From Pedobacter sp. (GTDB lineage: Bacteria > Desulfobacterota > Desulfuromonadia > Desulfuromonadales > Syntrophotaleaceae): a stretch of 64,000 nucleotides of DNA. Location of the stretch: NCBI GenBank assembly GCA_050253415.1, contig JBFWJC010000004.1, positions 1 to 64,000 of the forward strand, read 5' to 3'. Numbering within the stretch: the stretch's first letter is position 1; each line of letters begins with the position of its first letter. The position numbers were made by a program, and so were the translations under genes. Below the pieces are notes generated by a model that saw nothing but the letters and a program-made list of their open reading frames with translations, was not told the origin of the DNA and made no database searches. This document shows positions 1 through 64,000 of the stretch, one piece after another.

Positions 1-52
1 CCTGTTTCAAAATGCCGATGATCTGCTCTTCGGTGAACCGTTTCGATTTCAT
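1..52 (-). CDS. IS3-family transposase OrfA, N-terminus (partial)
   Basis: ATG at 52-50; translation MKSKRFTEEQIIGILKQ; RBS at 59-64. Confidence 0.8.
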   Translation of the reverse strand, partial: MKSKRFTEEQIIGILKQ

Positions 53-127
53 GTCTATCTCCTTTTCGCGAATGGATAGACCGAAATCACTAACTTTGCA
101 ATGGTTTAGTTTTCAGGGGTAATGTCA
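1..127 (-). mobile_element. IS3-family insertion sequence, left end only (continues beyond window start)
   Basis: Minus strand from 127 reads TGACATTACCCCTGAAAACTAAACCA (TG-terminated IR-like end), then an AAGGAG RBS and an ORF starting MKSKRFTEEQIIGILKQ, typical of IS3/IS407-group OrfA. Confidence 0.8.
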
Positions 128-529
128 GAAGCTCGCAACCAATCTGATGGCGCAAAACATTTTGGTGCACCGGCAAGCATAAGATCTTTTGAAGATTCCC
201 TCAAAAAAGCTGTAGAAAAAGCCCTAAATCTGAATTATTCGAAAGAGGCCGGAACTACTCCACATGGTTTGCGTCATATGTATGCTTACACCCTAAGGGC
301 TCTTGGAGTTGACGAAAAAGTTATACAGGAGGGACTTCGCCATAGACATCCCTATAGCCAACGTGTTTATGGGAACCCAACTCCATCAGACATCAATGAA
401 CAAATAAAAATGTGTATGCAAAAGAGCCGCGACTCACTCCCGGATGGAGTTCAACTTGAACGCTCACTCAGATGGCTTGAAGACCGCTACCCTGAATTGA
501 AGATTTTAAAAGGAGGGCTATTAAAATAA
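128..529 (+). pseudogene. gmtY: 3' fragment of a GmtY-like tyrosine recombinase, interrupted by the IS
   Basis: Contains GTTPHGLRHMY...LRH...SQRVY (H-x-x-R, H, Y of tyrosine recombinases). The ATG at 122 lies inside the IS end and the frame is closed upstream. The stop overlaps the gmtZ start. Confidence 0.7.
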
Positions 530-3500
530 TGAATAATCATACCTCTAGCGTGACCGATAATTTTGTCGTAAAAAATGGATTTACTTACTGTGATGACTTC
601 CATGCGTGGTGTGTTCTTAGAGGTCTCAACGATGCTGCAATTCAGTCACTTAAAAAAACCTTCCTACTTAAAAAGGATTTAGGCATAAACTATATTGAAC
701 TTTCTAAAAAAGAAAAGTTATTAGAATGCGTAGAATTACTTTTACAAAGCAAGAACTCGAAACTTAGGCTAAATTGCTTCAGAATTTTTGTAAATGATGG
801 TGCTCTTCTTGCCCCCATGGGCCCACCTACTTTAGGACCAAGTCAAACAAACGTCTTGATCCCCAAAGGTGTACTGGAAAAACTCTGTAAAGAAGTCACT
901 AATAATTGTGAAATACATAAAATAGACAGGGATGCGAAATTTGCATTAGGCAAACTATGGACAGGCACAAAAGAAGGTCGAGAAAAGGAAATAAACAAAG
1001 AAAATTTAAAACTGTTTTTGGAACTTTTTTATAGACAAAGCAAAATGACACCTGGGCACTACACTTATCGAGACGCCATTCCCTCAAGACACGCTGCAGC
1101 AATTAAATTTTTTGTTGGACATCTAGATATGCGTGAGCACCTTCAACGACCAAAAAGAAGTTTAACTCCTGAATTTTTTGCACAAGAGCATCCAGAAGGC
1201 CAAAAGTGGATCATGCTTTTTGAAGAATTTTGTCGCGAGCAGGGTTACGGGGCAATCGAAAAAATTGAATTCTCGTTCAACAAATTATGTACCTACCTTC
1301 ACGAAAATCCTGAAGTAGCGTCACCTTCTAACTTCTTTAGTCGGAAAATTCCTCGCAAAAAATTATCAGAATGGCTTAAAGAAACAGGAAACAAAAGCAT
1401 AGACAAAGATATGCGAATGTTAAGGAACTTTTTTAACTGGATTGCATCCTATGACGATACCATTGCTGTCAGAGACCCTATCTCAGACGAACTGATTATC
1501 CGACCGGAATGTTTTATTCCTATAACTGATTCAGAGATTAATGCTGTATCTAATAGCGACTATGAAAGGCCCGCAGAAACGGTTCAACTCGCCCTTCCCC
1601 TCGAATACTTAGAAGAGGTTGAAATAATCCTCACTGAAGACAATATGGCATGGCCAAAAAGTTGTAAAAATGAATGGGTGAATCTTAAGGATCCAGAATC
1701 AGGCGAAATAAAGGAAGTTTTTTGCCCTGTATTGCCAAACCTCATTCGGATAATGATCAAATTACCATTGCGCCACATTCAGCCTAGACGACTTGATTCT
1801 GGAGAAGGAGATGATTACTACTTTGATTTAAAAGAAGGGAAATTTGTCCCAAATCATGGCCCATTTGCAGGTTATTGGAAGAAAAAAGGAGTTAAAAATC
1901 CTGAACGTGGTGTCCTAAGAAAGATTGAGGACAATTGGAATGGAAAATCTATATGTGGCTTTTACATCAACAGCAACAAACTTACGGACCGAAAAACCGG
2001 TTTCGACGAGACGAGTGGATACGTTATTTCCTGGCAGAATGAAGCCGTTATCGAAATCATGCAGGAGATGCGAGCATGGCAAGAATATTGGAATCCCGTT
2101 CAAGCCCCAACAAAATACGTTAACCTGAGGCCAAAAACTTTTCCAAAAATGCAAAAAGATGTAGCAAAACGCCGCCCAGACACTTTTTATCTTTTTCGCT
2201 ATCCTGCTGGCCAAGCGCACGCATTCCCTGACTCCCCTCCATCCGGAGACATGTTAAGATTTTTTTGGTTCAAAGTTCTAGCAGAACTAGAAAGGCGCCT
2301 CAAGGAGAGGGGGGAAGATCCCCCAGAATTAATTTCATCCTGGAACTATTCAACCCCCACGGCAAGTCCTTACACCCTACACGGACTTAGGCACTCAGGT
2401 TTAACGAGAATGGCTGAGGCTGGAGTTCACCCATGGATTTTAAAAAACATCGTAGCCGGACACGCCGATTACGTTATGACGCTTTACTATATCAAGCCAA
2501 GACCTACGCATATCAGCGACTATCTTAATGAAAAATATGAAGAGGCAATGTCAAAAAAACAAAATGACTTTGTACACTTTCTTGGCTCGAAAAATTTAGA
2601 GGAGGTACATAGGAACTCTGTTGCCGCTAGCGGTGATGCATATACTGCTCTTCAGCAAATCAAAAATTCAGTAAAGAATGCGGCAGGAGGAATGTCGAAA
2701 CTGGACCATGGGGTATGTCCAAATGGCCGTACCAGGTGTCATGAAGGGGTATTGCTTGACTCTAAAAAAGGGGTAGGGAAAAAAGGGCTAAAACATACTT
2801 TTGCGCCCACTCCAACCGTAATGGGTGCTCCTGACTGCACCCAATGTCGTTTCTGGATAACGGGTACTCCATTTGCTGACGGACTTCGGATAAAGACAAA
2901 TGAGGTTTCTTTCGCAACACACAAAGCCGCAACTAGATATCGTGACATGCTTGAAGATCTAAAAGATCTGGAGTCTGAAAAGTACCAGTTAGAAAAAGAA
3001 GGTAATTCTGCAAGCTTTAAATTAAATCGTCAAATACAGAGCCTTAAGCAAGAGATAAAAACGGAAAGTGAAATCCTTTCAGCACTGTCCATCAGCCTGA
3101 ACTCTCATGGTGAAAAATGGCAAGAAGTCCGCGCCCTCCTAAGGGTGCAATATGAGGATAACGACCCAGACGGTGCATATCTTCTCTATGATGAAGAACC
3201 TAAGTTCGAATGGGGGCTTCTTCCAAAATTCCAAGCAATCGACGAACTAGCTCATGCAGCAAAATGGTTTCCTTCTGTTCGAAATGAAGACATTTCACGC
3301 GAGCGGAAAGAGAAAATTGTTCAAATGCTTGTGCGCAACGGCAAACCTCCAATCATCGCTATGATGACAGATAAAGAGGCAGAAACTGCCATTAATGCAT
3401 TTACCGCAAGGCTCTATTCGCGGCTAGATAGGCAAGCTGTACGAAAACTTTTTGAAGGCCAAGAAACATTTGAAAGTCTTGGAATGACAAAAGATGTGGA

Positions 3501-3594
3501 ATCTATTATGACAGAAACCCTTTGCAAACAGATTGACTTCACGACTCAAGTCCAGAATTCAATGTATTTAGGATCGGACGAAATTGGCTGCTAG
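529..3594 (+). CDS. gmtZ: Large tyrosine integrase, GmtZ/VPA1269-like
   Basis: 1021 aa; PLRHIQPRRLDSGEGD, YTLHGLRHS...VAGH...MTLYY catalytic motifs; Cys cluster GVCPNG..C..DCTQCRFWITG; C-terminal coiled coil. Confidence 0.8.
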   Translation: MNNHTSSVTDNFVVKNGFTYCDDFHAWCVLRGLNDAAIQSLKKTFLLKKDLGINYIELSKKEKLLECVELLLQSKNSKLRLNCFRIFVNDGALLAPMGPPTLGPSQTNVLIPKGVLEKLCKEVTNNCEIHKIDRDAKFALGKLWTGTKEGREKEINKENLKLFLELFYRQSKMTPGHYTYRDAIPSRHAAAIKFFVGHLDMREHLQRPKRSLTPEFFAQEHPEGQKWIMLFEEFCREQGYGAIEKIEFSFNKLCTYLHENPEVASPSNFFSRKIPRKKLSEWLKETGNKSIDKDMRMLRNFFNWIASYDDTIAVRDPISDELIIRPECFIPITDSEINAVSNSDYERPAETVQLALPLEYLEEVEIILTEDNMAWPKSCKNEWVNLKDPESGEIKEVFCPVLPNLIRIMIKLPLRHIQPRRLDSGEGDDYYFDLKEGKFVPNHGPFAGYWKKKGVKNPERGVLRKIEDNWNGKSICGFYINSNKLTDRKTGFDETSGYVISWQNEAVIEIMQEMRAWQEYWNPVQAPTKYVNLRPKTFPKMQKDVAKRRPDTFYLFRYPAGQAHAFPDSPPSGDMLRFFWFKVLAELERRLKERGEDPPELISSWNYSTPTASPYTLHGLRHSGLTRMAEAGVHPWILKNIVAGHADYVMTLYYIKPRPTHISDYLNEKYEEAMSKKQNDFVHFLGSKNLEEVHRNSVAASGDAYTALQQIKNSVKNAAGGMSKLDHGVCPNGRTRCHEGVLLDSKKGVGKKGLKHTFAPTPTVMGAPDCTQCRFWITGTPFADGLRIKTNEVSFATHKAATRYRDMLEDLKDLESEKYQLEKEGNSASFKLNRQIQSLKQEIKTESEILSALSISLNSHGEKWQEVRALLRVQYEDNDPDGAYLLYDEEPKFEWGLLPKFQAIDELAHAAKWFPSVRNEDISRERKEKIVQMLVRNGKPPIIAMMTDKEAETAINAFTARLYSRLDRQAVRKLFEGQETFESLGMTKDVESIMTETLCKQIDFTTQVQNSMYLGSDEIGC

Positions 3595-3879
3595 TGGAAA
3601 AACTTAATGTTATTGGAAAATTATTGTCAATTATTTATAAACTTGTTGTGCATACAGGTAAATGGAATATACCTTCTACAAGATTCAAGGTTTTTCAGAA
3701 AACCATTCTCTTGTATCTACTGAAATTATTATGCAAGTAACAAGTGCAATCGCATGATACTGCAAAAACAAAAGTAGCAGAATAATACAACTCTTGTGCT
3801 ACCAAGTTTGTGACTTGCGCCTATTGCAAACTTCCTGAAGAAGAGAATTACAGAATCCGAATATAGGGGAAGATATTTA

Positions 3880-4602
3880 ATGAGCAAAATGACCATGGAA
3901 CAGGCAAAAATCGCTCGCATTGAATCAATTATGAAAGCAAAAGAAAATATAAAAATACGAAGTGATACCCGCCGCAAAATGGACCTTGTTGACAAAACCT
4001 GTAGCACAATTTTAGAAAGGGGTCGTCCATTCTCTGTTCCGGAAGTAGTTCGCGTTATGAAAGAAAAATTCCCTGGAGACGCCCTTTCTCACTCATCAAT
4101 TTCAAACCAAACCACTTCTGGAGATGCTTATAAAGAAGTAATTTTGGCCTGGAAAAATTATGCTGAAATCACAGGATTTATCAAACCCGTTACAATGCCT
4201 GCTACCGCAGCCGATGACATAACAGATTTGACCCTCAGTCAAATCAAACCTAAAGAGCTACGGCCTACTATCCTGGCCATGCGAACCTCTCTTAGAAATG
4301 CTCGAAAACAGTTACAAATGCATCAGATAGCTACCCCGTCAAGGTTGTTAAACCATGAAGAAACGATCGAAAGTGGCACTATAAAAGAAACTGGTGACAT
4401 TAGATTCAATCAATCAGACAGGCTTTCTCTTACAAATGGAGAAGTCGAAATCCTGGAGGCTTTCATAAATCCCGTAGAACTAGGAGCATTCGGGCTAAAC
4501 TGGAACAAGTTCGGTCAACTAATGAATGATTGTGGTGAAATCATTTCCAGGACTGGACTCAGGGATGTAATCGAAAAAATTCTAAAAATAATTAAACAGT
4601 AA
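3880..4602 (+). CDS. gmtX: GmtX-like accessory protein
   Basis: 240 aa, third gene of the trio. N-terminal pattern (C..I..RG..FSV.EV...SISN..G..YK..I.AW) followed by a helical segment resembles GmtX. Confidence 0.65.
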   Translation: MSKMTMEQAKIARIESIMKAKENIKIRSDTRRKMDLVDKTCSTILERGRPFSVPEVVRVMKEKFPGDALSHSSISNQTTSGDAYKEVILAWKNYAEITGFIKPVTMPATAADDITDLTLSQIKPKELRPTILAMRTSLRNARKQLQMHQIATPSRLLNHEETIESGTIKETGDIRFNQSDRLSLTNGEVEILEAFINPVELGAFGLNWNKFGQLMNDCGEIISRTGLRDVIEKILKIIKQ

Positions 4603-5124
4603 AACGCCGGATGTAGGCGTCACCGGCTCGGGCAAAATTATAGACTGATAAATCACTATTTGTCAGACGCGAAAGGCCCGCCAATTCAAACGGAGGGCCT
4701 TTACTACTTATGAAAATTGAAAAGCCAAAATGTGTGACCGATTTGTGTGTCTTGTGCACAATAAAATGTGCGTAACGCGACCAAGTTCGCTGCAATGCCT
4801 TATATCTCGTGCGCAACCTCCTGCCTCCACCGGGTGGGACAACTCATGCGTAACTCACCGACCTTGCCTGGATGTCGTCCGTTTAAGTGCAAAACTTTGA
4901 CAGGAAGGTATCGGATGATTCGATAAAAGGATCGGCCCTCTGGTTGCCTCTCCCAACGTAACACCCCATGGCACAGAAGATGCGGTCCTTTATGCGCACA
5001 GTCAAAGAGGTGATTCTGACTTAATGTTTGGCCGGATTGGGGCTTGAGGTGGCAGTTCTGACTCTGACTTTGTTCGAATTGACAGTTTTGGGGTGGTGGT
5101 TCTGGCTTTAATATGTCAGAGATT

Positions 5125-5179
5125 TCAACACATAGTTACACCGCATTATGTTTTTTGTGGTGTAACTTCCGCTCGAAAT
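5125..5179. repeat. 55-bp site with GTTACACC-N16-GGTGTAAC palindrome, copy 1
   Basis: 51/55 identical to 17240-17294. Confidence 0.9.
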
Positions 5180-5470
5180 CTTATCTTCGCCACTCAGACC
5201 GAAAGCCTTTATGGTAACCACTATGCTTACAGCGCAAAGATTTATTTGTTGCCAGAAAAAACGCCCTCACATCAGAAGCGATGCGAGGGCGAAAAGATTT
5301 ATCAACAGATTAACGTCTTTCCCTGCATAGCGACCGAGGGTTTTTCTCATTTTGCAGGGGTTGTGAGCCCCCAAGGTTTTACCCCTAATTGAAAGTTTTA
5401 ATTTATCCAGAACAACTTCCAAGATATATTCTAACCATAGGCCAATAGTTTTGGGGAAATCGGGGCGATG

Positions 5471-6540
5471 CAATCGTGGAATCAGACCTAGATAGAGAAC
5501 AATCACCTTCAACACGTGCAACTCGCTGTAATCATAACGCTTCTCGCCAATCGTGGAATTAAACCTAGAGGTCCGTTCCTTCCTATCGATCTGGCGCCCC
5601 CCCCGGCAATCGGGGAATCAAACCTAGATAGCTTGGCAACTGTTGAGATCGCGCAACTCGCCGTAATCATGGCATTTCTCGCCAAACGTGGGATCACTCC
5701 TCAATAGCCCGCGCTTCCGGACAGGATGGCGATCCCTGCGAATCGTGGCATCAGACCTAGATAGCGGGGGAATTGCGCCAGATCATGCAACTCACTGTAA
5801 TCATGTCATTTGTCGGCTATCGTGGAATTACTCCTTAATAGTTCGCTCCGCCGGCCAGCATGGTGATCCCTACCAATCGTGGAACAAGACCTAGATAGCG
5901 AAAAATTTGCTCAAATCATGCAACTAGCCGTAATCATGGCATTTCTCGCCAAACGTGGGATCACTCCTCAATAGCCCGCGCTTCCGGGCAGGATGGCGAT
6001 CCCTGCCAATCGTGGAATCAGACCTAGATAGCGAAGAAGCTGCTCAAATTGTGCAACTCATTGCAATTAATGCGTTTCTCGCCAATCGTGGAATTACTCC
6101 TTAATAAGTCGCTCCGCCGGCCAGCATGGTGATCCCTACCAATCGTGGAACCAGACCTAGATAGCGAAAAATTTGCTCAAATCATGCAACTAGCCGTAAT
6201 CATAACATTTCTCGCCAATCGTGGAGCCACTCCTTAATAGTCCGCACTTCCGACCAAGGTGAAGCTCTCTGCCAATCGTGGAATCAGACCTAGATAGCGA
6301 AGAAGCTGCTCAAATTGTGCAACTCATTGCAATTAATGCGTTTCTCGCCAATCGTGGAATTAAACCTAGGGGTTCGTTCCTTCAGGCCGACCTGGCAGCT
6401 CTCGGCAATCGTGGAATCAGACCTAGGTATCCAGACAGTGCGGATATTCATGATAACTAAACGTAATCATAAGGTTTCCCTCCAATCGTGGAATCACTCC
6501 TAGAGGCTCCGTCGTTCCCCTTGTGGTGACCCTTTTGAAT
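5471..6540. repeat. Hierarchical tandem repeat array: 8 units of ~133 bp, 16 copies of core CAATCGTGGAAT(C/T)A
   Basis: Core starts at 5471, 5548, 5607, 5683, 5740, 5817, 5874, 5950, 6007, 6083, 6140, 6216, 6273, 6349, 6406, 6483. Spacing alternates 76-77 and 57 bp (one 59). Confidence 0.95.
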
Positions 6541-6677
6541 CGCCACTAGTTTCGTAGAAACTACTGAGTATAATACGAAAAATTACAATTACTGTGTCAC
6601 TGTTAATGCGAAGGGCGTTACGGTCGAGGAGCATGATTGCCCCTGCACTGTACAAACATAATTCGTCTCCCGCTGGC

Positions 6678-7052
6678 TTATCGTTGCTGGTCTAGCCGCC
6701 ACCTTCGACTGCAATGACGTATGTAATCATAGTAATTCCGCTCATCGTTTGGAAGGTTGTCAATGCTTTCGATGGTTATAATCTCTGGCCAGTCGAGGCC
6801 ATCATTTAGTTCGCGTGTCATATCAGTATCGGAAACATCGGGCGGCGCGGCGGGCCAGTGTCTGCAGCAATCCAGTAGGTAATCCAGGTGTTTCACGACT
6901 CGACGCATATACAGAATTTCCTCTGAATATATCGTGCGGAGTCCAGCGTCCAGATCATCCCAACTAAGGGCATTTTCCAGGCGGAGCAGAACATCCAGGT
7001 TGTCTTGTCGCTCCGCATCGAAGACATTTTTGATGTGATCTATTTTTTCCAT
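6678..7052 (-). CDS. Hypothetical protein
   Basis: 124-aa ORF with protein-like composition. The start codon coincides with the edge of the long direct repeat, so it may be 5'-truncated. Confidence 0.45.
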   Translation of the reverse strand: MEKIDHIKNVFDAERQDNLDVLLRLENALSWDDLDAGLRTIYSEEILYMRRVVKHLDYLLDCCRHWPAAPPDVSDTDMTRELNDGLDWPEIITIESIDNLPNDERNYYDYIRHCSRRWRLDQQR

Positions 7053-7153
7053 ATTTTAGAAATTTCAATACCTCGATTTGGTCCCATGGCGCAACAAGTT
7101 ATGCGTAACTAAGGTTGCGAAACTTGTCCAGTCAAAACATCTATCGTGATAGC

Positions 7154-7444
7154 TCATAGAGCATCATCAAGGATGCCCTGCCACGGGTCGTCAGACAGGT
7201 TTTTATTTTCCTGCTCCTCTTCAAGCACAGCTATCACGGCCCGCGCTTTTTCTTTGGGAATAAGCATTAGTTCGCTGTTAAGACCTTCAGCAATCAGTTC
7301 CAGAGTACTTAGTTGCGGATTGCCCTTGGCCTCCAAACGTTGGTATTGCTGACGGGATACGCCGATGCGCATCATCATTTCGTGTTGCTTGAAACCCAGC
7401 ATCATTCGTCTTTTTTTGATCTGCTGCAGCAGAGATTCTGTCAT
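7154..7444 (-). CDS. XRE-family HTH protein, HipB-like antitoxin (copy 1)
   Basis: IKKRR..LG.KQ......IGVSRQQYQRLEAKGNPQLSTLELIAEGL HTH; acidic DPWQG tail; AGGAG RBS. Confidence 0.85.
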   Translation of the reverse strand: MTESLLQQIKKRRMMLGFKQHEMMMRIGVSRQQYQRLEAKGNPQLSTLELIAEGLNSELMLIPKEKARAVIAVLEEEQENKNLSDDPWQGILDDAL

Positions 7445-7475
7445 AGAAACTCCTGTATTGCTTTTTGTGCTAAAC

Positions 7476-7549
7476 GAAACACATAAGTTTCTTTATTTTA
7501 AATATGCAACAAATAAGTTGCCTTTTGAGGTTGTCAACATTTGTGTTGC
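7476..7549. promoter_or_regulatory. Three operator-like palindromes upstream of the HTH gene (also present in copy 2)
   Basis: GAAAC-N6-GTTTC (7476), GCAAC-N6-GTTGC (7506), TCAAC-N6-GTTGC (7534), spaced ~28-30 bp. Confidence 0.6.
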
Positions 7550-8274
7550 CTACCATTTTTCAGTGCATTTCTTCTTTTGAGAAGAATCGCAAAAATTCAG
7601 TATTATTTCAATTATTCTCTATAAAATAGGTAGTTTATGCATGAATCCGACCTGTCCTTCCAGGGCGCGAGCATTAATGCGTCACCCAGACGCACTCACT
7701 ATGCAGACAGGTCGGTCCTCCTATTTGCACATTATCGAACGATGGTAGGTCACTAGGATTCCTACATTCCAGACAAATCACCACTCACCAGACGCGAAAG
7801 GCCCGCCAGGAGAATTGGCGGGCCTTTTCCAATATGTCAGGGTTTTTGAGAAAACGCGGAAAAGTAACCAGCGACCAGCAAAAAATCATTCTGAGACAAA
7901 AAGCAAGACGGCCCTACCTGTATTCTCGGTGGGCCGTTTTTTTAAGGCAGCTACTGTCTTGGGATTGAACATATTTGGAACGGTTTGCAGGCGTTGACAT
8001 CCTTTAGCGACATTTGCAGAAAAACCGCGCAGTACAGCGGGTATTTTCTGCACAAGTCCAATGGCTCAGCATTAAATTGTATTGAAATAAGCCTGAGGTG
8101 CGATAAATGTCTTATTAGACACGGATCTCGACAATGCCAAGCCCTTCGTGAGAAAGGCAGACGCAGGCCAACTGCCGAAGAATCCTTCTTTTTAAAGTGA
8201 GAGTCATTTTTTAAACCTAGGAGTGTCTAAGAAACTAGGGGCGATTCACTTGTCCAACAAGAGGGGAAGATGCG

Positions 8275-9465
8275 ATGCGTAAAACTTGCCAGCCGTGTTT
8301 TGTAAGTGCTTCCGGGGAGCATGAGCTACTTAAGCGTGTGGCATTTTCTGACAAGGCAATTGCTGAGAGCTTTCTCCAGAATGCCTTACATCAAGCTCCC
8401 GAGATTCTTCCAGTTGACCAATTCGATGACGCCTTTGGTCCCCTCATTTCGCTTGGGCGCGAAATCGACAATATCGACAACCTGTTTATCTCCCCCAACG
8501 GGCGTTTGACAATTGTTGAGACAAAGTTGTGGCGAAACCCGGAGGCTACTCGGGAGGTCGTGGCACAGATCCTCGATTACGCAACACGAGTTAGCAGTTG
8601 GTCTTACTCAGAACTGGAAAGCAGAGCACGGCAGGCACTCGCTCCGGCGCCAATTGCTGATCAGTCTCTCTTCGAATTTGTGGCGTCATCCGCGGACATC
8701 GATGGCTTGTCGGAGTCGGGCTTTGTTGATGATGTGCAGCGGACACTGCAAGCAGGCAGATTTCTTCTTCTTGTGGTTGGCGATGGCATCCGCGAAAACC
8801 TTGAAGCGATGCTCGCATCCCTACATAAGCACCCGCAGAAGCTGTTCACCTTTGGCCTGCTTGAACTACAGGTATTTCAGGATACTGTTGTCCATGACAG
8901 GCACCTGATAGTCCCACAGGTCATCGCAAACACAACAGAGATCGTCCGTGCTGTTGTCCGCGTTGAAACAACAGGTCAGGCATCGGTTTCCGTCGAGATC
9001 GACGAGCCCGAACCCGTGACTCAGCAGTCCTCTCCTCGCAGGACTCTGTCCAGGGACGAGTTCTTTGGAGCCATTACGGACAACGGCACCAAGGCGCTGT
9101 TTTCTGATCTACTGTCTCTTACTGAAGAAATGGGAGCAGAACCGGGGTGGCGTTCCTCAAGTATCTCGGTCCAACTGCCTGACCCTGCAGGAAGTCGCCA
9201 GCGTCTCACCTTGTTTATTATGACAACAAGAGGTGATATTTATACCGGTTGGCTTGCTGATCAACTTGAGCGCGTGGGAAGACCTTCTCAATTTGCTTCA
9301 GACTACGTAAATGAATTGTGCGCTCTATTCCCCGGTATTCAACAAAACGAGAAGTATCCTGATTCTCTATCGAGGTACATACGTGCGAGCGAGGTGGACG
9401 AAAAACGCGACGACTTTGTAGAAATCGTGAGATCTCTTGTTGATCGAATTTTAGCTAGTGAGTGA
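8275..9465 (+). CDS. PD-(D/E)xK nuclease-domain protein (NucS-like N-terminus); probable gene cassette
   Basis: IDNLFISPNGRLTIVETKLWRNPEATREVVAQILDYA matches the D...ExK...QxxxY nuclease motif. Followed directly by an attC-like site. Confidence 0.75.
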   Translation: MRKTCQPCFVSASGEHELLKRVAFSDKAIAESFLQNALHQAPEILPVDQFDDAFGPLISLGREIDNIDNLFISPNGRLTIVETKLWRNPEATREVVAQILDYATRVSSWSYSELESRARQALAPAPIADQSLFEFVASSADIDGLSESGFVDDVQRTLQAGRFLLLVVGDGIRENLEAMLASLHKHPQKLFTFGLLELQVFQDTVVHDRHLIVPQVIANTTEIVRAVVRVETTGQASVSVEIDEPEPVTQQSSPRRTLSRDEFFGAITDNGTKALFSDLLSLTEEMGAEPGWRSSSISVQLPDPAGSRQRLTLFIMTTRGDIYTGWLADQLERVGRPSQFASDYVNELCALFPGIQQNEKYPDSLSRYIRASEVDEKRDDFVEIVRSLVDRILASE

Positions 9466-9467
9466 TT

Positions 9468-9528
9468 GCAGAACTGGACTAAGTGCAGGTGACGCGGTTA
9501 GCCGCGCCTCTGATTCGCGACGTCAGGT
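9468..9528 (+). other. attC-like site 1 (degenerate)
   Basis: GCAGAAC ... GTGCAG ... CGCGG-TTAG-CCGCG ... CTGATTC-GCGAC-GTCAGGT, starting 2 bp after a stop codon. Confidence 0.55.
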
Positions 9529-9545
9529 TGAAAGAGAGGACTCCC

Positions 9546-10001
9546 ATGCTCGGCCCATCTACTCTTACAATTTTTGAAAAAGCAATTACTGCTCTAAATA
9601 ATGATTTGTCAAAAGAAAAAAGCAAAGTAGGAATTGTTTTTAAAAATATAATTGGCCATCCTGTTAAAGTGTTCGCTTCATTTATTGCAGCACCATTTCT
9701 TGTAATCAAAATAGCCTGTGTTGTAAAAAACCCAATCCGAAGAGCAATTGCAATCATTGGTTTACTGTTATCAATCGTTTTTGCTTACTTGTCGGCGACG
9801 TTTCTTGGTTCAGTTGTAGGGGCAGTTTTTGTTGCCTCAAATATTGGAATCTTGATGGGTATCGGGTTCTTTTTTGGAACAACTCTAAGCGTTTTCTTGA
9901 GTGTTGTTTTCTCAATTGTAGTATTTAACACAGTTTCTTTTGTTTTTTTAAAGATGAGTTCACAAGAAATAATCGATTATTTGCAAGAAATATCAACCTA
10001 G
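9546..10001 (+). CDS. Hypothetical membrane protein; probable gene cassette
   Basis: 151 aa from the ATG after a GAGAGGA RBS; several hydrophobic segments; low GC; stop lies inside the R'' box of the next attC-like site. Confidence 0.75.
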   Translation: MLGPSTLTIFEKAITALNNDLSKEKSKVGIVFKNIIGHPVKVFASFIAAPFLVIKIACVVKNPIRRAIAIIGLLLSIVFAYLSATFLGSVVGAVFVASNIGILMGIGFFFGTTLSVFLSVVFSIVVFNTVSFVFLKMSSQEIIDYLQEIST

Positions 10002-10098
10002 CGAAACACTTCATCGGATGTCCCAATGGTAGTGTTTCCCCAAAATTTCATACCGGATTCTTCAGCACTTCTCCACCGGTGAACTTAATTCGTTGGAC
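9996..10098 (+). other. attC-like site 2
   Basis: ACCTAGC-N5-ACTTCATCGG ... CCGGTGAACTT-N5-GTTGGAC, the R''/L''/L'/R' layout of an attC. Confidence 0.7.
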
Positions 10099-10459
10099 TG
10101 CCTTAATGTCTACCACCCATCAGACATCAAAAGCCCCCGACCACCTGGCCGAGGGCTTTTCTGATAAATGAGGGGTTGTTAGAAACACAGAAAAGTAGCA
10201 ACGATCAGCGAGAAATCAATCTGAGACAATAAACAAGACGGCCCCGCCAAAAATGCTGGCGGGGCCGTTTTTTATGATGGCTACTGTCTTGAAATTGAGG
10301 AGTCGTAATAATTTGATTCTCAGCCCCATCTGATCCCTGAAAACAATGTGAAACAATATGTTGGACACTTCTGCCCTCGTCGGAGTGAAAATGCCAGGAG
10401 TGCCTAGAAAACTACGGGCGATTCAATTTTTCTCTGCCTACCCCCGTTTGATATCTCCA

Positions 10460-10762
10460 CTACGATTCGACGATTCCGATTACTACCTTGAAGCCACCGG
10501 TCGCAAATTTTGGAAGATCGGCAATTGTTGCTTGCCCTTCGGCAGATCCACGTGCCTGCTCCATTTGAGCCTGAGATGTAAAATAGAGCTCGGCCATGCG
10601 ATAGAAGTCTGGTCTTCTTCCGTCCGCCCCGGCTACAAATTTGGTAAGCTCGATGCGTGCCACCTTTTTAATCTGGGATACAAGAGGCAAGTGGTTGTTT
10701 TCGTAATGCTTTTCGAACGCATAAAAACTCATCGGATGGCCATATAGTACGGTGATTTTCAT
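10460..10762 (-). CDS. EthD-family reductase
   Basis: KITVLYGHP...FEKHYENNHLPLV...MAELYF...DLPKFA is the EthD pattern. Confidence 0.85.
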   Translation of the reverse strand: MKITVLYGHPMSFYAFEKHYENNHLPLVSQIKKVARIELTKFVAGADGRRPDFYRMAELYFTSQAQMEQARGSAEGQATIADLPKFATGGFKVVIGIVES

Positions 10763-11072
10763 CATGCGGGCCTCTTTCATATGTATAATTGCCCAGCAAC
10801 AGCCGAATTAGACCACCAGCCATTAGGGGCGAACAATTGCTCTGCACCATCCGTTTGTGGCTTAGCGCGGCGAAGGGACAAACCGCCGCGCAATGCCCGC
10901 CAGGCTATACATCCTTTTTCGATCTTCTTAATTGTCTCGGGCAATCCTCCAGCGGCAACAATAATCCCGGCCGGACAGGCCCTACACAGAGACCACAGCG
11001 CGCGCTCTCTTTTTCGTTTATGGAAATTAGTCCCATGCTCTTTTCCATAAAACCAAGCCTATCAGTACCATG

Positions 11073-12167
11073 TTATTTTATGACGCATTTTACTCCTTCA
11101 CCTTTTAGTCCCGGGCCAAAGCATCCGTCACAATATATGCAGGTTGCTGGCTTTGTGTCCCCGGACTTCCAGCGTTCAATCAAATTTGGTTCGCGAATAA
11201 GAGGACGACAAATGGATATATAGTCAGCCACCCCGTCGTTTATCAGGTTTTCGGCTACTTCCAGGGAACGAATGCCACCAACCAGCAAGAGAGGTACGCC
11301 AATTTTCCCTTTATAGCGAATAGCTGCTTCTTTGTAATACACCTCTTTATCTTGTGAATCTAATGCGCCAATCCTGCAGCTGGAGTATGCGCCTGATGCA
11401 TATATTGTCCCGCCGCTCATTTCGATGGCGTCAACCCCGGCCTTTTCCAACATTGCGCAGACCTGGAGCATCTCATCCACAACGAGACCGTCTTTCACGA
11501 AATCCTCCGAATTGATCTTCACGAGCAGCAGAAACTCTTCCCCGACCTCGTTTCTGACCGCACGCACCGCCTCCAGAATAATTCGCGCTCGATTTTCTAT
11601 GCTTCCACCGTAATTGTCCGTTCGTTTGTTGAAAAACGGCGAAAGAAATTGGCTCATCAGATAACCATGGGCCGCATGCAGTTGCACTCCGTCATAACCG
11701 GCCTTCTTCGCCCGTCCCGCCGCCTTGGCGAAAGACTCCACGACCTGCTTGATCTCGGCCAATGTTATTTCCCGACATTCGGGAAAGTCTGGGGATTTGT
11801 TCGTGGAAGGCCCCAATACGTCGCTGCCGGTCAGGGCCTGAGGAGCGTAACAGCCGCCGTGGGCCAATTGCACGACAACTTTGCTACCGGTCCCATGAAT
11901 CGCGACCGCCATTTCCGCTAGCCCGGGGATGAATTCGTCTCCGTAAATGGCTAATTGAGAGGGGGCTGCCTTTCCTTCAGGACTCACGAAAGCCATGCCC
12001 GTGACGATCAGTCCCACGCCGCCACGGGCTCGCTCCACCAGAAACTCCCTGTTCTTTGCGGTGCAGAAACCTTTGTCATCGGCGAGTCCGTCCCATGTTG
12101 CCGAGTAGACATACTTGTTTTTCAGGGAAAGGCCTTTGAGTTGGGTCTTTTCAAACGATTTCAGCAT
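11073..12167 (-). CDS. NADH:flavin oxidoreductase (Old Yellow Enzyme family)
   Basis: ERARGGVGLIVTG, QLAHGG, GYDGVQLHAAHGYLMSQFLSP..NKRTD.YGGS.ENR; start moved to the ATG after the AGGAG RBS. Confidence 0.93.
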   Translation of the reverse strand: MLKSFEKTQLKGLSLKNKYVYSATWDGLADDKGFCTAKNREFLVERARGGVGLIVTGMAFVSPEGKAAPSQLAIYGDEFIPGLAEMAVAIHGTGSKVVVQLAHGGCYAPQALTGSDVLGPSTNKSPDFPECREITLAEIKQVVESFAKAAGRAKKAGYDGVQLHAAHGYLMSQFLSPFFNKRTDNYGGSIENRARIILEAVRAVRNEVGEEFLLLVKINSEDFVKDGLVVDEMLQVCAMLEKAGVDAIEMSGGTIYASGAYSSCRIGALDSQDKEVYYKEAAIRYKGKIGVPLLLVGGIRSLEVAENLINDGVADYISICRPLIREPNLIERWKSGDTKPATCIYCDGCFGPGLKGEGVKCVIK

Positions 12168-12446
12168 GGTCACTTCTCCTTTTGTGAATGATTTTCTGAG
12201 GGTGTTTCTCTTTGTGCCGACGATTTCGGGGCGTACCGGCTTTCCCCTCAGCCGAGTTCCTTGACCGGCGTGCAGGTACTTTGAAAGCGTAAACAGAAAT
12301 ACTGGTTGCCGAAGAAGCCAACATGGGGGTGGCTCAAATATTCGGGGATCTGCAGAATAGTCTTTCCACACCCCGAGATCTCCTTGCTATAACGGCGTAT
12401 CCTCTTTTCCATGTCGGCATGCCGGGATTCATTTATATTTGTATTA

Positions 12447-12463
12447 TCGACTAGACCGGTCTA
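12447..12463. promoter_or_regulatory. Putative TetR (NemR-like) operator upstream of the OYE gene
   Basis: Contains TAGACCGGTCTA palindrome; a related site lies at 13105-13120. Confidence 0.55.
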
Positions 12464-12505
12464 TGTAATAATGGGCAAAAAAAAGATGCTTTGCTTCTAC
12501 TTTGC

Positions 12506-13093
12506 TTAAAGAGCTAAAAATTTATCGAAGTACAGGTGGATAAAATTTTTCAAAGGCGCAGAGGATTTCTTAACCTTGGCGCGAAGCAGCGCCCCCTCGA
12601 ACGATGCGATCATGTTCTCCGCCAACGTTTCGGCGTCGAGATCCGCGGCGATTGCCTTTTCCCTTTGCGCTTGAAGAAGCAAGCTGATGAAAACATCGGC
12701 CCAGCGCTGCAGAGTCAGATCGAGGTGCTGCCTGATCCTTTCGTATTGATCGGACATTTCCAGGCTCAGGTTGCCAATCAAACACCCCTTGCTGCAGTCG
12801 TTGTTTTCAAACCGTGAGGTCAGGCTCTCGAAGCATTTCCTGATGCGCTGAAGGGGGGGCAGTGAATCATCCTCCAGGATCGGCTGGAAAACGCTGCTGT
12901 ATATCTCAACGACGAACCTGTCGATGACTGCCAGAGCGAAATCCTCCTTGCTGGAGAAGAAGTTGTAAAAGGACCCCTTCGGTACGTTAGCCTGTTTCAG
13001 GATGGCCTCGACGCCGGTAGCGTTGAACCCCCTGCTCAGCATGATGTCGAGTCCGGCCTGAACGATGTCGTCTTTGTTATGAATTCGTTTCAT
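12506..13093 (-). CDS. TetR-family transcriptional regulator (NemR-like)
   Basis: GFNATGVEAILKQANVPKGSFYNFFSSKEDF HTH and GCLIGNL motif. Start may be 13093 or 13105. Confidence 0.92.
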   Translation of the reverse strand: MKRIHNKDDIVQAGLDIMLSRGFNATGVEAILKQANVPKGSFYNFFSSKEDFALAVIDRFVVEIYSSVFQPILEDDSLPPLQRIRKCFESLTSRFENNDCSKGCLIGNLSLEMSDQYERIRQHLDLTLQRWADVFISLLLQAQREKAIAADLDAETLAENMIASFEGALLRAKVKKSSAPLKNFIHLYFDKFLAL

Positions 13094-13104
13094 GGAAAAC
13101 AGCA

Positions 13105-13120
13105 TAGACCGGTCAGTCTA
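13105..13120. promoter_or_regulatory. Putative TetR autoregulatory operator
   Basis: TAGACC-GGTC-AGTCTA resembles the NemR box TAGACC-N4-GGTCTA. Confidence 0.6.
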
Positions 13121-13464
13121 ATTAGGTCAAGGTTTTTTTCTGCTCGACTCCGTGGTAAGTGTGAAATTTAGAGGTTGAAATTTGATTCTGACCCAAAAAG
13201 CCGGTGAAAGAGGGAAATAACTTCCATAATTCCAATAAATCACGAGTTCCAAAACACAAAAGCCCCGTCCGGTTCGCCAGGCGGGGTTTTCTCATACTGC
13301 AGGGAATGCAGTAACAGCGAAAATACTCTCAATAAGCCATCAGAAAACAATTTGCCATAACTTTTGAGACATCTCAACAGAGTGTTTAGGCGATTCAATG
13401 ACTTGTGTTATGATTCGCCGGATCATTCACTCATTCAAGTTCTAATAAAAAAATCCGGTATGGT

Positions 13465-14484
13465 GTGTTTCAATTGAGCGAAAAACGAATTTTCATTACG
13501 GGTATAGCAGGTTTTTTGGGGAGTCATATCGCAGACAGGTGTCTGGCTGAAGGATACAGGGTTTCGGGATGTGACAACCTGATGGGTGGCTACCTTGACA
13601 ACGTTCCGGTTGGCGCTGGGTTTCATCAGATCGACTGCAACGATTTTGCCTCTCTGGCCCCTTTGATGAAAGGGGTCGATATTGTCTACCATTGCGCTGC
13701 CACAGCCTATGAAGGCCTCTCCGTATTCAGCCCGCATCTGGTCACCCGGAATGTTGTCACGGCGACCAGTGGCGTTGTTGCCGCGGCAGCGGCCGGAGGG
13801 GTCAAGCGCTTCGTTCTCTGCTCCTCCATGGCCAGGTATGGCACAAATGAGGTTCCGTTTACCGAGGATATGGTGCCGGCACCTCAGGACCCCTACGGCA
13901 TCGCCAAATGGTGTGCGGAACGACTGCTTGCCAATATCGCCGAAACCCACGGTATGGAGTGGGTGGTGGCGGTTCCTCACAATATCATCGGGCCCCGTCA
14001 GCGGTATGACGATCCTTACCGCAACGTGGCCGCTATTTTCATCAACCTGATGTTGCAAGGGCGCCAACCCTATATCTACGGAGACGGCAATCAGAAGCGC
14101 TGTTTCAGTTTTGTCTCCGATGTGGTGGACCCGCTTCTGCGCATGGCCACGGATAACCGCTGTGTTGGGGAGGTTATCAATATCGGCCCCGACGATGAGT
14201 TTGTGTCTATCGCCGAGCTTGCCGCCATGATCGCCCGGCTACTCGATTTTGATTTGCAGCCGAACCGGATCGATAGCCGCCCTCAGGAGGTTTTCTTTGC
14301 CAACTGCTGCGCCGACAAGGCCCGGCGACTGCTTGATTACCAGCCGAAGGTGAAACTCGAAGAGGGCTTGGCCGTTATGATCGACTGGATAAAATCTCGC
14401 GGACCTCGCCCCTTTTTACACAATGTAGAGTTGGAAATAGACGGACCGCTCGCGCCGAAGACCTGGTCGAAGAAGTTACTGTGA
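13465..14484 (+). CDS. NAD-dependent nucleotide-sugar epimerase/dehydratase
   Basis: TGIAGFLGSH Rossmann motif, YGIAK catalytic motif, extended SDR layout. Confidence 0.92.
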   Translation: MFQLSEKRIFITGIAGFLGSHIADRCLAEGYRVSGCDNLMGGYLDNVPVGAGFHQIDCNDFASLAPLMKGVDIVYHCAATAYEGLSVFSPHLVTRNVVTATSGVVAAAAAGGVKRFVLCSSMARYGTNEVPFTEDMVPAPQDPYGIAKWCAERLLANIAETHGMEWVVAVPHNIIGPRQRYDDPYRNVAAIFINLMLQGRQPYIYGDGNQKRCFSFVSDVVDPLLRMATDNRCVGEVINIGPDDEFVSIAELAAMIARLLDFDLQPNRIDSRPQEVFFANCCADKARRLLDYQPKVKLEEGLAVMIDWIKSRGPRPFLHNVELEIDGPLAPKTWSKKLL

Positions 14485-15791
14485 TGAGCCTGCTCCATAA
14501 CGAAACGGAAGGCGCAGGGCTCACACCAAAGGCCGCCACTATGCTGGCAGAGGCTACGGCATTGGAGGGATCGCTGCATCTGCCCGGAGTGCGCGACGAC
14601 TATCGATCCCGGCTGGAGCTCGTTGTACAGTCGGCCACAAGAGCTATGGACAGCGCGGTGGACAATCGAGAGGTTGCGTTGCTCCAATGGGTGTTACTAC
14701 GGGCTCAAGCGGCCCGGGCAGAGGATGCGCGCTATGGCGCCGGGCAGCTCTCGCGCGGATCTCAGCGGGCGCCCACATGGTCAGATTGCGAGGACGGCTG
14801 GCAGCGCGTTGAGCAGATCGTTTGCAATGCAGAAGAGGCGGCATCGGAGGCCGCACGTTTTGCTGAGCTCCTTAATACGGCCAAAGCGAGAGCGATAGCC
14901 CGCAGGGCTGAAATTGCCGGAAACGCCGCGAGGAAAATCGTCCTGGAGCGGAACCGCGCCTACACGTTTCATGCAGATCCCGGCTTTTCGTTCGGCGAAG
15001 GCTGGTACCTTGCTGCCGCGGCGCTGCTTGCCGGTGTTCCCATCCAGATCAGACCTGGCGCTGTTCAGGAATTGCAGGCCAAACATTTTCTGCGCGCTGC
15101 CGGGTTAGCAGGATCCCTTCGCCCCTATCGGTCCCGTCCGGCGAGTCCCAAGCATCTGACGCATATCATCGCTGAGGCTTTTCACGCTGACGCGCCAGGA
15201 GCACAGTGTACCCTTCGCGCAGCGTTTCTGGGAGAGGAATCGCCATCGGCTTCCTTAAGATCATGGATCGATGGCAATGTGGGAGGGAATTCAGAGCAGA
15301 AGGTGCTGCTTTGGGTACGAACGGGTGACCACGATGCCGAGCGCAACACCTGTTTCGATGAGTTGCGGCAGCTTTTTGACCTGGTATTGAATGCCGGGCT
15401 CACTCCCATCTTTTTCGGCGATGCTGTTCCCGCGGACCTTGTTCCGACGAGGGGAGTAGACCTGACCCTTTGCTGGAAAGAGCCGCTCTTCCAGGGGCCG
15501 GACATGCGCCTGGCTCAACTGCAACTGTTTGAGGAGTTGAAATGCCGACACAACCTGGTGGGCCAGATCGGTGTTACCACTGCCGGCATGGACGGACCGG
15601 CGCTTATGGGATTGCCCACTCTTTATCTCACACAGGAACGCAACGTCCGACTGGGCAAGTGGGTGGGAGCCGTTCCGGGATATCAAGAAGTCGTGCGGGC
15701 GCCGGGCTATTTCGAAATCATTCGTACCACCTTGCATCAGTGGAAGCAGCACCCTCGCGGATTTGCTGGCCAACCAGGAGAGGACGTTTAA
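14481..15791 (+). CDS. Hypothetical protein; helical N-terminus, possible GT-B-like C-terminus
   Basis: 436 aa, overlaps the epimerase stop (GTGA). C-terminal QIGVTTAGMDGPALMGLPTLYL resembles the GT9 motif. Confidence 0.7.
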   Translation: MMSLLHNETEGAGLTPKAATMLAEATALEGSLHLPGVRDDYRSRLELVVQSATRAMDSAVDNREVALLQWVLLRAQAARAEDARYGAGQLSRGSQRAPTWSDCEDGWQRVEQIVCNAEEAASEAARFAELLNTAKARAIARRAEIAGNAARKIVLERNRAYTFHADPGFSFGEGWYLAAAALLAGVPIQIRPGAVQELQAKHFLRAAGLAGSLRPYRSRPASPKHLTHIIAEAFHADAPGAQCTLRAAFLGEESPSASLRSWIDGNVGGNSEQKVLLWVRTGDHDAERNTCFDELRQLFDLVLNAGLTPIFFGDAVPADLVPTRGVDLTLCWKEPLFQGPDMRLAQLQLFEELKCRHNLVGQIGVTTAGMDGPALMGLPTLYLTQERNVRLGKWVGAVPGYQEVVRAPGYFEIIRTTLHQWKQHPRGFAGQPGEDV

Positions 15792-15874
15792 CATCAGTTG
15801 TGTAAATGGTTTTCCTATAAGTCACAGGTTCTAAAACACGAAAACCCCGTCCGGTTAGCCAGGCGGGGTTTTCT

Positions 15875-16671
15875 CATATTGCAGAAATTTCAATACCTCG
15901 ATTTGGTCCCATGGCGCAACAAGTTATGCGTAACTAAGGTTGCGAAACTTGTCCAGTCAAAACATCTATCGTGATAGCTCATAGAGCATCATCAAGGATG
16001 CCCTGCCACGGGTCGTCAGAAAGGTTTTTATTTTCCTGTTCCCCTTCAAGCACAGCTATCACTGCCCGCGCTTTTTCTTTGGGAATAAGCATTAGTTCGC
16101 TGTTAAGGCCTTCAGCAATCAGTTCCAGAGTACTTAGTTGCGGATTGCCCTTGGCCTCCAAACGTTGGTATTGCTGACGGGATACGCCGATGCGCATCAT
16201 CATGTCGTGTTGCTTGAAACCCAGCATCAATCGTCTTTTTTTGATCTGCTGCAGCAGAGATTCTGTCATAGAAACTCCTGTATTGCTTTTTGTGCTAACA
16301 GAAACACATAAGTTTCTTTATTTCAAATATGCAACAAATAAGTTGCCTTTTAAGGTTGGCAACATTTGTGTTGCCTATCCATTTTTCAGTGCATTTCTTC
16401 TTTTGAGAAGAATCGCAAAAATTCATTATTATTTCAATTATTTTGAATAAAATAGGGAGTTTATACATGAATCCGACCTGTCCTTCCAGGGCGCGAGCAT
16501 TAATGCGTCACCCAGACGCACTCACTATGCAGACAGGTCGGTCCTCCTGTTTGCACATTATCGAACGATGGTAGGTCACTAGGCTTCCTACATTCCAGAC
16601 AAATCACCACTCACCAGACGCGAAAGGCCCGCCAGGAGAATTGGCGGGACTTTTCCAATATATCAGGGTTT
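15875..16671. repeat. ~0.8-kb direct repeat, copy 2
   Basis: Near-identical to 7050-7845. Confidence 0.95.
15979..16269 (-). CDS. XRE-family HTH protein, HipB-like antitoxin (copy 2)
   Basis: 3 amino-acid differences from copy 1 over 96 aa. Confidence 0.85.
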   Translation of the reverse strand: MTESLLQQIKKRRLMLGFKQHDMMMRIGVSRQQYQRLEAKGNPQLSTLELIAEGLNSELMLIPKEKARAVIAVLEGEQENKNLSDDPWQGILDDAL

Positions 16672-17059
16672 ATAGTTCTCTTTCAAAGTCGAGATAACGG
16701 CGTACCGCCATGATGCCTTCATAACCCTTTTTCATTATGTCCAGAGGCGTAGCACTATCGAAACGCCGGTTGGGTTGGGTTATCCAACGGTGGGCCAGGT
16801 CGGTATTGTGGGGGAAAGCCTGACGAAGGGATTTGTGGATGCCGAGAAGATGCCCAGCCCTTCCTAGAAGGTCCTGGCGATCGGCAAGCGGATAACCATT
16901 GCGGTATCTGTAAAGGGTATCGCGATTTTTCCCTGACAACCCCAATAAGGCAGCCTGGTCTTTGAAGTCCAGTTCCCAGTGATCAAACAGACGCAAAATC
17001 ATTTTTGCTAGCCGTTGACGATTCTCGGGTGTATGCAAATCGACGTTGGATTGGGCCAT
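16670..17059 (-). CDS. MbcA/ParS/Xre-family antitoxin
   Basis: RLFDHWEL...QAALLG...LLGIHKSLR..FP.N...A..WI..PN..F....PLD.M......VRRYLD; ATG after a GGAGG RBS. Confidence 0.85.
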   Translation of the reverse strand: MAQSNVDLHTPENRQRLAKMILRLFDHWELDFKDQAALLGLSGKNRDTLYRYRNGYPLADRQDLLGRAGHLLGIHKSLRQAFPHNTDLAHRWITQPNRRFDSATPLDIMKKGYEGIMAVRRYLDFEREL

Positions 17060-17190
17060 TGTACGGTACCTCCCTGCTCCTCGCGGCACGAACATGGTGC
17101 CAACGAACACAAAATAAGGGAAATAAGAGTGGATAGCTTAACATTATATCTCCCTTCTGATGTTAGAAATCCGAGCGTTGTTTACACACT

Positions 17191-17294
17191 GTTACACCAC
17201 GGAATCATATTTGTAGTGTAACTATGCGAGACCCTCGGGTCAGCACATGGTTACACCGCATGCTGTTTTTTGTGGTGTAACTTCCGCTCGAAAT
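17191..17294. repeat. Two GTTACACC-N16-(A/G)GTGTAAC palindromic sites; the second is copy 2 of the 55-bp repeat
   Basis: 17191-17222 is an inverted, diverged copy. 17240-17294 is a direct copy of 5125-5179. Confidence 0.85.
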
Positions 17295-17484
17295 GATTTG
17301 GCAACAGATTAACGTACCCCCTTGGCGCAAGACAGGGTGCTTCCGTTTTAAGGGATCTGCTTAACGTCTTGAAAGCCAGTGGTAGGTGGGCACGGGCCTT
17401 AACCTTTTCCAAGCCATAATTTTACCAAGGCAACTAATCGGACAATCTCGAGTTATGCGCTGAGTCTACCCATTCGACGTATAA

Positions 17485-17691
17485 GGTCTTAGATGTCAGC
17501 AATTTGAGGTCACGTACAAGACGAAGGGGGACTTCAAGGCAACAGCCTTTAACGGTACCAATGGGCAGGTATCAACGGCGGTGCAATGTGGAGGTTTCAG
17601 ACCCGCACGTTCCTATCTGAGCCTCGATAAGTTGGGAGAGGTTCGAAATTTGATTGAAAAGGCCAAGAGCACATTGCAAGCCGTGCAATAG
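17485..17691 (+). pseudogene. 3' remnant of a cassette-like gene
   Basis: Open frame ...QQFEVTYKTKGDFKATAFNGTNGQVSTAVQCGGFRPARSYLSLDKLGEVRNLIEKAKSTLQAVQ* lacks a credible start and ends 2 bp before an attC-like site. Confidence 0.45.
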
Positions 17692-17693
17692 CC

Positions 17694-17785
17694 ACCCAAC
17701 AAATGGATGCAGCGAGCACTTGCCCCATCGTGCACGGCAGTTGTCGTACCCGCCGCTTCAAGTGCCGCAGAGCTCAGCATTGAGG
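17694..17785 (+). other. attC-like site 3 (degenerate R')
   Basis: ACCCAAC-N5-GATGCAGCG, inner stem GCACTTG/CAAGTGC, CGCAGAGCT-CAGC-ATTGAGG. Confidence 0.55.
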
Positions 17786-18208
17786 GGGTAGGTAAAGCCC
17801 GTCTTAAAAATCACGATCACTAGAACATCGGACGACCCAACCTTTTTCCCCTAGGTTGGGTCGTCTCATATCTTGTTTCAAATTGATTATCAGATTATCT
17901 AGGATTTATCAGTCGTCATGAGGGTATCTGAGTGGACAGGTTCCCATCAATAACAGGGGAATGGCTTTGGTTCGAGAATGGGTGTCTGCTCTGGAAACAA
18001 AAAGTATCTTTGGGTTTTATACGCCATTACCACGATCGTTCGGGATGATTCCAAAGGTTGCGTTTGAAGCAACGATGGGGAGTTAGATTGGAGATATTGT
18101 GCAGAAGGATTTCAAGTTATTCTAATGTCGTGTTTCAGAGGGGTTTCAACTTAAGTGAAAGCATACCGAATCCTTAAACTACCCATTCTTTTCCGACTAC
18201 CGAAAACA

Positions 18209-18241
18209 ACAAAAGCCCATCGCGAATAGAGGGGCTTTTGT
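18209..18241 (-). terminator. Hairpin downstream of the tRNA
   Basis: ACAAAAGCCC...GGGCTTTTGT inverted repeat. Confidence 0.6.
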
Positions 18242-18316
18242 CATCAAATCTTTCTTTTAACAATAAAATTTTTCGCTTGGTAGAAAAAACAGGGAATCCA
18301 CCAGTCCCTTTTGAAA

Positions 18317-18403
18317 TGGTGCGCGAGGCGGGACTTGAACCCGCACGGCTAAAAGCCGCAAGATTTTAAGTCTTGTGTGTCTGCCGAATTCCACCACTCG
18401 CGC
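18317..18403 (-). tRNA. tRNA-Leu(TAA)
   Basis: GCGCGAG acceptor stem, D-loop TGGTGGAATTCGGCAGACAC, anticodon arm CAAGA-CTTAAAA-TCTTG, long variable arm, GGTTCAAGTCC, encoded CCA. Confidence 0.96.
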
Positions 18404-18496
18404 ATAGATGGTAATGTTACTAACTATTTTTCCCTGCTCAATACCTTAATTTATAAAGGATATATACATACATAGTAAAGGGCCTACCGATCATTT

Positions 18497-18523
18497 TGCG
18501 TCTACCAGTTCCGCCACCCGGGC
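18497..18523 (-). pseudogene. 5' stub (27 nt) of a second, different tRNA-Leu-type gene
   Basis: GCCCGGGTGGCGGAACTGGTAGACGCA is an acceptor 5' strand plus a complete D-arm; tRNA-like sequence stops at the anticodon stem. Confidence 0.85.
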
Positions 18524-18544
18524 TTGTTTGTGAAATGGTGACCA

Positions 18545-18573
18545 ATATTAGTGGATTCGACCGTCACCGTCAA
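18545..18573 (-). promoter_or_regulatory. Sigma70-type promoter of the truncated tRNA gene
   Basis: TTGACG-N17-TAATAT, ending ~21 bp upstream of the stub. Confidence 0.65.
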
Positions 18574-19403
18574 CTCAAAAGGCAGGGTTGAAAAAAATTC
18601 AGCTGAGGCTTTTCTTTCAAAAGGTGATGCTTGACGGCTAATTCAAAAAATCTCTCCAGCCCCTGGCGATGTTGATCGGTAAATCGGTACGATATGCTAC
18701 GCCAATATGCCGCGAGCCGCTCCTTCCCCATCCAGGTTGCTTCCTGCCTTTCGCTGGCAAGCTTATCCAGGTCGGACAATGCGCGCTCCAGAGACTGCTT
18801 CAACTGGAGATAAAAAGCGGTCAACTCCGATGATTTGTGCTGGATGGCATCGCGATGAATCATCCACATAGCGAACACAAACGGCAATCCGGTATGGTGC
18901 CACCAAAGTTCGCCCAGATCATAAACATGAGGAGAGGTGGTATGTATAGCAGCCTTGAGGGCACGATCACCGATCAGTAAACCGCTCCCCCCCATGGCGA
19001 TAATCTCCTCCACCGACCGATTGTCGCAAGGCATTTCGCTCAGGGGAAAACCGTAGAATTCCAAACACAGAATGCGAAGCAGATTTATGGAGGTGGCCGA
19101 TTCGCCGGTCAATGCCACAGGAACAGCTGCCAGGTTTTCCAACGGCTTGGAGGCAAAAAGCAAAACACTTTGCACCGGACCTCTGGAGCTGATGGACAAC
19201 TCGGGCAATAGCCCATAGTTGGACCAATTACGACCGTATTCAAAGGTGGAAGACGGGCTGAGGTCGATTTTGCCTAGAGCGAGCATGGCGTTAAGGTGTG
19301 ACGGAACGCCTGCCTGAATCTGGCCACGAAATCCGACCTGATCGAGATAATGAAAAAAGGGCACACAGTTGGCGTAAGCTATATGGCCAACCTTCAAACT
19401 CAT
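18570..19403 (-). CDS. mqnA: Chorismate dehydratase, futalosine menaquinone pathway
   Basis: VGHIAYANCVP, GVPSHLN, SISSRGPVQSV, ESATS, LLIGDRAL, DLGELW..TGLPFVFA. Confidence 0.9.
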   Translation of the reverse strand: MSLKVGHIAYANCVPFFHYLDQVGFRGQIQAGVPSHLNAMLALGKIDLSPSSTFEYGRNWSNYGLLPELSISSRGPVQSVLLFASKPLENLAAVPVALTGESATSINLLRILCLEFYGFPLSEMPCDNRSVEEIIAMGGSGLLIGDRALKAAIHTTSPHVYDLGELWWHHTGLPFVFAMWMIHRDAIQHKSSELTAFYLQLKQSLERALSDLDKLASERQEATWMGKERLAAYWRSISYRFTDQHRQGLERFFELAVKHHLLKEKPQLNFFQPCLLS

Positions 19404-20926
19404 GGTTCCAGACCAAGCAGGGATTGCGACTCATCTTCAAAGTCACCGATGAAACGTACGTGCTCTTCCTCAAGCAAGCGCCCTGTAACTTTAAAGTATT
19501 GGGTTACTGCCTTATTGTAATCAGACAACGCAGCGGCATGGTCGGTCTGGGCCAAGGCATAATCCTCCTCCCCCTCCAATACTTGTCGAGTTGTCGCCAA
19601 GCCAACATCTTTACGTTTGAGCAGGGTCCTCAACTTTTCCTCGGCAAACGCCAAACCGCTGGCGGTAACATCAATTTTCTGGCGACTTACCAACAACAAC
19701 CGGATAGCGGCCTGAACCTCGGTATGCACCTGATTTTTTAACTGCCCCAGTTGGGCCTGACGGCCCTTACGTTCAAATTCGCTGCGTCGGTATTCGTGAC
19801 GGGCCTCACGATTTCCCAAGGGGTAGGACAGAGTGAGGCCGATTTCCCAGTTGCGAAACCGGTCGGAACCAAGATCGTCAAGATCATCGCTGTATTCCTG
19901 ACCAAGGCCTGCATGCCCATAGCTGGCAGCCAGGTCTAAACCCGGCAGTATGGCATTGCGTGCAATCCGACTTTGCAATTCCAGTCGCTCGATATCCCGC
20001 AGACGCCGTTGCACATCGGGGCGTTTGACAAGAGCCTGCCGGTAACCGTCTGACAGGTCGGCCTTGACCTCGGGAATACCAACCTGCTGATCAACAAGAG
20101 AGATCTCACCTTGTATGTTCAACAGCAATGCAATACCGTCGAGGCCATCTTGATATTCACGCTCAGCATCCAGAAGATCCCGCTCCCGTTGTTTCAATCC
20201 GAATTCGGCTTCGAGTTCATCGACTCTGGCCAACACCCCGGCCTTGACCCTGGCGCGGTTTTCTTTTAGCAGGCTGGCAGCCAGAGTCACGGATGCTTCC
20301 CGGTAGCGCAGGTTATCTCGCAACCTCAGTACTTCAAAATAGGCATCACGCGTATCGGCCAAGGTCAAAAAGGCAGTTTCGCGCAAGTCTTCTATGGCGA
20401 TATCGCGCCCTTTGACCGCAAACAGGATATCTTGCTCGGTTACCGTACTGCCGAAACCCTTCAGTAGCGGCTGAACCAGGCTGAAGGTCAAGGCACTCTC
20501 GTAAGAGGGATTAAGTCCAGGCGCTGGATCCTGATCCGAGCGCAGGTTGATGAACTCGAGGTTAAGATCGGCGCCAGTGGGCAGTTTTTGAGTAAACCCC
20601 AGATTGAAGCGGCGATAACGCTCTTTCGACTCGGCGCTGTAAAATGGCTGGTTGAGCCGTTGACGAGTTTCGCCTTCGGCATACTCCATGCCCAGGGTTG
20701 GGTCATACAGACCGTAGGCCTTATTAATTTCGGCGTCACTGGCACGTGTATCGTACTGCTGGGCCTGCAAATCAAGGTTGCGCTCGAGGGCCAGGCGTTG
20801 GGCCTCTGCCAAGGTCAGTTGCAAGGTGGAGGGGGAAGATTGAACATCCGTTTGCATTGGGGATTTCGCTGCCACAGGCAGACAGGCCAACAACAGCAAA
20901 ACCACAGTCACAAAAACATAACGCAT
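19400..20926 (-). CDS. TolC-family outer membrane protein
   Basis: Signal peptide, LTLAEA..LALERNLDL, QPLLKGFG, two OEP repeats. Start approximate. Confidence 0.88.
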   Translation of the reverse strand: MRYVFVTVVLLLLACLPVAAKSPMQTDVQSSPSTLQLTLAEAQRLALERNLDLQAQQYDTRASDAEINKAYGLYDPTLGMEYAEGETRQRLNQPFYSAESKERYRRFNLGFTQKLPTGADLNLEFINLRSDQDPAPGLNPSYESALTFSLVQPLLKGFGSTVTEQDILFAVKGRDIAIEDLRETAFLTLADTRDAYFEVLRLRDNLRYREASVTLAASLLKENRARVKAGVLARVDELEAEFGLKQRERDLLDAEREYQDGLDGIALLLNIQGEISLVDQQVGIPEVKADLSDGYRQALVKRPDVQRRLRDIERLELQSRIARNAILPGLDLAASYGHAGLGQEYSDDLDDLGSDRFRNWEIGLTLSYPLGNREARHEYRRSEFERKGRQAQLGQLKNQVHTEVQAAIRLLLVSRQKIDVTASGLAFAEEKLRTLLKRKDVGLATTRQVLEGEEDYALAQTDHAAALSDYNKAVTQYFKVTGRLLEEEHVRFIGDFEDESQSLLGLEP

Positions 20927-21031
20927 ATCAGCCCCCAAAAAATTATTCTTTGAATACAGCAAGGGCCGGGCACGCCGCCCGGCCCGCGCCAGTCCATCGA
21001 AGTTCTCTGCACCAACTCGGCGCGCGAGGCA

Positions 21032-22369
21032 CTAGAATACCAATGTTTCCATAAAACCGGTATTTACCGCACCTTCTTTGAATTCCTTGTTCTGCATAAT
21101 GCGTTTGTGCAGTTGAATAGTGGTTCGAATCCCACCGATAATATATTCATCGAGGGCCCGGGCCATGCGCTGGATGGCCTCTTCGCGGGTATCGGCATGC
21201 ACGATCAGTTTGGCCACCATGGAGTCGTAGTGAGGCAAAACCGTGTATTGATCGTAGACGGCGCTGTCCACGCGCACACCAAGTCCGCCGGGAGTATGAT
21301 ATCCCTCAATTTTTCCTGGAGAAGGGGTAAATTTAAAGGGGTGTTCAGCGTTGATCCGACACTCGATCGAGTGGCCTTTAATCTGGATATCCGATTGCTT
21401 GTACCTCAACGGCAACCCCGCTGCGGAACGGATCTGCTCTTTAATGATATCAACACCGGTAATCATCTCGGTAACCGGATGTTCGACCTGAACACGGGTA
21501 TTCATCTCCATGAAATAAAAATCGCCGTTGCCATCTAGCAAAAACTCCATGGTACCTACACTGGAGTAATTGCAGGCTTTAGCTGCTGCAACGGCGCAGT
21601 CCCCCATACGCTTACGCTGCTCGTCGGTCAATACCGGACAAGGGGCCTCTTCAAGGAGCTTCTGATGACGACGCTGAATGGAACAATCGCGCTCACCAAG
21701 GTGAATAACATTGCCATGTTTGTCGGCCAGAATCTGGACCTCAACGTGGCGCGGATTTTCGCAATATTTTTCGATGTAAACTTCCGGGTTTCCGAAACCG
21801 GCCTGTGCTTCTGAACGGGCTGCGGCAAAGGCATTAGCCAAAGACGCCGGGGAGTGAACGACTTTCATCCCCCTACCCCCGCCACCTGCAGTAGCTTTAA
21901 TGATCACCGGATAACCGATGCCATCGGCGATCTGGCGCGCCTGCTCGACCGTGGGAACGCCTTCAGTGGTACCGGGCAAGATGGGTACTCCGGCCTTGGT
22001 AACGGTCTGGCGGGCGCTGATCTTATCGCCCATCAGGCGCATATTTTCCGGCGAAGGGCCGATAAAGGTGATCCCGCATTCCTCGCAAATCTCAGCGAAT
22101 TCAGCGTTTTCAGCAAGAAAACCGTAACCGGGATGAATGGCTTCGGCATCGGTAACTTCTGCGGCACTGATAATGGCTTTAATATTAAGATAGCTGGCCC
22201 CACTGGGTGCCGGCCCTATGCAGATGCTTTCATCGGCCAATTTAACATGCAGGGACTCACCGTCCACATCGGAATGCACCGCAACGGTTTTAATGCCCAG
22301 TTCCTTACAGGCTCGAATAATGCGCAGGGCGATCTCGCCACGATTGGCAATGAGTATCTTGTGAAACAT
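21032..22369 (-). CDS. accC: Acetyl-CoA carboxylase, biotin carboxylase subunit
   Basis: [41 protein letters not shown]. Confidence 0.97.
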
Positions 22370-22540
22370 GGGAATAACGACTCCTGATGAATCCACCCGC
22401 CGGGGCGGATAACCTAGAGGCTGCCTTGCGTGCGGCTTTTAACCAGTCTGATCGAAGTGTCGCGCAACATATGCAACGGCGGAAGCACTGCTAACGAAGG
22501 ATGCAGACCGGAACCCACGGGGCACGAACGGGCTTCCGAT

Positions 22541-23005
22541 TTATATGGGCTCAACCAGAAACAAAGGATCCCCATACTCGACAGGTTGGGCATTCTCCTT
22601 GAGAATTTTCACAATCCTGCATTTAAAATCGGCCTCAACTTCATTCATAAGTTTCATGGCCTCGATAATACACAGTGTTTGGCCTTTTTCGACAACAGTA
22701 CCAATTTCAACATAGTTGTCTGAATCGGGTGACGGTGCCCGGTAAAAGGTTCCAACAATGGGGGATTCGATGGTTTCAAAACCATCATCGACAGTTTCTA
22801 CAGCAGCAACCGCAGCAACAGGCCCTGCGGATACAGGCGCGGCGGGCGCACTCATGACCACAGGAGCAGCAGCCATTGCTGGCGCGGCGGCAACAACCTG
22901 GCCGCGACGGATAACAATACGTTCTTCTCCCTGCTCCCACTCAAATTCACTGATATCGGTAGTGGTTACCATTTTGATCAGGGTTCTCAGGTCTTTGATA
23001 TCCAT
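22541..23005 (-). CDS. accB: Biotin carboxyl carrier protein
   Basis: SPIVGTFYRAPSP, EAMKLMNE biotinylation motif. Confidence 0.97.
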   Translation of the reverse strand: MDIKDLRTLIKMVTTTDISEFEWEQGEERIVIRRGQVVAAAPAMAAAPVVMSAPAAPVSAGPVAAVAAVETVDDGFETIESPIVGTFYRAPSPDSDNYVEIGTVVEKGQTLCIIEAMKLMNEVEADFKCRIVKILKENAQPVEYGDPLFLVEPI

Positions 23006-23098
23006 AAGGACTAGCCTCCTTGCACCAAATGAAAAGTTTTTACGACCGCAGGACGGTTCTTCCTCCCTACCCTTGCGGCCGTTACGTCTTGATACGTC

Positions 23099-24175
23099 TC
23101 ACATCATTATTGAGGAAAATTGTTTAGGAATGGAAGTCAGGCGTTCATACCCCCCCGCAGTTACCAAAACGGTATCCTCCAACCGCACTCCTCCCAGTTC
23201 AGGAATGTAAATCCCCGGTTCAACTGTAAAAACCATACCTTCTACGGCAATATCTTCAGAACGTCCCGATACAACTGGAAACTCATGAACTTCCAACCCA
23301 ACACCGTGCCCAAGACCATGGCCAAAATAGTCACCAAAACCCCGGTCAGCGATGTAAAGCCGGGCAGTATCATCGATGTCCTTAAGTGAAACGCCAGGCC
23401 TGATAGCAGCCAGGGCCAATTGCTGGGCCTCAAAAACAGTGTCGTAAACTTCGCGCAGGCGTGACGACACGTTCCCCAATGCCAAAGTTACCGTTTCATC
23501 AGAACAATATCCCTGCCAGCGGGCACCAAAATCAAAGGTTATCAATTCACCGTTTTGGAGGCGACGGTTGCTTGCCACACCATGAGGCAGTGCACCGCGC
23601 TCTCCTGAAGCCACAATGAATGGAAACGATTTTTCTTCAGCCCCGCGGCGTCGCATGGCAAACTCAAGAGCCAGTGCGATGTCACGTTCTACAGCCCCTG
23701 GGTGGATTTTAGCACGAATCTCATCAAAAGCTTCGCCAGCAATTCGGGCCGCCTGTTTCATGATTGCGATTTCACCAGGTTCCTTAATCCCACGCAACCC
23801 CTTAAAGGCTTTAGGCAGGGGACGCCACTCGCAACCGGTGGGTGAACTTTTACGCAAGTCCTGAAAGTTTCCGTAACTCAGACTCTCTCCGTCAAAGCCG
23901 ACTATGTGCGCACCCAACTCACCAAGAAGAACAGCGATACCCTCCGTCTTTCCACGGTGCTGGACAATCCGATCGGCGGTAACTTCCTGATGAGCTTGGC
24001 TGGTATATCGGGAATCGGTTAGAAACGCAACGACTTCGTCCGTCACCAGCAATGCACCATCTGACCCTGTAAAGCCACAGAAATAACGCAAACTCGGCAA
24101 ATCCGTGAACAGGACGGTATCAATACCGTTTTTCTGAAGCATTTCCCGCAGTTTTTGAACCCTGAAATTTACCAT
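23099..24175 (-). CDS. Xaa-Pro aminopeptidase (M24)
   Basis: DFGA....YCSD.T, HGLGHGVGLEVHE, EPGIY, GVRLED. Confidence 0.94.
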   Translation of the reverse strand: MVNFRVQKLREMLQKNGIDTVLFTDLPSLRYFCGFTGSDGALLVTDEVVAFLTDSRYTSQAHQEVTADRIVQHRGKTEGIAVLLGELGAHIVGFDGESLSYGNFQDLRKSSPTGCEWRPLPKAFKGLRGIKEPGEIAIMKQAARIAGEAFDEIRAKIHPGAVERDIALALEFAMRRRGAEEKSFPFIVASGERGALPHGVASNRRLQNGELITFDFGARWQGYCSDETVTLALGNVSSRLREVYDTVFEAQQLALAAIRPGVSLKDIDDTARLYIADRGFGDYFGHGLGHGVGLEVHEFPVVSGRSEDIAVEGMVFTVEPGIYIPELGGVRLEDTVLVTAGGYERLTSIPKQFSSIMM

Positions 24176-24190
24176 AAATTTATTTTACAC

Positions 24191-24649
24191 TCAATAACTC
24201 TGGCAAAGCCGGGAGCAAAGACCACGCAGAGCCAGCTCATATCCTGCGGCCCCAAATCCACAAAGCTGAGCAAGTGCTATGGGCGCAACATACGAATGCT
24301 GACGAAAAGATTCGCGAGAATGGATATTGGAGAGATGAACCTCAACGGTCGGGATGTGAACCGCGGCCAGAGCATCCCGCAATGCTACGCTGGTATGCGT
24401 ATAGCCTGCAGGATTGATGATAATGCCATCGATCCCATCAAGCCGCGCCTGATGAATACGGTCGATAAGCTGCCCCTCGTGGTTCGATTGATAGAATGCG
24501 AGATCCACACCCAATTCCTGCGCGACGAGAAGCAGGCCGCTATGAATATCATCCAGAGTTTCCCTGCCATAGACATCGGGTTCGCGCGTACCAAGCAGAT
24601 TCAGGTTGGGTCCCTGAAGCACCAGGATACGTACACGCGCAGACGTCAT
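24191..24649 (-). CDS. aroQ: Type II 3-dehydroquinate dehydratase
   Basis: [35 protein letters not shown]. Confidence 0.97.
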
Positions 24650-25005
24650 GCCAGAGCCTCACGAAGGCGGCTTGATTCTTTCGCCAACAGATACCGAGCT
24701 TTGCCAAAATTGCCATCACGCCGCAAAGTCAGTGTAACAAAGTAATCATCTGTCAATGCACGGATCAATACAGTGAACCGTTCTGTGCGAATGGCGACCT
24801 CTTCCATCTCGCCGGTTTCGAGTATTTCAACAGTCTTTTTGATTTCCTTCAAGACATTGGCGTATTCCACGGCTACCAATTGAAGATCAATGTCTTCACA
24901 AGGCTTTTCGTACTGATCGATAGCAATACCATCATAACCCATCAACGCCGAACTGATACCGCCGCCGGACTGATCAACAATGTCCTGCAAAATGCTTTTG
25001 AACAT
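24646..25005 (-). CDS. Roadblock/LC7 domain protein
   Basis: [10 protein letters not shown]...GNFGKARY; 119 aa. Confidence 0.85.
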
Positions 25006-25780
25006 GCTCTCTCCTTACCTGGATGGCTGTCAACCAGCGCTGCAATACAGCAACAACATCACTCGGCGACTCCGGCATAACATCTTCGACAATCGTATTT
25101 GGCGTTTCCGATGGAAAACCCTCTACCGGGGTAGGCGATTTTTCAGCCAACAAAGCTTCAACCCTGTTCAGCCGGTCTCTGACGGAATCGTCATCAGGTT
25201 GCGCTTCAAGCAATTCACGATATATGGCTTGAGCCTTATCCAAATATCCCTGTTTGACATAAAGATCGGCAACTGTCGCCGTAGCGAAAAGGGGTTCAGG
25301 TGTGGAAGCGGGCTCAATGGCATCTTCATCCATTTCAGAAGAAACAACTTCTACAGCGAGCGGCTTCAGGGATCGGTGCAGATTTGCGAGAACCGGGTCA
25401 TCCGGAGAAAGCTCGACAGCACGGGCAAGAAGACTGCAAGCTTGTTCCCTGTCACCCCGGAGAACGCATAATTTCGCCAGGTTTTTGAGGGCGGCGATAC
25501 TTTCAGCATCTATCTCAAGAGCCTTACGAAAAGATTGTGCAGCACGATCCAACTCACCACATTGCATTTGTGCACGGCCAAGAACCACATACCCTGGACC
25601 AAAAAACGGCAGAGCTTCTATCCCGTGGCGGGCGACGGAAAGGGACTCTTCCAACATCCCAAGATTCCGGTAGGCATCGCTGAGTGGAACAAACGTAGTA
25701 GAATGAGGATCTTTACGAAGAATTTCCAGGTATCCTGCAATTTTGCCTAATAGCTGCTGTGCCTGTTCCTTTGTCATCAA
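24974..25780 (-). CDS. Tetratricopeptide repeat protein
   Basis: TPR helices; TATVADLYVKQGYLDKA..IY motif. Confidence 0.85.
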   Translation of the reverse strand: MMTKEQAQQLLGKIAGYLEILRKDPHSTTFVPLSDAYRNLGMLEESLSVARHGIEALPFFGPGYVVLGRAQMQCGELDRAAQSFRKALEIDAESIAALKNLAKLCVLRGDREQACSLLARAVELSPDDPVLANLHRSLKPLAVEVVSSEMDEDAIEPASTPEPLFATATVADLYVKQGYLDKAQAIYRELLEAQPDDDSVRDRLNRVEALLAEKSPTPVEGFPSETPNTIVEDVMPESPSDVVAVLQRWLTAIQVRREHVQKHFAGHC

Positions 25781-25796
25781 TCCACCTGCCCTGGTG

Positions 25797-26885
25797 TTAA
25801 ATATCGTTCAATGCCTCGGCGAACAACACGGCCGGATCAGCGATCTCCTGTACCAGACAATCCCCTATTCCTTTATTCAACACCAACCGTAAGGTACCTT
25901 TTTGAACTTTCTTGTCGCGCATCATAGCTTCAAGGTAGGCATCAAGAGGATAGAGCGGAGGGGTAACCGGAAGATCAAAGGCCTGCAAAAGATTTCGGAT
26001 GGCAGCAACATCATCCGCGGAACAGAGTCCCAAGCGGCGAGAAATAGAAGCTACGACCATCATACCAACCGCGACGGCTTCACCATGCCTGAAGGTGTTA
26101 TATCCTGACAGGTTCTCGATAGCATGACCGAAGGTATGACCAAAATTGAGAATGGCACGCAAACCACCCTCTTTTTCATCAACTTCTACAATATTCGCTT
26201 TAATTTGGCAAGCCTTCTTTACCGCACTGATCAACGTCTCCGTGTCACGTTTTAGTAAAGCTTGGCGATGTTTTAGCAACCAATCAAAAAAGTCTCTATC
26301 ACGGATAATTCCATATTTGATAACTTCCGCCATGCCAGTGGAAAACTCTCGAGCATCCAGGCTTTCCAATGTCTCGACATCGATATGAACATGGCGCGGC
26401 TGATAAAATGCACCAATAAGGTTTTTGCCTTGCGGATGATTAATAGCTGTCTTGCCTCCGATGGAACTGTCCACCTGAGCCAGCAAGGTTGTGGGCACCT
26501 GAACATACGGGATTCCCCGCAAAAAAGTTGCAGCGGCAAAACCTGCCATATCCCCAGTAACGCCACCTCCCAAGGCAATAAGACCACAATGGCGATCAAA
26601 CCCTTGGGCGATGAGACCATCAAATATGGTCTGCAAGGTTGTCCAGGTTTTATGTTCTTCCCCATCAGGCAGTACGATGAGATGCGTTTCGTAGCCAGCT
26701 TCGTTTAGTGACCCGGCAAGCATTGAGCCATACAAGGACTGCACAACAGGATTTGTGACAATGGCAACTTTACGGGGAAATTTAGCATCATGCAAAGCTT
26801 CTGGCAGTCGCCTGAGGATTCCCCCACCTATCCAGATAGGGTAACTTCGTTCTCCAAGGCCAACAATCATCCTTTTCAATTTCAT
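25797..26885 (-). CDS. aroB: 3-dehydroquinate synthase
   Basis: GGGVTGD, PTTLLAQVDSSIGGKT, LNFGHTFGHA. Confidence 0.97.
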   Translation of the reverse strand: MKLKRMIVGLGERSYPIWIGGGILRRLPEALHDAKFPRKVAIVTNPVVQSLYGSMLAGSLNEAGYETHLIVLPDGEEHKTWTTLQTIFDGLIAQGFDRHCGLIALGGGVTGDMAGFAAATFLRGIPYVQVPTTLLAQVDSSIGGKTAINHPQGKNLIGAFYQPRHVHIDVETLESLDAREFSTGMAEVIKYGIIRDRDFFDWLLKHRQALLKRDTETLISAVKKACQIKANIVEVDEKEGGLRAILNFGHTFGHAIENLSGYNTFRHGEAVAVGMMVVASISRRLGLCSADDVAAIRNLLQAFDLPVTPPLYPLDAYLEAMMRDKKVQKGTLRLVLNKGIGDCLVQEIADPAVLFAEALNDI

Positions 26886-26981
26886 TACACCAAATCCCAC
26901 AAAAGTTACCAGTTATAACTTCACTCTTTATCTATACCGGCTATGTAGCCTGCGGACTAACCTAGCTTCACACCTTTATTA

Positions 26982-27080
26982 ACCACAAAGATCACGAAGA
27001 AAATACAAACAATTTCATGTTTTGTTTAGACATAGACCAGGTTTTTGTACTAACTTCGAGTCCTTCGTGTACTTTGTGGT
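26982..27080. repeat. ~100-bp element with 19-bp imperfect terminal inverted repeats (REP/MITE-like)
   Basis: ACCACAAAGATCACGAAGA ... CCTTCGTGTACTTTGTGGT. Confidence 0.65.
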
Positions 27081-27117
27081 GACAAGACTGCCCCGTATAG
27101 CCGAAGCCAACAGAAGC

Positions 27118-28281
27118 TTAAAAACTCTGCACATACTCGCAGTAGGCCCGCATATTCTGTTTAATTTCTTCCATGGCATCGCCACCAAATTTTTCAAGCA
27201 TAACCTGGGCCATTTCTATAGCCACAGCAGCCTCCGCAACGACGGCAGCCGCAGGTACCGCACAGACATCAGACCTTTCCACAACAGCAGCAAAAGCATT
27301 CTTGGTACGCAAATCAACGGTCTGCAAGGGCTGGTAAAGTGTTGGTATCGGTTTCATGGCACCCCGCACAACGATAGGAGCCCCGTTAGTCATACCACCT
27401 TCCAGTCCCCCAGCACGGTTTGTCTTCCGAATAAATTGGTCGCCATGATAAAAAATCTCATCATGCACCTGCGATCCAGGACGGCGGCCGACCTCGAAGC
27501 CAAGGCCGACTTCGACACCCTTAAAGGCCTGAATACTCATAACGGCGTAAGCCAGACGACCATCAAGCCGACGGTCCCATTGCACGTAGCTGCCAAGACC
27601 AACCGGGGCACCCAGGACCACGACTTCCACAATCCCACCAAGAGAATCACCAGCTTCCCGGGCCTGATCGATAGCATCAATCATACGCCGCTCAGCATCA
27701 GCGTCAAAAGTACGGCATGGCGACTCTTCACTCAGCGCAAAACGTTCCCTGAAATCTTCAAGAGAAGGGTCCGCAACGACACCACCTATTTCAGTGACAT
27801 AACCAAGAACCGAAATGCCAAGATCTGCGAGAAACTTTTTACAAAGAGCACCAACGGCCACACGCGCTGCCGTTTCACGGGCACTGGAACGCTCCAACAC
27901 ATTCCGAGCATCGTCTTGTCGATATTTAATCACCCCACTGAGATCGGCATGACCCGGGCGGGGATGCGTTATAGCTATCCCCTCGACAAAATCATCCGCC
28001 TCAGGGGACATTTTCTTATTCCAGTTTTCCCAGTCCCGATTCTGAATTGAAAGGGTGATAGGCGAGCCAAGGGTTTTACCCCAACGTACTCCTGAGAGAA
28101 AACTCGCTTGATCTTTTTCGATCAGCATACGACCGCCGCGCCCGTACCCCTGCTGGCGACGCGCAAGATCCCGATTAATGTCCCCCTCTTCCAATTCCAA
28201 ATTGGCAGGCATCCCCTCGACGATAGCCGTCAGCGTAGGCCCATGGGACTCTCCAGCAGTCAAAATGCGTAACTTGTTCAT
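27118..28281 (-). CDS. aroC: Chorismate synthase
   Basis: [29 protein letters not shown]. Confidence 0.97.
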
Positions 28282-28305
28282 CTATCCATCCCGTCAACAT
28301 GATAA

Positions 28306-28333
28306 AAAAGGACAGGCAAAGCACCTGTCCTTT
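28306..28333 (-). terminator. Putative terminator after pilQ
   Basis: AAAGGACAGG-CAAAGCA-CCTGTCCTTT hairpin. Confidence 0.6.
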
Positions 28334-28376
28334 AGTTTTTCAAGTTTTAGAGAATAGCGAAATATTGGGCGTTTGG

Positions 28377-30980
28377 CTAGTCCAAAATGCGTGGTGTAAT
28401 AAACACCAGCAACTCACGCCGTTCTTCACTAACCGATTTGGATTTGAACAGATACCCCAATCCAGGAATATTCATAAGCCAGGGAACTCCTGCGACACTT
28501 TCCTGTTTGTCCATGATAAAAATGCCGCCAATAACGGTTGTTTCGCCATCTTGTACCAACACAGTAGTCTCAGCCTTCTTGGTGTCGATAGCGGGGGCGG
28601 AACCAGAACCGGTTGTAACGTTGGCGCCACGCGAATCGTTTTTAGCTTCAATTTCAAGAATAACGCTTCCATCAGGGTTAATCTCGGGCGTAACTTTCAG
28701 ACTGAGTTCGGCCTTTTTAAATTCAGTCTTAGCTTGACCGTCACTACCAAGGGACTGATATGGAATTTCCGTACCCTGTGAGATTTCGGCTTCCTCACCG
28801 TTAAGCGTCGTGACACGGGGCGTAGAAATAATTCGCCCCTGCCCGGAATTTTCCAAAGCCGAAATGCGCAAATCAAGAACGGCTTTATCCACCCCGACCT
28901 TTCCAAAAGTCAGTCCACTGGCAAGTCCAGCGGCAGAGGCCACTTGGCCAGCGGTAGGGGCGGTTAACAAATAACTACCACCAAGTCCAATGCTACCATC
29001 ATTACCATCGACACTCGGATCGTTGGAATAAGACAGCCCCCACTTCACCCCAAGGTCGCGGGCAAAAGTAGCGCTTGCCTCAACGATACGAGCCTCTATC
29101 AGAACCTGCTTAACCGGCAGATCCAACAGTGTGACAAGGCTTCGGATCTCCGCAACAACAGACGGAATATCGGTAACGATAATTCTTTTGTTGCGCAAAT
29201 CCTCAATCACCTTGCCGCGATCGGTTTTACGTTTGGAAACCTGCTCGGAAACAGTACTGATGTCACTGTAGTTGACAGTAATGGTTTCCGTAACGAGATC
29301 TTCTAATTCTTCCTTGGTACGAGCAGCCTTGAAACGTTCCTCCTGCATCTGCCGGATTTTGTCTCTAGGCATGACCCTGACAACGTTGCCCTCACGCAAC
29401 ATCCCAAGATCCTTAATGTCCATAATCAATTCCAGAGCCTGGTCCCAAGGCACCTCAACCAGACGCAACGTGATAGTACCCTTGACATCATCACTAGCGA
29501 TTATGTTGAGGTTACTGACTTCAGCGATAAGCTGAAGGATGTTTCTTATATTCGCATCGTCAAAAACAAGCGTAACTTTTTGACCTGTATAAGCAGGTTT
29601 ATCTATCGATGGAGGCAAGGTCTCAGAAATGTCCCCTGAGGCTCTATCCGCATAGCTACCGACAAAACTTTCGGTATCGACACCCTTGGGCACCGCTATC
29701 TCCGCCCCATGAGAAGCGATCGGCAAAATCTTTTTTTCTAAGGGCTGAGGCGCAACCTCGGCAAAGGGACCATCATCGACAATAAACATTAATCGATTTC
29801 CCTCTTGGCGCAGAGAATACCCGACATTACCTTTAAATTCGATTGCAAACCAGACATCCTGAGTGCTGTTTTTGCGAGTAATGTAAGGTGTAATTAAACG
29901 TACAGCGCTAGGAAAAGCAGATGCATCAATAGAGCGTCTCAAAGAACGGCTGATCGTTGCATTGCCAACCCCGAAGCGAACAAGTTCTCCATGCCTCTCA
30001 GGTTGGTAAATCTTGACAGGCCCTGAAAGATCGACAGAAAGAACAGACTGCCCCTGCACAGAGCGAAAATCGACGGCCGTAACAGCTACAGGGCCACCTA
30101 GTTTCTCTTCAACGGAAACAGGCTTAACAACAGGAGCAACCGGAGCAGGTGATTGTTCCCCCCAGAGAACCTGCAAAACGTTACCTTGCTTTACGACCTT
30201 TGTAGCAGGAATGGTGTCTTTGGTGGTATCAAAGACAAATCGGGTTTTTTCGCTAGAAACGCCGATGCGCAGATTAGAGTAGCCGTCAAGAAGATTAAAG
30301 GACCGTTGTGCAAACGAGGGCTTTACTTGATAAAGGTCCACGACCAACCGTGACGGTTTATCAAGGGAGAAATGTCGATATTTATTTATCTCGCCATCTG
30401 TTACAAGAACAACCTTCCCCTCTGAAACCTGAACCGCACCAACCACCGAGGCCTGTCTAAGTGGTTCTGCGGTAACAGGCGCCTTGTCCTGAACAGCCCC
30501 ACTGGTTTCTACGGATTGGGCAACAGCTACGTCATTTCCAAATGTATCGGTACCTTCTATCGATTTAAAAACCAAACGTAGACCTTTATCAAATGGTTCT
30601 ACGTTAAAATCAGCCGCCTGTTTCAATACCAACTCAACCCGGCCCATTTGCCCCGAACTAAGATCAAACGACGAAGAACGAATTGAGCTCAGATAAGGAT
30701 GATTAACGAGGTCGCCTGGAAAAGTAGCTGTATCAACCTGCATACTGGAAAAATCGACCACCACGCGCAAAGGGTCAACGGAATCGTAAACAGCATATTC
30801 ACCGTTTAAGGGTTTCTCCGTCTCGAATACGACTGCCTGATCGTCAAAGGAGACGTTCAAAAGTTTATTAGGCACTGGACCGGCAGGTGAATTAACTTCG
30901 GCTGCCTGACAAGAAAAGGACAAGCCGAACAAAGCCAGCCAGACTCCTGCTATAAGCACATTTTTCGCACGTGAATACAT
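28377..30980 (-). CDS. pilQ: Type IV pilus secretin
   Basis: AMIN domains, YTGQKVTL, VPWDQAL, QVLIEARIVEA, RELLVFITPRI. Confidence 0.96.
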   Translation of the reverse strand: MYSRAKNVLIAGVWLALFGLSFSCQAAEVNSPAGPVPNKLLNVSFDDQAVVFETEKPLNGEYAVYDSVDPLRVVVDFSSMQVDTATFPGDLVNHPYLSSIRSSSFDLSSGQMGRVELVLKQAADFNVEPFDKGLRLVFKSIEGTDTFGNDVAVAQSVETSGAVQDKAPVTAEPLRQASVVGAVQVSEGKVVLVTDGEINKYRHFSLDKPSRLVVDLYQVKPSFAQRSFNLLDGYSNLRIGVSSEKTRFVFDTTKDTIPATKVVKQGNVLQVLWGEQSPAPVAPVVKPVSVEEKLGGPVAVTAVDFRSVQGQSVLSVDLSGPVKIYQPERHGELVRFGVGNATISRSLRRSIDASAFPSAVRLITPYITRKNSTQDVWFAIEFKGNVGYSLRQEGNRLMFIVDDGPFAEVAPQPLEKKILPIASHGAEIAVPKGVDTESFVGSYADRASGDISETLPPSIDKPAYTGQKVTLVFDDANIRNILQLIAEVSNLNIIASDDVKGTITLRLVEVPWDQALELIMDIKDLGMLREGNVVRVMPRDKIRQMQEERFKAARTKEELEDLVTETITVNYSDISTVSEQVSKRKTDRGKVIEDLRNKRIIVTDIPSVVAEIRSLVTLLDLPVKQVLIEARIVEASATFARDLGVKWGLSYSNDPSVDGNDGSIGLGGSYLLTAPTAGQVASAAGLASGLTFGKVGVDKAVLDLRISALENSGQGRIISTPRVTTLNGEEAEISQGTEIPYQSLGSDGQAKTEFKKAELSLKVTPEINPDGSVILEIEAKNDSRGANVTTGSGSAPAIDTKKAETTVLVQDGETTVIGGIFIMDKQESVAGVPWLMNIPGLGYLFKSKSVSEERRELLVFITPRILD

Positions 30981-30981
30981 T

Positions 30982-31518
30982 TCAGTCGACTCCTGACCGC
31001 TGAGGAAGTGAAATTTCCTGTAGGTTTTCCCTGATTTCACCGGCAAAATCATAAAACCGTTCTTTTACCTGAACGCCTGATTCCGTAATATCAACAACCA
31101 TGCCATGGTTCTTGCCAACCTTGTCCCCCTTTTTGAGAACATATGACTTGCCTCCCGGGGCCATTACCATGGCAATCGGTGCAGCATGACCGACCACAAC
31201 CCCTGCCAATCGAAGCTGCCCTACATCGAAGGTCTGCAATGGCGTCAAAGGACCCTCATCGTTTGAGATTGCCTTTTTAACTTCAAGCAAGGGTACGAAG
31301 GGATCCCGACGTCCCGCAGGATCGTAAACATATTCTTCCTGTACCTTTTCCTCAATTGGGGAATCGGCCACAAGATTTTTTACTACAGTGGATTTATTTA
31401 CCTTTTTCTTAATTGCCATCTCCTTGTCCGGCGACTTATCCCTTGACTGACAACCAAAAACGAAGATCAAGAGTAGACAACAAAACGGCCCCATCTGACA
31501 CAACCGGCGGAAACTCAT
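30982..31518 (-). CDS. pilP: Type IV pilus lipoprotein PilP
   Basis: Lipobox FGC, YDPAGRRDPF, LTPLQ.FD. Confidence 0.93.
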   Translation of the reverse strand: MSFRRLCQMGPFCCLLLIFVFGCQSRDKSPDKEMAIKKKVNKSTVVKNLVADSPIEEKVQEEYVYDPAGRRDPFVPLLEVKKAISNDEGPLTPLQTFDVGQLRLAGVVVGHAAPIAMVMAPGGKSYVLKKGDKVGKNHGMVVDITESGVQVKERFYDFAGEIRENLQEISLPQRSGVD

Positions 31519-32132
31519 TATTTTCTCTTTCCTTTCCGCTTAACTGCCGACTTGGAATCTGGTGCGTTTTCCACAAACATAAAAGTAGTAGCAAGACATT
31601 TTATAGAAAGTACATTTCGCCCTTCGGTCATCTTGGCACTACCTACCTGAAGATTATTAATATTTACAATTCGAGCCATTTTACCCACATCATAAAAAAA
31701 CATGGCAACTTCATGGTAAGCACCCCGCAACTCGAGTTCTACAGGAACTTCGGCATAGAAACCCTTGACCTGTTCAGATTTGGGTTTAAAACTCAAAACT
31801 TCGAGCCCCTCCTCACGAGCAAGACCGGCTATACTGGTAAGCAACGAAGGTATTTCTTTTTTATTGGGTAGTTCCTCTAGAGCTTCCGTAAGCTGCAACT
31901 GAAGCTTTTCGAACTCTGCCTTAAATTTTGGTAGATTATTGGCAATCCTTCTATCCTCAACAAGTTTTGATTCAAGTCGAGAATACTCTTTGTTGAAATT
32001 GGTCAGTTCCTGGCACATAGGCCGATATACCATAAACACAAATCCAACAATAACCAGAAGTAAAACAATGCTCAATATGAGCAACTGCTGGTAAATTTTG
32101 AGATCCGCTATTTTTTCTAAACGCAGGGCCAT
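31518..32132 (-). CDS. pilO: Type IV pilus assembly protein PilO
   Basis: LPNKKEIPSLL, FYAEVPV, GAYHEVA.F; operon position. Confidence 0.93.
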   Translation of the reverse strand: MALRLEKIADLKIYQQLLILSIVLLLVIVGFVFMVYRPMCQELTNFNKEYSRLESKLVEDRRIANNLPKFKAEFEKLQLQLTEALEELPNKKEIPSLLTSIAGLAREEGLEVLSFKPKSEQVKGFYAEVPVELELRGAYHEVAMFFYDVGKMARIVNINNLQVGSAKMTEGRNVLSIKCLATTFMFVENAPDSKSAVKRKGKRK

Positions 32133-32144
32133 TGCAATATTCCC

Positions 32145-32705
32145 TTATTTAGCATTTTGCTTAGATGGCGTTTCTGACTTACAGGCGACGGAAAACTTTT
32201 GAAGTTTTAATTCTTTCTTCTTGATCTGTTGCGTTACCTTCAATTCAACGTCTTTGTAGTAAGGCGATGATTCCAGATCCTTCATAAATACTGCAACGGT
32301 CTCTTCATTCAAGCCAACACCTTCAATACTTATATTTCCACCAGATTCTTTGAAAGATTCGATCCACAGTTTTTTCGGCAAAACACTTGATAATTCGTCC
32401 AACAGATGTACTGGACCATTTTTTTTATTTTTCAATTCAGAAAGAACATCTAATTTGCCCTGTAACTCTTTCTGCTTGTTTTTAAAGTTCGCCACATCAC
32501 CGATAGCTTTTTTCAATTGGTTGATCTCGGTTTGAGCAGCCTGTATTTCGGCTTTTTTCTTGGCAATTTGTGTCGCCTTGAAAAAATAGAGGCCAAAACA
32601 CCCAACAACAACAACACCCAGAACAACAAGGGCCACTGCCATTTGAGTAAAGAACTTGGCCCTCTTCTGGGCCTCCCTAACCGGCAATAAATTAATGCGA
32701 ATCAT
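32145..32705 (-). CDS. pilN: Type IV pilus assembly protein PilN
   Basis: MIRINLLP N-terminus, TM segment, coiled coil. Confidence 0.94.
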   Translation of the reverse strand: MIRINLLPVREAQKRAKFFTQMAVALVVLGVVVVGCFGLYFFKATQIAKKKAEIQAAQTEINQLKKAIGDVANFKNKQKELQGKLDVLSELKNKKNGPVHLLDELSSVLPKKLWIESFKESGGNISIEGVGLNEETVAVFMKDLESSPYYKDVELKVTQQIKKKELKLQKFSVACKSETPSKQNAK

Positions 32706-33760
32706 TTATCGCCCACCCTCCTTGTGGCCAGACCTACACCCAATGCAAAGAAGGGGCTTACGGCCTGAATATATTCCATGTCAAAATTGTTTTGATCGAC
32801 AATAATCCGCCTGAAGGGGTTCAGTAATTCCACTGAAACACCGAGACGTTGCTGAAGGCTCTCCAAGCAACCGACGGTTTTAGCAACGCCTCCGGATAGA
32901 TAAACTTTTTGAATTTTATCATCAGAGGATGTGGCTGAATAGAAATCAAGGGATCTCTGAATTTCCTGTGATAGATGATCCATGGTCTCCTGCAACACTG
33001 CATTAACATCGGCAACATCCACATCCGGGAGCTCACCGCCAAGCTTGGCCGTCTCAGCCTCTAGGTCTGTCAACCCCAACTGCTTCTGAATCTCGTGGTT
33101 AAAGGTATTGCCGCCGACTTGAATATCGCGCGTAAAGACCGACGTTCCATTCTTAATTATATTAATATTCATGGAAGAAGCGCCCGCGTTAACCAAAGCG
33201 ACAACATCCTCATCCTGATCGTAATTCAGTTGATATGCATTTTCCAATGCAAAACTATCGATATCCATTATCAGCGGTGTAAATCCTGATTCCTGGAAAA
33301 CCGATACATACTCGTTAACAAAATCCTTTTTTGCAGCAACAAGGATGACATCCATGTTGGTGGAATCCTGAGGATCCTGACCAAGAATTTGAAAATCAAG
33401 ATTCACTTCCGAAATCTCGAAGGGAATATATTGTTCTGCCTCCCACTCGATAGACGCTTCGGCTTCCACCTCTGTCATAACAGGTAATTTTATTTTTCTT
33501 ATAATTACCGAGTGTCCGGCTACCGCCGTAGCGACATTTTTTGTTTTGAGCCGCTGGCATTCCACCAAGTTGCTCAAACACTCAACAACCGAACTTGAAT
33601 CCATTATCGAATTATCAACAATGGATTCAGGCGGCAACTGAGCCATCCCCAAATTAACCAGATGCCATCCTGCCTTTTCCTTACGCAACTGGACAAGTTT
33701 TATGGAGTGTGACCCGATATCCACACCGACGATTTCTTTTTGTTTCCAGAAGAACATCAA
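32702..33760 (-). CDS. pilM: Type IV pilus assembly protein PilM
   Basis: VGVDIGSHSIK, EAEQYIPF, LSGG, GLA.R actin-like fold. Confidence 0.95.
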   Translation of the reverse strand: MMFFWKQKEIVGVDIGSHSIKLVQLRKEKAGWHLVNLGMAQLPPESIVDNSIMDSSSVVECLSNLVECQRLKTKNVATAVAGHSVIIRKIKLPVMTEVEAEASIEWEAEQYIPFEISEVNLDFQILGQDPQDSTNMDVILVAAKKDFVNEYVSVFQESGFTPLIMDIDSFALENAYQLNYDQDEDVVALVNAGASSMNINIIKNGTSVFTRDIQVGGNTFNHEIQKQLGLTDLEAETAKLGGELPDVDVADVNAVLQETMDHLSQEIQRSLDFYSATSSDDKIQKVYLSGGVAKTVGCLESLQQRLGVSVELLNPFRRIIVDQNNFDMEYIQAVSPFFALGVGLATRRVGDK

Positions 33761-33832
33761 AGGACCTCAGTTCGAAGAGTTAAAATCTTCACCAACCACG
33801 GAACCATAACTAAAGCAACACATATGCCAATC

Positions 33833-34027
33833 CTAGCAAGGAAATACCTTGTCGCGCTCGGAAAGCTCAAGACCCAGTGCAAGAATAATTTTCCTCATGG
33901 TAGAGACCCGACAAGCTTCACCCCTTTCAATACGGTTTACCGTCAAAGGGGAAAGCTCGGCCTTCCTGGCCAGCTCGGCCTTGCTCATCAATAAGGATTC
34001 GCGTATTTCCTTAACATGATTCTGCAC
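33833..34027 (-). CDS. Small XRE-family HTH protein
   Basis: IRESLLMSKAELARKAELSPLTVNRIERG. Confidence 0.85.
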   Translation of the reverse strand: MQNHVKEIRESLLMSKAELARKAELSPLTVNRIERGEACRVSTMRKIILALGLELSERDKVFPC

Positions 34028-34493
34028 AATATCACCTGAAGAGTGTGAATTGGTAAAACATTAACTACATTATCTAAAGTTGAGCTTAATTATATGAAAC
34101 ATTAAAATTATGTCAACAAAAGAAATCCGCAAGACCTTTTAGAATTCAAGCACTTGGAGAATTCACACAAGATCGTGTGGATACCAGCTTAGAATCCCAC
34201 AACATTTTGCGAATCAGGAAAGGCATTATATTTTCCAAAACGGGGTTAAGCAAAACAACAAACATATTCAAGGTCTAGTTTTTATCAAAAAACAATTTTC
34301 TCATAGCAATACGTCGATCAAGTGGAATGCCTTGTTCGCATCCTATCCAAAAAAGTTTTTTTTACTGTTCTGACAAGCTCAATCCGCAGGTTACTAAATG
34401 AAATGTATCGATATTCGCCCTGCATGACCCTCATTGAATTGGTGGGGATTTTTACTTTTCCAAGACCAGCAAAAATAACCCAATAAGTGGAAC

Positions 34494-35279
34494 TTATCTA
34501 AAAAAAGACAGGTACCAGGATATAAGATCGCCCCCCCACAACAGGTAAATAATCGCCCCCATGGACAAAAATGGGCCAAAGGGGATGGCCAATTTACCAC
34601 TCGCCCGCTTGATAAGCATGAGCGGGACACCGACCAGAGAGCCGATAAGCGAACCAAGAAAAATCGTTGGCAGGATCGCTTTCCACCCCATAAAAGCACC
34701 CAGCATCGCCAGCAATTTAATATCCCCCATCCCCATACCTTCATTCCGGGTCAACAGATAATAAATACCAGCCACACATGCCAGACTCCCCCCCCCGACC
34801 AATATACCTAAAAGAGAATCTCTCCAGGAAAGTCCTGCCACAAAAAAAGTCAGGATAAAACCTATTGGAATTCCAGGCAGACTGATAACATCGGGGATGA
34901 TTTGGTGATCGAAGTCAATAAAGGATATAACTACAAGAGATCCAACCAGAACCCAATAGACAGGCGTGGACCAAGTTAACCCAAATCGCAGAAAAATCAG
35001 CAGGAAGAACCAACCAGCAAGAGCCTCAACCAAAGGATATCGGATGGAAATCTTAACACTACACGACGCACATCGGCCACGCAGCAATAAATAACTAAGA
35101 ATTGGGATATTGAAATACCATGGGATCGACGTCCCGCAAGATGGGCACCTTGATCCAGGCTTAATAATAGATCCACCTTTAGGAATTCTAAAAATACATA
35201 CGTTTAAAAACGATCCAATAATAGCACCAAAAATAAAAACAAAAATATCTAAAAATAAATTTTCCATTATACGCTCCAA
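34494..35279 (-). CDS. pilD: Prepilin peptidase/N-methyltransferase
   Basis: GSFLNVCI.R.P, CxxC pairs, FID...QIIPD, GMGMGDIKL, IPFGPFL. Confidence 0.96.
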   Translation of the reverse strand: MERIMENLFLDIFVFIFGAIIGSFLNVCIFRIPKGGSIIKPGSRCPSCGTSIPWYFNIPILSYLLLRGRCASCSVKISIRYPLVEALAGWFFLLIFLRFGLTWSTPVYWVLVGSLVVISFIDFDHQIIPDVISLPGIPIGFILTFFVAGLSWRDSLLGILVGGGSLACVAGIYYLLTRNEGMGMGDIKLLAMLGAFMGWKAILPTIFLGSLIGSLVGVPLMLIKRASGKLAIPFGPFLSMGAIIYLLWGGDLISWYLSFFR

Positions 35280-35357
35280 ACAAGAATAAGCAAATTACTT
35301 CAAATACCATTACAGGAAAACTTTATCCAATGGAATGAAGTTAAATAATTACGCACA

Positions 35358-36629
35358 TCAACAGGCTCCATATCTTGTTAAAACTGTTCTTATTGTTTTA
35401 CTAACAATCCAAAAATCAAGCCATAATGAAAAGTATTTAGTGTAGTATAGGTCGTGCTCAAGCTTATCCCTGTTTTGATCAACACCAGAGGCATAACCAT
35501 ACATAACCTGAGCCCAACCAGTTAAGCCAGGTTTCACTAAATGCCTATAGGCATAAAAGGGGATTTGACTTTCAAACTGTTTTGCAAAGTGAACCTGCTC
35601 GGGACGAGGCCCCACAAGAGACATATCCCCTTTTAGAACATTCCATAACTGAGGAATTTCATCGAAACGAAAGGGCCGAATAATCTTTCCGATACGCGTT
35701 ATGCGGGAATCATCAGACTGTGCAAAGCGCGCTCCCCTTCCTTCTGCATCTGTACACATACTCCGGAATTTACACATCCGAAAAGAAACGCCTTGTTTCC
35801 CCACCCTTTCCTGCCAGAAAAAAATCGGTCCATGAGAATCCAATCGAATCAACAATGCGAGAAGGCCTGCGAAAGGAAGAATAACCGGACAGAAAAACAC
35901 TACAATTCCCACATCGATAATGCGCTTGAATGTAGAATAAAAGGGGTGCATAGAATATTCATCGATTAAAGCTTCTGACAAATGTGACAAAGAAACCCGA
36001 CCAGTCGCTGCTTCTAAAACAACTGCTGAGTGATAAACAGGAATCCTCCTCAATCCACAATTTGACAAAAAACGAATCCATTCCATAGACAGACTTCCAT
36101 GCATATCCACAACAACACCATCAACAGCTCCAGTGATCTCAGGGCGTTCAAGCATCTGCCAATTTATATTCTTTAGATGCAACAACTCACCGGTTTTCCC
36201 TCCAGGCACCAGCACAAGACGGAGGGGCTGGGACTTAATAAATAATTCAAAACATATAAGTAACCATAAAAGGGTTACTCCAAAAGCCGTCAATAAAAAA
36301 CTTCTGGAATAATAAAAGCGGCATAAAGCAAGCAGGACGACGACGCCAACAAAAGCCAAACTGACGCTTAAAAAAATCAATCCAATAATTTTAGTTCTTG
36401 GGAATCGCAGAAACTGCCGCATTATCATAATAGAAGCAAGGTAAGCCAGCGAACAGAAAAACAATAAAGGCCAAGCATTGACCTGCTTCCAGAATTCGAA
36501 TCCACTCCACGCTACTAAGGACGCAGTAACAAGAAGAACAACAAGTCCGGTGACAAGAAAAAGTCTACCTTTAAAATCCTGAATGGAGCGCAGATCTTTT
36601 TTGGTAAGTGATAACTGTGCTGGTTGCAT
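35358..36629 (-). CDS. Initiating polyprenyl-phosphate phosphoglycosyl transferase
   Basis: KRIID, QERVG, KFRSM, DEIPQLWNVLKGDMSLVGPRPE, KPGLTGWAQV. Confidence 0.93.
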   Translation of the reverse strand: MQPAQLSLTKKDLRSIQDFKGRLFLVTGLVVLLVTASLVAWSGFEFWKQVNAWPLLFFCSLAYLASIMIMRQFLRFPRTKIIGLIFLSVSLAFVGVVVLLALCRFYYSRSFLLTAFGVTLLWLLICFELFIKSQPLRLVLVPGGKTGELLHLKNINWQMLERPEITGAVDGVVVDMHGSLSMEWIRFLSNCGLRRIPVYHSAVVLEAATGRVSLSHLSEALIDEYSMHPFYSTFKRIIDVGIVVFFCPVILPFAGLLALLIRLDSHGPIFFWQERVGKQGVSFRMCKFRSMCTDAEGRGARFAQSDDSRITRIGKIIRPFRFDEIPQLWNVLKGDMSLVGPRPEQVHFAKQFESQIPFYAYRHLVKPGLTGWAQVMYGYASGVDQNRDKLEHDLYYTKYFSLWLDFWIVSKTIRTVLTRYGAC

Positions 36630-36662
36630 ACCCCCCCTAATAGACCTTTTAAAAACATGACA

Positions 36663-37490
36663 CTATGGATTCAACTTGTTCCGAAGAGAACTTGAGTATA
36701 AACATTTGACTACCCAAGAAGGTGAAAGTCTCAACAAAAGACGTGCAAGTGGAAATATGTATTTATAGCTAAGGCCATGTAGTTCATAAATTCCCCTAAA
36801 ATATATCTTCAATTCACTTAAAGCTCGATTTTTTCTACGTCTTTGATAAAAGTCATTATCAACCCTCATGTACACAAGAGGCTCAGTAATATTTGAAAAA
36901 ATGACGCCGTTTTTAATTCCTTGAAACCAAAGAGCCAAGTCCTGATTGTAGGTAGCCCATTCAGGATACATTTTTATTTTTTTAAAAAAACTTTTGCGAA
37001 AACAAATAGTAGAGTGTGCGAGAGGATTTCCCTTGTGAATAGTCTTTTTTATCAAGTCCATATTTAGAGGATAATTTCTCTGATAAACCTTCCTCCCGAT
37101 ACAATCAATTTCAATTATTCCTCCACCCAACACTTCAACCTCAGGATGTTGATGAAGAAAAATAACCTGTTTTTCAAATCTGTCTGGGACGCAGTAATCA
37201 TCAGCATCCAAACGGAAAATATATTCTTCATTTTCTAAATTTTTTATTAATTTATTCAAGGTTTTGGTCAAACCAAGGTTTTGGCTATTCCGGCAAATTT
37301 TATAAAAAACACCTTCATGATGGGCTATGTAATCTTCCAATTCGTCCCCAATAGGACCATCCACCCCCAGATAAATGCGGATGTTTTTAAAGCCAACAGT
37401 TTGTGCAACAATCGAATCAATCGATTGTTGGAACCACTTGCTCTTATCTCCCCTATATAGACATATCAGTACTGCGAATATCAATTCCAT
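36663..37490 (-). CDS. Glycosyltransferase family 2 (AmsE-like)
   Basis: VDGP, NLGL...LN, RLDADD..PDRFEKQ. Confidence 0.9.
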   Translation of the reverse strand: MELIFAVLICLYRGDKSKWFQQSIDSIVAQTVGFKNIRIYLGVDGPIGDELEDYIAHHEGVFYKICRNSQNLGLTKTLNKLIKNLENEEYIFRLDADDYCVPDRFEKQVIFLHQHPEVEVLGGGIIEIDCIGRKVYQRNYPLNMDLIKKTIHKGNPLAHSTICFRKSFFKKIKMYPEWATYNQDLALWFQGIKNGVIFSNITEPLVYMRVDNDFYQRRRKNRALSELKIYFRGIYELHGLSYKYIFPLARLLLRLSPSWVVKCLYSSSLRNKLNP

Positions 37491-37509
37491 GATAAATAAG
37501 TTATAAACC

Positions 37510-38913
37510 TCACCGATTAGTAGGATTGAAGCGCGTTCGAATTATCCGTAGACTATTCGCTAATGCTTTTAGTACAAACCTCCTGGGTCCCATGCGTTTT
37601 ATGTGACCGATCAAGATGCGAGGTTGTAGATTAAATCTGAGTTCAAGACTTTGTTTCAGATGAAGTTTTTCAGGATAACTCAAACATTCACTATGAGGCA
37701 GGATCAATGAACGCCACCGACGAAAAACTAATTGCGGATTTTCATCTAGATAATCATATAGTTCTGAACCAGGTAACCCAATAAAGGCCGCAAAATAAAC
37801 CCAATCCGGCTTAAGGGAAAAAACCAGATCTAAAGTCTTATTAAGCTCATCGCGCGTTTCTCCGGGTATTCCCAACATAACAGAGAAGCCCACTTTAACC
37901 CCAACCTGTTTACAAATACGCGTTGCTTCCTTTACCTGATCAACTGTAATGCCCTTTTTCAATCGTTTTAATACTTCGTCGGACCCCGACTCGATTCCAA
38001 ACCACATAGAGCGTAATCCAGCTTGATACATGGTTTGCACAAACTCAACAGAAAGGTTATTTACCCTTGATTCACAACCCCATTCAAAATCCAACTCATT
38101 TTCTCGAACCAGGTTACAGAAGCCTCGAACGCGTTCTTCATCCAAGGTAAAATGGTCTTCCCTAAAGTATATGGCGGTCGCATCCGTGCCCTTCAGGGCA
38201 TTCTTAACGTGCTCCAGCATGCATTGTGGACTCATAGCCCGATACTGGCGGGACCATACGTACTTATTGGAACAAAAGGTACAATGAAACGGGCACCCAC
38301 GTGAGGTGTTCAACACTTCCACTTTGCCAGCGGAGAATTCAGCATAACTGCGGTCGTATCGGCTAAGGTCGACAATGTCATAAGGAACCAATGGAATGGA
38401 ATCCATTTCAATCCATGGTCTTACCTCATTTGTGATATAAGCACTTTGCTTTTCATCCCAAAACGTAAGCCCCCGTACCCGGTGGTACTGTTGCCTCCCA
38501 AACAACTCTTGTAAAAATTCAACGGCAGTCTCTTCCCCTTCTCCCTGAACAGCAAATGAACAAGGCAAGTCATCCAATATACCTTTAAGATTTGCCGTAA
38601 CCTCCGGGCCACCGACAAAAACTGGCACGTGGCTATACATTAACGCATGGCAAATATCAGCGGCAGCCTGAACAGTAGCCAAATTTACTGTAATACCAAC
38701 AGCATCGGCCTGTTCCAAATGAATCTGAGAGGCAACCCAGTCGGCCCCCTGACCTTCCAGGTTATCATCTATAATTGTTACGGAATACCCCGCCTGTCGA
38801 AGACAGCCAGCAATCACCAGAAGACCCAGAGGAATAGTTGGTTTCATACGCCCTAAGGGAAAGTCAGCGGGAACATCCGGGCGAATCAGAACAATTTTTT
38901 TATTAACTCTCAC
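37510..38913 (-). CDS. B12-binding radical SAM protein
   Basis: PLGLL.IA, VGGP, TSRGCPFHCTFC (CxxxCxxC), GIESGS. GTG start inferred. Confidence 0.9.
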   Translation of the reverse strand: MRVNKKIVLIRPDVPADFPLGRMKPTIPLGLLVIAGCLRQAGYSVTIIDDNLEGQGADWVASQIHLEQADAVGITVNLATVQAAADICHALMYSHVPVFVGGPEVTANLKGILDDLPCSFAVQGEGEETAVEFLQELFGRQQYHRVRGLTFWDEKQSAYITNEVRPWIEMDSIPLVPYDIVDLSRYDRSYAEFSAGKVEVLNTSRGCPFHCTFCSNKYVWSRQYRAMSPQCMLEHVKNALKGTDATAIYFREDHFTLDEERVRGFCNLVRENELDFEWGCESRVNNLSVEFVQTMYQAGLRSMWFGIESGSDEVLKRLKKGITVDQVKEATRICKQVGVKVGFSVMLGIPGETRDELNKTLDLVFSLKPDWVYFAAFIGLPGSELYDYLDENPQLVFRRWRSLILPHSECLSYPEKLHLKQSLELRFNLQPRILIGHIKRMGPRRFVLKALANSLRIIRTRFNPTNR

Positions 38914-40039
38914 GGTTCCCATCCAACAGACTGGAATACAGAGTCTGATAGGCCAGAGACATTTTCCTGGCGCAGAAATATTGATCGACAAGAGCAACTG
39001 CAGCTTCGGACCGGTGTTTACGTTCAAACTTCACCAGCCGTTCCAAGCAGCCTACGAGTCCTACTTCATCGCCGACAGGAAACAATTCCCCGACCAAAGG
39101 TGAAGGCTGAACTTGTTCCCGATGGGACGGAATATCAGAGAGTGCGACCGGCAGACCACATGCCATGGCTTCCATAACGGCATTCGGCAAGCCTTCGGAA
39201 TGGGCCGCAGACACAAAATAATCAGCACCCTGTAAATACGGCCTGACATCCCCGACATGTCCCAGCAGGTGCACCCGTTCTTGTGCCAGAGCTTCCTTCT
39301 GACAGGCAGCGAATAGGGGACCATCGCCAAGAACAAACAAATGGTCTGTTGTAACGCTAGAGAACTTCCGAAACGCGCGGATAAGGGTTAAAGGGTCTTT
39401 ACGTGGCATCAAGGAACCTGAGGTTACGAAAACCCTCTTGCCTTGGCCAATTCCCCATTCGCTCCTTATCTGATGGCGCCGCGCTTGGGATGAGAGACAG
39501 AAAAACTCCGTATCTATACCATTCTGGATGACATGAACATTAAAATTTGAAGGGCCGAACAAACCAGCGATAGAATGAGAACATGGAACGACGGCATTAA
39601 ATTTGGGAAGAACAGTGCTATGTTTCAAAGCCATCCAACAGCCCAATAGCCTGCCAAATTTCATAGGATAGTCATGAAAAGGAAAATTGCGTAGAGTCGC
39701 CACGGTTGGTATGTCGCCTACCATTCCCCCGGTCAAAATATCAGGCCGAAACCCACTAGAGTGCAACAAATCGGGCTCTATACGGCTCAACACTTGGCGC
39801 AAACGCTGCGCCCCCAAGAGAATACATGCACCACGAGAGAGTCCAAGGGACTCAATCTCGACCCCCAAACCCGCTATCTCCGATTGCGCAGTATCAAGAG
39901 CTTCAGGCGATAGTGTCAAGACGAAAGGCTCATATTTTTGACGATCCAGGCCCTTAATGATATACCGCAGCTGATTAATTGGCCCACACGACTTGAGTGT
40001 TGAACAGAGATAGAGTATCCTTTTCGCTCTTTTAGACAC
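38903..40039 (-). CDS. Glycosyltransferase family 4
   Basis: IQNGID, SEGLPNAVMEAMACGLP. GTG start inferred. Confidence 0.92.
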   Translation of the reverse strand: MSKRAKRILYLCSTLKSCGPINQLRYIIKGLDRQKYEPFVLTLSPEALDTAQSEIAGLGVEIESLGLSRGACILLGAQRLRQVLSRIEPDLLHSSGFRPDILTGGMVGDIPTVATLRNFPFHDYPMKFGRLLGCWMALKHSTVLPKFNAVVPCSHSIAGLFGPSNFNVHVIQNGIDTEFFCLSSQARRHQIRSEWGIGQGKRVFVTSGSLMPRKDPLTLIRAFRKFSSVTTDHLFVLGDGPLFAACQKEALAQERVHLLGHVGDVRPYLQGADYFVSAAHSEGLPNAVMEAMACGLPVALSDIPSHREQVQPSPLVGELFPVGDEVGLVGCLERLVKFERKHRSEAAVALVDQYFCARKMSLAYQTLYSSLLDGNRES

Positions 40040-41141
40040 TAAGCACCTCAAGATACTGCTCCACTGCTTTTTCGCAAGAAAACTCCAGACCCCGATCAAT
40101 TAGAACCTGCCTTGGCAGGGGGGTGTCCAATGCCTTTGCAATTGCCTGCGCCATCAACTCCGGGTCACCAACGGGAACAAGATGTCCAAACCTGCCACCA
40201 TCCAAAATCTCTGAAGGGCCACCAGGACAAAGGGTGGCCACCACTTGTGTGCCTGCTGCCAAGGCCTCAACTATTACATTTCCAAAACCTTCCCAAGCTG
40301 AGGAAGACACAAACACCGATGCATTGGCCATATAAGGCAAGGGATTGATTAAAAAGCCAGGCATCTGAACGTCTTCCTCCAAGCCTAAAGAATGAATCAA
40401 TTTTTCGAGATCATGGCGCTTATCCCCTTCTCCAAGGATCATTAATCGTGCATTACATCGACTTTTCAGTATCCTGAATGCTCGAATCAAAGTTGGGAAA
40501 TCTTTCTGTTCGGCTAACCTTCCAACACTTAAAATAATAGGGATGTTCTTATCATGAAACCATTCATGTGATACCGTCTCTAGATATTGATCAGTCATTT
40601 TTTGAGTTACAACTGGATTATAAATGACATGAAGACGTTGCGTTGGGATAGTGCCAAGAGACAAAAGATCTTTGGCTACCCCATTTGATATCGCTATCAC
40701 ACTGTCTGCAAACGGATAAAGCCTGCCGATAAGGTATGGCGTCAAATACCGCTTCAGGCAAGGATAATGCCTCACACTTTTCCACAAGGCGTTAGCTTCC
40801 CGAACAACGAGACGCATTTCCACCCCGGACAACTTTCTTGCCGTAAGTGCAATCAGATTAGTCTGGTTCAGAGTCGAAAATAAAATCTCTGGCTGCTCCT
40901 TTTTAAGATACCGAACAAGCCCTGGGAGGCTTTTCAAAACACGGCTTACCCCAAGATCGACCACTCTCACACCATCAGGCACTTGGCTTAGATAGGGACC
41001 AACAGCCTTGGTAAGCACCAAATCGATCTGCAGTCCCCTATCAATAAAACCTTGCGCCAAATGGAGCATCATTTTCTCTGCCCCACCACCTCTAAGGGCT
41101 GGCAGAAACATAGCAAGTTTATGAGTTTGTTTAACAGCCAC
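40032..41141 (-). CDS. Glycosyltransferase family 4
   Basis: GGGAEK, VGRL..QK, WEGFGNVIVEALA. Confidence 0.93.
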   Translation of the reverse strand: MAVKQTHKLAMFLPALRGGGAEKMMLHLAQGFIDRGLQIDLVLTKAVGPYLSQVPDGVRVVDLGVSRVLKSLPGLVRYLKKEQPEILFSTLNQTNLIALTARKLSGVEMRLVVREANALWKSVRHYPCLKRYLTPYLIGRLYPFADSVIAISNGVAKDLLSLGTIPTQRLHVIYNPVVTQKMTDQYLETVSHEWFHDKNIPIILSVGRLAEQKDFPTLIRAFRILKSRCNARLMILGEGDKRHDLEKLIHSLGLEEDVQMPGFLINPLPYMANASVFVSSSAWEGFGNVIVEALAAGTQVVATLCPGGPSEILDGGRFGHLVPVGDPELMAQAIAKALDTPLPRQVLIDRGLEFSCEKAVEQYLEVLSV

Positions 41142-41197
41142 TAAATATCCTCAGAATCCTAGGTACAAGTACATAGCTCAATCTTAAGTAAGAGGGT

Positions 41198-42169
41198 TTA
41201 GTTTAAAAACAGATCCTTCATGGCACTTTTCCAGCCGCTAAAGAACCGATACCCACCACGACTGAACAAGGAAAGAACAGGCCAGAAGCGCATCAATCTT
41301 CGAATTGCCAATATTTCAGCACGAGAAGCTGCACTCTCCCTTCGCTGCCCTTCTTCTTTAATCACTCTATCAATGTGCTCAGGCGAAGTAAAATTACGCT
41401 CAATGAGGGCAGTACGATTTGCCTGCAACCATCCGTAGAATTGAGAAATTTGCCCAATATGAAGAGCTGTTTTATGTTTAACTCGTTCGGAGTGGAAATA
41501 CCTAGATGTGGTTATAAAATCAACATTCAAGCTTCCTGTTGTCGTTACATTAGAAGAATGACGACGATACTTTGATAGCACTTCACAAATGATGCGCTTT
41601 TTACCAATAGCCCCAGCACAGCAGTGAAGCCAGAAATCATGCGCTACATTACATTCACTTGGTATTGGAAGACATAATTGCAGAAAAGGGCGCCGAATAG
41701 CTGTCGCCATACCAACTACGTAGCAACGCTCTAAGTCAAAAACCTTGTGCATCCGTTCAATTTTCGTTTGACCAATCGGCGTCAAGTCGCCTCTACAATA
41801 TTCAAGATCATGAATTAAAAGTTGAATTTCTGGATCATCAGCAAAAAAGGATACAACCCTCTTAATTTTGTTTGATAACCAAACATCGTCCTGGTCACTT
41901 AGAAAAATAATATCACCGGTACAATACTGAAGTGCCTTCGAAAAATTCTGCGCATAACCAATTTTAATTTTATTTACAAAAATTTTAATTTCAAATTGAG
42001 CAATATCTGCGAACTTTCTTACAATATCAACGGTTGAATCTGTAGAGCAATCATCGCAAATAATCAGTTCGTCTGGCTGTTGTGTTTGCTCTATAAAGCT
42101 GCACAATTGTTCGCGAATATACTTTTCACCATTGAATGTTGCAAGCGCTATTGATATACGTTTTTGCAT
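41198..42169 (-). CDS. Glycosyltransferase family 2
   Basis: ATFNGEKYI.EQL, DDCSTD, SDQDDVW, HD.W. Confidence 0.92.
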   Translation of the reverse strand: MQKRISIALATFNGEKYIREQLCSFIEQTQQPDELIICDDCSTDSTVDIVRKFADIAQFEIKIFVNKIKIGYAQNFSKALQYCTGDIIFLSDQDDVWLSNKIKRVVSFFADDPEIQLLIHDLEYCRGDLTPIGQTKIERMHKVFDLERCYVVGMATAIRRPFLQLCLPIPSECNVAHDFWLHCCAGAIGKKRIICEVLSKYRRHSSNVTTTGSLNVDFITTSRYFHSERVKHKTALHIGQISQFYGWLQANRTALIERNFTSPEHIDRVIKEEGQRRESAASRAEILAIRRLMRFWPVLSLFSRGGYRFFSGWKSAMKDLFLN

Positions 42170-42227
42170 TCATTTTACCGAATTCTAATCAACATAAATG
42201 CTATTATCATTTTGATGAAATTCTGAT

Positions 42228-43376
42228 TTAATCGAAAATACACTTATGAAGTTCATTGAGATACGCGGTTCCCCAGCGCTCACATGGCTCGAGATGATTT
42301 CCCTCTGCCCATTCATTCCAAGCATTGACAAATAAAAAACGTTCTGGAACCAAAGACCAGTCGGTGACCTTAATTTTCCCTTCAACCCATCTTCTAAAAT
42401 GTTCTGGTGTTGACTGGTCTAGTATCAAAGCAGTGTCTTTCAATCTTCTGGCAGAGTTATCCCAACCAGGGCATACACCAGGAAAAATTGGTTGCCCATC
42501 TTGAAAGTCAAAAGCCAGGTCATTATTAACAACATCAGTATATCTGTGAATTTTATCAGGCGGCTTTAGCCCCAAATGAAATCGTTTCCTAATCCACCGA
42601 TAATAATTACTCGGGTAAAAGTATTTGGGATATTTACGGCCTTCAGCCTTGTCCAACCTACGGAATTGCCTTGTCAATGGCTGGAACTCAATACCTGCAT
42701 CAAAAACCGAAAAGGCTCTTTCAAAATCAGCAGAGGTACCTAGACCACGTTCAAATCGGCACAGATAAACGTTGATACCATTATTTATCAATTCGCGCCT
42801 AAATGCTTTTATGCAAAGATCAACGTTTTCAATTTCCTGATCTTTGTAGATTGCGAAAACAGGCCGGCCATCAACCTTGATATATCGGGGGTCTTTAAAA
42901 TATTTCACCAAGTGGCGTGCATGGGCAACAAAATCATCGACTGAATAACTCTGTCCTAGAAGAACTTTATTGTAGCCGCCGTCCCAGTTTCGAGACCAAT
43001 TTTCATTCGCCCAACATAGCATAAAAGGGAAATCTGGCTTCCCGGAAGCTAAAATTTCATCGACAGGCCTTTCAAGCAACCTACGACCATTAAACCAGTA
43101 GTGATAGTAGCAAAACCCGTAGATTCCAAATTTTTTAGCCAAATCGGCTTGTGCCTCGCGAGTTTCAGGAAGACGCAGATCATAAAAGCCGAGGTCCCGT
43201 GGCAGATGCGGCTGGTAATGCCCACGAAAACGAGGCTTGGCTTTAACAACATTCGACCACTCAGTAAACCCCTCACCCCACCACTGGCTATTTTCAGGAA
43301 CGGGATGGAACTGTGGAAGAACCAGAGCAATCGGTTTAATTTTCTCTTCACGATAAGGCATAACTAATATCGACAA
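42228..43376 (-). CDS. WbsX/GH99-like glycan biosynthesis protein
   Basis: LPQFHP.PEN..WWG.GFTEW, LGFYDLR, FCYYHYWF, NAWNEWAEG.HLEP. Confidence 0.9.
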   Translation of the reverse strand: MSILVMPYREEKIKPIALVLPQFHPVPENSQWWGEGFTEWSNVVKAKPRFRGHYQPHLPRDLGFYDLRLPETREAQADLAKKFGIYGFCYYHYWFNGRRLLERPVDEILASGKPDFPFMLCWANENWSRNWDGGYNKVLLGQSYSVDDFVAHARHLVKYFKDPRYIKVDGRPVFAIYKDQEIENVDLCIKAFRRELINNGINVYLCRFERGLGTSADFERAFSVFDAGIEFQPLTRQFRRLDKAEGRKYPKYFYPSNYYRWIRKRFHLGLKPPDKIHRYTDVVNNDLAFDFQDGQPIFPGVCPGWDNSARRLKDTALILDQSTPEHFRRWVEGKIKVTDWSLVPERFLFVNAWNEWAEGNHLEPCERWGTAYLNELHKCIFD

Positions 43377-44533
43377 CCTTTTAAAATGCCGTTAATGATG
43401 TTACTTATCCTTTCAGTTCCGGCTGTGATATCATGACGATCACGGACCTTATCGGCGGCGCGCTCCCCTAGACATCTCAACAAAGAAGGATCAGCACAAA
43501 GACTGACAATCTTTTCGGCCATGGCCTCCAAATTAAGGTAGGGAACAATAAATCCAGCGTCATTTTCTACGAATTCTGGCATCCCACCCGCATCAGCAAA
43601 ACAGAGAATAGGTTTTCCAAAGGCCGCGGCTTCTAAACAAACAAGAGGAAAGGGATCCTCCCGCGACACCATTGCAAAAACGTCTCCAGCAATGAAATAA
43701 TCAAGGGGATTGTTTACTTGGCCAATAAATTGAATAAGGCCTTTCAGTCCCATCTGCTGTATTTGAGTATGAATGTTGCCTTTTTCCCTCTGGTTTTCCC
43801 AGCCGCCGACCCAAAGAAAGTGTACCGGCCTGTCAACAACGGATTTACTAACTAGGGCAGCCAACCGAACAAAGAGGTCCTTCCCCTTCCGCCAAGTTTC
43901 TTGTCCTGAGCCAAGAACTACAAAAGCACTTTCCGGAATACCAAGTTTCTGTCTGATCCCTGTCGGGTCCGCGGTAATCCCACATGCATGAATAAAGCTG
44001 TGCATAACGTCGATTTTTCCGGAAGCGATTGAGTACTTGCCAACAAGATTTTTTTTAACGGCTTCCGAGGCAGCAATATAATGGGTAGAGTACCTTCGCA
44101 CCTGATCAAGGTTAGTACTACCTGACCTTTCAATCCAATAGTCGAGTTCGTGAACATGGGTTAGTACTGGACAACCGAGAGGTGTCAACGTTTTAAGGAT
44201 GTCACCATTAGTGATGGTATTGGAATAAATCAGCTTTACCCCGGAGTCTCGAAATCGTTTTACCAATTGCCTGTGATGCCATGCGGCAAGAAAGTGACTC
44301 AGCCCTGGGATTCGGGAAACGCAGGCCCTGCCTCTACCTGATGTAATACGATTCTCATAAAAATATGTTGGGGCAATAGCGGAAAATTCTTCCTGAAGGG
44401 GTCCTGGGCCGCGCAGCAAGATCTCAAAAGAGAGATTAGAGTTCTTCTTGAACCACCTCAGCAGGTTAAGCAGCATTAAGGGAGCGCCAGTGCGGCAAGC
44501 GCTATGGCTTATGAACAATATGTTGTTTTGCAT
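43364..44533 (-). CDS. Glycosyltransferase family 4
   Basis: TGAP, HVHE, WRKG.DLF, SREDPFPLVCLEAA. Confidence 0.9.
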   Translation of the reverse strand: MQNNILFISHSACRTGAPLMLLNLLRWFKKNSNLSFEILLRGPGPLQEEFSAIAPTYFYENRITSGRGRACVSRIPGLSHFLAAWHHRQLVKRFRDSGVKLIYSNTITNGDILKTLTPLGCPVLTHVHELDYWIERSGSTNLDQVRRYSTHYIAASEAVKKNLVGKYSIASGKIDVMHSFIHACGITADPTGIRQKLGIPESAFVVLGSGQETWRKGKDLFVRLAALVSKSVVDRPVHFLWVGGWENQREKGNIHTQIQQMGLKGLIQFIGQVNNPLDYFIAGDVFAMVSREDPFPLVCLEAAAFGKPILCFADAGGMPEFVENDAGFIVPYLNLEAMAEKIVSLCADPSLLRCLGERAADKVRDRHDITAGTERISNIINGILKGCRY

Positions 44534-44550
44534 AAATTTTTAATAAATCC

Positions 44551-45945
44551 TTAAATAATTTTTGTCTGTTTATGCAGAATTTTCTTCAATATTTTCTTTG
44601 GGATCTTTCTAGCGAAAGTGAGCCAGTCTTTTAGTGAAAGATCCGCTTTATGCAATTGCGCAGGCCTCAAAGCCAAGAACCGTGAAATTATGGAAAGTTC
44701 GTCTAAATACATAAATTTATTTTTTTCCGAGATAGATGGTTGCGGAAAAGGGATATCACCAATGCCCTTAACCCCAATACGGTTTAATTCATATGATGGA
44801 GAAAATAGATAACCAAATAAAAGTTTGGAAAAAAATAGATCATCTTTTTGAGGAATATTTTTTTTAGCAAGAAATATCAAACTTCCAAGACTCTTACTAA
44901 GATCACTTGTATTTTCAACCTTTATAACGAATCGATTTTTTTCAAGAATCGACTGTCCAAGGATCAAAACGGGCTTACCCAAAAGAGCCGCTTCTACTGC
45001 TGAAGAAGAATTAATTGACACAACAGCATCCGAATGCTCTATACAATCAAATATATGGGCTTCTTCAACCCACCTACCAGAGGCCATGGGTAACCCCTTA
45101 AAGGAGCCTGCATCTTCTTGCATCGGATGTTTTTTTGCTAATAGAAAAATATCCTTTGAATATGGAATTAAAGATTCTACGAGATGGTAATAAGCATCGA
45201 AGACTGATGGGTAAAGAGGAGAAAAAATTTTTGAATTGGAATCCTTATCAACCTGAGAAGGGAAAAAAAGAATTACCTTGTCTTTCGGTATTCCAAACTT
45301 GTTTAGAAAACCGGCCCGACTTGCAATCCTCCCAGGCTGCCCCCAATTGCTTTCCCCAGTGGAGATGTAATGTTCTGAAAACCGTTGAATTCTCTGTAAC
45401 TCGATATCGGACTTAATTTTCTCAAAATGGGCAACAAAGGATGAACGGTAATTTATACCCATTTCATCAAAAGAGAACGTTCCTGCCAAAGGACCACGTT
45501 CTACAAAATATCGTTTAATACCTGAAGATTCGGCTACTTGTGCAAGAGCTACTTCAGGTAGATGAAAGCCATTCCAGATATAAACAGCTGATGGCGTGTA
45601 GAGTTTAAGTATTGAAATCCAATAAAGCAACCAAGAATACGCTACCTTCCTAGATCGAACAGGGTCATACATTTGCCATATTTTGTCGTATTCAGAAATC
45701 TTATCAACGATATCTGGATACTGAAAGTCACAATCATCAAACAAATCAATAAAAAGGTTTTTTCCATAACTCAATTTGACAATATTTAATATTTTTAAGC
45801 TAGGACTCTCCACTGGAGTAAAGAAAATAAAATTGAAGTCTTGTTTATAACGGTCATATAGTGAATTCCATAAATCCACCTCGCTCTTGGAGAGAGAGGC
45901 ACAATTAAGTATTATAATATTACATTTCTTAAATTCACTATTCAT
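44551..45945 (-). CDS. KpsS/LipB-like polysaccharide biosynthesis protein
   Basis: WNG, ERGP, QV..DS, KKHP, INSSSAVEA.LLGKPV motifs. Confidence 0.7.
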   Translation of the reverse strand: MNSEFKKCNIIILNCASLSKSEVDLWNSLYDRYKQDFNFIFFTPVESPSLKILNIVKLSYGKNLFIDLFDDCDFQYPDIVDKISEYDKIWQMYDPVRSRKVAYSWLLYWISILKLYTPSAVYIWNGFHLPEVALAQVAESSGIKRYFVERGPLAGTFSFDEMGINYRSSFVAHFEKIKSDIELQRIQRFSEHYISTGESNWGQPGRIASRAGFLNKFGIPKDKVILFFPSQVDKDSNSKIFSPLYPSVFDAYYHLVESLIPYSKDIFLLAKKHPMQEDAGSFKGLPMASGRWVEEAHIFDCIEHSDAVVSINSSSAVEAALLGKPVLILGQSILEKNRFVIKVENTSDLSKSLGSLIFLAKKNIPQKDDLFFSKLLFGYLFSPSYELNRIGVKGIGDIPFPQPSISEKNKFMYLDELSIISRFLALRPAQLHKADLSLKDWLTFARKIPKKILKKILHKQTKII

Positions 45946-45977
45946 TTTAAATTAGAGCAATCTGTTTAAGGTGTTTA

Positions 45978-48689
45978 TTAAACCATATTATGAACATTTA
46001 AAAACTTAAAAATAGCTTCACCTGATCTTTTTTTTAATTTCTTAACATTTTCCTCAATGCAACAAGAAAAACTATCTCTTTGAAAAAAGACATCTCCTAT
46101 CTTTTCAATAACATTCTTCTCGAGTTGTTCAGGTCTTACTTTAACAAGTAGATCTTCCTGATCGAAAATTTTCATTGCACCGTAGTTTTTATGATGGTAA
46201 TAATCATCGAAGACCATTGATACGGTTGGCACGGCAGCGGCCATAGCAAAGATAATTGGGTGATGTTTCATCGTTAAACAGAGATGTGCACCTTGTATGA
46301 GACCAACAGCCAAGTCTGGGTGGTACTTATGCTTCGGAAAAATACTGGGAACTGTCATGGCATGACGAACTGCCTCGGTGGAAGATTCATCCGATATGAC
46401 CATGGGAACAAATACAATTTGAACACCAAAATTTTTATAGACCCAATCAAGAGCCCTTGCCAGGTTTTCCGTGATCATTCTGGACGTTTCTGAATCCTGG
46501 CCCCAATAGTGTACATTTACGGCCAGATAAGGTTGACCAATATTCAAACCACTATCTGCTAACAAGGATAAAACTTCGTTTTTTTCAGCCGCCTTAAAAA
46601 ATAGCGCATCATCAAATGTGATTTCTACTTTTTCATTCAGCATACCGATATCAGCGAGATCCTTGGGTGAGTCAACACCATCACGAAGGTAAATCAAAGC
46701 AGCTTTTTTCAAACCCCACTTAGCCAAAAACCGGCTTACTTTATCCTGAAAAACCCCGATAGTCTGTCCAGAGAGAATTACCGGCACGTCCAACGCAGAA
46801 GCAAGACGGATCAACAACATGTTGTCCCATAACCGCGTAAGAGTCATACCCGTTAGATAGCCACCACCAGAAAGGAACAACACGTCTGAATCGTTGAGTT
46901 CGTTAAGCAGCCTCGCCTGTGCTGAGGTCAGACCAACTATCGGCAATCCTGCCCGCACCAGACAGGCATTAAAAAGACTGATAGCGGCCACCAGCGGATA
47001 AAGAACCTTGAATATTTTCTGAGAACCAAAATATTCCTGTCCCCCCAGAGTAAAAAGAGACTTCCTCGGCGCAAGTTCAACCTTAACCGAGCCATGCATA
47101 TTGCTGGTGTATTCCCGGTTCGGAGTTAGAACGGTTAACCTGCAGCCAGGTGACAACCGTCGCCAGTGTTGCAGATTAGCCGCGAGTTGCGCTTCGTCGC
47201 CGACATTGCCGTATCCGTAACCACCCGCTATCAAAACTCTGAGGCGGCTAATATCAACGGAGCGCTTTGCCTGCCGAACTCCGAAAAAGAAAAGAACCGA
47301 CATCACAGCAGGACGAGCTACCTTTAACCATAATCGTTCCATAACCCTATTAATTCGCCGGAAGAATTTTTTCACAACCGTTCTATTCCAAGTTAATGGA
47401 CTTACCAACAAAAGCAAACCTGTTACCGGTACATTGCCTAGTCGGAAATAGAAGAAATTCGACAATTTCATCAACAACCAGAGCCGCCAGTATTCATGAG
47501 TCTCCCTTGAGAACCATTGACGGTTCCAACCCAGCGAGTCATAGTTCTTGTCCAGTTCCTGCTTGATACTTTTTTTCCAGACGAGTCGATAACGGACCTT
47601 CTCGTGCTTGAAAATGGGCGTCGCAATTTGCGAATTAAAGACTTCATCGATATCGCACTCTTCAAGAAATAATCGGTTAACATTTTTCAACTGGGTCAAG
47701 TGCTTTAAAATCTCGCGATTATTGACGACCAACAGCGAGGACCCGAGAGGGTCGGCACTCAAACGGCCCCAGGCATCTTTGATTGAGATATCCGCATCAA
47801 CCCCGTAGAAATCGGCGCAATACAGGCAGCACTCTTGGGCAAAGAAATAATTGCGCCACATCTTCGTAAAGGCGGTGGCAAATCGGTTTCTTCTTATTTC
47901 CCGGTCGGGTAGGATAAAAAGATTATTAAAATTGTTGGCATCCGGTATTCCCATCTTGTCACGGGTTCGGATAGTATAACGTACATCCTTCTCAATACCC
48001 TCTTTGACGGCAAGGCAGTCAGAGAAGGCCCCTGTCACACTCTTTCCACAAACAAGACCGAATTTGTACTTAATTTTCCCCCTTATCCCTGAAGGAAGCC
48101 GGGCTAACCCACGTAGCACGCAAGGAACGCCCACAACTGCAAACGAGCCCGGACATTCAGCAATCTCGCGAAGAACTTTATCATAACTCGGTGTATGATA
48201 ATGGGAACCTCTACCCTGATAGAGTTCCTCAACCGAGCGGAAAATCTTCATTTCAAAATGCGGAGTCCCCACAGAACCTGACAGCGGCAAGACAGCCATG
48301 ACACCATCAACGGCCCCGGAGGTGAGTAGGTGCTCAAGCAGTGCACTGGTCACCCCCCCAGAAGCGGAACGAATTCTCCTAGACGCATCCTTATCGTAAG
48401 CAATAAAGTATTTCGACTCCGCCGCAAGCCCGAACCTTGCGCCCTGAGCCTGCGCGGCAGCCGCGTATTCCATAATGCACTGGGGAGAGTTTGGACAAAC
48501 TTTGCGGCAACTGCCACAATTGATACAGCCTGCTTCATCAACTACTGGTTGCCACGTCAGATTTTCTTGCCAAACCATGCCAATCATTGTTTTCGGACAG
48601 ACGGCGCAACAGAGACCACAACCGACACATAGGTTGCTGAGAACAATATCACTGATATTCAAAATGGCCCTATCAGACGGCATGCTCAA
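45978..48689 (-). CDS. Fusion: 4Fe-4S/FrhB-like oxidoreductase + polysaccharide pyruvyltransferase-like domain
   Basis: Two CxxCxxCxxxCP motifs, SASGG, GVPC, C..C.D...ADIS..DAW; C-terminal GYGYGNVGDEA, GGG, GQTIG, LRD..S. Confidence 0.85.
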   Translation of the reverse strand: MSMPSDRAILNISDIVLSNLCVGCGLCCAVCPKTMIGMVWQENLTWQPVVDEAGCINCGSCRKVCPNSPQCIMEYAAAAQAQGARFGLAAESKYFIAYDKDASRRIRSASGGVTSALLEHLLTSGAVDGVMAVLPLSGSVGTPHFEMKIFRSVEELYQGRGSHYHTPSYDKVLREIAECPGSFAVVGVPCVLRGLARLPSGIRGKIKYKFGLVCGKSVTGAFSDCLAVKEGIEKDVRYTIRTRDKMGIPDANNFNNLFILPDREIRRNRFATAFTKMWRNYFFAQECCLYCADFYGVDADISIKDAWGRLSADPLGSSLLVVNNREILKHLTQLKNVNRLFLEECDIDEVFNSQIATPIFKHEKVRYRLVWKKSIKQELDKNYDSLGWNRQWFSRETHEYWRLWLLMKLSNFFYFRLGNVPVTGLLLLVSPLTWNRTVVKKFFRRINRVMERLWLKVARPAVMSVLFFFGVRQAKRSVDISRLRVLIAGGYGYGNVGDEAQLAANLQHWRRLSPGCRLTVLTPNREYTSNMHGSVKVELAPRKSLFTLGGQEYFGSQKIFKVLYPLVAAISLFNACLVRAGLPIVGLTSAQARLLNELNDSDVLFLSGGGYLTGMTLTRLWDNMLLIRLASALDVPVILSGQTIGVFQDKVSRFLAKWGLKKAALIYLRDGVDSPKDLADIGMLNEKVEITFDDALFFKAAEKNEVLSLLADSGLNIGQPYLAVNVHYWGQDSETSRMITENLARALDWVYKNFGVQIVFVPMVISDESSTEAVRHAMTVPSIFPKHKYHPDLAVGLIQGAHLCLTMKHHPIIFAMAAAVPTVSMVFDDYYHHKNYGAMKIFDQEDLLVKVRPEQLEKNVIEKIGDVFFQRDSFSCCIEENVKKLKKRSGEAIFKFLNVHNMV

Positions 48690-49617
48690 TTCCAGGTCTT
48701 ACGGATTTCCTGATTACAACCGACAGATGCGTCCCCCCGGCAATTTTTGCGGTTACCATATCCCCGAAAAATGACCATATTTTCTGAGCAAGCGTTTTGG
48801 TTGAAAAATATGGAGAGTAAACCGAATCCGTCAGAGGGAAAATGGCAATCTCCGAATGTATATGATTCTCCTCCAGAAACATCCGCATCCCCTTTCGGGA
48901 AATAGCCCAAAGATGTCTTGGTGGGTCTAGACCATGTAACATTTTTCCGGTTAAAAGTTTCAACTTAACCCTTGAACTTGAGAGTCCACTTGCTATGCTG
49001 ATTTTCTTCACCCGATCTTTCAAATTCAAGTAAGGATAAGCAAAATACTCCAAAGAATCTCCGTTTGGGCAAATGACCAGAAGCGTTCCGCCCTCTTCCA
49101 GAAATTCGGTTAGCTTAAGGATAAAAGCTGCAGGATCAACCAAGTGTTCAATAAGATGCCGGCACATGATAAAGTCGTACTTGTGTTCACCGGCATTCAG
49201 CATTGCAGCGTCTTGGTTCAATACATTTTTCAGCCCAACCTTCTCCTTGGCAAAACTGCACGCCTCACTGTCGAGGTCAACATAGGTGCTCATGCCGTAA
49301 CCTGATACTTCAAACGCTTTTGCATAAAAACCACCACCGCCACCAACATCAAGCATTTTAAGGCGACCGGTCTTCGGCAAATTGAGCCCTAAAAAGAGCT
49401 CTGTCCCTGTTTTTAATATGCAATGCAGATTCCGAAGGTCTGCACAAAAAAGGAATCCCTTGTAGAACTCCAGTAATTCTTTGTCATTAGGCATTGGGTA
49501 AACCTGCCCTGTACCACAACCGCCACACTGTAAAACATCATATTCACTCATTTGATAAACGGGTGAGGTAGAACCCTGACAAAATGGGCATACAGGATAC
49601 TGGTGTAGGGTATTCAT
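48673..49617 (-). CDS. Class I SAM-dependent methyltransferase
   Basis: N-terminal CxxC...CxxC, LDVGGGGG, HLIEHL.DP, PPRHL. Confidence 0.88.
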   Translation of the reverse strand: MNTLHQYPVCPFCQGSTSPVYQMSEYDVLQCGGCGTGQVYPMPNDKELLEFYKGFLFCADLRNLHCILKTGTELFLGLNLPKTGRLKMLDVGGGGGFYAKAFEVSGYGMSTYVDLDSEACSFAKEKVGLKNVLNQDAAMLNAGEHKYDFIMCRHLIEHLVDPAAFILKLTEFLEEGGTLLVICPNGDSLEYFAYPYLNLKDRVKKISIASGLSSSRVKLKLLTGKMLHGLDPPRHLWAISRKGMRMFLEENHIHSEIAIFPLTDSVYSPYFSTKTLAQKIWSFFGDMVTAKIAGGTHLSVVIRKSVRPGIEHAV

Positions 49618-49629
49618 CGTTCATTATTC

Positions 49630-50838
49630 CTATCTAATCAACATCCAGTTAGCCATCAACTGAACAGATGCACCACCACAAAAGCTCCCTATGACTTCAA
49701 AACTTTTCCCTGCATATAACCAAAAAAGTTGTCTATTGTTGGTCTTGTCATAAACAATCAGGTTAAGATAGTAAACGCCAGGGTTTAGATCCAAGCGATC
49801 AACTTCAATACGGACTCTGAATTTACTGTTTTCATTTTCTATTTTTACGCCATTGTAGGAAGAATGGCACTGAGCCACCAGCGTTCCGTCTTGCCCCATA
49901 AAGGTAATCGACAAGGAAACTTCCTCGTATTTATCCCCAATATTTAGGTCGAATTCAAAAACGAAAGGATCACGCCAGTTGAAAATGTCGCATGTTCGAT
50001 TATTTTTATCGAGTAAAGTCAAATTCTCAACAAGAGTGTCTTCATCGCCCCTGATGGCTTTTTGATTTTGACCAAAGCATGCGTTATATTGAGCAATTGC
50101 CTGGGCAGTATCACCTTGAAATACTTTCTTCCCTTTTTCCATCAATAAGGCTGAACTACTTAATCTATTAACAAAATACATATGGTGAGATACAAAAATA
50201 ACAGCACATTTTTCAACTAAATCAGCCACTCTCGAATAACACTTTGATCGGAAGCCAAGATCTCCAACAGCCAAAACTTCGTCAATAAGCAGCACATCCG
50301 GCTCCATTTGAGCCGCCACTGCGAAACCAAGACGCACTCTCATGCCCGAACTGTAGTTTTGCACAGGTGTATCAATGAACTCTTCTATCTCAGCGAAATC
50401 AATGATTTCATCAAGTTTCCGGTCAATTTCCTTTTTACTAAAACCCAAAACAGAACCATTAACATAGATATTTTCGCGACCGGACAAAATCGGGTTAAAT
50501 CCAGCCCCAAGTTCAATAAGCGCACCGACGCGGCCATGCATGGTAATCCGACCCTGATCCGGCTTAATAAGTCCATTTAGCATCTTCAAGAGAGTACTTT
50601 TTCCGGCGCCATTAGGTCCGATCAATCCAAGGCATTCGCCACGCTTAAGTTCAAAGCTAACGTTATTTACCGCCCAGAATTCATCCTTACGCAGTTCACC
50701 GTTTCCACCGTGGTGTTGACCAGACAATTCCTTGCAAAGGTCTTGCATACCATACAACAGGGAACGTTTTAGACTTCGACAAAACTTCTTTGAAACGCCT
50801 TCGACTCTGATTATCTTCTCGCTCATGGCCTTAGGCAC
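49630..50838 (-). CDS. wzt: Polysaccharide ABC exporter ATPase with C-terminal domain
   Basis: GPNGAGKST, YSSGMRVRLGFA, DEVLAVGD. Confidence 0.93.
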   Translation of the reverse strand: MPKAMSEKIIRVEGVSKKFCRSLKRSLLYGMQDLCKELSGQHHGGNGELRKDEFWAVNNVSFELKRGECLGLIGPNGAGKSTLLKMLNGLIKPDQGRITMHGRVGALIELGAGFNPILSGRENIYVNGSVLGFSKKEIDRKLDEIIDFAEIEEFIDTPVQNYSSGMRVRLGFAVAAQMEPDVLLIDEVLAVGDLGFRSKCYSRVADLVEKCAVIFVSHHMYFVNRLSSSALLMEKGKKVFQGDTAQAIAQYNACFGQNQKAIRGDEDTLVENLTLLDKNNRTCDIFNWRDPFVFEFDLNIGDKYEEVSLSITFMGQDGTLVAQCHSSYNGVKIENENSKFRVRIEVDRLDLNPGVYYLNLIVYDKTNNRQLFWLYAGKSFEVIGSFCGGASVQLMANWMLIR

Positions 50839-51682
50839 TCATGCGTTCAATAAGAATAGGCATCGCCAATCGATAGACTACCCAAACCACGAGCAACAAC
50901 ACGATGGCAGCAAAATTAACCAGAAAGTAATAACCTAAGTATTCAGGCGTAAAGCCTGTCAACCAATTGCGGGCATTTATTATGACAGGCGTAAGCGGGT
51001 TATTAGCGAAGAGCGTGGCTGCCCATCCCTCTTTTGGCATGGGGAAAACTACAGGCGTAACGAACATCAAAAAATGCATCAGCAAGGGCAGACCACGACC
51101 GATATCTGAATAGAGAATGCCGACTGGAGTAATGAGCAAACCCAAAGCAGTGCCAACCAGGATCAGTGATAGAATCCCAAATGGAAAGTACAGCAGCCCC
51201 CATCCTGGATTAATTCCCATAAAAAACAACACACCTAGAAGAAGGGTGATCTTGATGAACGCGTTGAACAGTGTCTGGTAGATGCCTGAGACGATCAAGG
51301 CTTCGCGAGGAAAATTGAGCTTGGTCAACATTGCCTTGGCAGCAATGGCTTGCTGCAGAGGGGCATTGAGGGCATCCATAAATAAGGCCCAGAGCATAGT
51401 ACCAGTGAGGACATATACCGGATAAGGCAGCGCGGTATCGGAAATCTTAACCACTCCGGTACTATTCAGGAAGATCCAGGCGATGGTGTTGGCAAGGGGC
51501 AGAATGAAGGCCCAGAGGATGCCAAGGAAGGCTTGACGGTACTGGGCGCTGATGTCTCGCACCGCCAAACGCCAAGCCAACTCCCGGCCGGCGGCTAAGT
51601 CACGAAACATCTCTCTTGCCATCCTGCAAGGGTTGGCAAGAGACGAATCAGGTGTATAGATGATTATTCGTGGTTCTTTCAA
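50831..51682 (-). CDS. wzm: Polysaccharide ABC exporter permease
   Basis: RDI.AQYRQ..LG.LWA, K.NFPRE, NP.T..I. Confidence 0.92.
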   Translation of the reverse strand: MKEPRIIIYTPDSSLANPCRMAREMFRDLAAGRELAWRLAVRDISAQYRQAFLGILWAFILPLANTIAWIFLNSTGVVKISDTALPYPVYVLTGTMLWALFMDALNAPLQQAIAAKAMLTKLNFPREALIVSGIYQTLFNAFIKITLLLGVLFFMGINPGWGLLYFPFGILSLILVGTALGLLITPVGILYSDIGRGLPLLMHFLMFVTPVVFPMPKEGWAATLFANNPLTPVIINARNWLTGFTPEYLGYYFLVNFAAIVLLLVVWVVYRLAMPILIERMSA

Positions 51683-51751
51683 TGCGGCTTCAACCTGTAA
51701 TCAGTTTGTGATGCCTTCGCGAGGAGGATCTAAAACAATCGGCGCTGTTTC

Positions 51752-52615
51752 TTATTCTTTTTTATTACTAAAGACCTCGGCAAATTTGCTTGTACTGAAA
51801 ACCCGTCCATTCTTCAAAACGCCCCACTTTCCTCCATAGGGGTCTTCCGGCAACATATCAAGGTAACGCCGAGTCACTAATTCCTCCAAAGCAACTGGCA
51901 TCCGCCCTTCTTTATTCTTGAATTGCTCGAGAGCTTCTTCGATCGACACAGCTCTCTCCAAGGCAAGTAGGCGCTTTTCAAGGGGCCTGCGAATGAGAGG
52001 GTTATCTGTTTCCTCTATCATCTGCCTGAGAAACAGAAGTCCTGTCTTCGATTTACCACCATAATAAGCAAGACGCGCAGCCAACTTTGGGAAATATCCT
52101 GGGCTGCCGGGCAACCGCGAGGCAGTCATAATATAATCGGCGGCGGCTCCTTCATCATGGAGAAAATAAAAATAATTAAACCCAATAAAAAAAGGCAGCC
52201 GCCAATCCTTGATGCGATAACCGGCGCCTTTTTCCAATATTTTATTTGCCTCTTCAGGCATGCCCGCATCCCAGGCAAGCAGGCCTTCGGCAAGAAAATA
52301 GGGATCGACAAAATAGGGATCAAGATCGGTCACTACATTAAGACTATTAATGAAATATTGCCAATCGTCTTCATTCAAAGATTTACCTTCACCGGCCCTA
52401 CCGCCAAAAAAAGTTGCGGCTTTCAAAAACAAAAAATCCGACAGAATCCCCTTATTGCCCAGCGCCAGAATTCGGCTAAATCTGGACGGAATCACATAAC
52501 CGGCAGGCGTATCCGAGCGCACCTTTTCTCGAATGTTCCACACCCCGGAATGAAGCAGCCAATGGGCTGACAGCACAGTCAGAATCGTCAGAAAGAGGAG
52601 GAGGCGCCGCATCAA
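51752..52615 (-). CDS. Pilin-locus (xap-like) membrane-anchored TPR-like protein
   Basis: N-terminal TM, TDLDPYF, W.LPF..GF..F, LPEDPYGG; adjacent to ABC genes downstream of pilA. Confidence 0.75.
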   Translation of the reverse strand: MMRRLLLFLTILTVLSAHWLLHSGVWNIREKVRSDTPAGYVIPSRFSRILALGNKGILSDFLFLKAATFFGGRAGEGKSLNEDDWQYFINSLNVVTDLDPYFVDPYFLAEGLLAWDAGMPEEANKILEKGAGYRIKDWRLPFFIGFNYFYFLHDEGAAADYIMTASRLPGSPGYFPKLAARLAYYGGKSKTGLLFLRQMIEETDNPLIRRPLEKRLLALERAVSIEEALEQFKNKEGRMPVALEELVTRRYLDMLPEDPYGGKWGVLKNGRVFSTSKFAEVFSNKKE

Positions 52616-53427
52616 TTGAACTCTCTACGAGCAAAAATGACCGAACCCAGTAACAATAGCAGCGTCACATAGGTCCCTGCGTATCCTAAAGAAAGGACAA
52701 AGCGACTAGTCTCGACAGCGAGGCCATGAGCGGCTTCCAACGAAAAATCAAATGCAGAAAGATTAGGCAGAAGATAGGAGACAACCGCTATAAAATACTT
52801 CAGTGCCCCCGGGACGAGGATTTCCTTTGCAGCAAATGCGGAATTTAGATAAAAGACGACCTCTTCGATCGTCACCCCGACGACATAACTGCTTATGGAA
52901 AAAATAAGGGTAATAAAAGAGCTGCTGGTAATCGAACTGAAAAAAACCACAATTCCGGTTAATACAGATATTTTTATGAATACAAAAAAACAAGCGATGA
53001 GAAAAATTGACCAGTGAAATCCAATAAAATAACCGGGATAAATCCGAAACAGTAGAAAAACGGTAGCACAGGAAAAAAGAACCAGCATCATCATTGACAC
53101 CAGAGCAAAAAGCTGGATACCGAAAAATTTCCCCCAAATGTATTGCCCCCGGGTAATTGGCTTGGAAAGAACCAGATGTATCGTCTTGCGATCGATATCC
53201 TTGGCCATCAGATTGATCCCGATGAAAAATATCAGCAGAAGCCCAGTAAGAGAGAGAGCGCTGAGATTCATATCGACGGTAACCTTACCGATATCCCGCA
53301 TAAAAAACCCGGCAACAGCGATGTTCAAACCAAAAAGAAAAAGAGCCAGGAGGGCAATGCCAAAAAGGGCCCGGTTCCGAATACCTTCCTTGAAGGTAAT
53401 AATGGCAAGTGAAAAGATACGTTTCAT
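52612..53427 (-). CDS. ABC-2 type permease (xap-like)
   Basis: TFKEGIRNR, DIDRKTI..VLSKP..R..Y..GKF, F.RREF. Confidence 0.88.
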   Translation of the reverse strand: MKRIFSLAIITFKEGIRNRALFGIALLALFLFGLNIAVAGFFMRDIGKVTVDMNLSALSLTGLLLIFFIGINLMAKDIDRKTIHLVLSKPITRGQYIWGKFFGIQLFALVSMMMLVLFSCATVFLLFRIYPGYFIGFHWSIFLIACFFVFIKISVLTGIVVFFSSITSSSFITLIFSISSYVVGVTIEEVVFYLNSAFAAKEILVPGALKYFIAVVSYLLPNLSAFDFSLEAAHGLAVETSRFVLSLGYAGTYVTLLLLLGSVIFARREFN

Positions 53428-54350
53428 TTACCCTGCTCCATGACAACTTCCATAAATAGATCTTCGAGCGAAGCCCATTCAGATCTGCAACTTAGAACTT
53501 CAACACCGAAGCGTTGCAGACATTCGTTCACCTCGTAATACCGTGCGGAGGAAACGGCAAGCAAATGTCCTCTTCCTTCGGAACAAAAGTTGTCGACCAG
53601 CGGTTGGATCTCCTGCTGCTGCGACTCGGAGAGCTCGGAAGTAACCAGATGTATTGAGCTACCGTTTCCCTGCAAAAAATCATCCCGACTGAAACGTCTG
53701 ACCAGACTGCCGTTCGTCATCAATCCGATGCGATCACACAACCGTTCGACATCACTTAAAATATGAGAGCAGAAAAAAACGGTCTTGCCCTGCTGTTTCA
53801 ACTCAAGAACCAGATCAAAAACCATCTTGCGGCCAATAGGGTCAAGACCTGACATCGGTTCGTCAAGAATGATCATGGGCGGATCATGCAACAGCGCAAA
53901 ACAGATGCCTGCCCTCTGTAGCATCCCTTTGGAAAAGGTCCGCAACGGACGATTTCGGGCATGAAAAAGATTCAGTTTTTCCATCAACTCGTTGCCACGC
54001 CGTTTCGCTCGTAAGGATTCGATCCCAGAAGCCTGCCCACAAAAAACAAGGAGCTCCTGCAGGGTCAAGTGATCGTACAGATAGGGATTTTCCGGCAGGT
54101 AGCCGATCTCTCGATGAATGTTGGCTTCCTTAAGAGACTTCCCGCGAAAGAGAATTGTTCCGCTATCCGGTCGGATCAGGCCCAGCAACAGCCTGATAGT
54201 CGTGCTCTTCCCAGCGCCGTTGGGCCCGATAAGGCCGAGGACCTCACCGCGCATTACCTCAAAACTTAATTTATGAACCGCCCGAACTTTTTTCTTAAAG
54301 AGACCTGGATTATAGGTCTTAGAAACCTCATGTAATGCAACTTCAATCAT
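53424..54350 (-). CDS. ABC transporter ATPase (xapD-like)
   Basis: GPNGAGKST, FSKGMLQR, LDEPMSGLDP. Confidence 0.92.
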   Translation of the reverse strand: MIEVALHEVSKTYNPGLFKKKVRAVHKLSFEVMRGEVLGLIGPNGAGKSTTIRLLLGLIRPDSGTILFRGKSLKEANIHREIGYLPENPYLYDHLTLQELLVFCGQASGIESLRAKRRGNELMEKLNLFHARNRPLRTFSKGMLQRAGICFALLHDPPMIILDEPMSGLDPIGRKMVFDLVLELKQQGKTVFFCSHILSDVERLCDRIGLMTNGSLVRRFSRDDFLQGNGSSIHLVTSELSESQQQEIQPLVDNFCSEGRGHLLAVSSARYYEVNECLQRFGVEVLSCRSEWASLEDLFMEVVMEQGK

Positions 54351-56196
54351 GACCCAACTCCAGATTTTTAAAATCTACCTTTTGTCCATGCGGCCAGAAA
54401 GAGTCCAACGGTCGTCCGGTAGCCTTTGCAGCTTTAAGCATATTCAAATAGTGCAAAAATCCCTCTGTGCGGGGATCCAACGGCATCAGATCGATGGCAC
54501 GCTGGATGGCCCTGCGCGCATCGGCCTCCCTACCAACTTTTAAGTAAAGGCGAGCCAAATCATACCATTGCCAGCGTGCGCCTTCAAGAGTTGATAACCT
54601 TTCGTAATACGGAAGGATTTCTCTTGCCAAAAGGTCGTCTTCCCGCTTAAGCGCGTCGCGGAGGTAACCAGGTAAAGCTCCGTTAAGCACGCGATAGGAG
54701 CTGTATGGATGTTCGGCCAAACTACCAAAGGTTTCCAGAGAAGCCTCAAAGGGTTTCCCACTGAGAAAATCACGTTTAAAGGCTCCTATTTTGATTTCCT
54801 GATAAAACAACGAGACGGTTAGGAACAATCCGAGTAGCAAAAATATCAGAACCGAGGGTCTTCCCCATGTGGAAATGCGTATTTTGACCAAAGGATATTG
54901 GGATAACAGCACACCCAGACAGACGAAAAAAAGAATTAATAATGGCGGAGAACGAAAAGGCCACTCAAACATCGATTGAACAATAAAGGGGAGAAGAAAC
55001 AAATGGCTATAGAGAAAAAAGGGATCTGTTACCTTATCCTCGCGAACAAATTTCACCAAAACCTCAAACAACAACAGAATAAGCAGAAACGCCACCAGAG
55101 CAAATGCGAAAATGCCTCCCTCGCAAAGAACTTGTAACAGGTCGTTGTGTGCCCAGTTCGTACTTTTCATGGCCTCATAAGGGACAAAACCAAGAAAATC
55201 ATGTGATAGAGGCCCATAGGAATTCATAACATTTTTATAATGATCGAGACCAATACCCAACCAAGGGTGATCAAGAAAAATCAAGATGGCACTCGTCCAA
55301 AATACAAAGCGCCCTGAAGGGTTAATCCCTGTATCAGTTAGAGGACGAACCATCTGCAATTCCGGTGCACTGTTCCATACAAGCACTTTGAAAAACAGGA
55401 ATATAGCGCCCAAGAGAAACATTAAGCGAAAGAACTCTCTTCTTCCATCCCCATCTCTGGCAAGATAACGACGACTTACGACCAACCATGTCAAAAAACC
55501 GAAGACTAACCCCATGGACAGCAAGCCTGACCGAGATAGAGTTAATAAGAAAACAGACGCAACCAGCGCAAAAGGTACAAAGCGAAGGATGGCAAGCCTG
55601 CTTGCTCGCTGATCTACGGAAAGGTGAATATATCGATAAAAAAAGGCCAATAGGGTGACGGTCAGGAACAGAGCGAACTGATTGGCCTGACCATAAGGAC
55701 CAAATACCCTAGCCATTGTATTAGGAGGAAGTAGATAGGGGATAAGCATGGAGCGGGTGGAGCCAAGTAACAGATAATAGACATATTCATAAAGGCCAAG
55801 AAGAGCGGCAACCAGCCCAAAAAAAACCAAAGCATCAACCAATTTTTCGTGGAAGGCGGGGACCCTGGCAGAATAATGGGTCACCAAAAACAAAAAACAA
55901 ATAAAAACCGCAAAAATAGCAGATTGTAACAACGCCCATCCTGGTACAAGAGCCTGCCATGCAGAAATGAAAAAAACTGACCAGAGCAAAATGAAAACAG
56001 CTAACACCGGGGATACCCTGAGCTCCGAGTCCTCAAAGAAACACCGGAGAGCACAAATCAGCACTGCAAAGGTAAAGACATACAACTTTCCGGCGGAAGC
56101 AATATCTCCCAAAAAGGGTAAGGTGATAAATTGCAAAAGCAGTATGCCAACCGCAGCCAGAGTTACCCTTTGCCCTTCGCTCTCCATCAATTCCAT
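54343..56196 (-). CDS. O-antigen ligase / O-oligosaccharyltransferase (Wzy_C, PglL-like)
   Basis: Multiple TMs, GQANQFA, SRSG, R...W, P.LG.G, AHNDLLQ..EGG; directly downstream of the pilins. Confidence 0.85.
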   Translation of the reverse strand: MELMESEGQRVTLAAVGILLLQFITLPFLGDIASAGKLYVFTFAVLICALRCFFEDSELRVSPVLAVFILLWSVFFISAWQALVPGWALLQSAIFAVFICFLFLVTHYSARVPAFHEKLVDALVFFGLVAALLGLYEYVYYLLLGSTRSMLIPYLLPPNTMARVFGPYGQANQFALFLTVTLLAFFYRYIHLSVDQRASRLAILRFVPFALVASVFLLTLSRSGLLSMGLVFGFLTWLVVSRRYLARDGDGRREFFRLMFLLGAIFLFFKVLVWNSAPELQMVRPLTDTGINPSGRFVFWTSAILIFLDHPWLGIGLDHYKNVMNSYGPLSHDFLGFVPYEAMKSTNWAHNDLLQVLCEGGIFAFALVAFLLILLLFEVLVKFVREDKVTDPFFLYSHLFLLPFIVQSMFEWPFRSPPLLILFFVCLGVLLSQYPLVKIRISTWGRPSVLIFLLLGLFLTVSLFYQEIKIGAFKRDFLSGKPFEASLETFGSLAEHPYSSYRVLNGALPGYLRDALKREDDLLAREILPYYERLSTLEGARWQWYDLARLYLKVGREADARRAIQRAIDLMPLDPRTEGFLHYLNMLKAAKATGRPLDSFWPHGQKVDFKNLELGHD

Positions 56197-56226
56197 AATC
56201 CCAAGGAAAATAAAAAAGTTTAAAAA

Positions 56227-56251
56227 AAGCCCCTCCCGTTAGGGAGGGGCT
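56227..56251 (-). terminator. Rho-independent terminator after the pilin genes
   Basis: AGCCCCTCCC-GTTA-GGGAGGGGCT with an upstream A-run (U tail on minus strand). Confidence 0.8.
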
Positions 56252-56277
56252 GCCAATCAAATGTTTACGCCCTTAAA

Positions 56278-56670
56278 TTACAGGTTCCATTCATTGGTTG
56301 TCCACTCAGACTCCGAAGCCTTGCTTACGGGAATCGTATCAAGAACGGTGGCTGTTTCATCACCGGTGGTGTAGGACTTGCTGAAAATATTGTTCACGTT
56401 CTGAGCAGTGCCGTACGCCATATTGCCCCCAGGGTGAACCGTTGCGATGGAATACCATTGCGCGGTAACTGCATCAGTACCATCAGTTGCATACTTGGCA
56501 ACAACTTTGGGGGAGAGCCCGATGCCATCGGTATAGAGAATATTGTCGGTACCAACACTGTCACCGAAACCGAGTTTCCCATCAACCCCTGTAGTGCTAA
56601 GGAGTTCAAAAGCGAAAGAGCCGCTCGCAACCAGCATCAGCGCGACGGTAAGTACAAGAATTTTTTTCAT
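56278..56670 (-). CDS. PilA-C-like secreted partner of the short pilin
   Basis: Sec signal peptide (MKKILVL...SFA), LSPKV..Y...T.H..G...YGT pattern; immediately downstream of short pilA. Confidence 0.75.
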   Translation of the reverse strand: MKKILVLTVALMLVASGSFAFELLSTTGVDGKLGFGDSVGTDNILYTDGIGLSPKVVAKYATDGTDAVTAQWYSIATVHPGGNMAYGTAQNVNNIFSKSYTTGDETATVLDTIPVSKASESEWTTNEWNL

Positions 56671-56714
56671 AAATGCCTCCAATTTTAAGCCTTAGTTTCT
56701 AAATGCAGCTGGGA

Positions 56715-56930
56715 TCAGTTATAGGGGTAGAAATACTCATCGGTATAAAAACCTTCAAGCGATGTCTTAATGGTCTTAAGGTCAGCCTGAGCAGCGGTGT
56801 TAAATGCCTTCTGCCGATAAGAAGCGAACTGCGGAATGGCAATAGCCGCCAGGATGCCGATGATCGCGACAACGATCAACAACTCGATCAGAGTAAAACC
56901 CTTTTGTGATTTCTTGAACCTGTTTAGCAT
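56715..56930 (-). CDS. pilA: Short type IVa pilin (PilA-N, e-pilin type), 60 aa mature
   Basis: KG|FTLIELLIVVAIIGILAAIAIPQF cleavage motif; GAGGAG RBS. Confidence 0.96.
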   Translation of the reverse strand: MLNRFKKSQKGFTLIELLIVVAIIGILAAIAIPQFASYRQKAFNTAAQADLKTIKTSLEGFYTDEYFYPYN

Positions 56931-57076
56931 GTTTAACTCTCCTCTCAAAATGAATGGACCTTGGATGCCGAAGCACCGACGACAAACAACTGTTAATTGA
57001 ATTTTGCTTTTTTATGCACTCTTTTTACTTTTGGGTGCAAGAAAAAAATAGTTTCATAATCTATGGGGTCTATAAT

Positions 57077-57092
57077 AGCAACAAAGATGCCA
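57077..57092 (-). promoter_or_regulatory. Sigma54 (-24/-12) promoter of pilA
   Basis: TGGCAT-CTTTG-TTGCT on the minus strand; the adjacent PilR is a sigma54 activator. Confidence 0.8.
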
Positions 57093-57206
57093 CATTTTTA
57101 TTAAAAACAAAATTACCTCAAGCTGCTGTTTTTTTTGGATTTTTCAAAAATAAAAAAACAAAGCATGCAATTCAAAACCAATATAAGTCATTTTATGCTC
57201 CCAAAA

Positions 57207-57223
57207 GTGACAATATCCGTCAC
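57207..57223. promoter_or_regulatory. Candidate PilR upstream activating sequence
   Basis: GTGAC-N7-GTCAC palindrome ~115 bp upstream of the -24 box. Confidence 0.45.
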
Positions 57224-57284
57224 GCAGCTTATCTCGATTCTTTTCAATTTCCTCCCATTTGAAACGTGAGTTTGCGGCATAGAG

Positions 57285-58703
57285 TTACTCATCCTCCCCA
57301 TCCACTTCTACACCAAATTTGGCCAAACGATAGCGAATCGAACGAAAGGTGATTCCGAGCAACTCGGCCGCGCGCTTGCGTACACCGCCGGTTCGATCCA
57401 AAGCCTTTAACAGGATATCCTTCTCAATGGCGCCAAGATAGGCGTCGAGATCAAGACCATCCTCCGGCAAAGAGGCAAACGAACTGTCATTTATCTCGAC
57501 ACTGCCACGTATTTGCGGCGGCAAGCTATCCTCGCTAAGAGTCTCGCCCCGGCCCAAGACAACACAACGCTCCATGGAATTTTCGAGTTCACGGATGTTG
57601 CCAGGCCAGTGGTAATCGAGAAGACGACGTATGACATTATCAGGTATAGCTAAATCGGGATTTCCCGACAGTTTTCCAAGAAAATGCTGCACCAGTAGAG
57701 GAATATCCTCGCGTCTCTCACGTAAGGGCGGTAGAGCTATCTGAATAACATTAAGGCGATAAAACAGGTCCTCGCGAAACTGTTCTGCGGATACGGCTTG
57801 CCCTAGATCCTTATTGGTTGCGGCAACGAGGCGCACATCAACCTTAATATCACGGGTACCACCGACACGACGAAATTCGCGTTCCTGAATGACACGTAGA
57901 AGTTTTACCTGCATCATGGACGGCAATTCTGCAATTTCATCCAGGAACAACGTCCCACCATCGGCTACCTCGAATAGACCTGATTTTTGTTGCACAGCGC
58001 CGGTAAAGGCACCTTTTTCGTGCCCGAACAACTCACTCTCGAGAAGATTCTCGGGGATCGCTCCACAGTTAATGGCAACAAAGGCCGCATCTCGCCGGTC
58101 ACTGTTATAGTGAATGGCACGAGCTACCAATTCCTTACCGGTACCACTCTCCCCGGTCACAAGAACATTGACCTTGCTTGCAGCAACCTTTTCGATAAGG
58201 TTAAACACATCCTGCATGATTTTGCTTTTGCCAATAATATTGGCAAACGAAAACCGCTGGCCCAACTCCTTTTTTAACTTCAGATTTTCACGGCGCAGAT
58301 CCATGCGCTCCAGCGCATTTTCGACCACCAAACGGATTTCTTCATTTTTAAAAGGCTTGGTAATATAGTCGTAAGCGCCCTGTTTCATGGCATCAACAGC
58401 TTGTTCGGTAGAGGAAAAAGCGGTAATCATGATCATGGCTGTGCCGGGACACCGATCTTTGACATAGTCCAGCACACCAAAACCATCCAGGCGCGGCATT
58501 TTAATATCACTGATGACCAGGTCATAAGACTGATCCTTAAGCCGGTTAATGGCTTGTTGCCCGTCTCCAACCGCTTCAACCAGATACCCATCTCTTTGCA
58601 ATAAAATGCAAAGAAACTCGCGCATACTCTCCTCATCATCCACGATTAGGATACGATGCCGTTTTTTCTGCAGGCTGTCCGTGTCTGAACTTTTCAAAGC
58701 CAT
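57285..58703 (-). CDS. pilR: Sigma54-dependent response regulator PilR
   Basis: REC domain, GESGTGKE, GAFTGA, GITFRSIRYRL HTH. Confidence 0.93.
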   Translation of the reverse strand: MALKSSDTDSLQKKRHRILIVDDEESMREFLCILLQRDGYLVEAVGDGQQAINRLKDQSYDLVISDIKMPRLDGFGVLDYVKDRCPGTAMIMITAFSSTEQAVDAMKQGAYDYITKPFKNEEIRLVVENALERMDLRRENLKLKKELGQRFSFANIIGKSKIMQDVFNLIEKVAASKVNVLVTGESGTGKELVARAIHYNSDRRDAAFVAINCGAIPENLLESELFGHEKGAFTGAVQQKSGLFEVADGGTLFLDEIAELPSMMQVKLLRVIQEREFRRVGGTRDIKVDVRLVAATNKDLGQAVSAEQFREDLFYRLNVIQIALPPLRERREDIPLLVQHFLGKLSGNPDLAIPDNVIRRLLDYHWPGNIRELENSMERCVVLGRGETLSEDSLPPQIRGSVEINDSSFASLPEDGLDLDAYLGAIEKDILLKALDRTGGVRKRAAELLGITFRSIRYRLAKFGVEVDGEDE

Positions 58704-58783
58704 TGCAATCCTTAATTGTCAAGCATATGTGGCGGCGTGACAAAGGCACTTATATGCACCTTTGTTTCTCAAGCCTTCTCTTC

Positions 58784-60442
58784 TCAAATCTCAGACTCTT
58801 GAGTTGGCAGATGAATGACAAATTTAGCACCGCCGTCGGTGCGGTTTTCCAACTCAAGTGTGCCACCATGGGCCTCAATGATGCTATGTACCGTAGCCAA
58901 CCCCAAACCAGTTCCGTGATCTTTAGTGGTAAAGAAAGGGTCATAGATTTTTTGCCGCAACAACGGTGGCACACCTGCCCCGGAATCGGCTACGATCAAA
59001 TCTTGACTCAATGGATCATAGGAAAAAACCACATTTCCTCCCGCCGGCATAGCTTCGGCGGCATTGATAAGAAGATTCCAGAGCGCCTGTCGCAATTGAT
59101 TGCGATCCCCATAAAGCAAAGCATCATGTGGACAGGAGCGCTGCAATTCAATGGCTGCAAAGCGTCTATCGCCGGCGCAAAGATCAGAAAGTTCGTGTAC
59201 CAGTTCTGCAGCTTTAAACCAATGCTTTTCCGGTTGAGATGGACGGGCAAAAAGCAGAAATTCCTGCAAAAGATGATTAAGTCGATCGACTTCCTTAACT
59301 ACGATATTCATCAAATGACGATCTTCGCTGCCAAGCGCAGTATTTTCCCGAAGTAATTGTACCGAACCACTTATGGATGCCAGCGGATTGCGTATCTCAT
59401 GAGCCAAACCGGCAGCCAATTGCCCGACAGCGGCAAGACGGTCCGTGCGCTTAAGCCTCTCTTCCATTTCCTTCAAGTGGCTTAAATCCTGAAAAGTAAT
59501 CAGTAGACCATCGACATGCTGGGTTGGGTCCGTCAGAATTGAAGTATTGTACCCAACAGGGCGAGAATGGCCACTACAGTCCACAAGTGATCCTTCTCCC
59601 CTGGTGATCACCTGAAATTGTCCATCCACCAGCAAAGACTGCCCCGGAAGATAGTTGGAGACATTGGCATTGTATAATTCGCTAAAATTTGCCCCTAGCA
59701 TCTCCTCTGCAGCGGCATTAAGTGAGCGAATACGCTGTTGGCGATCGACGATTAATAAACCGCTGGCCATGTTAGCAAGGATTGCCCGATTAAGTCTCTC
59801 TAGTTCTCCATAATCTACTTCTATCTTCTGCCGCACATCTTCGCTGTGCCTCAGGCGGCTGACCAGCAAGCCACCGAGCACTCCGACAATCAGAAAGGCA
59901 AAAACATTAATAAAAAGTGTGTAAAGGGTCTCGACTCCGTCAGCCTCCATCGAAACAGAGACACCTGGCAACGGCGGTAAAAACCTATAGTATTGAAGAT
60001 TAACCAAGCTACCGTAGAGAATTGCCGCAGCGGAAGCAACCAACAGCACATCTCTGCGGGAAAGAAGCAATACGCTGCTCAGAATTACAAGAATATAAAA
60101 AGATGAAAAAAGGCTGACAATGCCACCAGTCAGATAAATCAAAAAAGTGGCGAAGAGCAAATCCCAAACGATCTGAGCCTGCGCTAACCATCGCATCGGC
60201 CCCAATTTTTTCACACATACCAGCGAAACCAAAGCTTGAAGATACGATATTGCGATCAACGCATAAAAGTAACGAAGAGCTGCCCACTGTTGCCCTGCGT
60301 TGCCTTGAATCTGAAATAAAATGGAACCGCCTAGAAAAAGGCTGATAACCAGCATGCGGATTCCAAGAAACCAGCGCATCAGCCTGGGTGTCAACCGCTG
60401 GCAACCGAGCCATGACAACGTACTAGGTAATTTGGGAGACAT
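58784..60442 (-). CDS. pilS: Sensor histidine kinase PilS
   Basis: TM region, PAS, AHEIRNPL, DSGAG, PFFTTK..GTGLGL. Confidence 0.92.
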   Translation of the reverse strand: MSPKLPSTLSWLGCQRLTPRLMRWFLGIRMLVISLFLGGSILFQIQGNAGQQWAALRYFYALIAISYLQALVSLVCVKKLGPMRWLAQAQIVWDLLFATFLIYLTGGIVSLFSSFYILVILSSVLLLSRRDVLLVASAAAILYGSLVNLQYYRFLPPLPGVSVSMEADGVETLYTLFINVFAFLIVGVLGGLLVSRLRHSEDVRQKIEVDYGELERLNRAILANMASGLLIVDRQQRIRSLNAAAEEMLGANFSELYNANVSNYLPGQSLLVDGQFQVITRGEGSLVDCSGHSRPVGYNTSILTDPTQHVDGLLITFQDLSHLKEMEERLKRTDRLAAVGQLAAGLAHEIRNPLASISGSVQLLRENTALGSEDRHLMNIVVKEVDRLNHLLQEFLLFARPSQPEKHWFKAAELVHELSDLCAGDRRFAAIELQRSCPHDALLYGDRNQLRQALWNLLINAAEAMPAGGNVVFSYDPLSQDLIVADSGAGVPPLLRQKIYDPFFTTKDHGTGLGLATVHSIIEAHGGTLELENRTDGGAKFVIHLPTQESEI

Positions 60443-61659
60443 CAGCCGCCGACAGTTCCCGCGATTTTGAAAATCGGCAGATACATGGCAATGACCAGAC
60501 CACCAACGGTGGTCCCAAGAAACAGCATAAGCATCGGTTCCATCATTGCGGTCAGATTACCCACCGCATCATCAACCTCATCGTCATAGAAGTCAGCGAT
60601 TTTATTCAGCATGCTGTCTATGGATCCGGATTGCTCACCAACAGCGATCATCTGACATACCATCGCGGGGAAAACACCTGTTTTTTCGAGAGGTTCTGCA
60701 ATGGTCTTACCTTCACTGATACTCTTTCGAACCTTCATGATGGCACTTTCAACGGTCTTGTTACCGGCAGTTTTGGCTACGATATCAAGACCATCAAGAA
60801 TCGGTACCCCACTGGAAATCATGGTACCCAATGTACGAGAAAATTTAGCAACAGCTACCTTGCGAATAAGCGGCCCGAATACTGGCAATTTAAGAGAATA
60901 AGCATCAACAAGAGCCCGCCCCTTTGGCGTAGCGTAAAACCGTTTAAAAAGAAAGACAAACAACATGAATGCACCGATGATGGCAATAATCCAACTTCTG
61001 ATAAAATCGCTGATATTGATGACAATCTGGGTAGGAACTGGCAGCGCACCGCCGAAATCAGCAAACATTTTTTGAAAAGAAGGAATAACGAACACCATTA
61101 TGACGCCAATGACAATAACTGCGATCCCGACTACCGTGGCGGGGTAGGTCATGGCGCCTTTAACTTTTTTCTTCAGCTTATGCGCTTTTTCCAGATAGGC
61201 AGCCAACCGATTGAGGATGGTATCCAGAATACCGCCGACTTCACCGGCCGCTACCAGGTTAACAAAAAGCTCATCGAATATTTTAGGGTGTTTCTTCAAT
61301 GCATCGGCAAAGGTAGACCCCGACTCGACACTTTCTTTAACCTCTACCAGAACTTTTTTCAGTATTTTATTTTCCTGCTGACGCCCGAGAATATCCAGGC
61401 ATTGAACCAGGGCCAGACCGGCGTCAATCATGGTGGCAAACTGACGGGTAAAGACCACCAGATCCTTGGTGGTTACCTTGCCGCCGAAACCAGGGATGTT
61501 TATATCGACATCCAAGCCCTTGCCACGTTCTTTAATTTTGGCGGGCAGGATACCCTGACGCCGCAGTTGTGCTCCAACTGCCGCCTCGTTGGGCGCTTCC
61601 ATTTCACCCTTTTGCATATCTCCGCTGCGGGTTTTCCCTTCCCACGCAAACTTGGCCAC
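60442..61659 (-). CDS. pilC: Type IV pilus platform protein PilC
   Basis: FTRQFATMIDAG, AGEVGGILD, GEQSG, AMYLPIF. Confidence 0.96.
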   Translation of the reverse strand: MAKFAWEGKTRSGDMQKGEMEAPNEAAVGAQLRRQGILPAKIKERGKGLDVDINIPGFGGKVTTKDLVVFTRQFATMIDAGLALVQCLDILGRQQENKILKKVLVEVKESVESGSTFADALKKHPKIFDELFVNLVAAGEVGGILDTILNRLAAYLEKAHKLKKKVKGAMTYPATVVGIAVIVIGVIMVFVIPSFQKMFADFGGALPVPTQIVINISDFIRSWIIAIIGAFMLFVFLFKRFYATPKGRALVDAYSLKLPVFGPLIRKVAVAKFSRTLGTMISSGVPILDGLDIVAKTAGNKTVESAIMKVRKSISEGKTIAEPLEKTGVFPAMVCQMIAVGEQSGSIDSMLNKIADFYDDEVDDAVGNLTAMMEPMLMLFLGTTVGGLVIAMYLPIFKIAGTVGG

Positions 61660-61826
61660 GCGCTACCTCCTTTTATACGATCGCTGCATGCTGCAGCCGG
61701 TAGTTGTAATGTCAAACCTATTGGCTGAAGCCGCCGATGCAAACCACATGTCCGTCCACGGGCACGATAAAAAGTCTCTTGATTACGTGTTATGCCTCAG
61801 CCGGACCTGATCTATAAAATCCAGAG

Positions 61827-62951
61827 CTACTGACTAACATGAATCTGTCGTTTGAGAACGGCAGCGGGGTTGGCCATCATTTGCTTAAGTTCGTCCGGCT
61901 CGGGCGACCGCGTCAAAGCCGTGTCTACGGAGATCAATTTTCGGTAGCTGAGCATAAACAAAGACTGATTCATGGTCTGCATACCATAGCGTTCCTGACC
62001 CATTTGCATTTGGGAATAAATCTGATGGATTTTATCGTCACGAATCAGAGCCCGGATGGCTGTATTGGGGACCATGACTTCCAAGGACAGGATTCGACCC
62101 TGCCCTGATGCTTTTGGCAACAGGTTCTGCGAAAGAACACCTTCTAGAACGAAGGACAGTTGAGTACGCACCTGGGATTGTTGATTGGTGGGAAAAACAT
62201 CGACGATACGGTTGATAGTTTGCACACAAGAATTGGTATGCAAAGTAGCAAAGCAAAGATGCCCGGTTTCGGCGATTGTTAAAGCGGCCTCAATGGTTTC
62301 AAGGTCGCGCAATTCGCCAAGCAGAACCACATCGGGGTCCTGGCGCAAAATATACTTCAGCGCTTTCTTAAATGAATGCGTATCGGAACCAACCTCTCGC
62401 TGATTTACCAGACAGTTCTTGTGAGGATGGATATATTCGATCGGATCTTCGATGGTAATAATATGTTCGTGACGATTTTCATTGATGGAATCGATAATGG
62501 AAGCCAAGGTGGTTGACTTGCCACTACCGGTCGGGCCGGTGACCAGCACCAGCCCGCGGGGTTTACGCGACAACTCCTTAACCACAGGCGGCAAGCCCAA
62601 CTCTTCGAAACTTAAAAATTTGTACGGGATCATCCTGAACGCCCCGGCCAAGGCTCCGCGCTGCAGATAAATATTGCCACGGAAACGAGCCAGCCCCTTG
62701 ACACCGAAGGATAGATCGAGTTCGTTTTCTTCCTCGAATTTGCGTTTTTGCATATCCGTCAGGATGCTGTAACAAAGTTGTTTGGTTTCAGCCGGCTGTA
62801 AAGGAGGATGTTTAAGCCCCGTAACCTGCCCATCCACTCGCACCTGAGGTGGCGCACCCGTGGTGATATGAAGATCGGAAGCGCCCATTTCAACCATGGT
62901 CTTCAACAGATCACGAATCCCGAGTTTAACGTGTTGTTCCGATTCCTGCAT
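61827..62951 (-). CDS. pilT: Retraction ATPase PilT
   Basis: ASDLH, GPTGSGKSTT, TIEDPIE, AETGHL, AIRALIR, GMQT. Confidence 0.96.
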   Translation of the reverse strand: MQESEQHVKLGIRDLLKTMVEMGASDLHITTGAPPQVRVDGQVTGLKHPPLQPAETKQLCYSILTDMQKRKFEEENELDLSFGVKGLARFRGNIYLQRGALAGAFRMIPYKFLSFEELGLPPVVKELSRKPRGLVLVTGPTGSGKSTTLASIIDSINENRHEHIITIEDPIEYIHPHKNCLVNQREVGSDTHSFKKALKYILRQDPDVVLLGELRDLETIEAALTIAETGHLCFATLHTNSCVQTINRIVDVFPTNQQSQVRTQLSFVLEGVLSQNLLPKASGQGRILSLEVMVPNTAIRALIRDDKIHQIYSQMQMGQERYGMQTMNQSLFMLSYRKLISVDTALTRSPEPDELKQMMANPAAVLKRQIHVSQ

Positions 62952-63071
62952 ATTTTGAGTAGTCCTCCCCAAATAAAATCTAAATATTAAAGTCGCTCCA
63001 CAAGTGGTAGCTAAGACTTCAATTGGCTGAACATTTAAAGAATCAACAACTTAAGCAGTCTAACCAGCAAC

Positions 63072-64000
63072 TCAATCATCCGACACAGTACAACGCAAGA
63101 CTTCCTCGAAAGAGGTCACGCCTTCTTTGAGTTTAAGCAATGCAGATTGGCGCATGGTCTTGACGCCAAGACGCATCGACTCACGTTTTATCTCAGCCGT
63201 ATTGGCTCCAGCCAGAATCAGCTCCCGAATTTCTTCAAACATGGGCATGACCTGGTAAATACCTACGCGTCCTTTATATCCGGTATTGTTGCAAATATCG
63301 CACCCTACACCGCGATAACAAACATATTCATCGACTTCCTCCGGTGATACCCCGGCATCAATAAGAGCCTGTTTGGGAATTTCTTCCGGCTCTTTGCATT
63401 CCTTACAGACTCGTCGACCCAAACGTTGCGCCGTAATCAGGTTAACCGCGGAAGCGACAAGAAAGGGTTCTATCCCCATGTTAAGCATGCGACTGATGGT
63501 ACTGGGAGCATCATTGGTATGCAAAGTCGACAACACCATATGCCCGGTCAAAGCCGCCTTGATTCCAATTTCTGCAGTTTCAAAGTCACGGATCTCGCCA
63601 ATCATGATGATATCCGGGTCCTGGCGTAAAAAGGAACGTAAGGCGGCGGCAAAGTTGAGTCCGATCTCCTCATGCATGTGCACTTGGTTGATACCGGCAA
63701 AGTTAAATTCGACCGGATCTTCGGCCGTTGAGATATTGAGCGTACTGTCGTTCAGTTCAGCCAGAGCGGAATAGAGAGAAACGGTCTTACCCGATCCGGT
63801 CGGTCCGGTAACCAAGACCATGCCAAAGGGTTTATGAATAGCTTCCTTGAACCATTTAAGAGGCTGTTCGTCGTAACCAAGCTTGGTCATATCGAGTTGC
63901 AGGTTGGACTTATCCAGAAGTCGGCAGACGATTTTTTCACCGAACAGCGTGGGCAGACAACTGACCCGGTAGTCCATATCTTTGCCGCCGGGCAATTTTA
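63072..64000 (-). CDS. pilB: Assembly ATPase PilB (partial, 5' end outside window)
   Basis: GPTGSGKT, AEDPVE, LRQDPD, tetracysteine motif, GYKGR. Confidence 0.96.
   Translation of the reverse strand, partial: KLPGGKDMDYRVSCLPTLFGEKIVCRLLDKSNLQLDMTKLGYDEQPLKWFKEAIHKPFGMVLVTGPTGSGKTVSLYSALAELNDSTLNISTAEDPVEFNFAGINQVHMHEEIGLNFAAALRSFLRQDPDIIMIGEIRDFETAEIGIKAALTGHMVLSTLHTNDAPSTISRMLNMGIEPFLVASAVNLITAQRLGRRVCKECKEPEEIPKQALIDAGVSPEEVDEYVCYRGVGCDICNNTGYKGRVGIYQVMPMFEEIRELILAGANTAEIKRESMRLGVKTMRQSALLKLKEGVTSFEEVLRCTVSDD

Follow-up and report, generated by a model that had tools for sequence, protein, structure and literature searches.

A hairpin repeat family of fixed geometry in Desulfuromonadales and its proposed part in the reassortment of accessory gene modules

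Introduction

How genomic islands and variable regions acquire and exchange their cargo is, to our knowledge, mostly not understood outside integrons. The question is raised anew by the DNA analyzed here, a stretch of 64,000 nucleotides from a Desulfuromonadales contig (the window; positions without a contig prefix refer to it). In its left part the genes of a GmtZ-like integrase (529-3594) and of GmtX (3880-4602), both on the + strand (529-4602), are followed between 4.6 and 17.9 kb by a series of gene modules. A preliminary description had noticed an AARTCAC motif plus hairpin at the right end of these modules, and had proposed a reused element end or recombination site through which cargo is added. 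Does this repeat belong to the island, is it an ordinary terminator, or are modules exchanged through it?

Results and Discussion

Architecture of the repeat

The AARTCAC plus hairpin repeat, about 85 nt long, is here named R1. All six motifs previously reported (4650, 7775, 13237, 15819, 16601 and 17808) were confirmed, all of them on the + strand, and so was a seventh copy near 10107 whose leader has decayed to TGTCTAC, yet which scores 66.5 bits with the covariance model (CM). The AARTCAC 7-mer by itself is not enriched in the window (18 occurrences vs 19.9 expected). A strong hairpin follows every copy, with RNA folding energies from -16.8 to -26.6 kcal/mol and z values from -2.7 to -5.3 (7/7). 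The unit is made up of a TCAC box, 16 nt, an 8-bp stem that encloses a 16-nt inner hairpin, then 9 nt and a CAGG box, and among 56 distinct copies indels between the boxes and the stem are almost absent. Homology runs from about -4 to +85 and ends sharply, so that the unit first outlined was too narrow, R1 including the CAGG box 9 nt past the stem. In a profile of 74 unique copies, information peaks at TCAC, A-ACA, the stem, TTTTCT and CAGG, the two boxes being more conserved than the remaining unpaired sequence. At its center stands a G+C-rich hairpin, preceded by an A-tract and followed by a T-run; the flanks (TCAC..., ...CAGG) are unpaired and mutually non-complementary. Several subtypes coexist.

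The stems differ between copies and still pair, as had been noticed by eye. In the alignment of the 56 distinct copies, which was fitted to the model, 91.5% of the stem cells are paired against 79.2% after shuffling, and 65 cells are changed on both sides against 23 in the shuffles, a covariation reached by none of 500 shuffles. When the stem register was slid, pairing fell to 31-68%. An Rfam CM search of window positions 1-24000 (E<=1) returned tRNA-Leu alone and no family for R1.

The hairpin has the form of a putative two-way intrinsic terminator. Its stem-loop is G+C-rich, TTTT(C)T follows the stem in six of the seven window copies (the copy at 17808 has no T-run), and 27 of 36 genomic copies lie 3' of a co-oriented ORF, most of them within 260 nt, as judged from a crude longest-ORF pick. 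A simple terminator scan flagged only one of the seven window copies. Terminator activity enters our reading as inferred from form and placement. No -35/-10 pair is conserved in the 74-copy profile, and the region has 18 promoter-like sites where 17.3 would be expected. The fixed distances between boxes and stem, and a CAGG box kept past the transcript end, are not explained by termination alone; a structure-specific protein would require them.

Distribution in the genome and in the order

R1 is a real repeat family of this genome and its relatives, and nothing peculiar to the island. About 35 copies are present in the genome (35 nhmmer matches at E<1e-4; 38 CM matches at E<=0.01, of which two represent the opposite strand of a hairpin that is in the count). 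Scanning of this and related genomes, as the preliminary description had suggested, placed about 28 of these 35 outside the reported region and found R1 in 22 of the 31 genomes from the order, with 1-35 copies per genome. Outside the order the CM matched none of 150 sampled genomes of the phylum, and plasmid and phage collections gave no match. An exact 25-nt degenerate pattern, too strict to measure range, matched one contig, from a Desulfuromonadales MAG.

This distribution contradicts R1 as a site specific to Gamma-Mobile-Trio (GMT) islands, which are marked by a tyrosine recombinase GmtY, an integrase GmtZ and GmtX in a row, for cargo capture or as an island end, and we regard that narrow form of the first proposal as extremely unlikely. 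In its favor, gmtX is directly followed by seven copies in 13.2 kb, and GMT islands are described as inserting at sites that contain inverted repeats, in the part of the preprint available to us (bioRxiv 10.1101/2023.03.28.534373). However, according to the same part of that preprint there is one such site per island and the island splits it, while the window hairpins are all intact and R1 copies are internal to the array and spread genome-wide; the text that we had of it uses neither 'hairpin' nor 'terminator'. Moreover, against some 35 R1 copies the genome has a single trio, which is itself damaged: gmtY is split by an insertion sequence, its front part being on contig C3. The integrase matches Pfam PF13009 with 145 bits and NCBIfam GmtZ with 390 bits (below the cut-off of 600), and GmtX its NCBIfam model with 58.4 bits (above the cut-off of 40). 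Within the order, PF13009 was found in 2 of 151 genomes, with a single occurrence in the genome studied here. A search of a collection of genome contigs with the GmtZ-like protein gave no related locus. The GmtZ-like integrase and GmtX are neighbors of the array and not partners of R1.

The genes upstream of the copies are mutually unrelated and include TrkH, a histidine kinase, a RelA/SpoT-type gene and ScdA. The independence from gene orientation claimed earlier holds inside the region but not genome-wide, given the 27 of 36 copies behind co-oriented ORFs. Other arrays resemble that of the window. The complete genome G009 has nine + strand copies within 18 kb (eight by nhmmer; eight by CM, including an additional one at 9590), G013 has at least six within 6.4 kb, and further arrays occur in G005. 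In all three, R1 keeps to one strand among genes of both orientations with no integrase nearby, although such same-strand counts overstate the effect because array members are not independent. There is no replication-strand bias (21 against 16 relative to GC skew). Genomes of the genus are about 70% identical, the flanks of R1 sites are not conserved between them, and an all-against-all BLAST of array loci from different species revealed few modules in common.

Modules and copies in the window

Copy 1 (4645-4724, +; 61.2 bits, -16.8 kcal/mol) has an imperfect stem and lies after gmtX. A partial R1 (5331-5365, +) consisting of the 3' tail alone, with T-run and CAGG box, heads the tandem-array module that follows; it is a weak nhmmer match (profile positions 44-79, E 0.71), and a contig of metagenome run X2 joins 7827 to 5355, inside it. 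The HTH module (7057-7849, +; Pfam HTH_3) holds an Xre-type HTH gene (7154-7444, - strand) and a small + strand ORF and ends in copy 2 (7770-7849). It is present three times in the genome over exactly the same span, the other copies being 15869-16671 (97%) and C2:21641-22449 (91%). The duplicated 790 bp start in an R1 tail (TTGCAGGAATTTC) and end at +76 of the module's own R1.

The double-hairpin blocks of about 190 bp described at 7775 and 10107 proved homologous from +52 to +199 (74.5% identity). Their second hairpin belongs to a dispersed repeat of R1-like plan, unit B (7838-7969, +), which occurs with or without R1 and matches 10153-10298, C5:1-143, C5:19762-19891 and C5:104719-104851, with copies in six related genomes (G005, G006, G007, G009, G013 and G016). 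Copy 3 (10102-10181, +), the one with the decayed TCAC box, is directly 3' of an attC-like site ending in GTTGGAC and is followed by a B unit (10153-10298, +), in which contigs of runs X2 and X4 break at 10291.

Next come a module of EthD, old-yellow-enzyme-type oxidoreductase and TetR genes (Pfam; 10291-13231, all on the - strand) and copy 4 (13232-13311, +; 82.9 bits). Runs X2, X3, X4 and X6 keep this module at 99% identity, with ends at 10291 and 13292/13293; in three runs the breakpoints in copy 4 are at 13292/3 and 13300-13303. The module of an epimerase and a 436-aa gene (13301-15825, +) spans (C)AGGGAAT to CCTATAAGTCAC, followed by copy 5 (15814-15893, +; 81.6 bits), whose tail is cut at TTGCAG by the second HTH module, closed in turn by copy 6 (16596-16675, +; 78 bits). 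Copy 7 (17803-17925, +; 43.1 bits), of a divergent subtype of about 113 nt without a T-run after the stem, has 87-88% identical copies in G001, G003 and G005, and the likeness of an X2 contig stops within it, at 17914. Pfam identified no transposase inside the R1-bounded modules.

Breakpoints between strains

Comparison with contigs of X2, X3, X4 and X6 (four studies), for which only the covered parts of the window count and beside which runs with small shares are left out of account, and with two independent contigs (L058 and L059) showed that modules recur without the trio at 94-99% identity, each time joined to different R1 hairpin bodies and different neighbors. Depth in the four runs is next to nil at 668-4600, while 10006-16008 is covered. 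Of the 13 loose ends listed within 4.6-17.9 kb, 10 fall in R1/B units, which occupy about 6% of the interval, an approximately tenfold enrichment among the ends listed (90 more exist beyond them). Among the joints listed for the same interval, 7 of 10 have both ends in R1/B units, bearing in mind that Logan contigs may be chimeric at repeats and that many joints have short sides of 26-62 nt.

The epimerase module covers the same span in L058, L059, a paralogue at C1:522-524 kb, X2, X3 and X4, and the hairpin body alongside differs in every context. In L058 and L059 it is 94-96% identical up to ...TAAGTCAC, and unrelated hairpin bodies lie beyond; the bodies 5' of (C)AGGGAAT also differ in L059 and in the C1 paralogue. 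Breakpoints fall at the TCAC box, with a junction exactly after TCAC in at least five contexts of this one module, or 0-30 nt 3' of the hairpin, where they are scattered from +56 to +86. The comparison of strain breakpoints suggested earlier is thus positive, in the runs and in L058 and L059, and the duplicated HTH module of this genome ends exactly in R1. What stands of the recombination-site proposal is that module breakpoints between strains map to the repeat; its tie to the island or to the recombinase trio is not supported.

The same data weigh against R1 as plain terminators inherited with duplicated genes and having no recombination role of their own, a reading that we consider very unlikely. 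The terminator form and the position behind co-oriented genes speak for it. However, it is opposed by the unrelated upstream genes, by the breakpoint enrichment among the ends listed, by the absence of CM matches in the 150 genomes outside the order, and by the finding of R1 beside a homologue of the 436-aa gene in just the two closest (and weakly a third) of 80 metagenome loci. The copies are scattered and terminator-like, as ordinary terminators would be, but all belong to a single family united by homology and constrained geometry.

A small non-autonomous mobile element of MITE, REP or PATE type that inserts behind genes, with shuffling incidental, appears improbable as well. R1 is a dispersed discrete unit with sharp ends near -4 and +85, it has several subtypes, and the related unit B comes with or without it. 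Yet the alignments show neither terminal inverted repeats nor target duplications, a search for empty TCAC-CAGG sites gave none that was convincing, and the copy number is low (1-35 per genome). One module with changing hairpin bodies at the same junction and changing neighbors fits exchange and not insertion.

Proposed exchange of modules

The explanation that we favor, and think probable, is that R1 is an order-restricted boundary repeat of terminator type and a recombination hot spot within which modules are reassorted, as in the promoter-early stem-loop (PeSL) cassettes of T4-type phages. R1 would mark the joints between accessory gene modules, which would be moved between genomic places and strains by recombination within it. 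Exchange would occur where copies stay alike, either at the TCAC box or within 30 nt 3' of the hairpin, so that a module keeps its own ends (CAGG...genes...TCAC) while hairpin body and neighbors change, and serial exchange would leave same-strand arrays whatever the orientation of the enclosed genes. The stretch from gmtX to tRNA-Leu may then be one R1 array of host-lineage modules with the GMT trio as a rare passenger beside it, which suggests that the cargo of a GMT-type island was assembled from host modules and not brought by the trio.

Short homology is the likelier agent of this exchange than a dedicated enzyme. The 3' breakpoints spread over some 30 nt, as expected for exchange limited by local identity; this weighs against a fixed point of crossover, and a single dedicated recombination site is not established by them. 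On the other hand, the boxes common to R1 copies are just 7-15 nt long and RecA-type homologous recombination usually needs longer identity. It is conceivable, at a clearly lower probability, that a dedicated structure-specific enzyme binds the hairpin and cuts after TCAC and near CAGG, in which case the arrays would be a cassette system that resembles integrons or IS200/REP but does without IntI. The nearly indel-free TCAC-16-stem-9-CAGG geometry across genera, the conservation of the boxes above other unpaired sequence, the junctions exactly after TCAC and the same-strand arrays irrespective of gene orientation would all fit, and the Y1 HUH transposase of IS608 cuts at comparable places, about 19 nt 5' and 10 nt 3' of its hairpin. 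Against this enzyme stand the scattered 3' breakpoints, the lack of skew bias and of empty sites in our searches, and the failure to find a candidate: no R1 adjoins the RAYT-like genes, which are present in 28 of 31 genomes, R1-less ones included, and neither they nor IntI were found in G009, which has 19 R1 copies. That R1 is the site of a new, integron-independent cassette system of Desulfuromonadales, whose enzyme cuts after TCAC and before CAGG, is an unlikely proposition; modules of any content and orientation could then be excised, exchanged and stacked, even loaded into an incoming GMT island.

Returning to reassortment within R1, one small conserved non-coding unit would mark the seams of swapped modules in strains from several habitats, in a lineage that also has classical integrons. 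R1 offers a defined sequence for asking whether short regulatory repeats alone drive chromosomal module exchange, as for PeSL, or whether a new recombinase does.

Comparison with known repeats

In the part of the PeSL report available to us (Arbiol et al. 2010, PMC2839356), PeSL units lie at the seams of non-essential gene modules, with arrays in hyperplastic regions. They share with R1 a short repeated unit carrying a terminator-type stem-loop at module seams and modular shuffling by recombination between copies, which for R1 is proposed. For R1, too, relatives were found to differ by gained, lost or replaced genes whose breakpoints lie in the repeats. However, R1 is chromosomal and confined to a single bacterial order, has no recognizable sigma-70 promoter joined to the stem-loop, and bears two conserved unpaired boxes at fixed distances.

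REP/BIME sequences are known as terminators or stabilizers and also as hot spots of recombination or IS targeting. Like R1 they are extragenic palindromes that follow genes and carry a short conserved motif on the 5' side of the hairpin, but R1 numbers tens of copies and not hundreds, as single units and not inverted pairs. A RAYT link was rejected: two RAYT-like genes have no adjoining inverted repeats or R1, and there is no co-occurrence. IS200/IS605 elements have two subterminal hairpins around tnpA/tnpB and a strand bias with replication, whereas R1 has a single hairpin, transposase-free modules and no such bias.

Multicopy sequences are listed in the genome paper of Pelobacter carbinolicus, whose supplementary text contains no 'TTTTCTC' or 'AAACACAG' and one unrelated 'AAATCAC'. 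The Geobacter bemidjiensis paper, in the part at hand, mentions palindromic multicopy families and gives no function for them.

Integron attC sites resemble R1 in being module-end hairpins of variable sequence and kept structure, in same-strand arrays where one module has differing neighbors. Unlike attC, R1 lacks a complementary R''/R' core (RYYYAAC...GTTRRRY), there is no pairing between its two boxes, its stem is perfect and G+C-rich, and its modules contain several genes, oriented either way. True attCs in this genome carry the cores and differ from R1, and the main cassette array has no R1 inside. The attC search used an nhmmer profile, which misses short attCs such as those of the window, and two heuristic finders recovered 5-6 and 3 of about 14 known sites. 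Among 30 relatives, which are not independent, 14 have both R1 and IntI, 7 R1 only (G009 among them), 1 IntI only and 8 neither. Several R1 copies lie 15-25 nt 3' of a true attC.

Structure of the R1 repeat

Seven copies of R1, a hairpin repeat of about 85 nt, are anchored in the window at 4650, 7775, 10107, 13237, 15819, 16601 and 17808. As the preliminary description had claimed, AARTCAC is present on the plus strand at the six positions it named (all but 10107), copy 10107 has lost its leader while the rest of the unit fits R1, and a strong hairpin follows every one of the seven copies (RNA folding -16.8 to -26.6 kcal/mol, z -2.7 to -5.3). The extensions of copies 7775 and 10107, which are adjoined by a further dispersed hairpin repeat (the second unit), are likewise homologous from +52 to +199, with 74.5% identity. 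The 7-mer by itself is not above chance, with 18 occurrences in the window vs 19.9 expected. Alignment of the seven copies showed that the sequence on both sides of the hairpin is common and the stems are different, and in pairwise comparisons the homology stops sharply at about -4 and +85. Conservation among 74 unique copies from the source and related genomes is maximal at TCAC, A-ACA, the stem, TTTTCT and a CAGG box. In order, the unit comprises TCAC, a 16-nt spacer, an outer stem of 8 bp enclosing 16 nt (a 6-bp stem capped by a tetraloop), a 9-nt spacer and CAGG, and indels are almost absent from a model-based alignment of 56 distinct copies. In this alignment, which was fitted to the model, pairing survives changes on both sides: 91.5% of cells pair (shuffles, 79.2%) and both partners have changed in 65 (shuffles, 23), values that none of 500 shuffles reached; pairing in slid registers is only 31-68%. 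No Rfam family matches R1.

A divergent R1 subtype at 17803-17925 shares 87-88% identity with its counterparts in three further species of the genus, compared with 69-82% for the adjoining core genes. This excess suggests strong constraint or recent transfer.

Distribution of R1 in the source genome and its relatives

A profile and a covariance model built from 13 copies found about 35 R1 copies in the 4.1 Mb source genome: nhmmer gave 35 non-overlapping matches (E<1e-4), and the covariance model gave 38 (E<=0.01), two of which are the opposite strand of an already counted hairpin. Seven copies are in the reported region and one more is elsewhere on that contig; contig C5 has ten in its initial 31 kb and C2 has four in its initial 22 kb, every one on the minus strand, and the remaining copies are dispersed over C1, C5 and C7. 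R1 orientation is independent of GC skew (21 vs 16). The model has matches in 22 of 31 genomes of relatives with the source genome counted, that is, in 13/16 other genomes of the family and 8/15 in other families of the order. Related genome G009 carries an array of nine plus-strand copies in 18 kb (eight by nhmmer, and eight by the covariance model, which adds copy 9590), G013 an array of at least six copies in 6.4 kb, and G005 two arrays. These arrays stand among sensor kinases, P-type ATPases, redox enzymes and similar genes in both orientations, and no integrase was found at them. Plasmid and phage collections gave no R1 match.

The A-tract, stem and T-run of R1 have the form of a putative two-way intrinsic terminator. 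Copies outside the region stand after unrelated ordinary genes (TrkH, histidine kinase, RelA/SpoT-type, ScdA, GGDEF/EAL), and a crude ORF pick placed a co-oriented ORF upstream of 27/36 copies, mostly at most 260 nt away. Copy 17808 has no T-run, and a simple terminator scan picks up only one of the seven window copies. Ordinary terminators do not match the R1 model, since none of 150 genomes sampled from the rest of the phylum, beyond the order, gave a match (E<=1e-6, stricter filters).

Module breakpoints at R1

The expectation that cargo breakpoints between strains coincide with R1 was borne out by metagenome contigs and paralogue sequences. Contigs of four metagenome runs from four studies were compared with window positions 1-20000. 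All four runs cover 10006-16008, mostly at 95-99+% identity. R1 and second units make up about 6% of the 4.6-17.9 kb span, and 10 of the 13 loose ends listed within it fall inside one or the other; a further 90 loose ends are outside this listing. Both ends are in such units for 7 of the 10 joints listed there, many of which have short sides; the remaining three come down to a change in copy number of the 5471-6520 tandem array and a small indel. These listed ends and joints are strong but not complete support for R1 breakpoints.

A 790-bp HTH module occurs in three copies (7057-7849, 15881-16675 and C2:21641-22449) of identical extent, each beginning in an R1 tail (TTGCAGGAATTTC) and ending at +76 of its own R1. 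Another module, which holds an epimerase gene and a 436-aa gene and runs from (C)AGGGAAT to CCTATAAGTCAC, is common to the window, metagenome contigs L058 and L059, a paralogue at C1:522-524 kb and contigs of three runs (X2, X3 and X4), and its hairpin body and neighbours differ at each occurrence. Breakpoints concentrate at the TCAC box and in the interval +56 to +86 from the anchor. Of 80 metagenome loci carrying a homologue of the 436-aa gene, R1 accompanies that gene in just the two nearest ones, which share 94-95% amino-acid identity, and weakly in a third. At window position 14488, where the epimerase gene meets the 436-aa gene, all four runs are longer by 36 letters; in the window version the two frames overlap.

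Proposed mechanism and candidate enzymes

Exchange inside R1 would account for same-strand arrays, for modules with genes in either direction, and for repeats that are hybrid and modules that are truncated. An Xre/MbcA/ParS-type antitoxin gene at 16670-17110 has its stop codon adjoining the tail of the R1 at 16596-16675, and no RES-type toxin gene follows it; judged from this arrangement, the antitoxin-toxin pair looks cut off at R1. Because the 3' breakpoints are scattered across about 30 nt, we find exchange at any stretch of local likeness between copies more probable than a recombinase with a single crossover point. In this R1 would resemble the PeSL cassettes of T4-type phages, for which exchange of this kind is described (PMC2839356). 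The stretches shared between R1 copies are short, however, which weakens the favoured reading, and the fixed geometry and a conserved CAGG box past the predicted transcript end resemble protein recognition. A new cassette recombination system with R1 as its site seems unlikely to us.

No enzyme acting on R1 was found among the candidates examined, RAYT-like genes and the integron integrase IntI. RAYT-like genes were rejected as partners, no R1 flanking them; they occur in 28/31 genomes, R1-less ones among them, and the search found none in G009, a genome with 19 R1 copies. The source genome has two, slightly below the NCBIfam cut-off: C13:3398-4342, with a DnaA-C-like tail, and C2:112703-113509, within an attC cluster. 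IntI co-occurs loosely with R1 among 30 related genomes, which are not independent (both 14, R1 only 7, IntI only 1, neither 8), and was also not found in G009. Several R1 copies, among them 10107 and others in three further genomes, lie 15-25 nt downstream of a true attC. R1 itself is without attC cores. A complete integron at C1:1750302-1759659 has about 14 classical attC cassettes and an integrase scoring 447.6 bits (cut-off 265), and is cut, where the contig ends, by the IS3-like element that also splits gmtY. More attC clusters are on C8 and C16 and at C1:3.8-7.1 kb, C1:336-342 kb, C2:109-119 kb and C5:16.5-18 kb.

We found no description of the R1 family in the literature searched. None of three R1 strings was in a relevant place in the supplements of the Pelobacter carbinolicus genome paper, and the Geobacter bemidjiensis paper, in the portion available, mentions palindromic multicopy families with no function given. 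In our reading R1 is a boundary repeat that probably drives module shuffling.

The GMT trio and other repeats

The array from gmtX to tRNA-Leu consists of R1-bounded modules from the host lineage. The idea that R1 is part of the GMT trio to its left was abandoned: GmtZ-type PF13009 occurs once in the source genome and in only 2/151 genomes of the order, so rarely that R1 does not belong to the trio. Read depth over the trio (668-4600) is next to nil in all four runs. GmtX (3880-4602) qualifies as a family member in NCBIfam (58.4 bits against a cut-off of 40), and the 1021-aa protein (529-3594) is GmtZ-like (NCBIfam 390 bits, cut-off 600; PF13009 145 bits). The recombinase gene gmtY is split at about window position 128 by an IS3-like element (1-131), and its front part is at the start of contig C3 on the reverse strand; contigs C1, C2, C3, C4 and C8 end in copies of this element, which thus account for the assembly breaks. 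According to the GMT paper (bioRxiv 10.1101/2023.03.28.534373), such islands enter a site with inverted repeats, which then flank them; the R1 copies lie inside the array, and the sections of that paper available to us make no mention of internal hairpin repeats.

Two other repeats were observed. A tandem array at 5471-6520, without an Rfam match, repeats the 12-mer CAATCGTGGAAT, variants included, at least 13 times at spacings of 57-135 bp, with two unit types that alternate (period 133/266). It is present without the trio in two runs, one with a 401-nt copy-number difference, and could be a protein-binding iteron array. A 55-nt repeat at 5125-5179 and 17240-17294 (92.7% identity) contains a GTTACACC...GGTGTAAC palindrome; its first copy is solitary and the second is upstream of the antitoxin gene, operator-like.

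Follow-up and report, generated by a model that had tools for sequence, protein, structure and literature searches.

A portable non-coding repeat block in a GMT-type island, tentatively read as a row of protein-binding sites

Introduction

Plasmid iteron arrays also occur outside the origin, as incompatibility or copy-control loci such as incA of P1, with a spacing of ~22 bp. Tandem direct repeats likewise make up several plasmid centromeres, among them sopC of F, parC of R1 and stbS of R388, the last of which is bound by StbA. The integrative element SGI1 carries functional copies of the parS of its helper plasmid, which stabilise SGI1 and destabilise the plasmid, according to the accessible text of the report (PMC10954446).

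Gamma-Mobile-Trio (GMT) islands have a gmtY-gmtZ-gmtX trio at their 5' border and cargo downstream. The part of the preprint that was available to us (10.1101/2023.03.28.534373) describes short inverted repeats at the insertion sites and mentions no repeat array.

Here we analyse a 64-kb stretch of DNA, referred to as the window, from a genome that we call G000. The window resembles GMT islands in the order of trio and cargo; it differs from them in its host, which is not a gammaproteobacterium, and a near-identical MAG record is labelled Desulfobacteraceae. Between the trio and the cargo lies a long array of direct repeats.

Results

A GMT trio precedes the array

By NCBIfam profiles, the three predicted genes upstream of the array constitute a GMT system, as a first-pass annotation of the sequence had recognized. 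The tyrosine recombinase GmtY is represented by a C-terminal fragment at positions 122-529 of the plus strand (NCBIfam recomb_GmtY, E 2.5e-24; Pfam Phage_integrase). The fragment covers profile positions 360-440 of 441 and scores no more than 86 bits, since the start of the contig, which lies inside a 127-bp repeat, truncates the gene. Positions 1-127 of the window are identical to C1:1-127 and to the end of contig C8, i.e. the repeat is common to two other contig ends; from its peptide pattern, it may be the start of an IS3-type transposase gene. The GmtZ-like integrase of the VPA1269 family (529-3594, plus strand, 1021 aa) matches Pfam Integrase_2 (2.9e-42) and NCBIfam integrase_GmtZ (1.6e-116), the latter being its best match, with a score of 390 bits that lies below the curated cut-off of 600 bits. 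GmtX (3880-4602, plus strand, 240 aa) scores 58.4 bits with its NCBIfam model, above the cut-off of 40 bits.

A tblastn search with GmtZ retrieved 144 plasmid records; plasmid homologues are annotated as VPA1269 family and have gmtY and gmtX as neighbours. Among 401 genomes (a sample of 400 from the phylum, plus G000), the protein found only itself at E 1e-20. We compared six other GMT loci, from Burkholderia, Bosea, Polaromonas, Halomonas, Pseudomonas and Photobacterium. Both gmtY and gmtX are annotated beside gmtZ in three of the six (Polaromonas, Halomonas and Pseudomonas), and gmtX alone in Bosea. Within 6-7 kb, TRF detected a tandem array of period >18 bp in none of these loci; the window, run as a control with identical settings, scored 813-1115. 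The array is not GMT-specific.

The cargo extends up to a tRNA at 18.3 kb (18320-18403), the only Rfam match in the window at gathering thresholds, and includes HTH_3 genes, an Xre/ParS-type antitoxin, an old-yellow-enzyme-type reductase, a TetR regulator and an epimerase. A 96-aa HTH_3 protein (Pfam), encoded on the minus strand, sits in a 0.8-kb cargo block at 7058-7858; copies of this block, 91% identical, occur at 15879-16667 of the window and at 22449-21641 of contig C2.

Anatomy of the array

The array spans positions 5471-6540 of the plus strand and consists of eight units of 133-136 bp, each with an A core and a B core. A pattern search of the window returned 16 copies of the core CAATCGTGGAAT (at most two mismatches) at 5471-6494, all on the plus strand. 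Over the whole 64 kb there are 20 matches against 6.9 expected, a number that none of 100 shuffles reached. The distance from core to core alternates between 76 or 77 and 57 bp, as first described, with 59 bp occurring once. TRF gave periods of 133 bp (5.7 copies, 76% match), 266 bp (90% match) and 399 bp, and the autocorrelation of the array is strongest at lags of 133 (z 18.8) and 266 (z 17.3), followed by 57 (z 10.9) and 76 (z 9.4). The 133/266-bp hierarchy that the first-pass annotation had put forward is solid. A 19-bp monomer layer beneath it is real and faint, at trace level: lag 19 has a z of only 5.5 in the window array and 3.5 in the second array described below, so that the earlier figure of ~56 monomers overstates it. 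Decayed 19-mers, TAATCATGGCATTTCTCGC, are indeed found at 5664 and 5931.

Each unit opens at offset 0 with the A core, CAATCGTGGAATCAGACCTAG(A/G)TA. Next come ~25 poorly conserved nucleotides on its 3' side, a conserved block AACTnnnnGTAATCATGGCnTTTCTCGC (GTAATCATGGC...) with a decayed core inside, the B core CAATCGTGGAATyAnnCCT, and finally a GC-rich, semi-variable stretch of ~36 nt. Core-like sites lie at offsets 0 (A), 57 (decayed) and 76 (B) of each unit, which leaves gaps of 57, 19 and 57 bp. Such gaps are out of helical phase and differ from the ~22-bp spacing of classical iterons; both points speak against taking the cores for binding sites.

We pooled the units of the window array and of the array on contig C2 into one alignment of 16 units. 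Mean pairwise identity is 0.92 in the A core, 0.77 in the B core and 0.74 in the middle block, and 0.45 and 0.54 in the two variable spacers; of 10000 random window pairs, only 71 are as alike as the cores. In the orthologous pair C4u8/C2u8, where C4 stands for the window array, the cores agree at 24/24 and 20/21 positions, versus 13/24 in the variable part.

The two halves of the units reassort. Identical A-halves are found at 6007 and 6273 (units 5 and 7) and A-halves with 96% identity at 5874 and 6140 (units 4 and 6); the B-halves at 5683 and 5950 (units 2 and 4) are 97% identical, and those at 5817 and 6083 (units 3 and 5) 94%. This reassortment of A- and B-halves indicates that exchange occurs at the cores. 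All four pairings had been noticed before; a fifth, between the halves at 5548 and 6349, amounts to moderate likeness only, with 66% identity outside the core. Intra-array recombination confined to the cores could also produce their conservation, a second point against a binding-site reading.

The array is non-coding and no protein repeat, as had been concluded from its letters. The ORF search of the window found none longer than 84 aa across it, and no ORF is conserved across units, because the frame is lost where the spacing changes between 76 and 77 bp. A set of small peptide genes is barely credible. In its favour are that some units, on the plus strand, read IVE(S/Q)DLDSE..AQI.QL..I.AFLA.RGITP and then a stop, and that two unit subtypes differ, by eye, partly by synonymous changes in that frame. 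However, only four of the eight window units keep this frame intact; the 77-bp spacing disrupts it in the remaining ones and in the majority of C2 units. One and the same core falls into two reading frames, there is no conserved start codon or ribosome-binding site, and the 84-aa ORF, on the minus strand, has no Pfam match.

A portable block with a second copy on contig C2

A blastn search of its own genome with the 266-bp unit revealed a second array in G000, on contig C2. The match comprises leader, eight units and trailer, from 5352 to 6667 of the window and from 24884 to 23571 of C2, at 78% identity and with sharp borders on both sides. The leader (5352-5470, plus strand, 119 bp) consists of a GC hairpin, an AT-rich stretch (5383-5445, GC 0.32 versus 0.46 for the window) and two decayed cores. 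It is ~96% identical to C2 24884-24766, and its left border lies sharply at TTGCAG. The trailer (6541-6667, plus strand) is ~85% identical to C2 23723-23571 and has a sharp right border; its 3' 82 nt recur at C7:1572-1653, and a TATAAT-like hexamer lies inside. Just outside the block common to C2, a consensus scan found a terminator-like hairpin on the minus strand (5262-5291, 13 pairs and a T run). The unit count is eight in both arrays, the first two and the last units are orthologous, and both retain the two core classes.

Upstream of the C2 array we found three tyrosine recombinases (433, 647 and 603 aa), a DUF6262 protein, a RecD2-family helicase and an orphan ORF of 159 aa, which has no homologue besides itself and whose single-sequence model contains two or three long helices (pLDDT 67). 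As a link to CRISPR the helicase was rejected: it scores 200 bits with the PADLOC model 'typeIV_RecD' and better, 366 bits, with a generic RecD2 model. The C2 element splits the gene of a nicotinate phosphoribosyltransferase (pncB), whose halves lie at C2:~33372 and C1:~385. The same block thus stands behind unrelated sets of recombinases, and the array is part of a portable block and of neither recombination machine. Leader, array and trailer are this portable block.

The suggestion of the first-pass annotation that the array serves the adjacent recombinases is not supported: the C2 copy is behind an unrelated set, none of the six other GMT loci has an array, and relatives free of recombinases exist on contig C5 and on a plasmid-like contig (see below). 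A homologous array unlinked to GMT, which that annotation had named among the findings that would refute its reading, thus exists on C2.

That the cores are sites of recombination, i.e. crossover or arm sites of a tyrosine recombinase, integration scars or a platform for cassette capture where the cargo begins, appears very unlikely on the same grounds, identical cores being found beside two unrelated recombinase sets. The position of the arrays does suit the idea, since both full ones lie just 3' of tyrosine-recombinase operons, where core genes give way to cargo. So do the sharp borders of the cargo blocks in these elements, at a common TTGCAG, together with a 127-bp segment ending in TTGCAG that precedes two blocks and lies in inverted orientation close to the right-hand end of the C2 element, and the reassortment of halves at the cores. 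Yet the crossover of the C2 element, as mapped in pncB, is CTCAT, which is unlike the core; nothing is inserted between units; no recombinase is near the C5 arrays or the plasmid-like cluster; the six other GMT loci have no arrays; and an attC-like inverted repeat is lacking.

The block is rare. Scanning one genome per species with the 21-mer gave a single match, in a MAG whose copy of the C2 array is near-identical. Among relatives, blastn found the array in 1 of 41, and against plasmids and phages it gave no match. In contigs from sequencing runs, the C2-type array was present in four studies and the C4 type, that of the window, in one run. Because there are only two full arrays, both in one genome lineage, comparative power is low.

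Relatives of the core motif

The 20-mer CAATCGTGGAATCAGACCTA also occurs on G103:C136, a plasmid-like contig of 15.7 kb binned to a genome of the same order. This contig encodes a MobA/MobL relaxase, an actin-like ParM-type partition ATPase, ParA, SSB, RecJ and TnpB; a scan of 19 ORFs found no integrase. The 15-mer CGTGGAATCAGACCT is repeated on it eight times in direct orientation, once with a mismatch, and the spacing of the copies ranges from 22 to 75 bp. The 20-mer is exact in three of the eight and one base off in two more, and most copies extend to the full CAATCGTGGAATCAGACCT(A/G)AC. The layout of the cluster is iteron-like. Motif clusters are present in 2 of 233 genomes of the order, G000 and G103, and a reversed control pattern gave at most one match per genome.

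Sister motif arrays (CCAATCGGGGAGTCAGAACTACCACC; CCAATCGGGGAGTCAGAACTA-type sites) with a period of 42-45 bp occur in G000 at C5:2400-3300, flanking an AT-rich palindromic centre, and at C5:22100-23150. Both sit among genes without a recombinase, and a search of 16 other genomes of the family did not find them. A region of the window resembling them (5009-5107, minus strand) matches C5:3112-3209 in inverted orientation, with 77% identity over 100 bp by blastn. It holds three GRAGTCAGAACYACCAC-type copies of the motif by eye, of which a strict pattern (at most three mismatches) catches one, at 5065.

Metagenomes, scanned for pairs of cores at a distance of 44-68 bp, gave 62 loci, mostly unrelated CRISPR arrays or short tandem repeats. 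When the block was compared with all 62 by blastn, it matched only L060, the end of G103:C136, over 23 nt. The long loci are genuine type I CRISPR arrays, one of which (L050) has Cas3, Cas4, Cas1 and Cas2 upstream. Their 31-nt repeat has CCAATCGTGGAAT and AATCAGACC in common with the cores, the anchored identity being at most 20/31, and is absent from the 233 genomes of the order. The likeness is partial and is probably of no importance.

These distributions bear on a serious rival, which we nevertheless hold to be unlikely: a neutral or selfish minisatellite, in which a two-core unit of 133 bp was amplified by unequal crossing-over, is kept uniform by core-limited exchange and rides along as functionless cargo. 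Rarity and restriction to one genome lineage speak for it (blastn found the array in 1 of 41 relatives and in no plasmid or phage, and the pattern search saw clusters in 2 of 233 genomes), no partner protein was found, and since halves reassort, exchange at the cores alone could keep these uniform. On the other side, both arrays have kept eight units, leader, trailer and two core classes at an overall identity of 78%, and orthologous end units have perfect cores while their spacers have diverged by ~50%. The C2-type array recurs in contigs from the four studies, and an unrelated plasmid-like replicon has a cluster of the same 20-mer. The first-pass annotation had tied GMT-unlinked arrays to a neutral minisatellite; that the cores are far more conserved than the spacers argues against this.

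Comparison with known feature classes

The earlier view that the array fits neither CRISPR nor integron nor REP architecture is borne out by the present tests. It recalls CRISPR in its leader, its conserved repeats with more variable inserts and its trailer, in a 13-mer in common with the type I repeat, and in a mean core spacing of 66.5 bp, the period of the true type I arrays that have CCAATCGTGGAAT and AATCAGACC in their repeat. Unlike spacers, which are unique, its inserts come in two alternating lengths and are homologous to each other, though diverged; no cas genes accompany it, and identity with the type I repeat stays at or below 20/31. G000 has no Cas1, and a scan for at least three exact 20-mers at 40-160 bp found no CRISPR array in this genome, only the present repeat arrays and a three-copy direct repeat at C1:913763.

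Not a single inverted repeat was found in 5300-6700. This leaves no palindromic units for REP/BIME, which we rejected, as we did an integron cassette array, for which, in addition, the integron-integrase model gave the GmtY fragment 18.6 bits against a cut-off of 265 bits.

The CRISPR-like layout, together with a strong terminator-like hairpin on the minus strand 60 bp beyond the leader, would also suit a transcribed ncRNA array, in which cleavage of a leader-driven transcript at the cores yields RNAs of 57, 76 or 133 nt, either CRISPR-like, antitoxin-like or decoys for a Cas6-type enzyme. We consider this distinctly unlikely. The RNAalifold consensus of the 16 aligned units, computed on the plus strand alone, has -4 kcal/mol and one covarying pair, hence no conserved fold, and a consensus scan found no promoter-like site in leader or trailer. 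Read as guides, the variable segments, which are homologous inserts, match their own genome over 14-18 nt only, with a single match of 18 nt at C1:226898 (E 0.001). The limited likeness to the type I repeat, the absence of that repeat from the order, and a genome with neither Cas1 nor a CRISPR array point the same way. The gene downstream of the array is a minus-strand ORF of 124 aa in the window and a 236-aa Xre/ParS-type antitoxin-like gene on C2; as the two differ, there is no fixed toxin partner. A type III toxin-antitoxin RNA array was rejected on these genes and on its units of 133 bp.

With iteron arrays the locus shares many direct, non-palindromic sites of ~19-21 bp, without a gene of their own, and the clustering of its 20-mer at 22-75 bp on the plasmid-like contig. 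The repeats are in the range of 17-22 bp known for iteron origins, all A and B cores, of ~21 bp, being direct. There is, however, no adjacent rep gene, and no ORF beside the arrays is common to both loci; a search of G000 found no Rep_3 initiator. The sites are also arranged differently, with gaps of 57, 19 and 57 bp in a unit of 133 bp, and they belong to chromosomal integrative elements.

Like the centromeres sopC, parC and stbS, the array is a long tandem row that, by analogy, could act as a loading platform, and here a GmtX gene lies 0.75 kb upstream. Unlike at those centromeres, no partition ATPase is adjacent, the C2 copy has no GmtX, and the likeness of GmtX to StbA was not reproduced. 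Neither ParA nor ParM adjoins either array.

Search for a partner protein

No binding partner was found, and no flanking ORF is common to the window and C2 loci. The exception among shared genes is the 96-aa HTH_3 gene, which belongs to a separate block 0.5-1.3 kb from the arrays; this block also occurs array-free, at 15879-16667 of the window. GmtX is missing from the C2 locus. None of the proteins of the plasmid-like contig has a homologue near the arrays, and the 218-aa ORF beside the plasmid cluster has three homologues, all unnamed, and no similarity to GmtX or to the 236-aa protein of C2.

GmtX is reported to resemble the DNA-binding domain of StbA in the available text of the preprint (10.1101/2023.03.28.534373). 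Our AF2 model of GmtX has a confident, helical N-terminal part of 100 aa. Against the PDB, its sequence profile found nothing below E 0.1 and Foldseek nothing at E <=0.001; the best VIA-align match, with a Z of 6.3, is a helical bundle, and StbA is not among the matches. With no StbA match for the model, this likeness rests on the preprint and is not reproduced for the present GmtX.

G000 encodes a single DnaA and a single ParB. One DnaA-box-like site (8/9) is at 5403, in the AT-rich stretch of the leader. Such sites are not enriched in the window, which has 21 of them for an expectation of 15, a count that 9 of 100 shuffles reached. The absence of a found partner, of Rep_3 and of DnaA-box enrichment, with one ParB only in the genome, counts against binding sites.

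Discussion

The first-pass annotation had offered three functions for the array, namely a multi-site protein-binding platform, a stack of recombination scars and a processed ncRNA array; the protein-binding platform fits best. We tentatively regard the array as a portable cis-acting row of putative protein-binding sites in the manner of iterons or a centromere; the protein that would bind it has no gene next to the array and is maybe that of a plasmid.

The array forms the middle of a self-contained, non-coding block of 1.3 kb that, in this reading, is moved between integrative elements as cargo. This block would act at the level of DNA, as a row of sites for one sequence-specific DNA-binding protein. 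With three direct, non-palindromic sites per unit (A at 0, the decayed core at 57, B at 76), the ~24 sites could load many copies of the partner. The latter may be supplied by the host, by the element itself (GmtX, reported as StbA-like) or by a plasmid for which the 20-mer also serves as a site; a partner of plasmid origin would be hijacked or titrated by the array, as by the parS copies of SGI1. The sequences show the anatomy and portability of the block, the conservation of its cores, the occurrence of the motif on a plasmid-like contig and the lack of signals of coding or RNA folding; both the binding of a protein to the cores and the effect of such binding are what we infer here.

The parallel with SGI1 is that of an integrative element carrying the cis sites of a plasmid without the gene of the cognate protein, as far as the accessible text on SGI1 goes (PMC10954446). 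The two differ in that the text describes two palindromic parS in 31-bp repeats of SGI1, while the present ~24 sites are asymmetric and known from sequence alone. The precedent, the cluster of the identical site on a plasmid-like contig and the absence of a cognate protein gene beside the arrays make a more specific version of the putative protein-binding row possible, doubtful as we hold it to be. The block would then be a cis-site mimic, ~24 copies of an iteron-like site of a mobilizable plasmid family in two integrative elements that are unrelated to each other and of which one is a GMT island. By soaking up or borrowing the site-specific protein of the plasmid, it might expel competing plasmids, a defence by way of incompatibility, or let the excised island ride on plasmid maintenance.

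If the array were neutral, it would still be a clear case of a bacterial minisatellite of higher order in which exchange is confined to the cores. GMT islands and others driven by recombinases are known for the protein-coding genes of defence and attack that they carry. If the protein-binding reading is true, a portable non-coding cargo that passes between unrelated islands and has a site in common with a plasmid would add a DNA-only layer to the conflicts of mobile elements. The parS mimicry of SGI1 is one documented case of such mimicry at the level of DNA, as the available text of its report has it (PMC10954446). Should GmtX or a host factor bind the array, it would offer a first handle on how such islands are held or partitioned after excision.

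Sequences resembling the array core

Arrays of GRAGTCAGAACYACCAC with a period of 42-45 bp were found at two places on contig C5 of the Pedobacter sp. genome (2400-3300 and 22100-23150; loci L105 and L106) and in the window itself at 5009-5107. The GRAGTCAGAACYACCAC core is clearly related to the A core, one of the two core classes of the sixteen-core array at window 5471-6540. Within these arrays, copies of GRAGTCAGAACYACCAC are interspersed with a second motif, TACGCATAAGTTGTCGCG. The array at C5:2400-3300 lies on either side of a palindromic, AT-rich centre and in this respect looks like an origin, yet its neighbourhood contains no rep, par or recombinase genes.

Both halves of the A core, CCAATCGTGGAAT and AATCAGACC, also occur, in swapped order, within a 31-nt CRISPR repeat. 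This repeat belongs to true type I CRISPR arrays at metagenome loci obtained by scanning for two cores 44-68 bp apart: at L050 the array spans 5988-11250, with Cas3, Cas4, Cas1 and Cas2 upstream, and such arrays are likewise present at L068, L048, L042, L044, L041, L053 and others. Overall, the array core and the CRISPR repeat share no more than 20/31 identical positions, and a search of 233 genomes of the order did not find this repeat.

Surroundings of the array

The first 127 nt of the window form a repeat that occupies three contig ends: the same sequence makes up C1:1-127 and, as its reverse complement, the end of contig C8, without a mismatch. Its minus strand reads like the beginning of a transposase gene of an IS, and in the assembly gmtY is cut short by it. 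Further on, window 4691-5316 is covered ~750-850x in one oil-metagenome run, and the contigs responsible run on into sequence unrelated to the window; this motif-rich stretch, which precedes the array, is therefore also present in another, abundant replicon.

The final 82 nt of the conserved array trailer (window 6586-6667) recur at C7:1572-1653, upstream of a 112-aa ORF, possibly as a promoter or 5' UTR element common to the two loci. A 0.8-kb block encoding a 96-aa HTH_3 protein, weakly matching RstR and 'mobile mystery protein A', exists in three copies of ~91% identity (window 7058-7858, window 15879-16667 and C2 22449-21641), two of them shortly downstream of an array. At window 8275-9465, a 396-aa ORF weakly matches the PADLOC candidate defence family PDC-S11 (E 2.4e-8); a Pfam search with it returned no match.

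Insertion site and cargo borders of the C2 element

The C2 element, with its three tyrosine recombinases, DUF6262 and RecD2, interrupts a nicotinate phosphoribosyltransferase gene. Its junctions, at ~18372 of the C2 locus extract L011 (C2:33372) and at C1:385, split the target between ...GGCTCAT and GAATGG..., and CTCAT is found at both.

A ~127-bp segment ending ...TGGCAATGTCCTGGGTTGCAGG (L011 9885-10011 and 7455-7581, equal to C2 25011-24885 and 22581-22455; C1:153-281) immediately precedes each of two successive cargo blocks of this element, and occurs inverted near its right end. Of five junctions compared, four have the left border of the cargo block at TTGCAG; in the copy at window 7058, the block begins slightly inside this motif. 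Together, these segments and borders hint at a site-specific exchange of cargo blocks.
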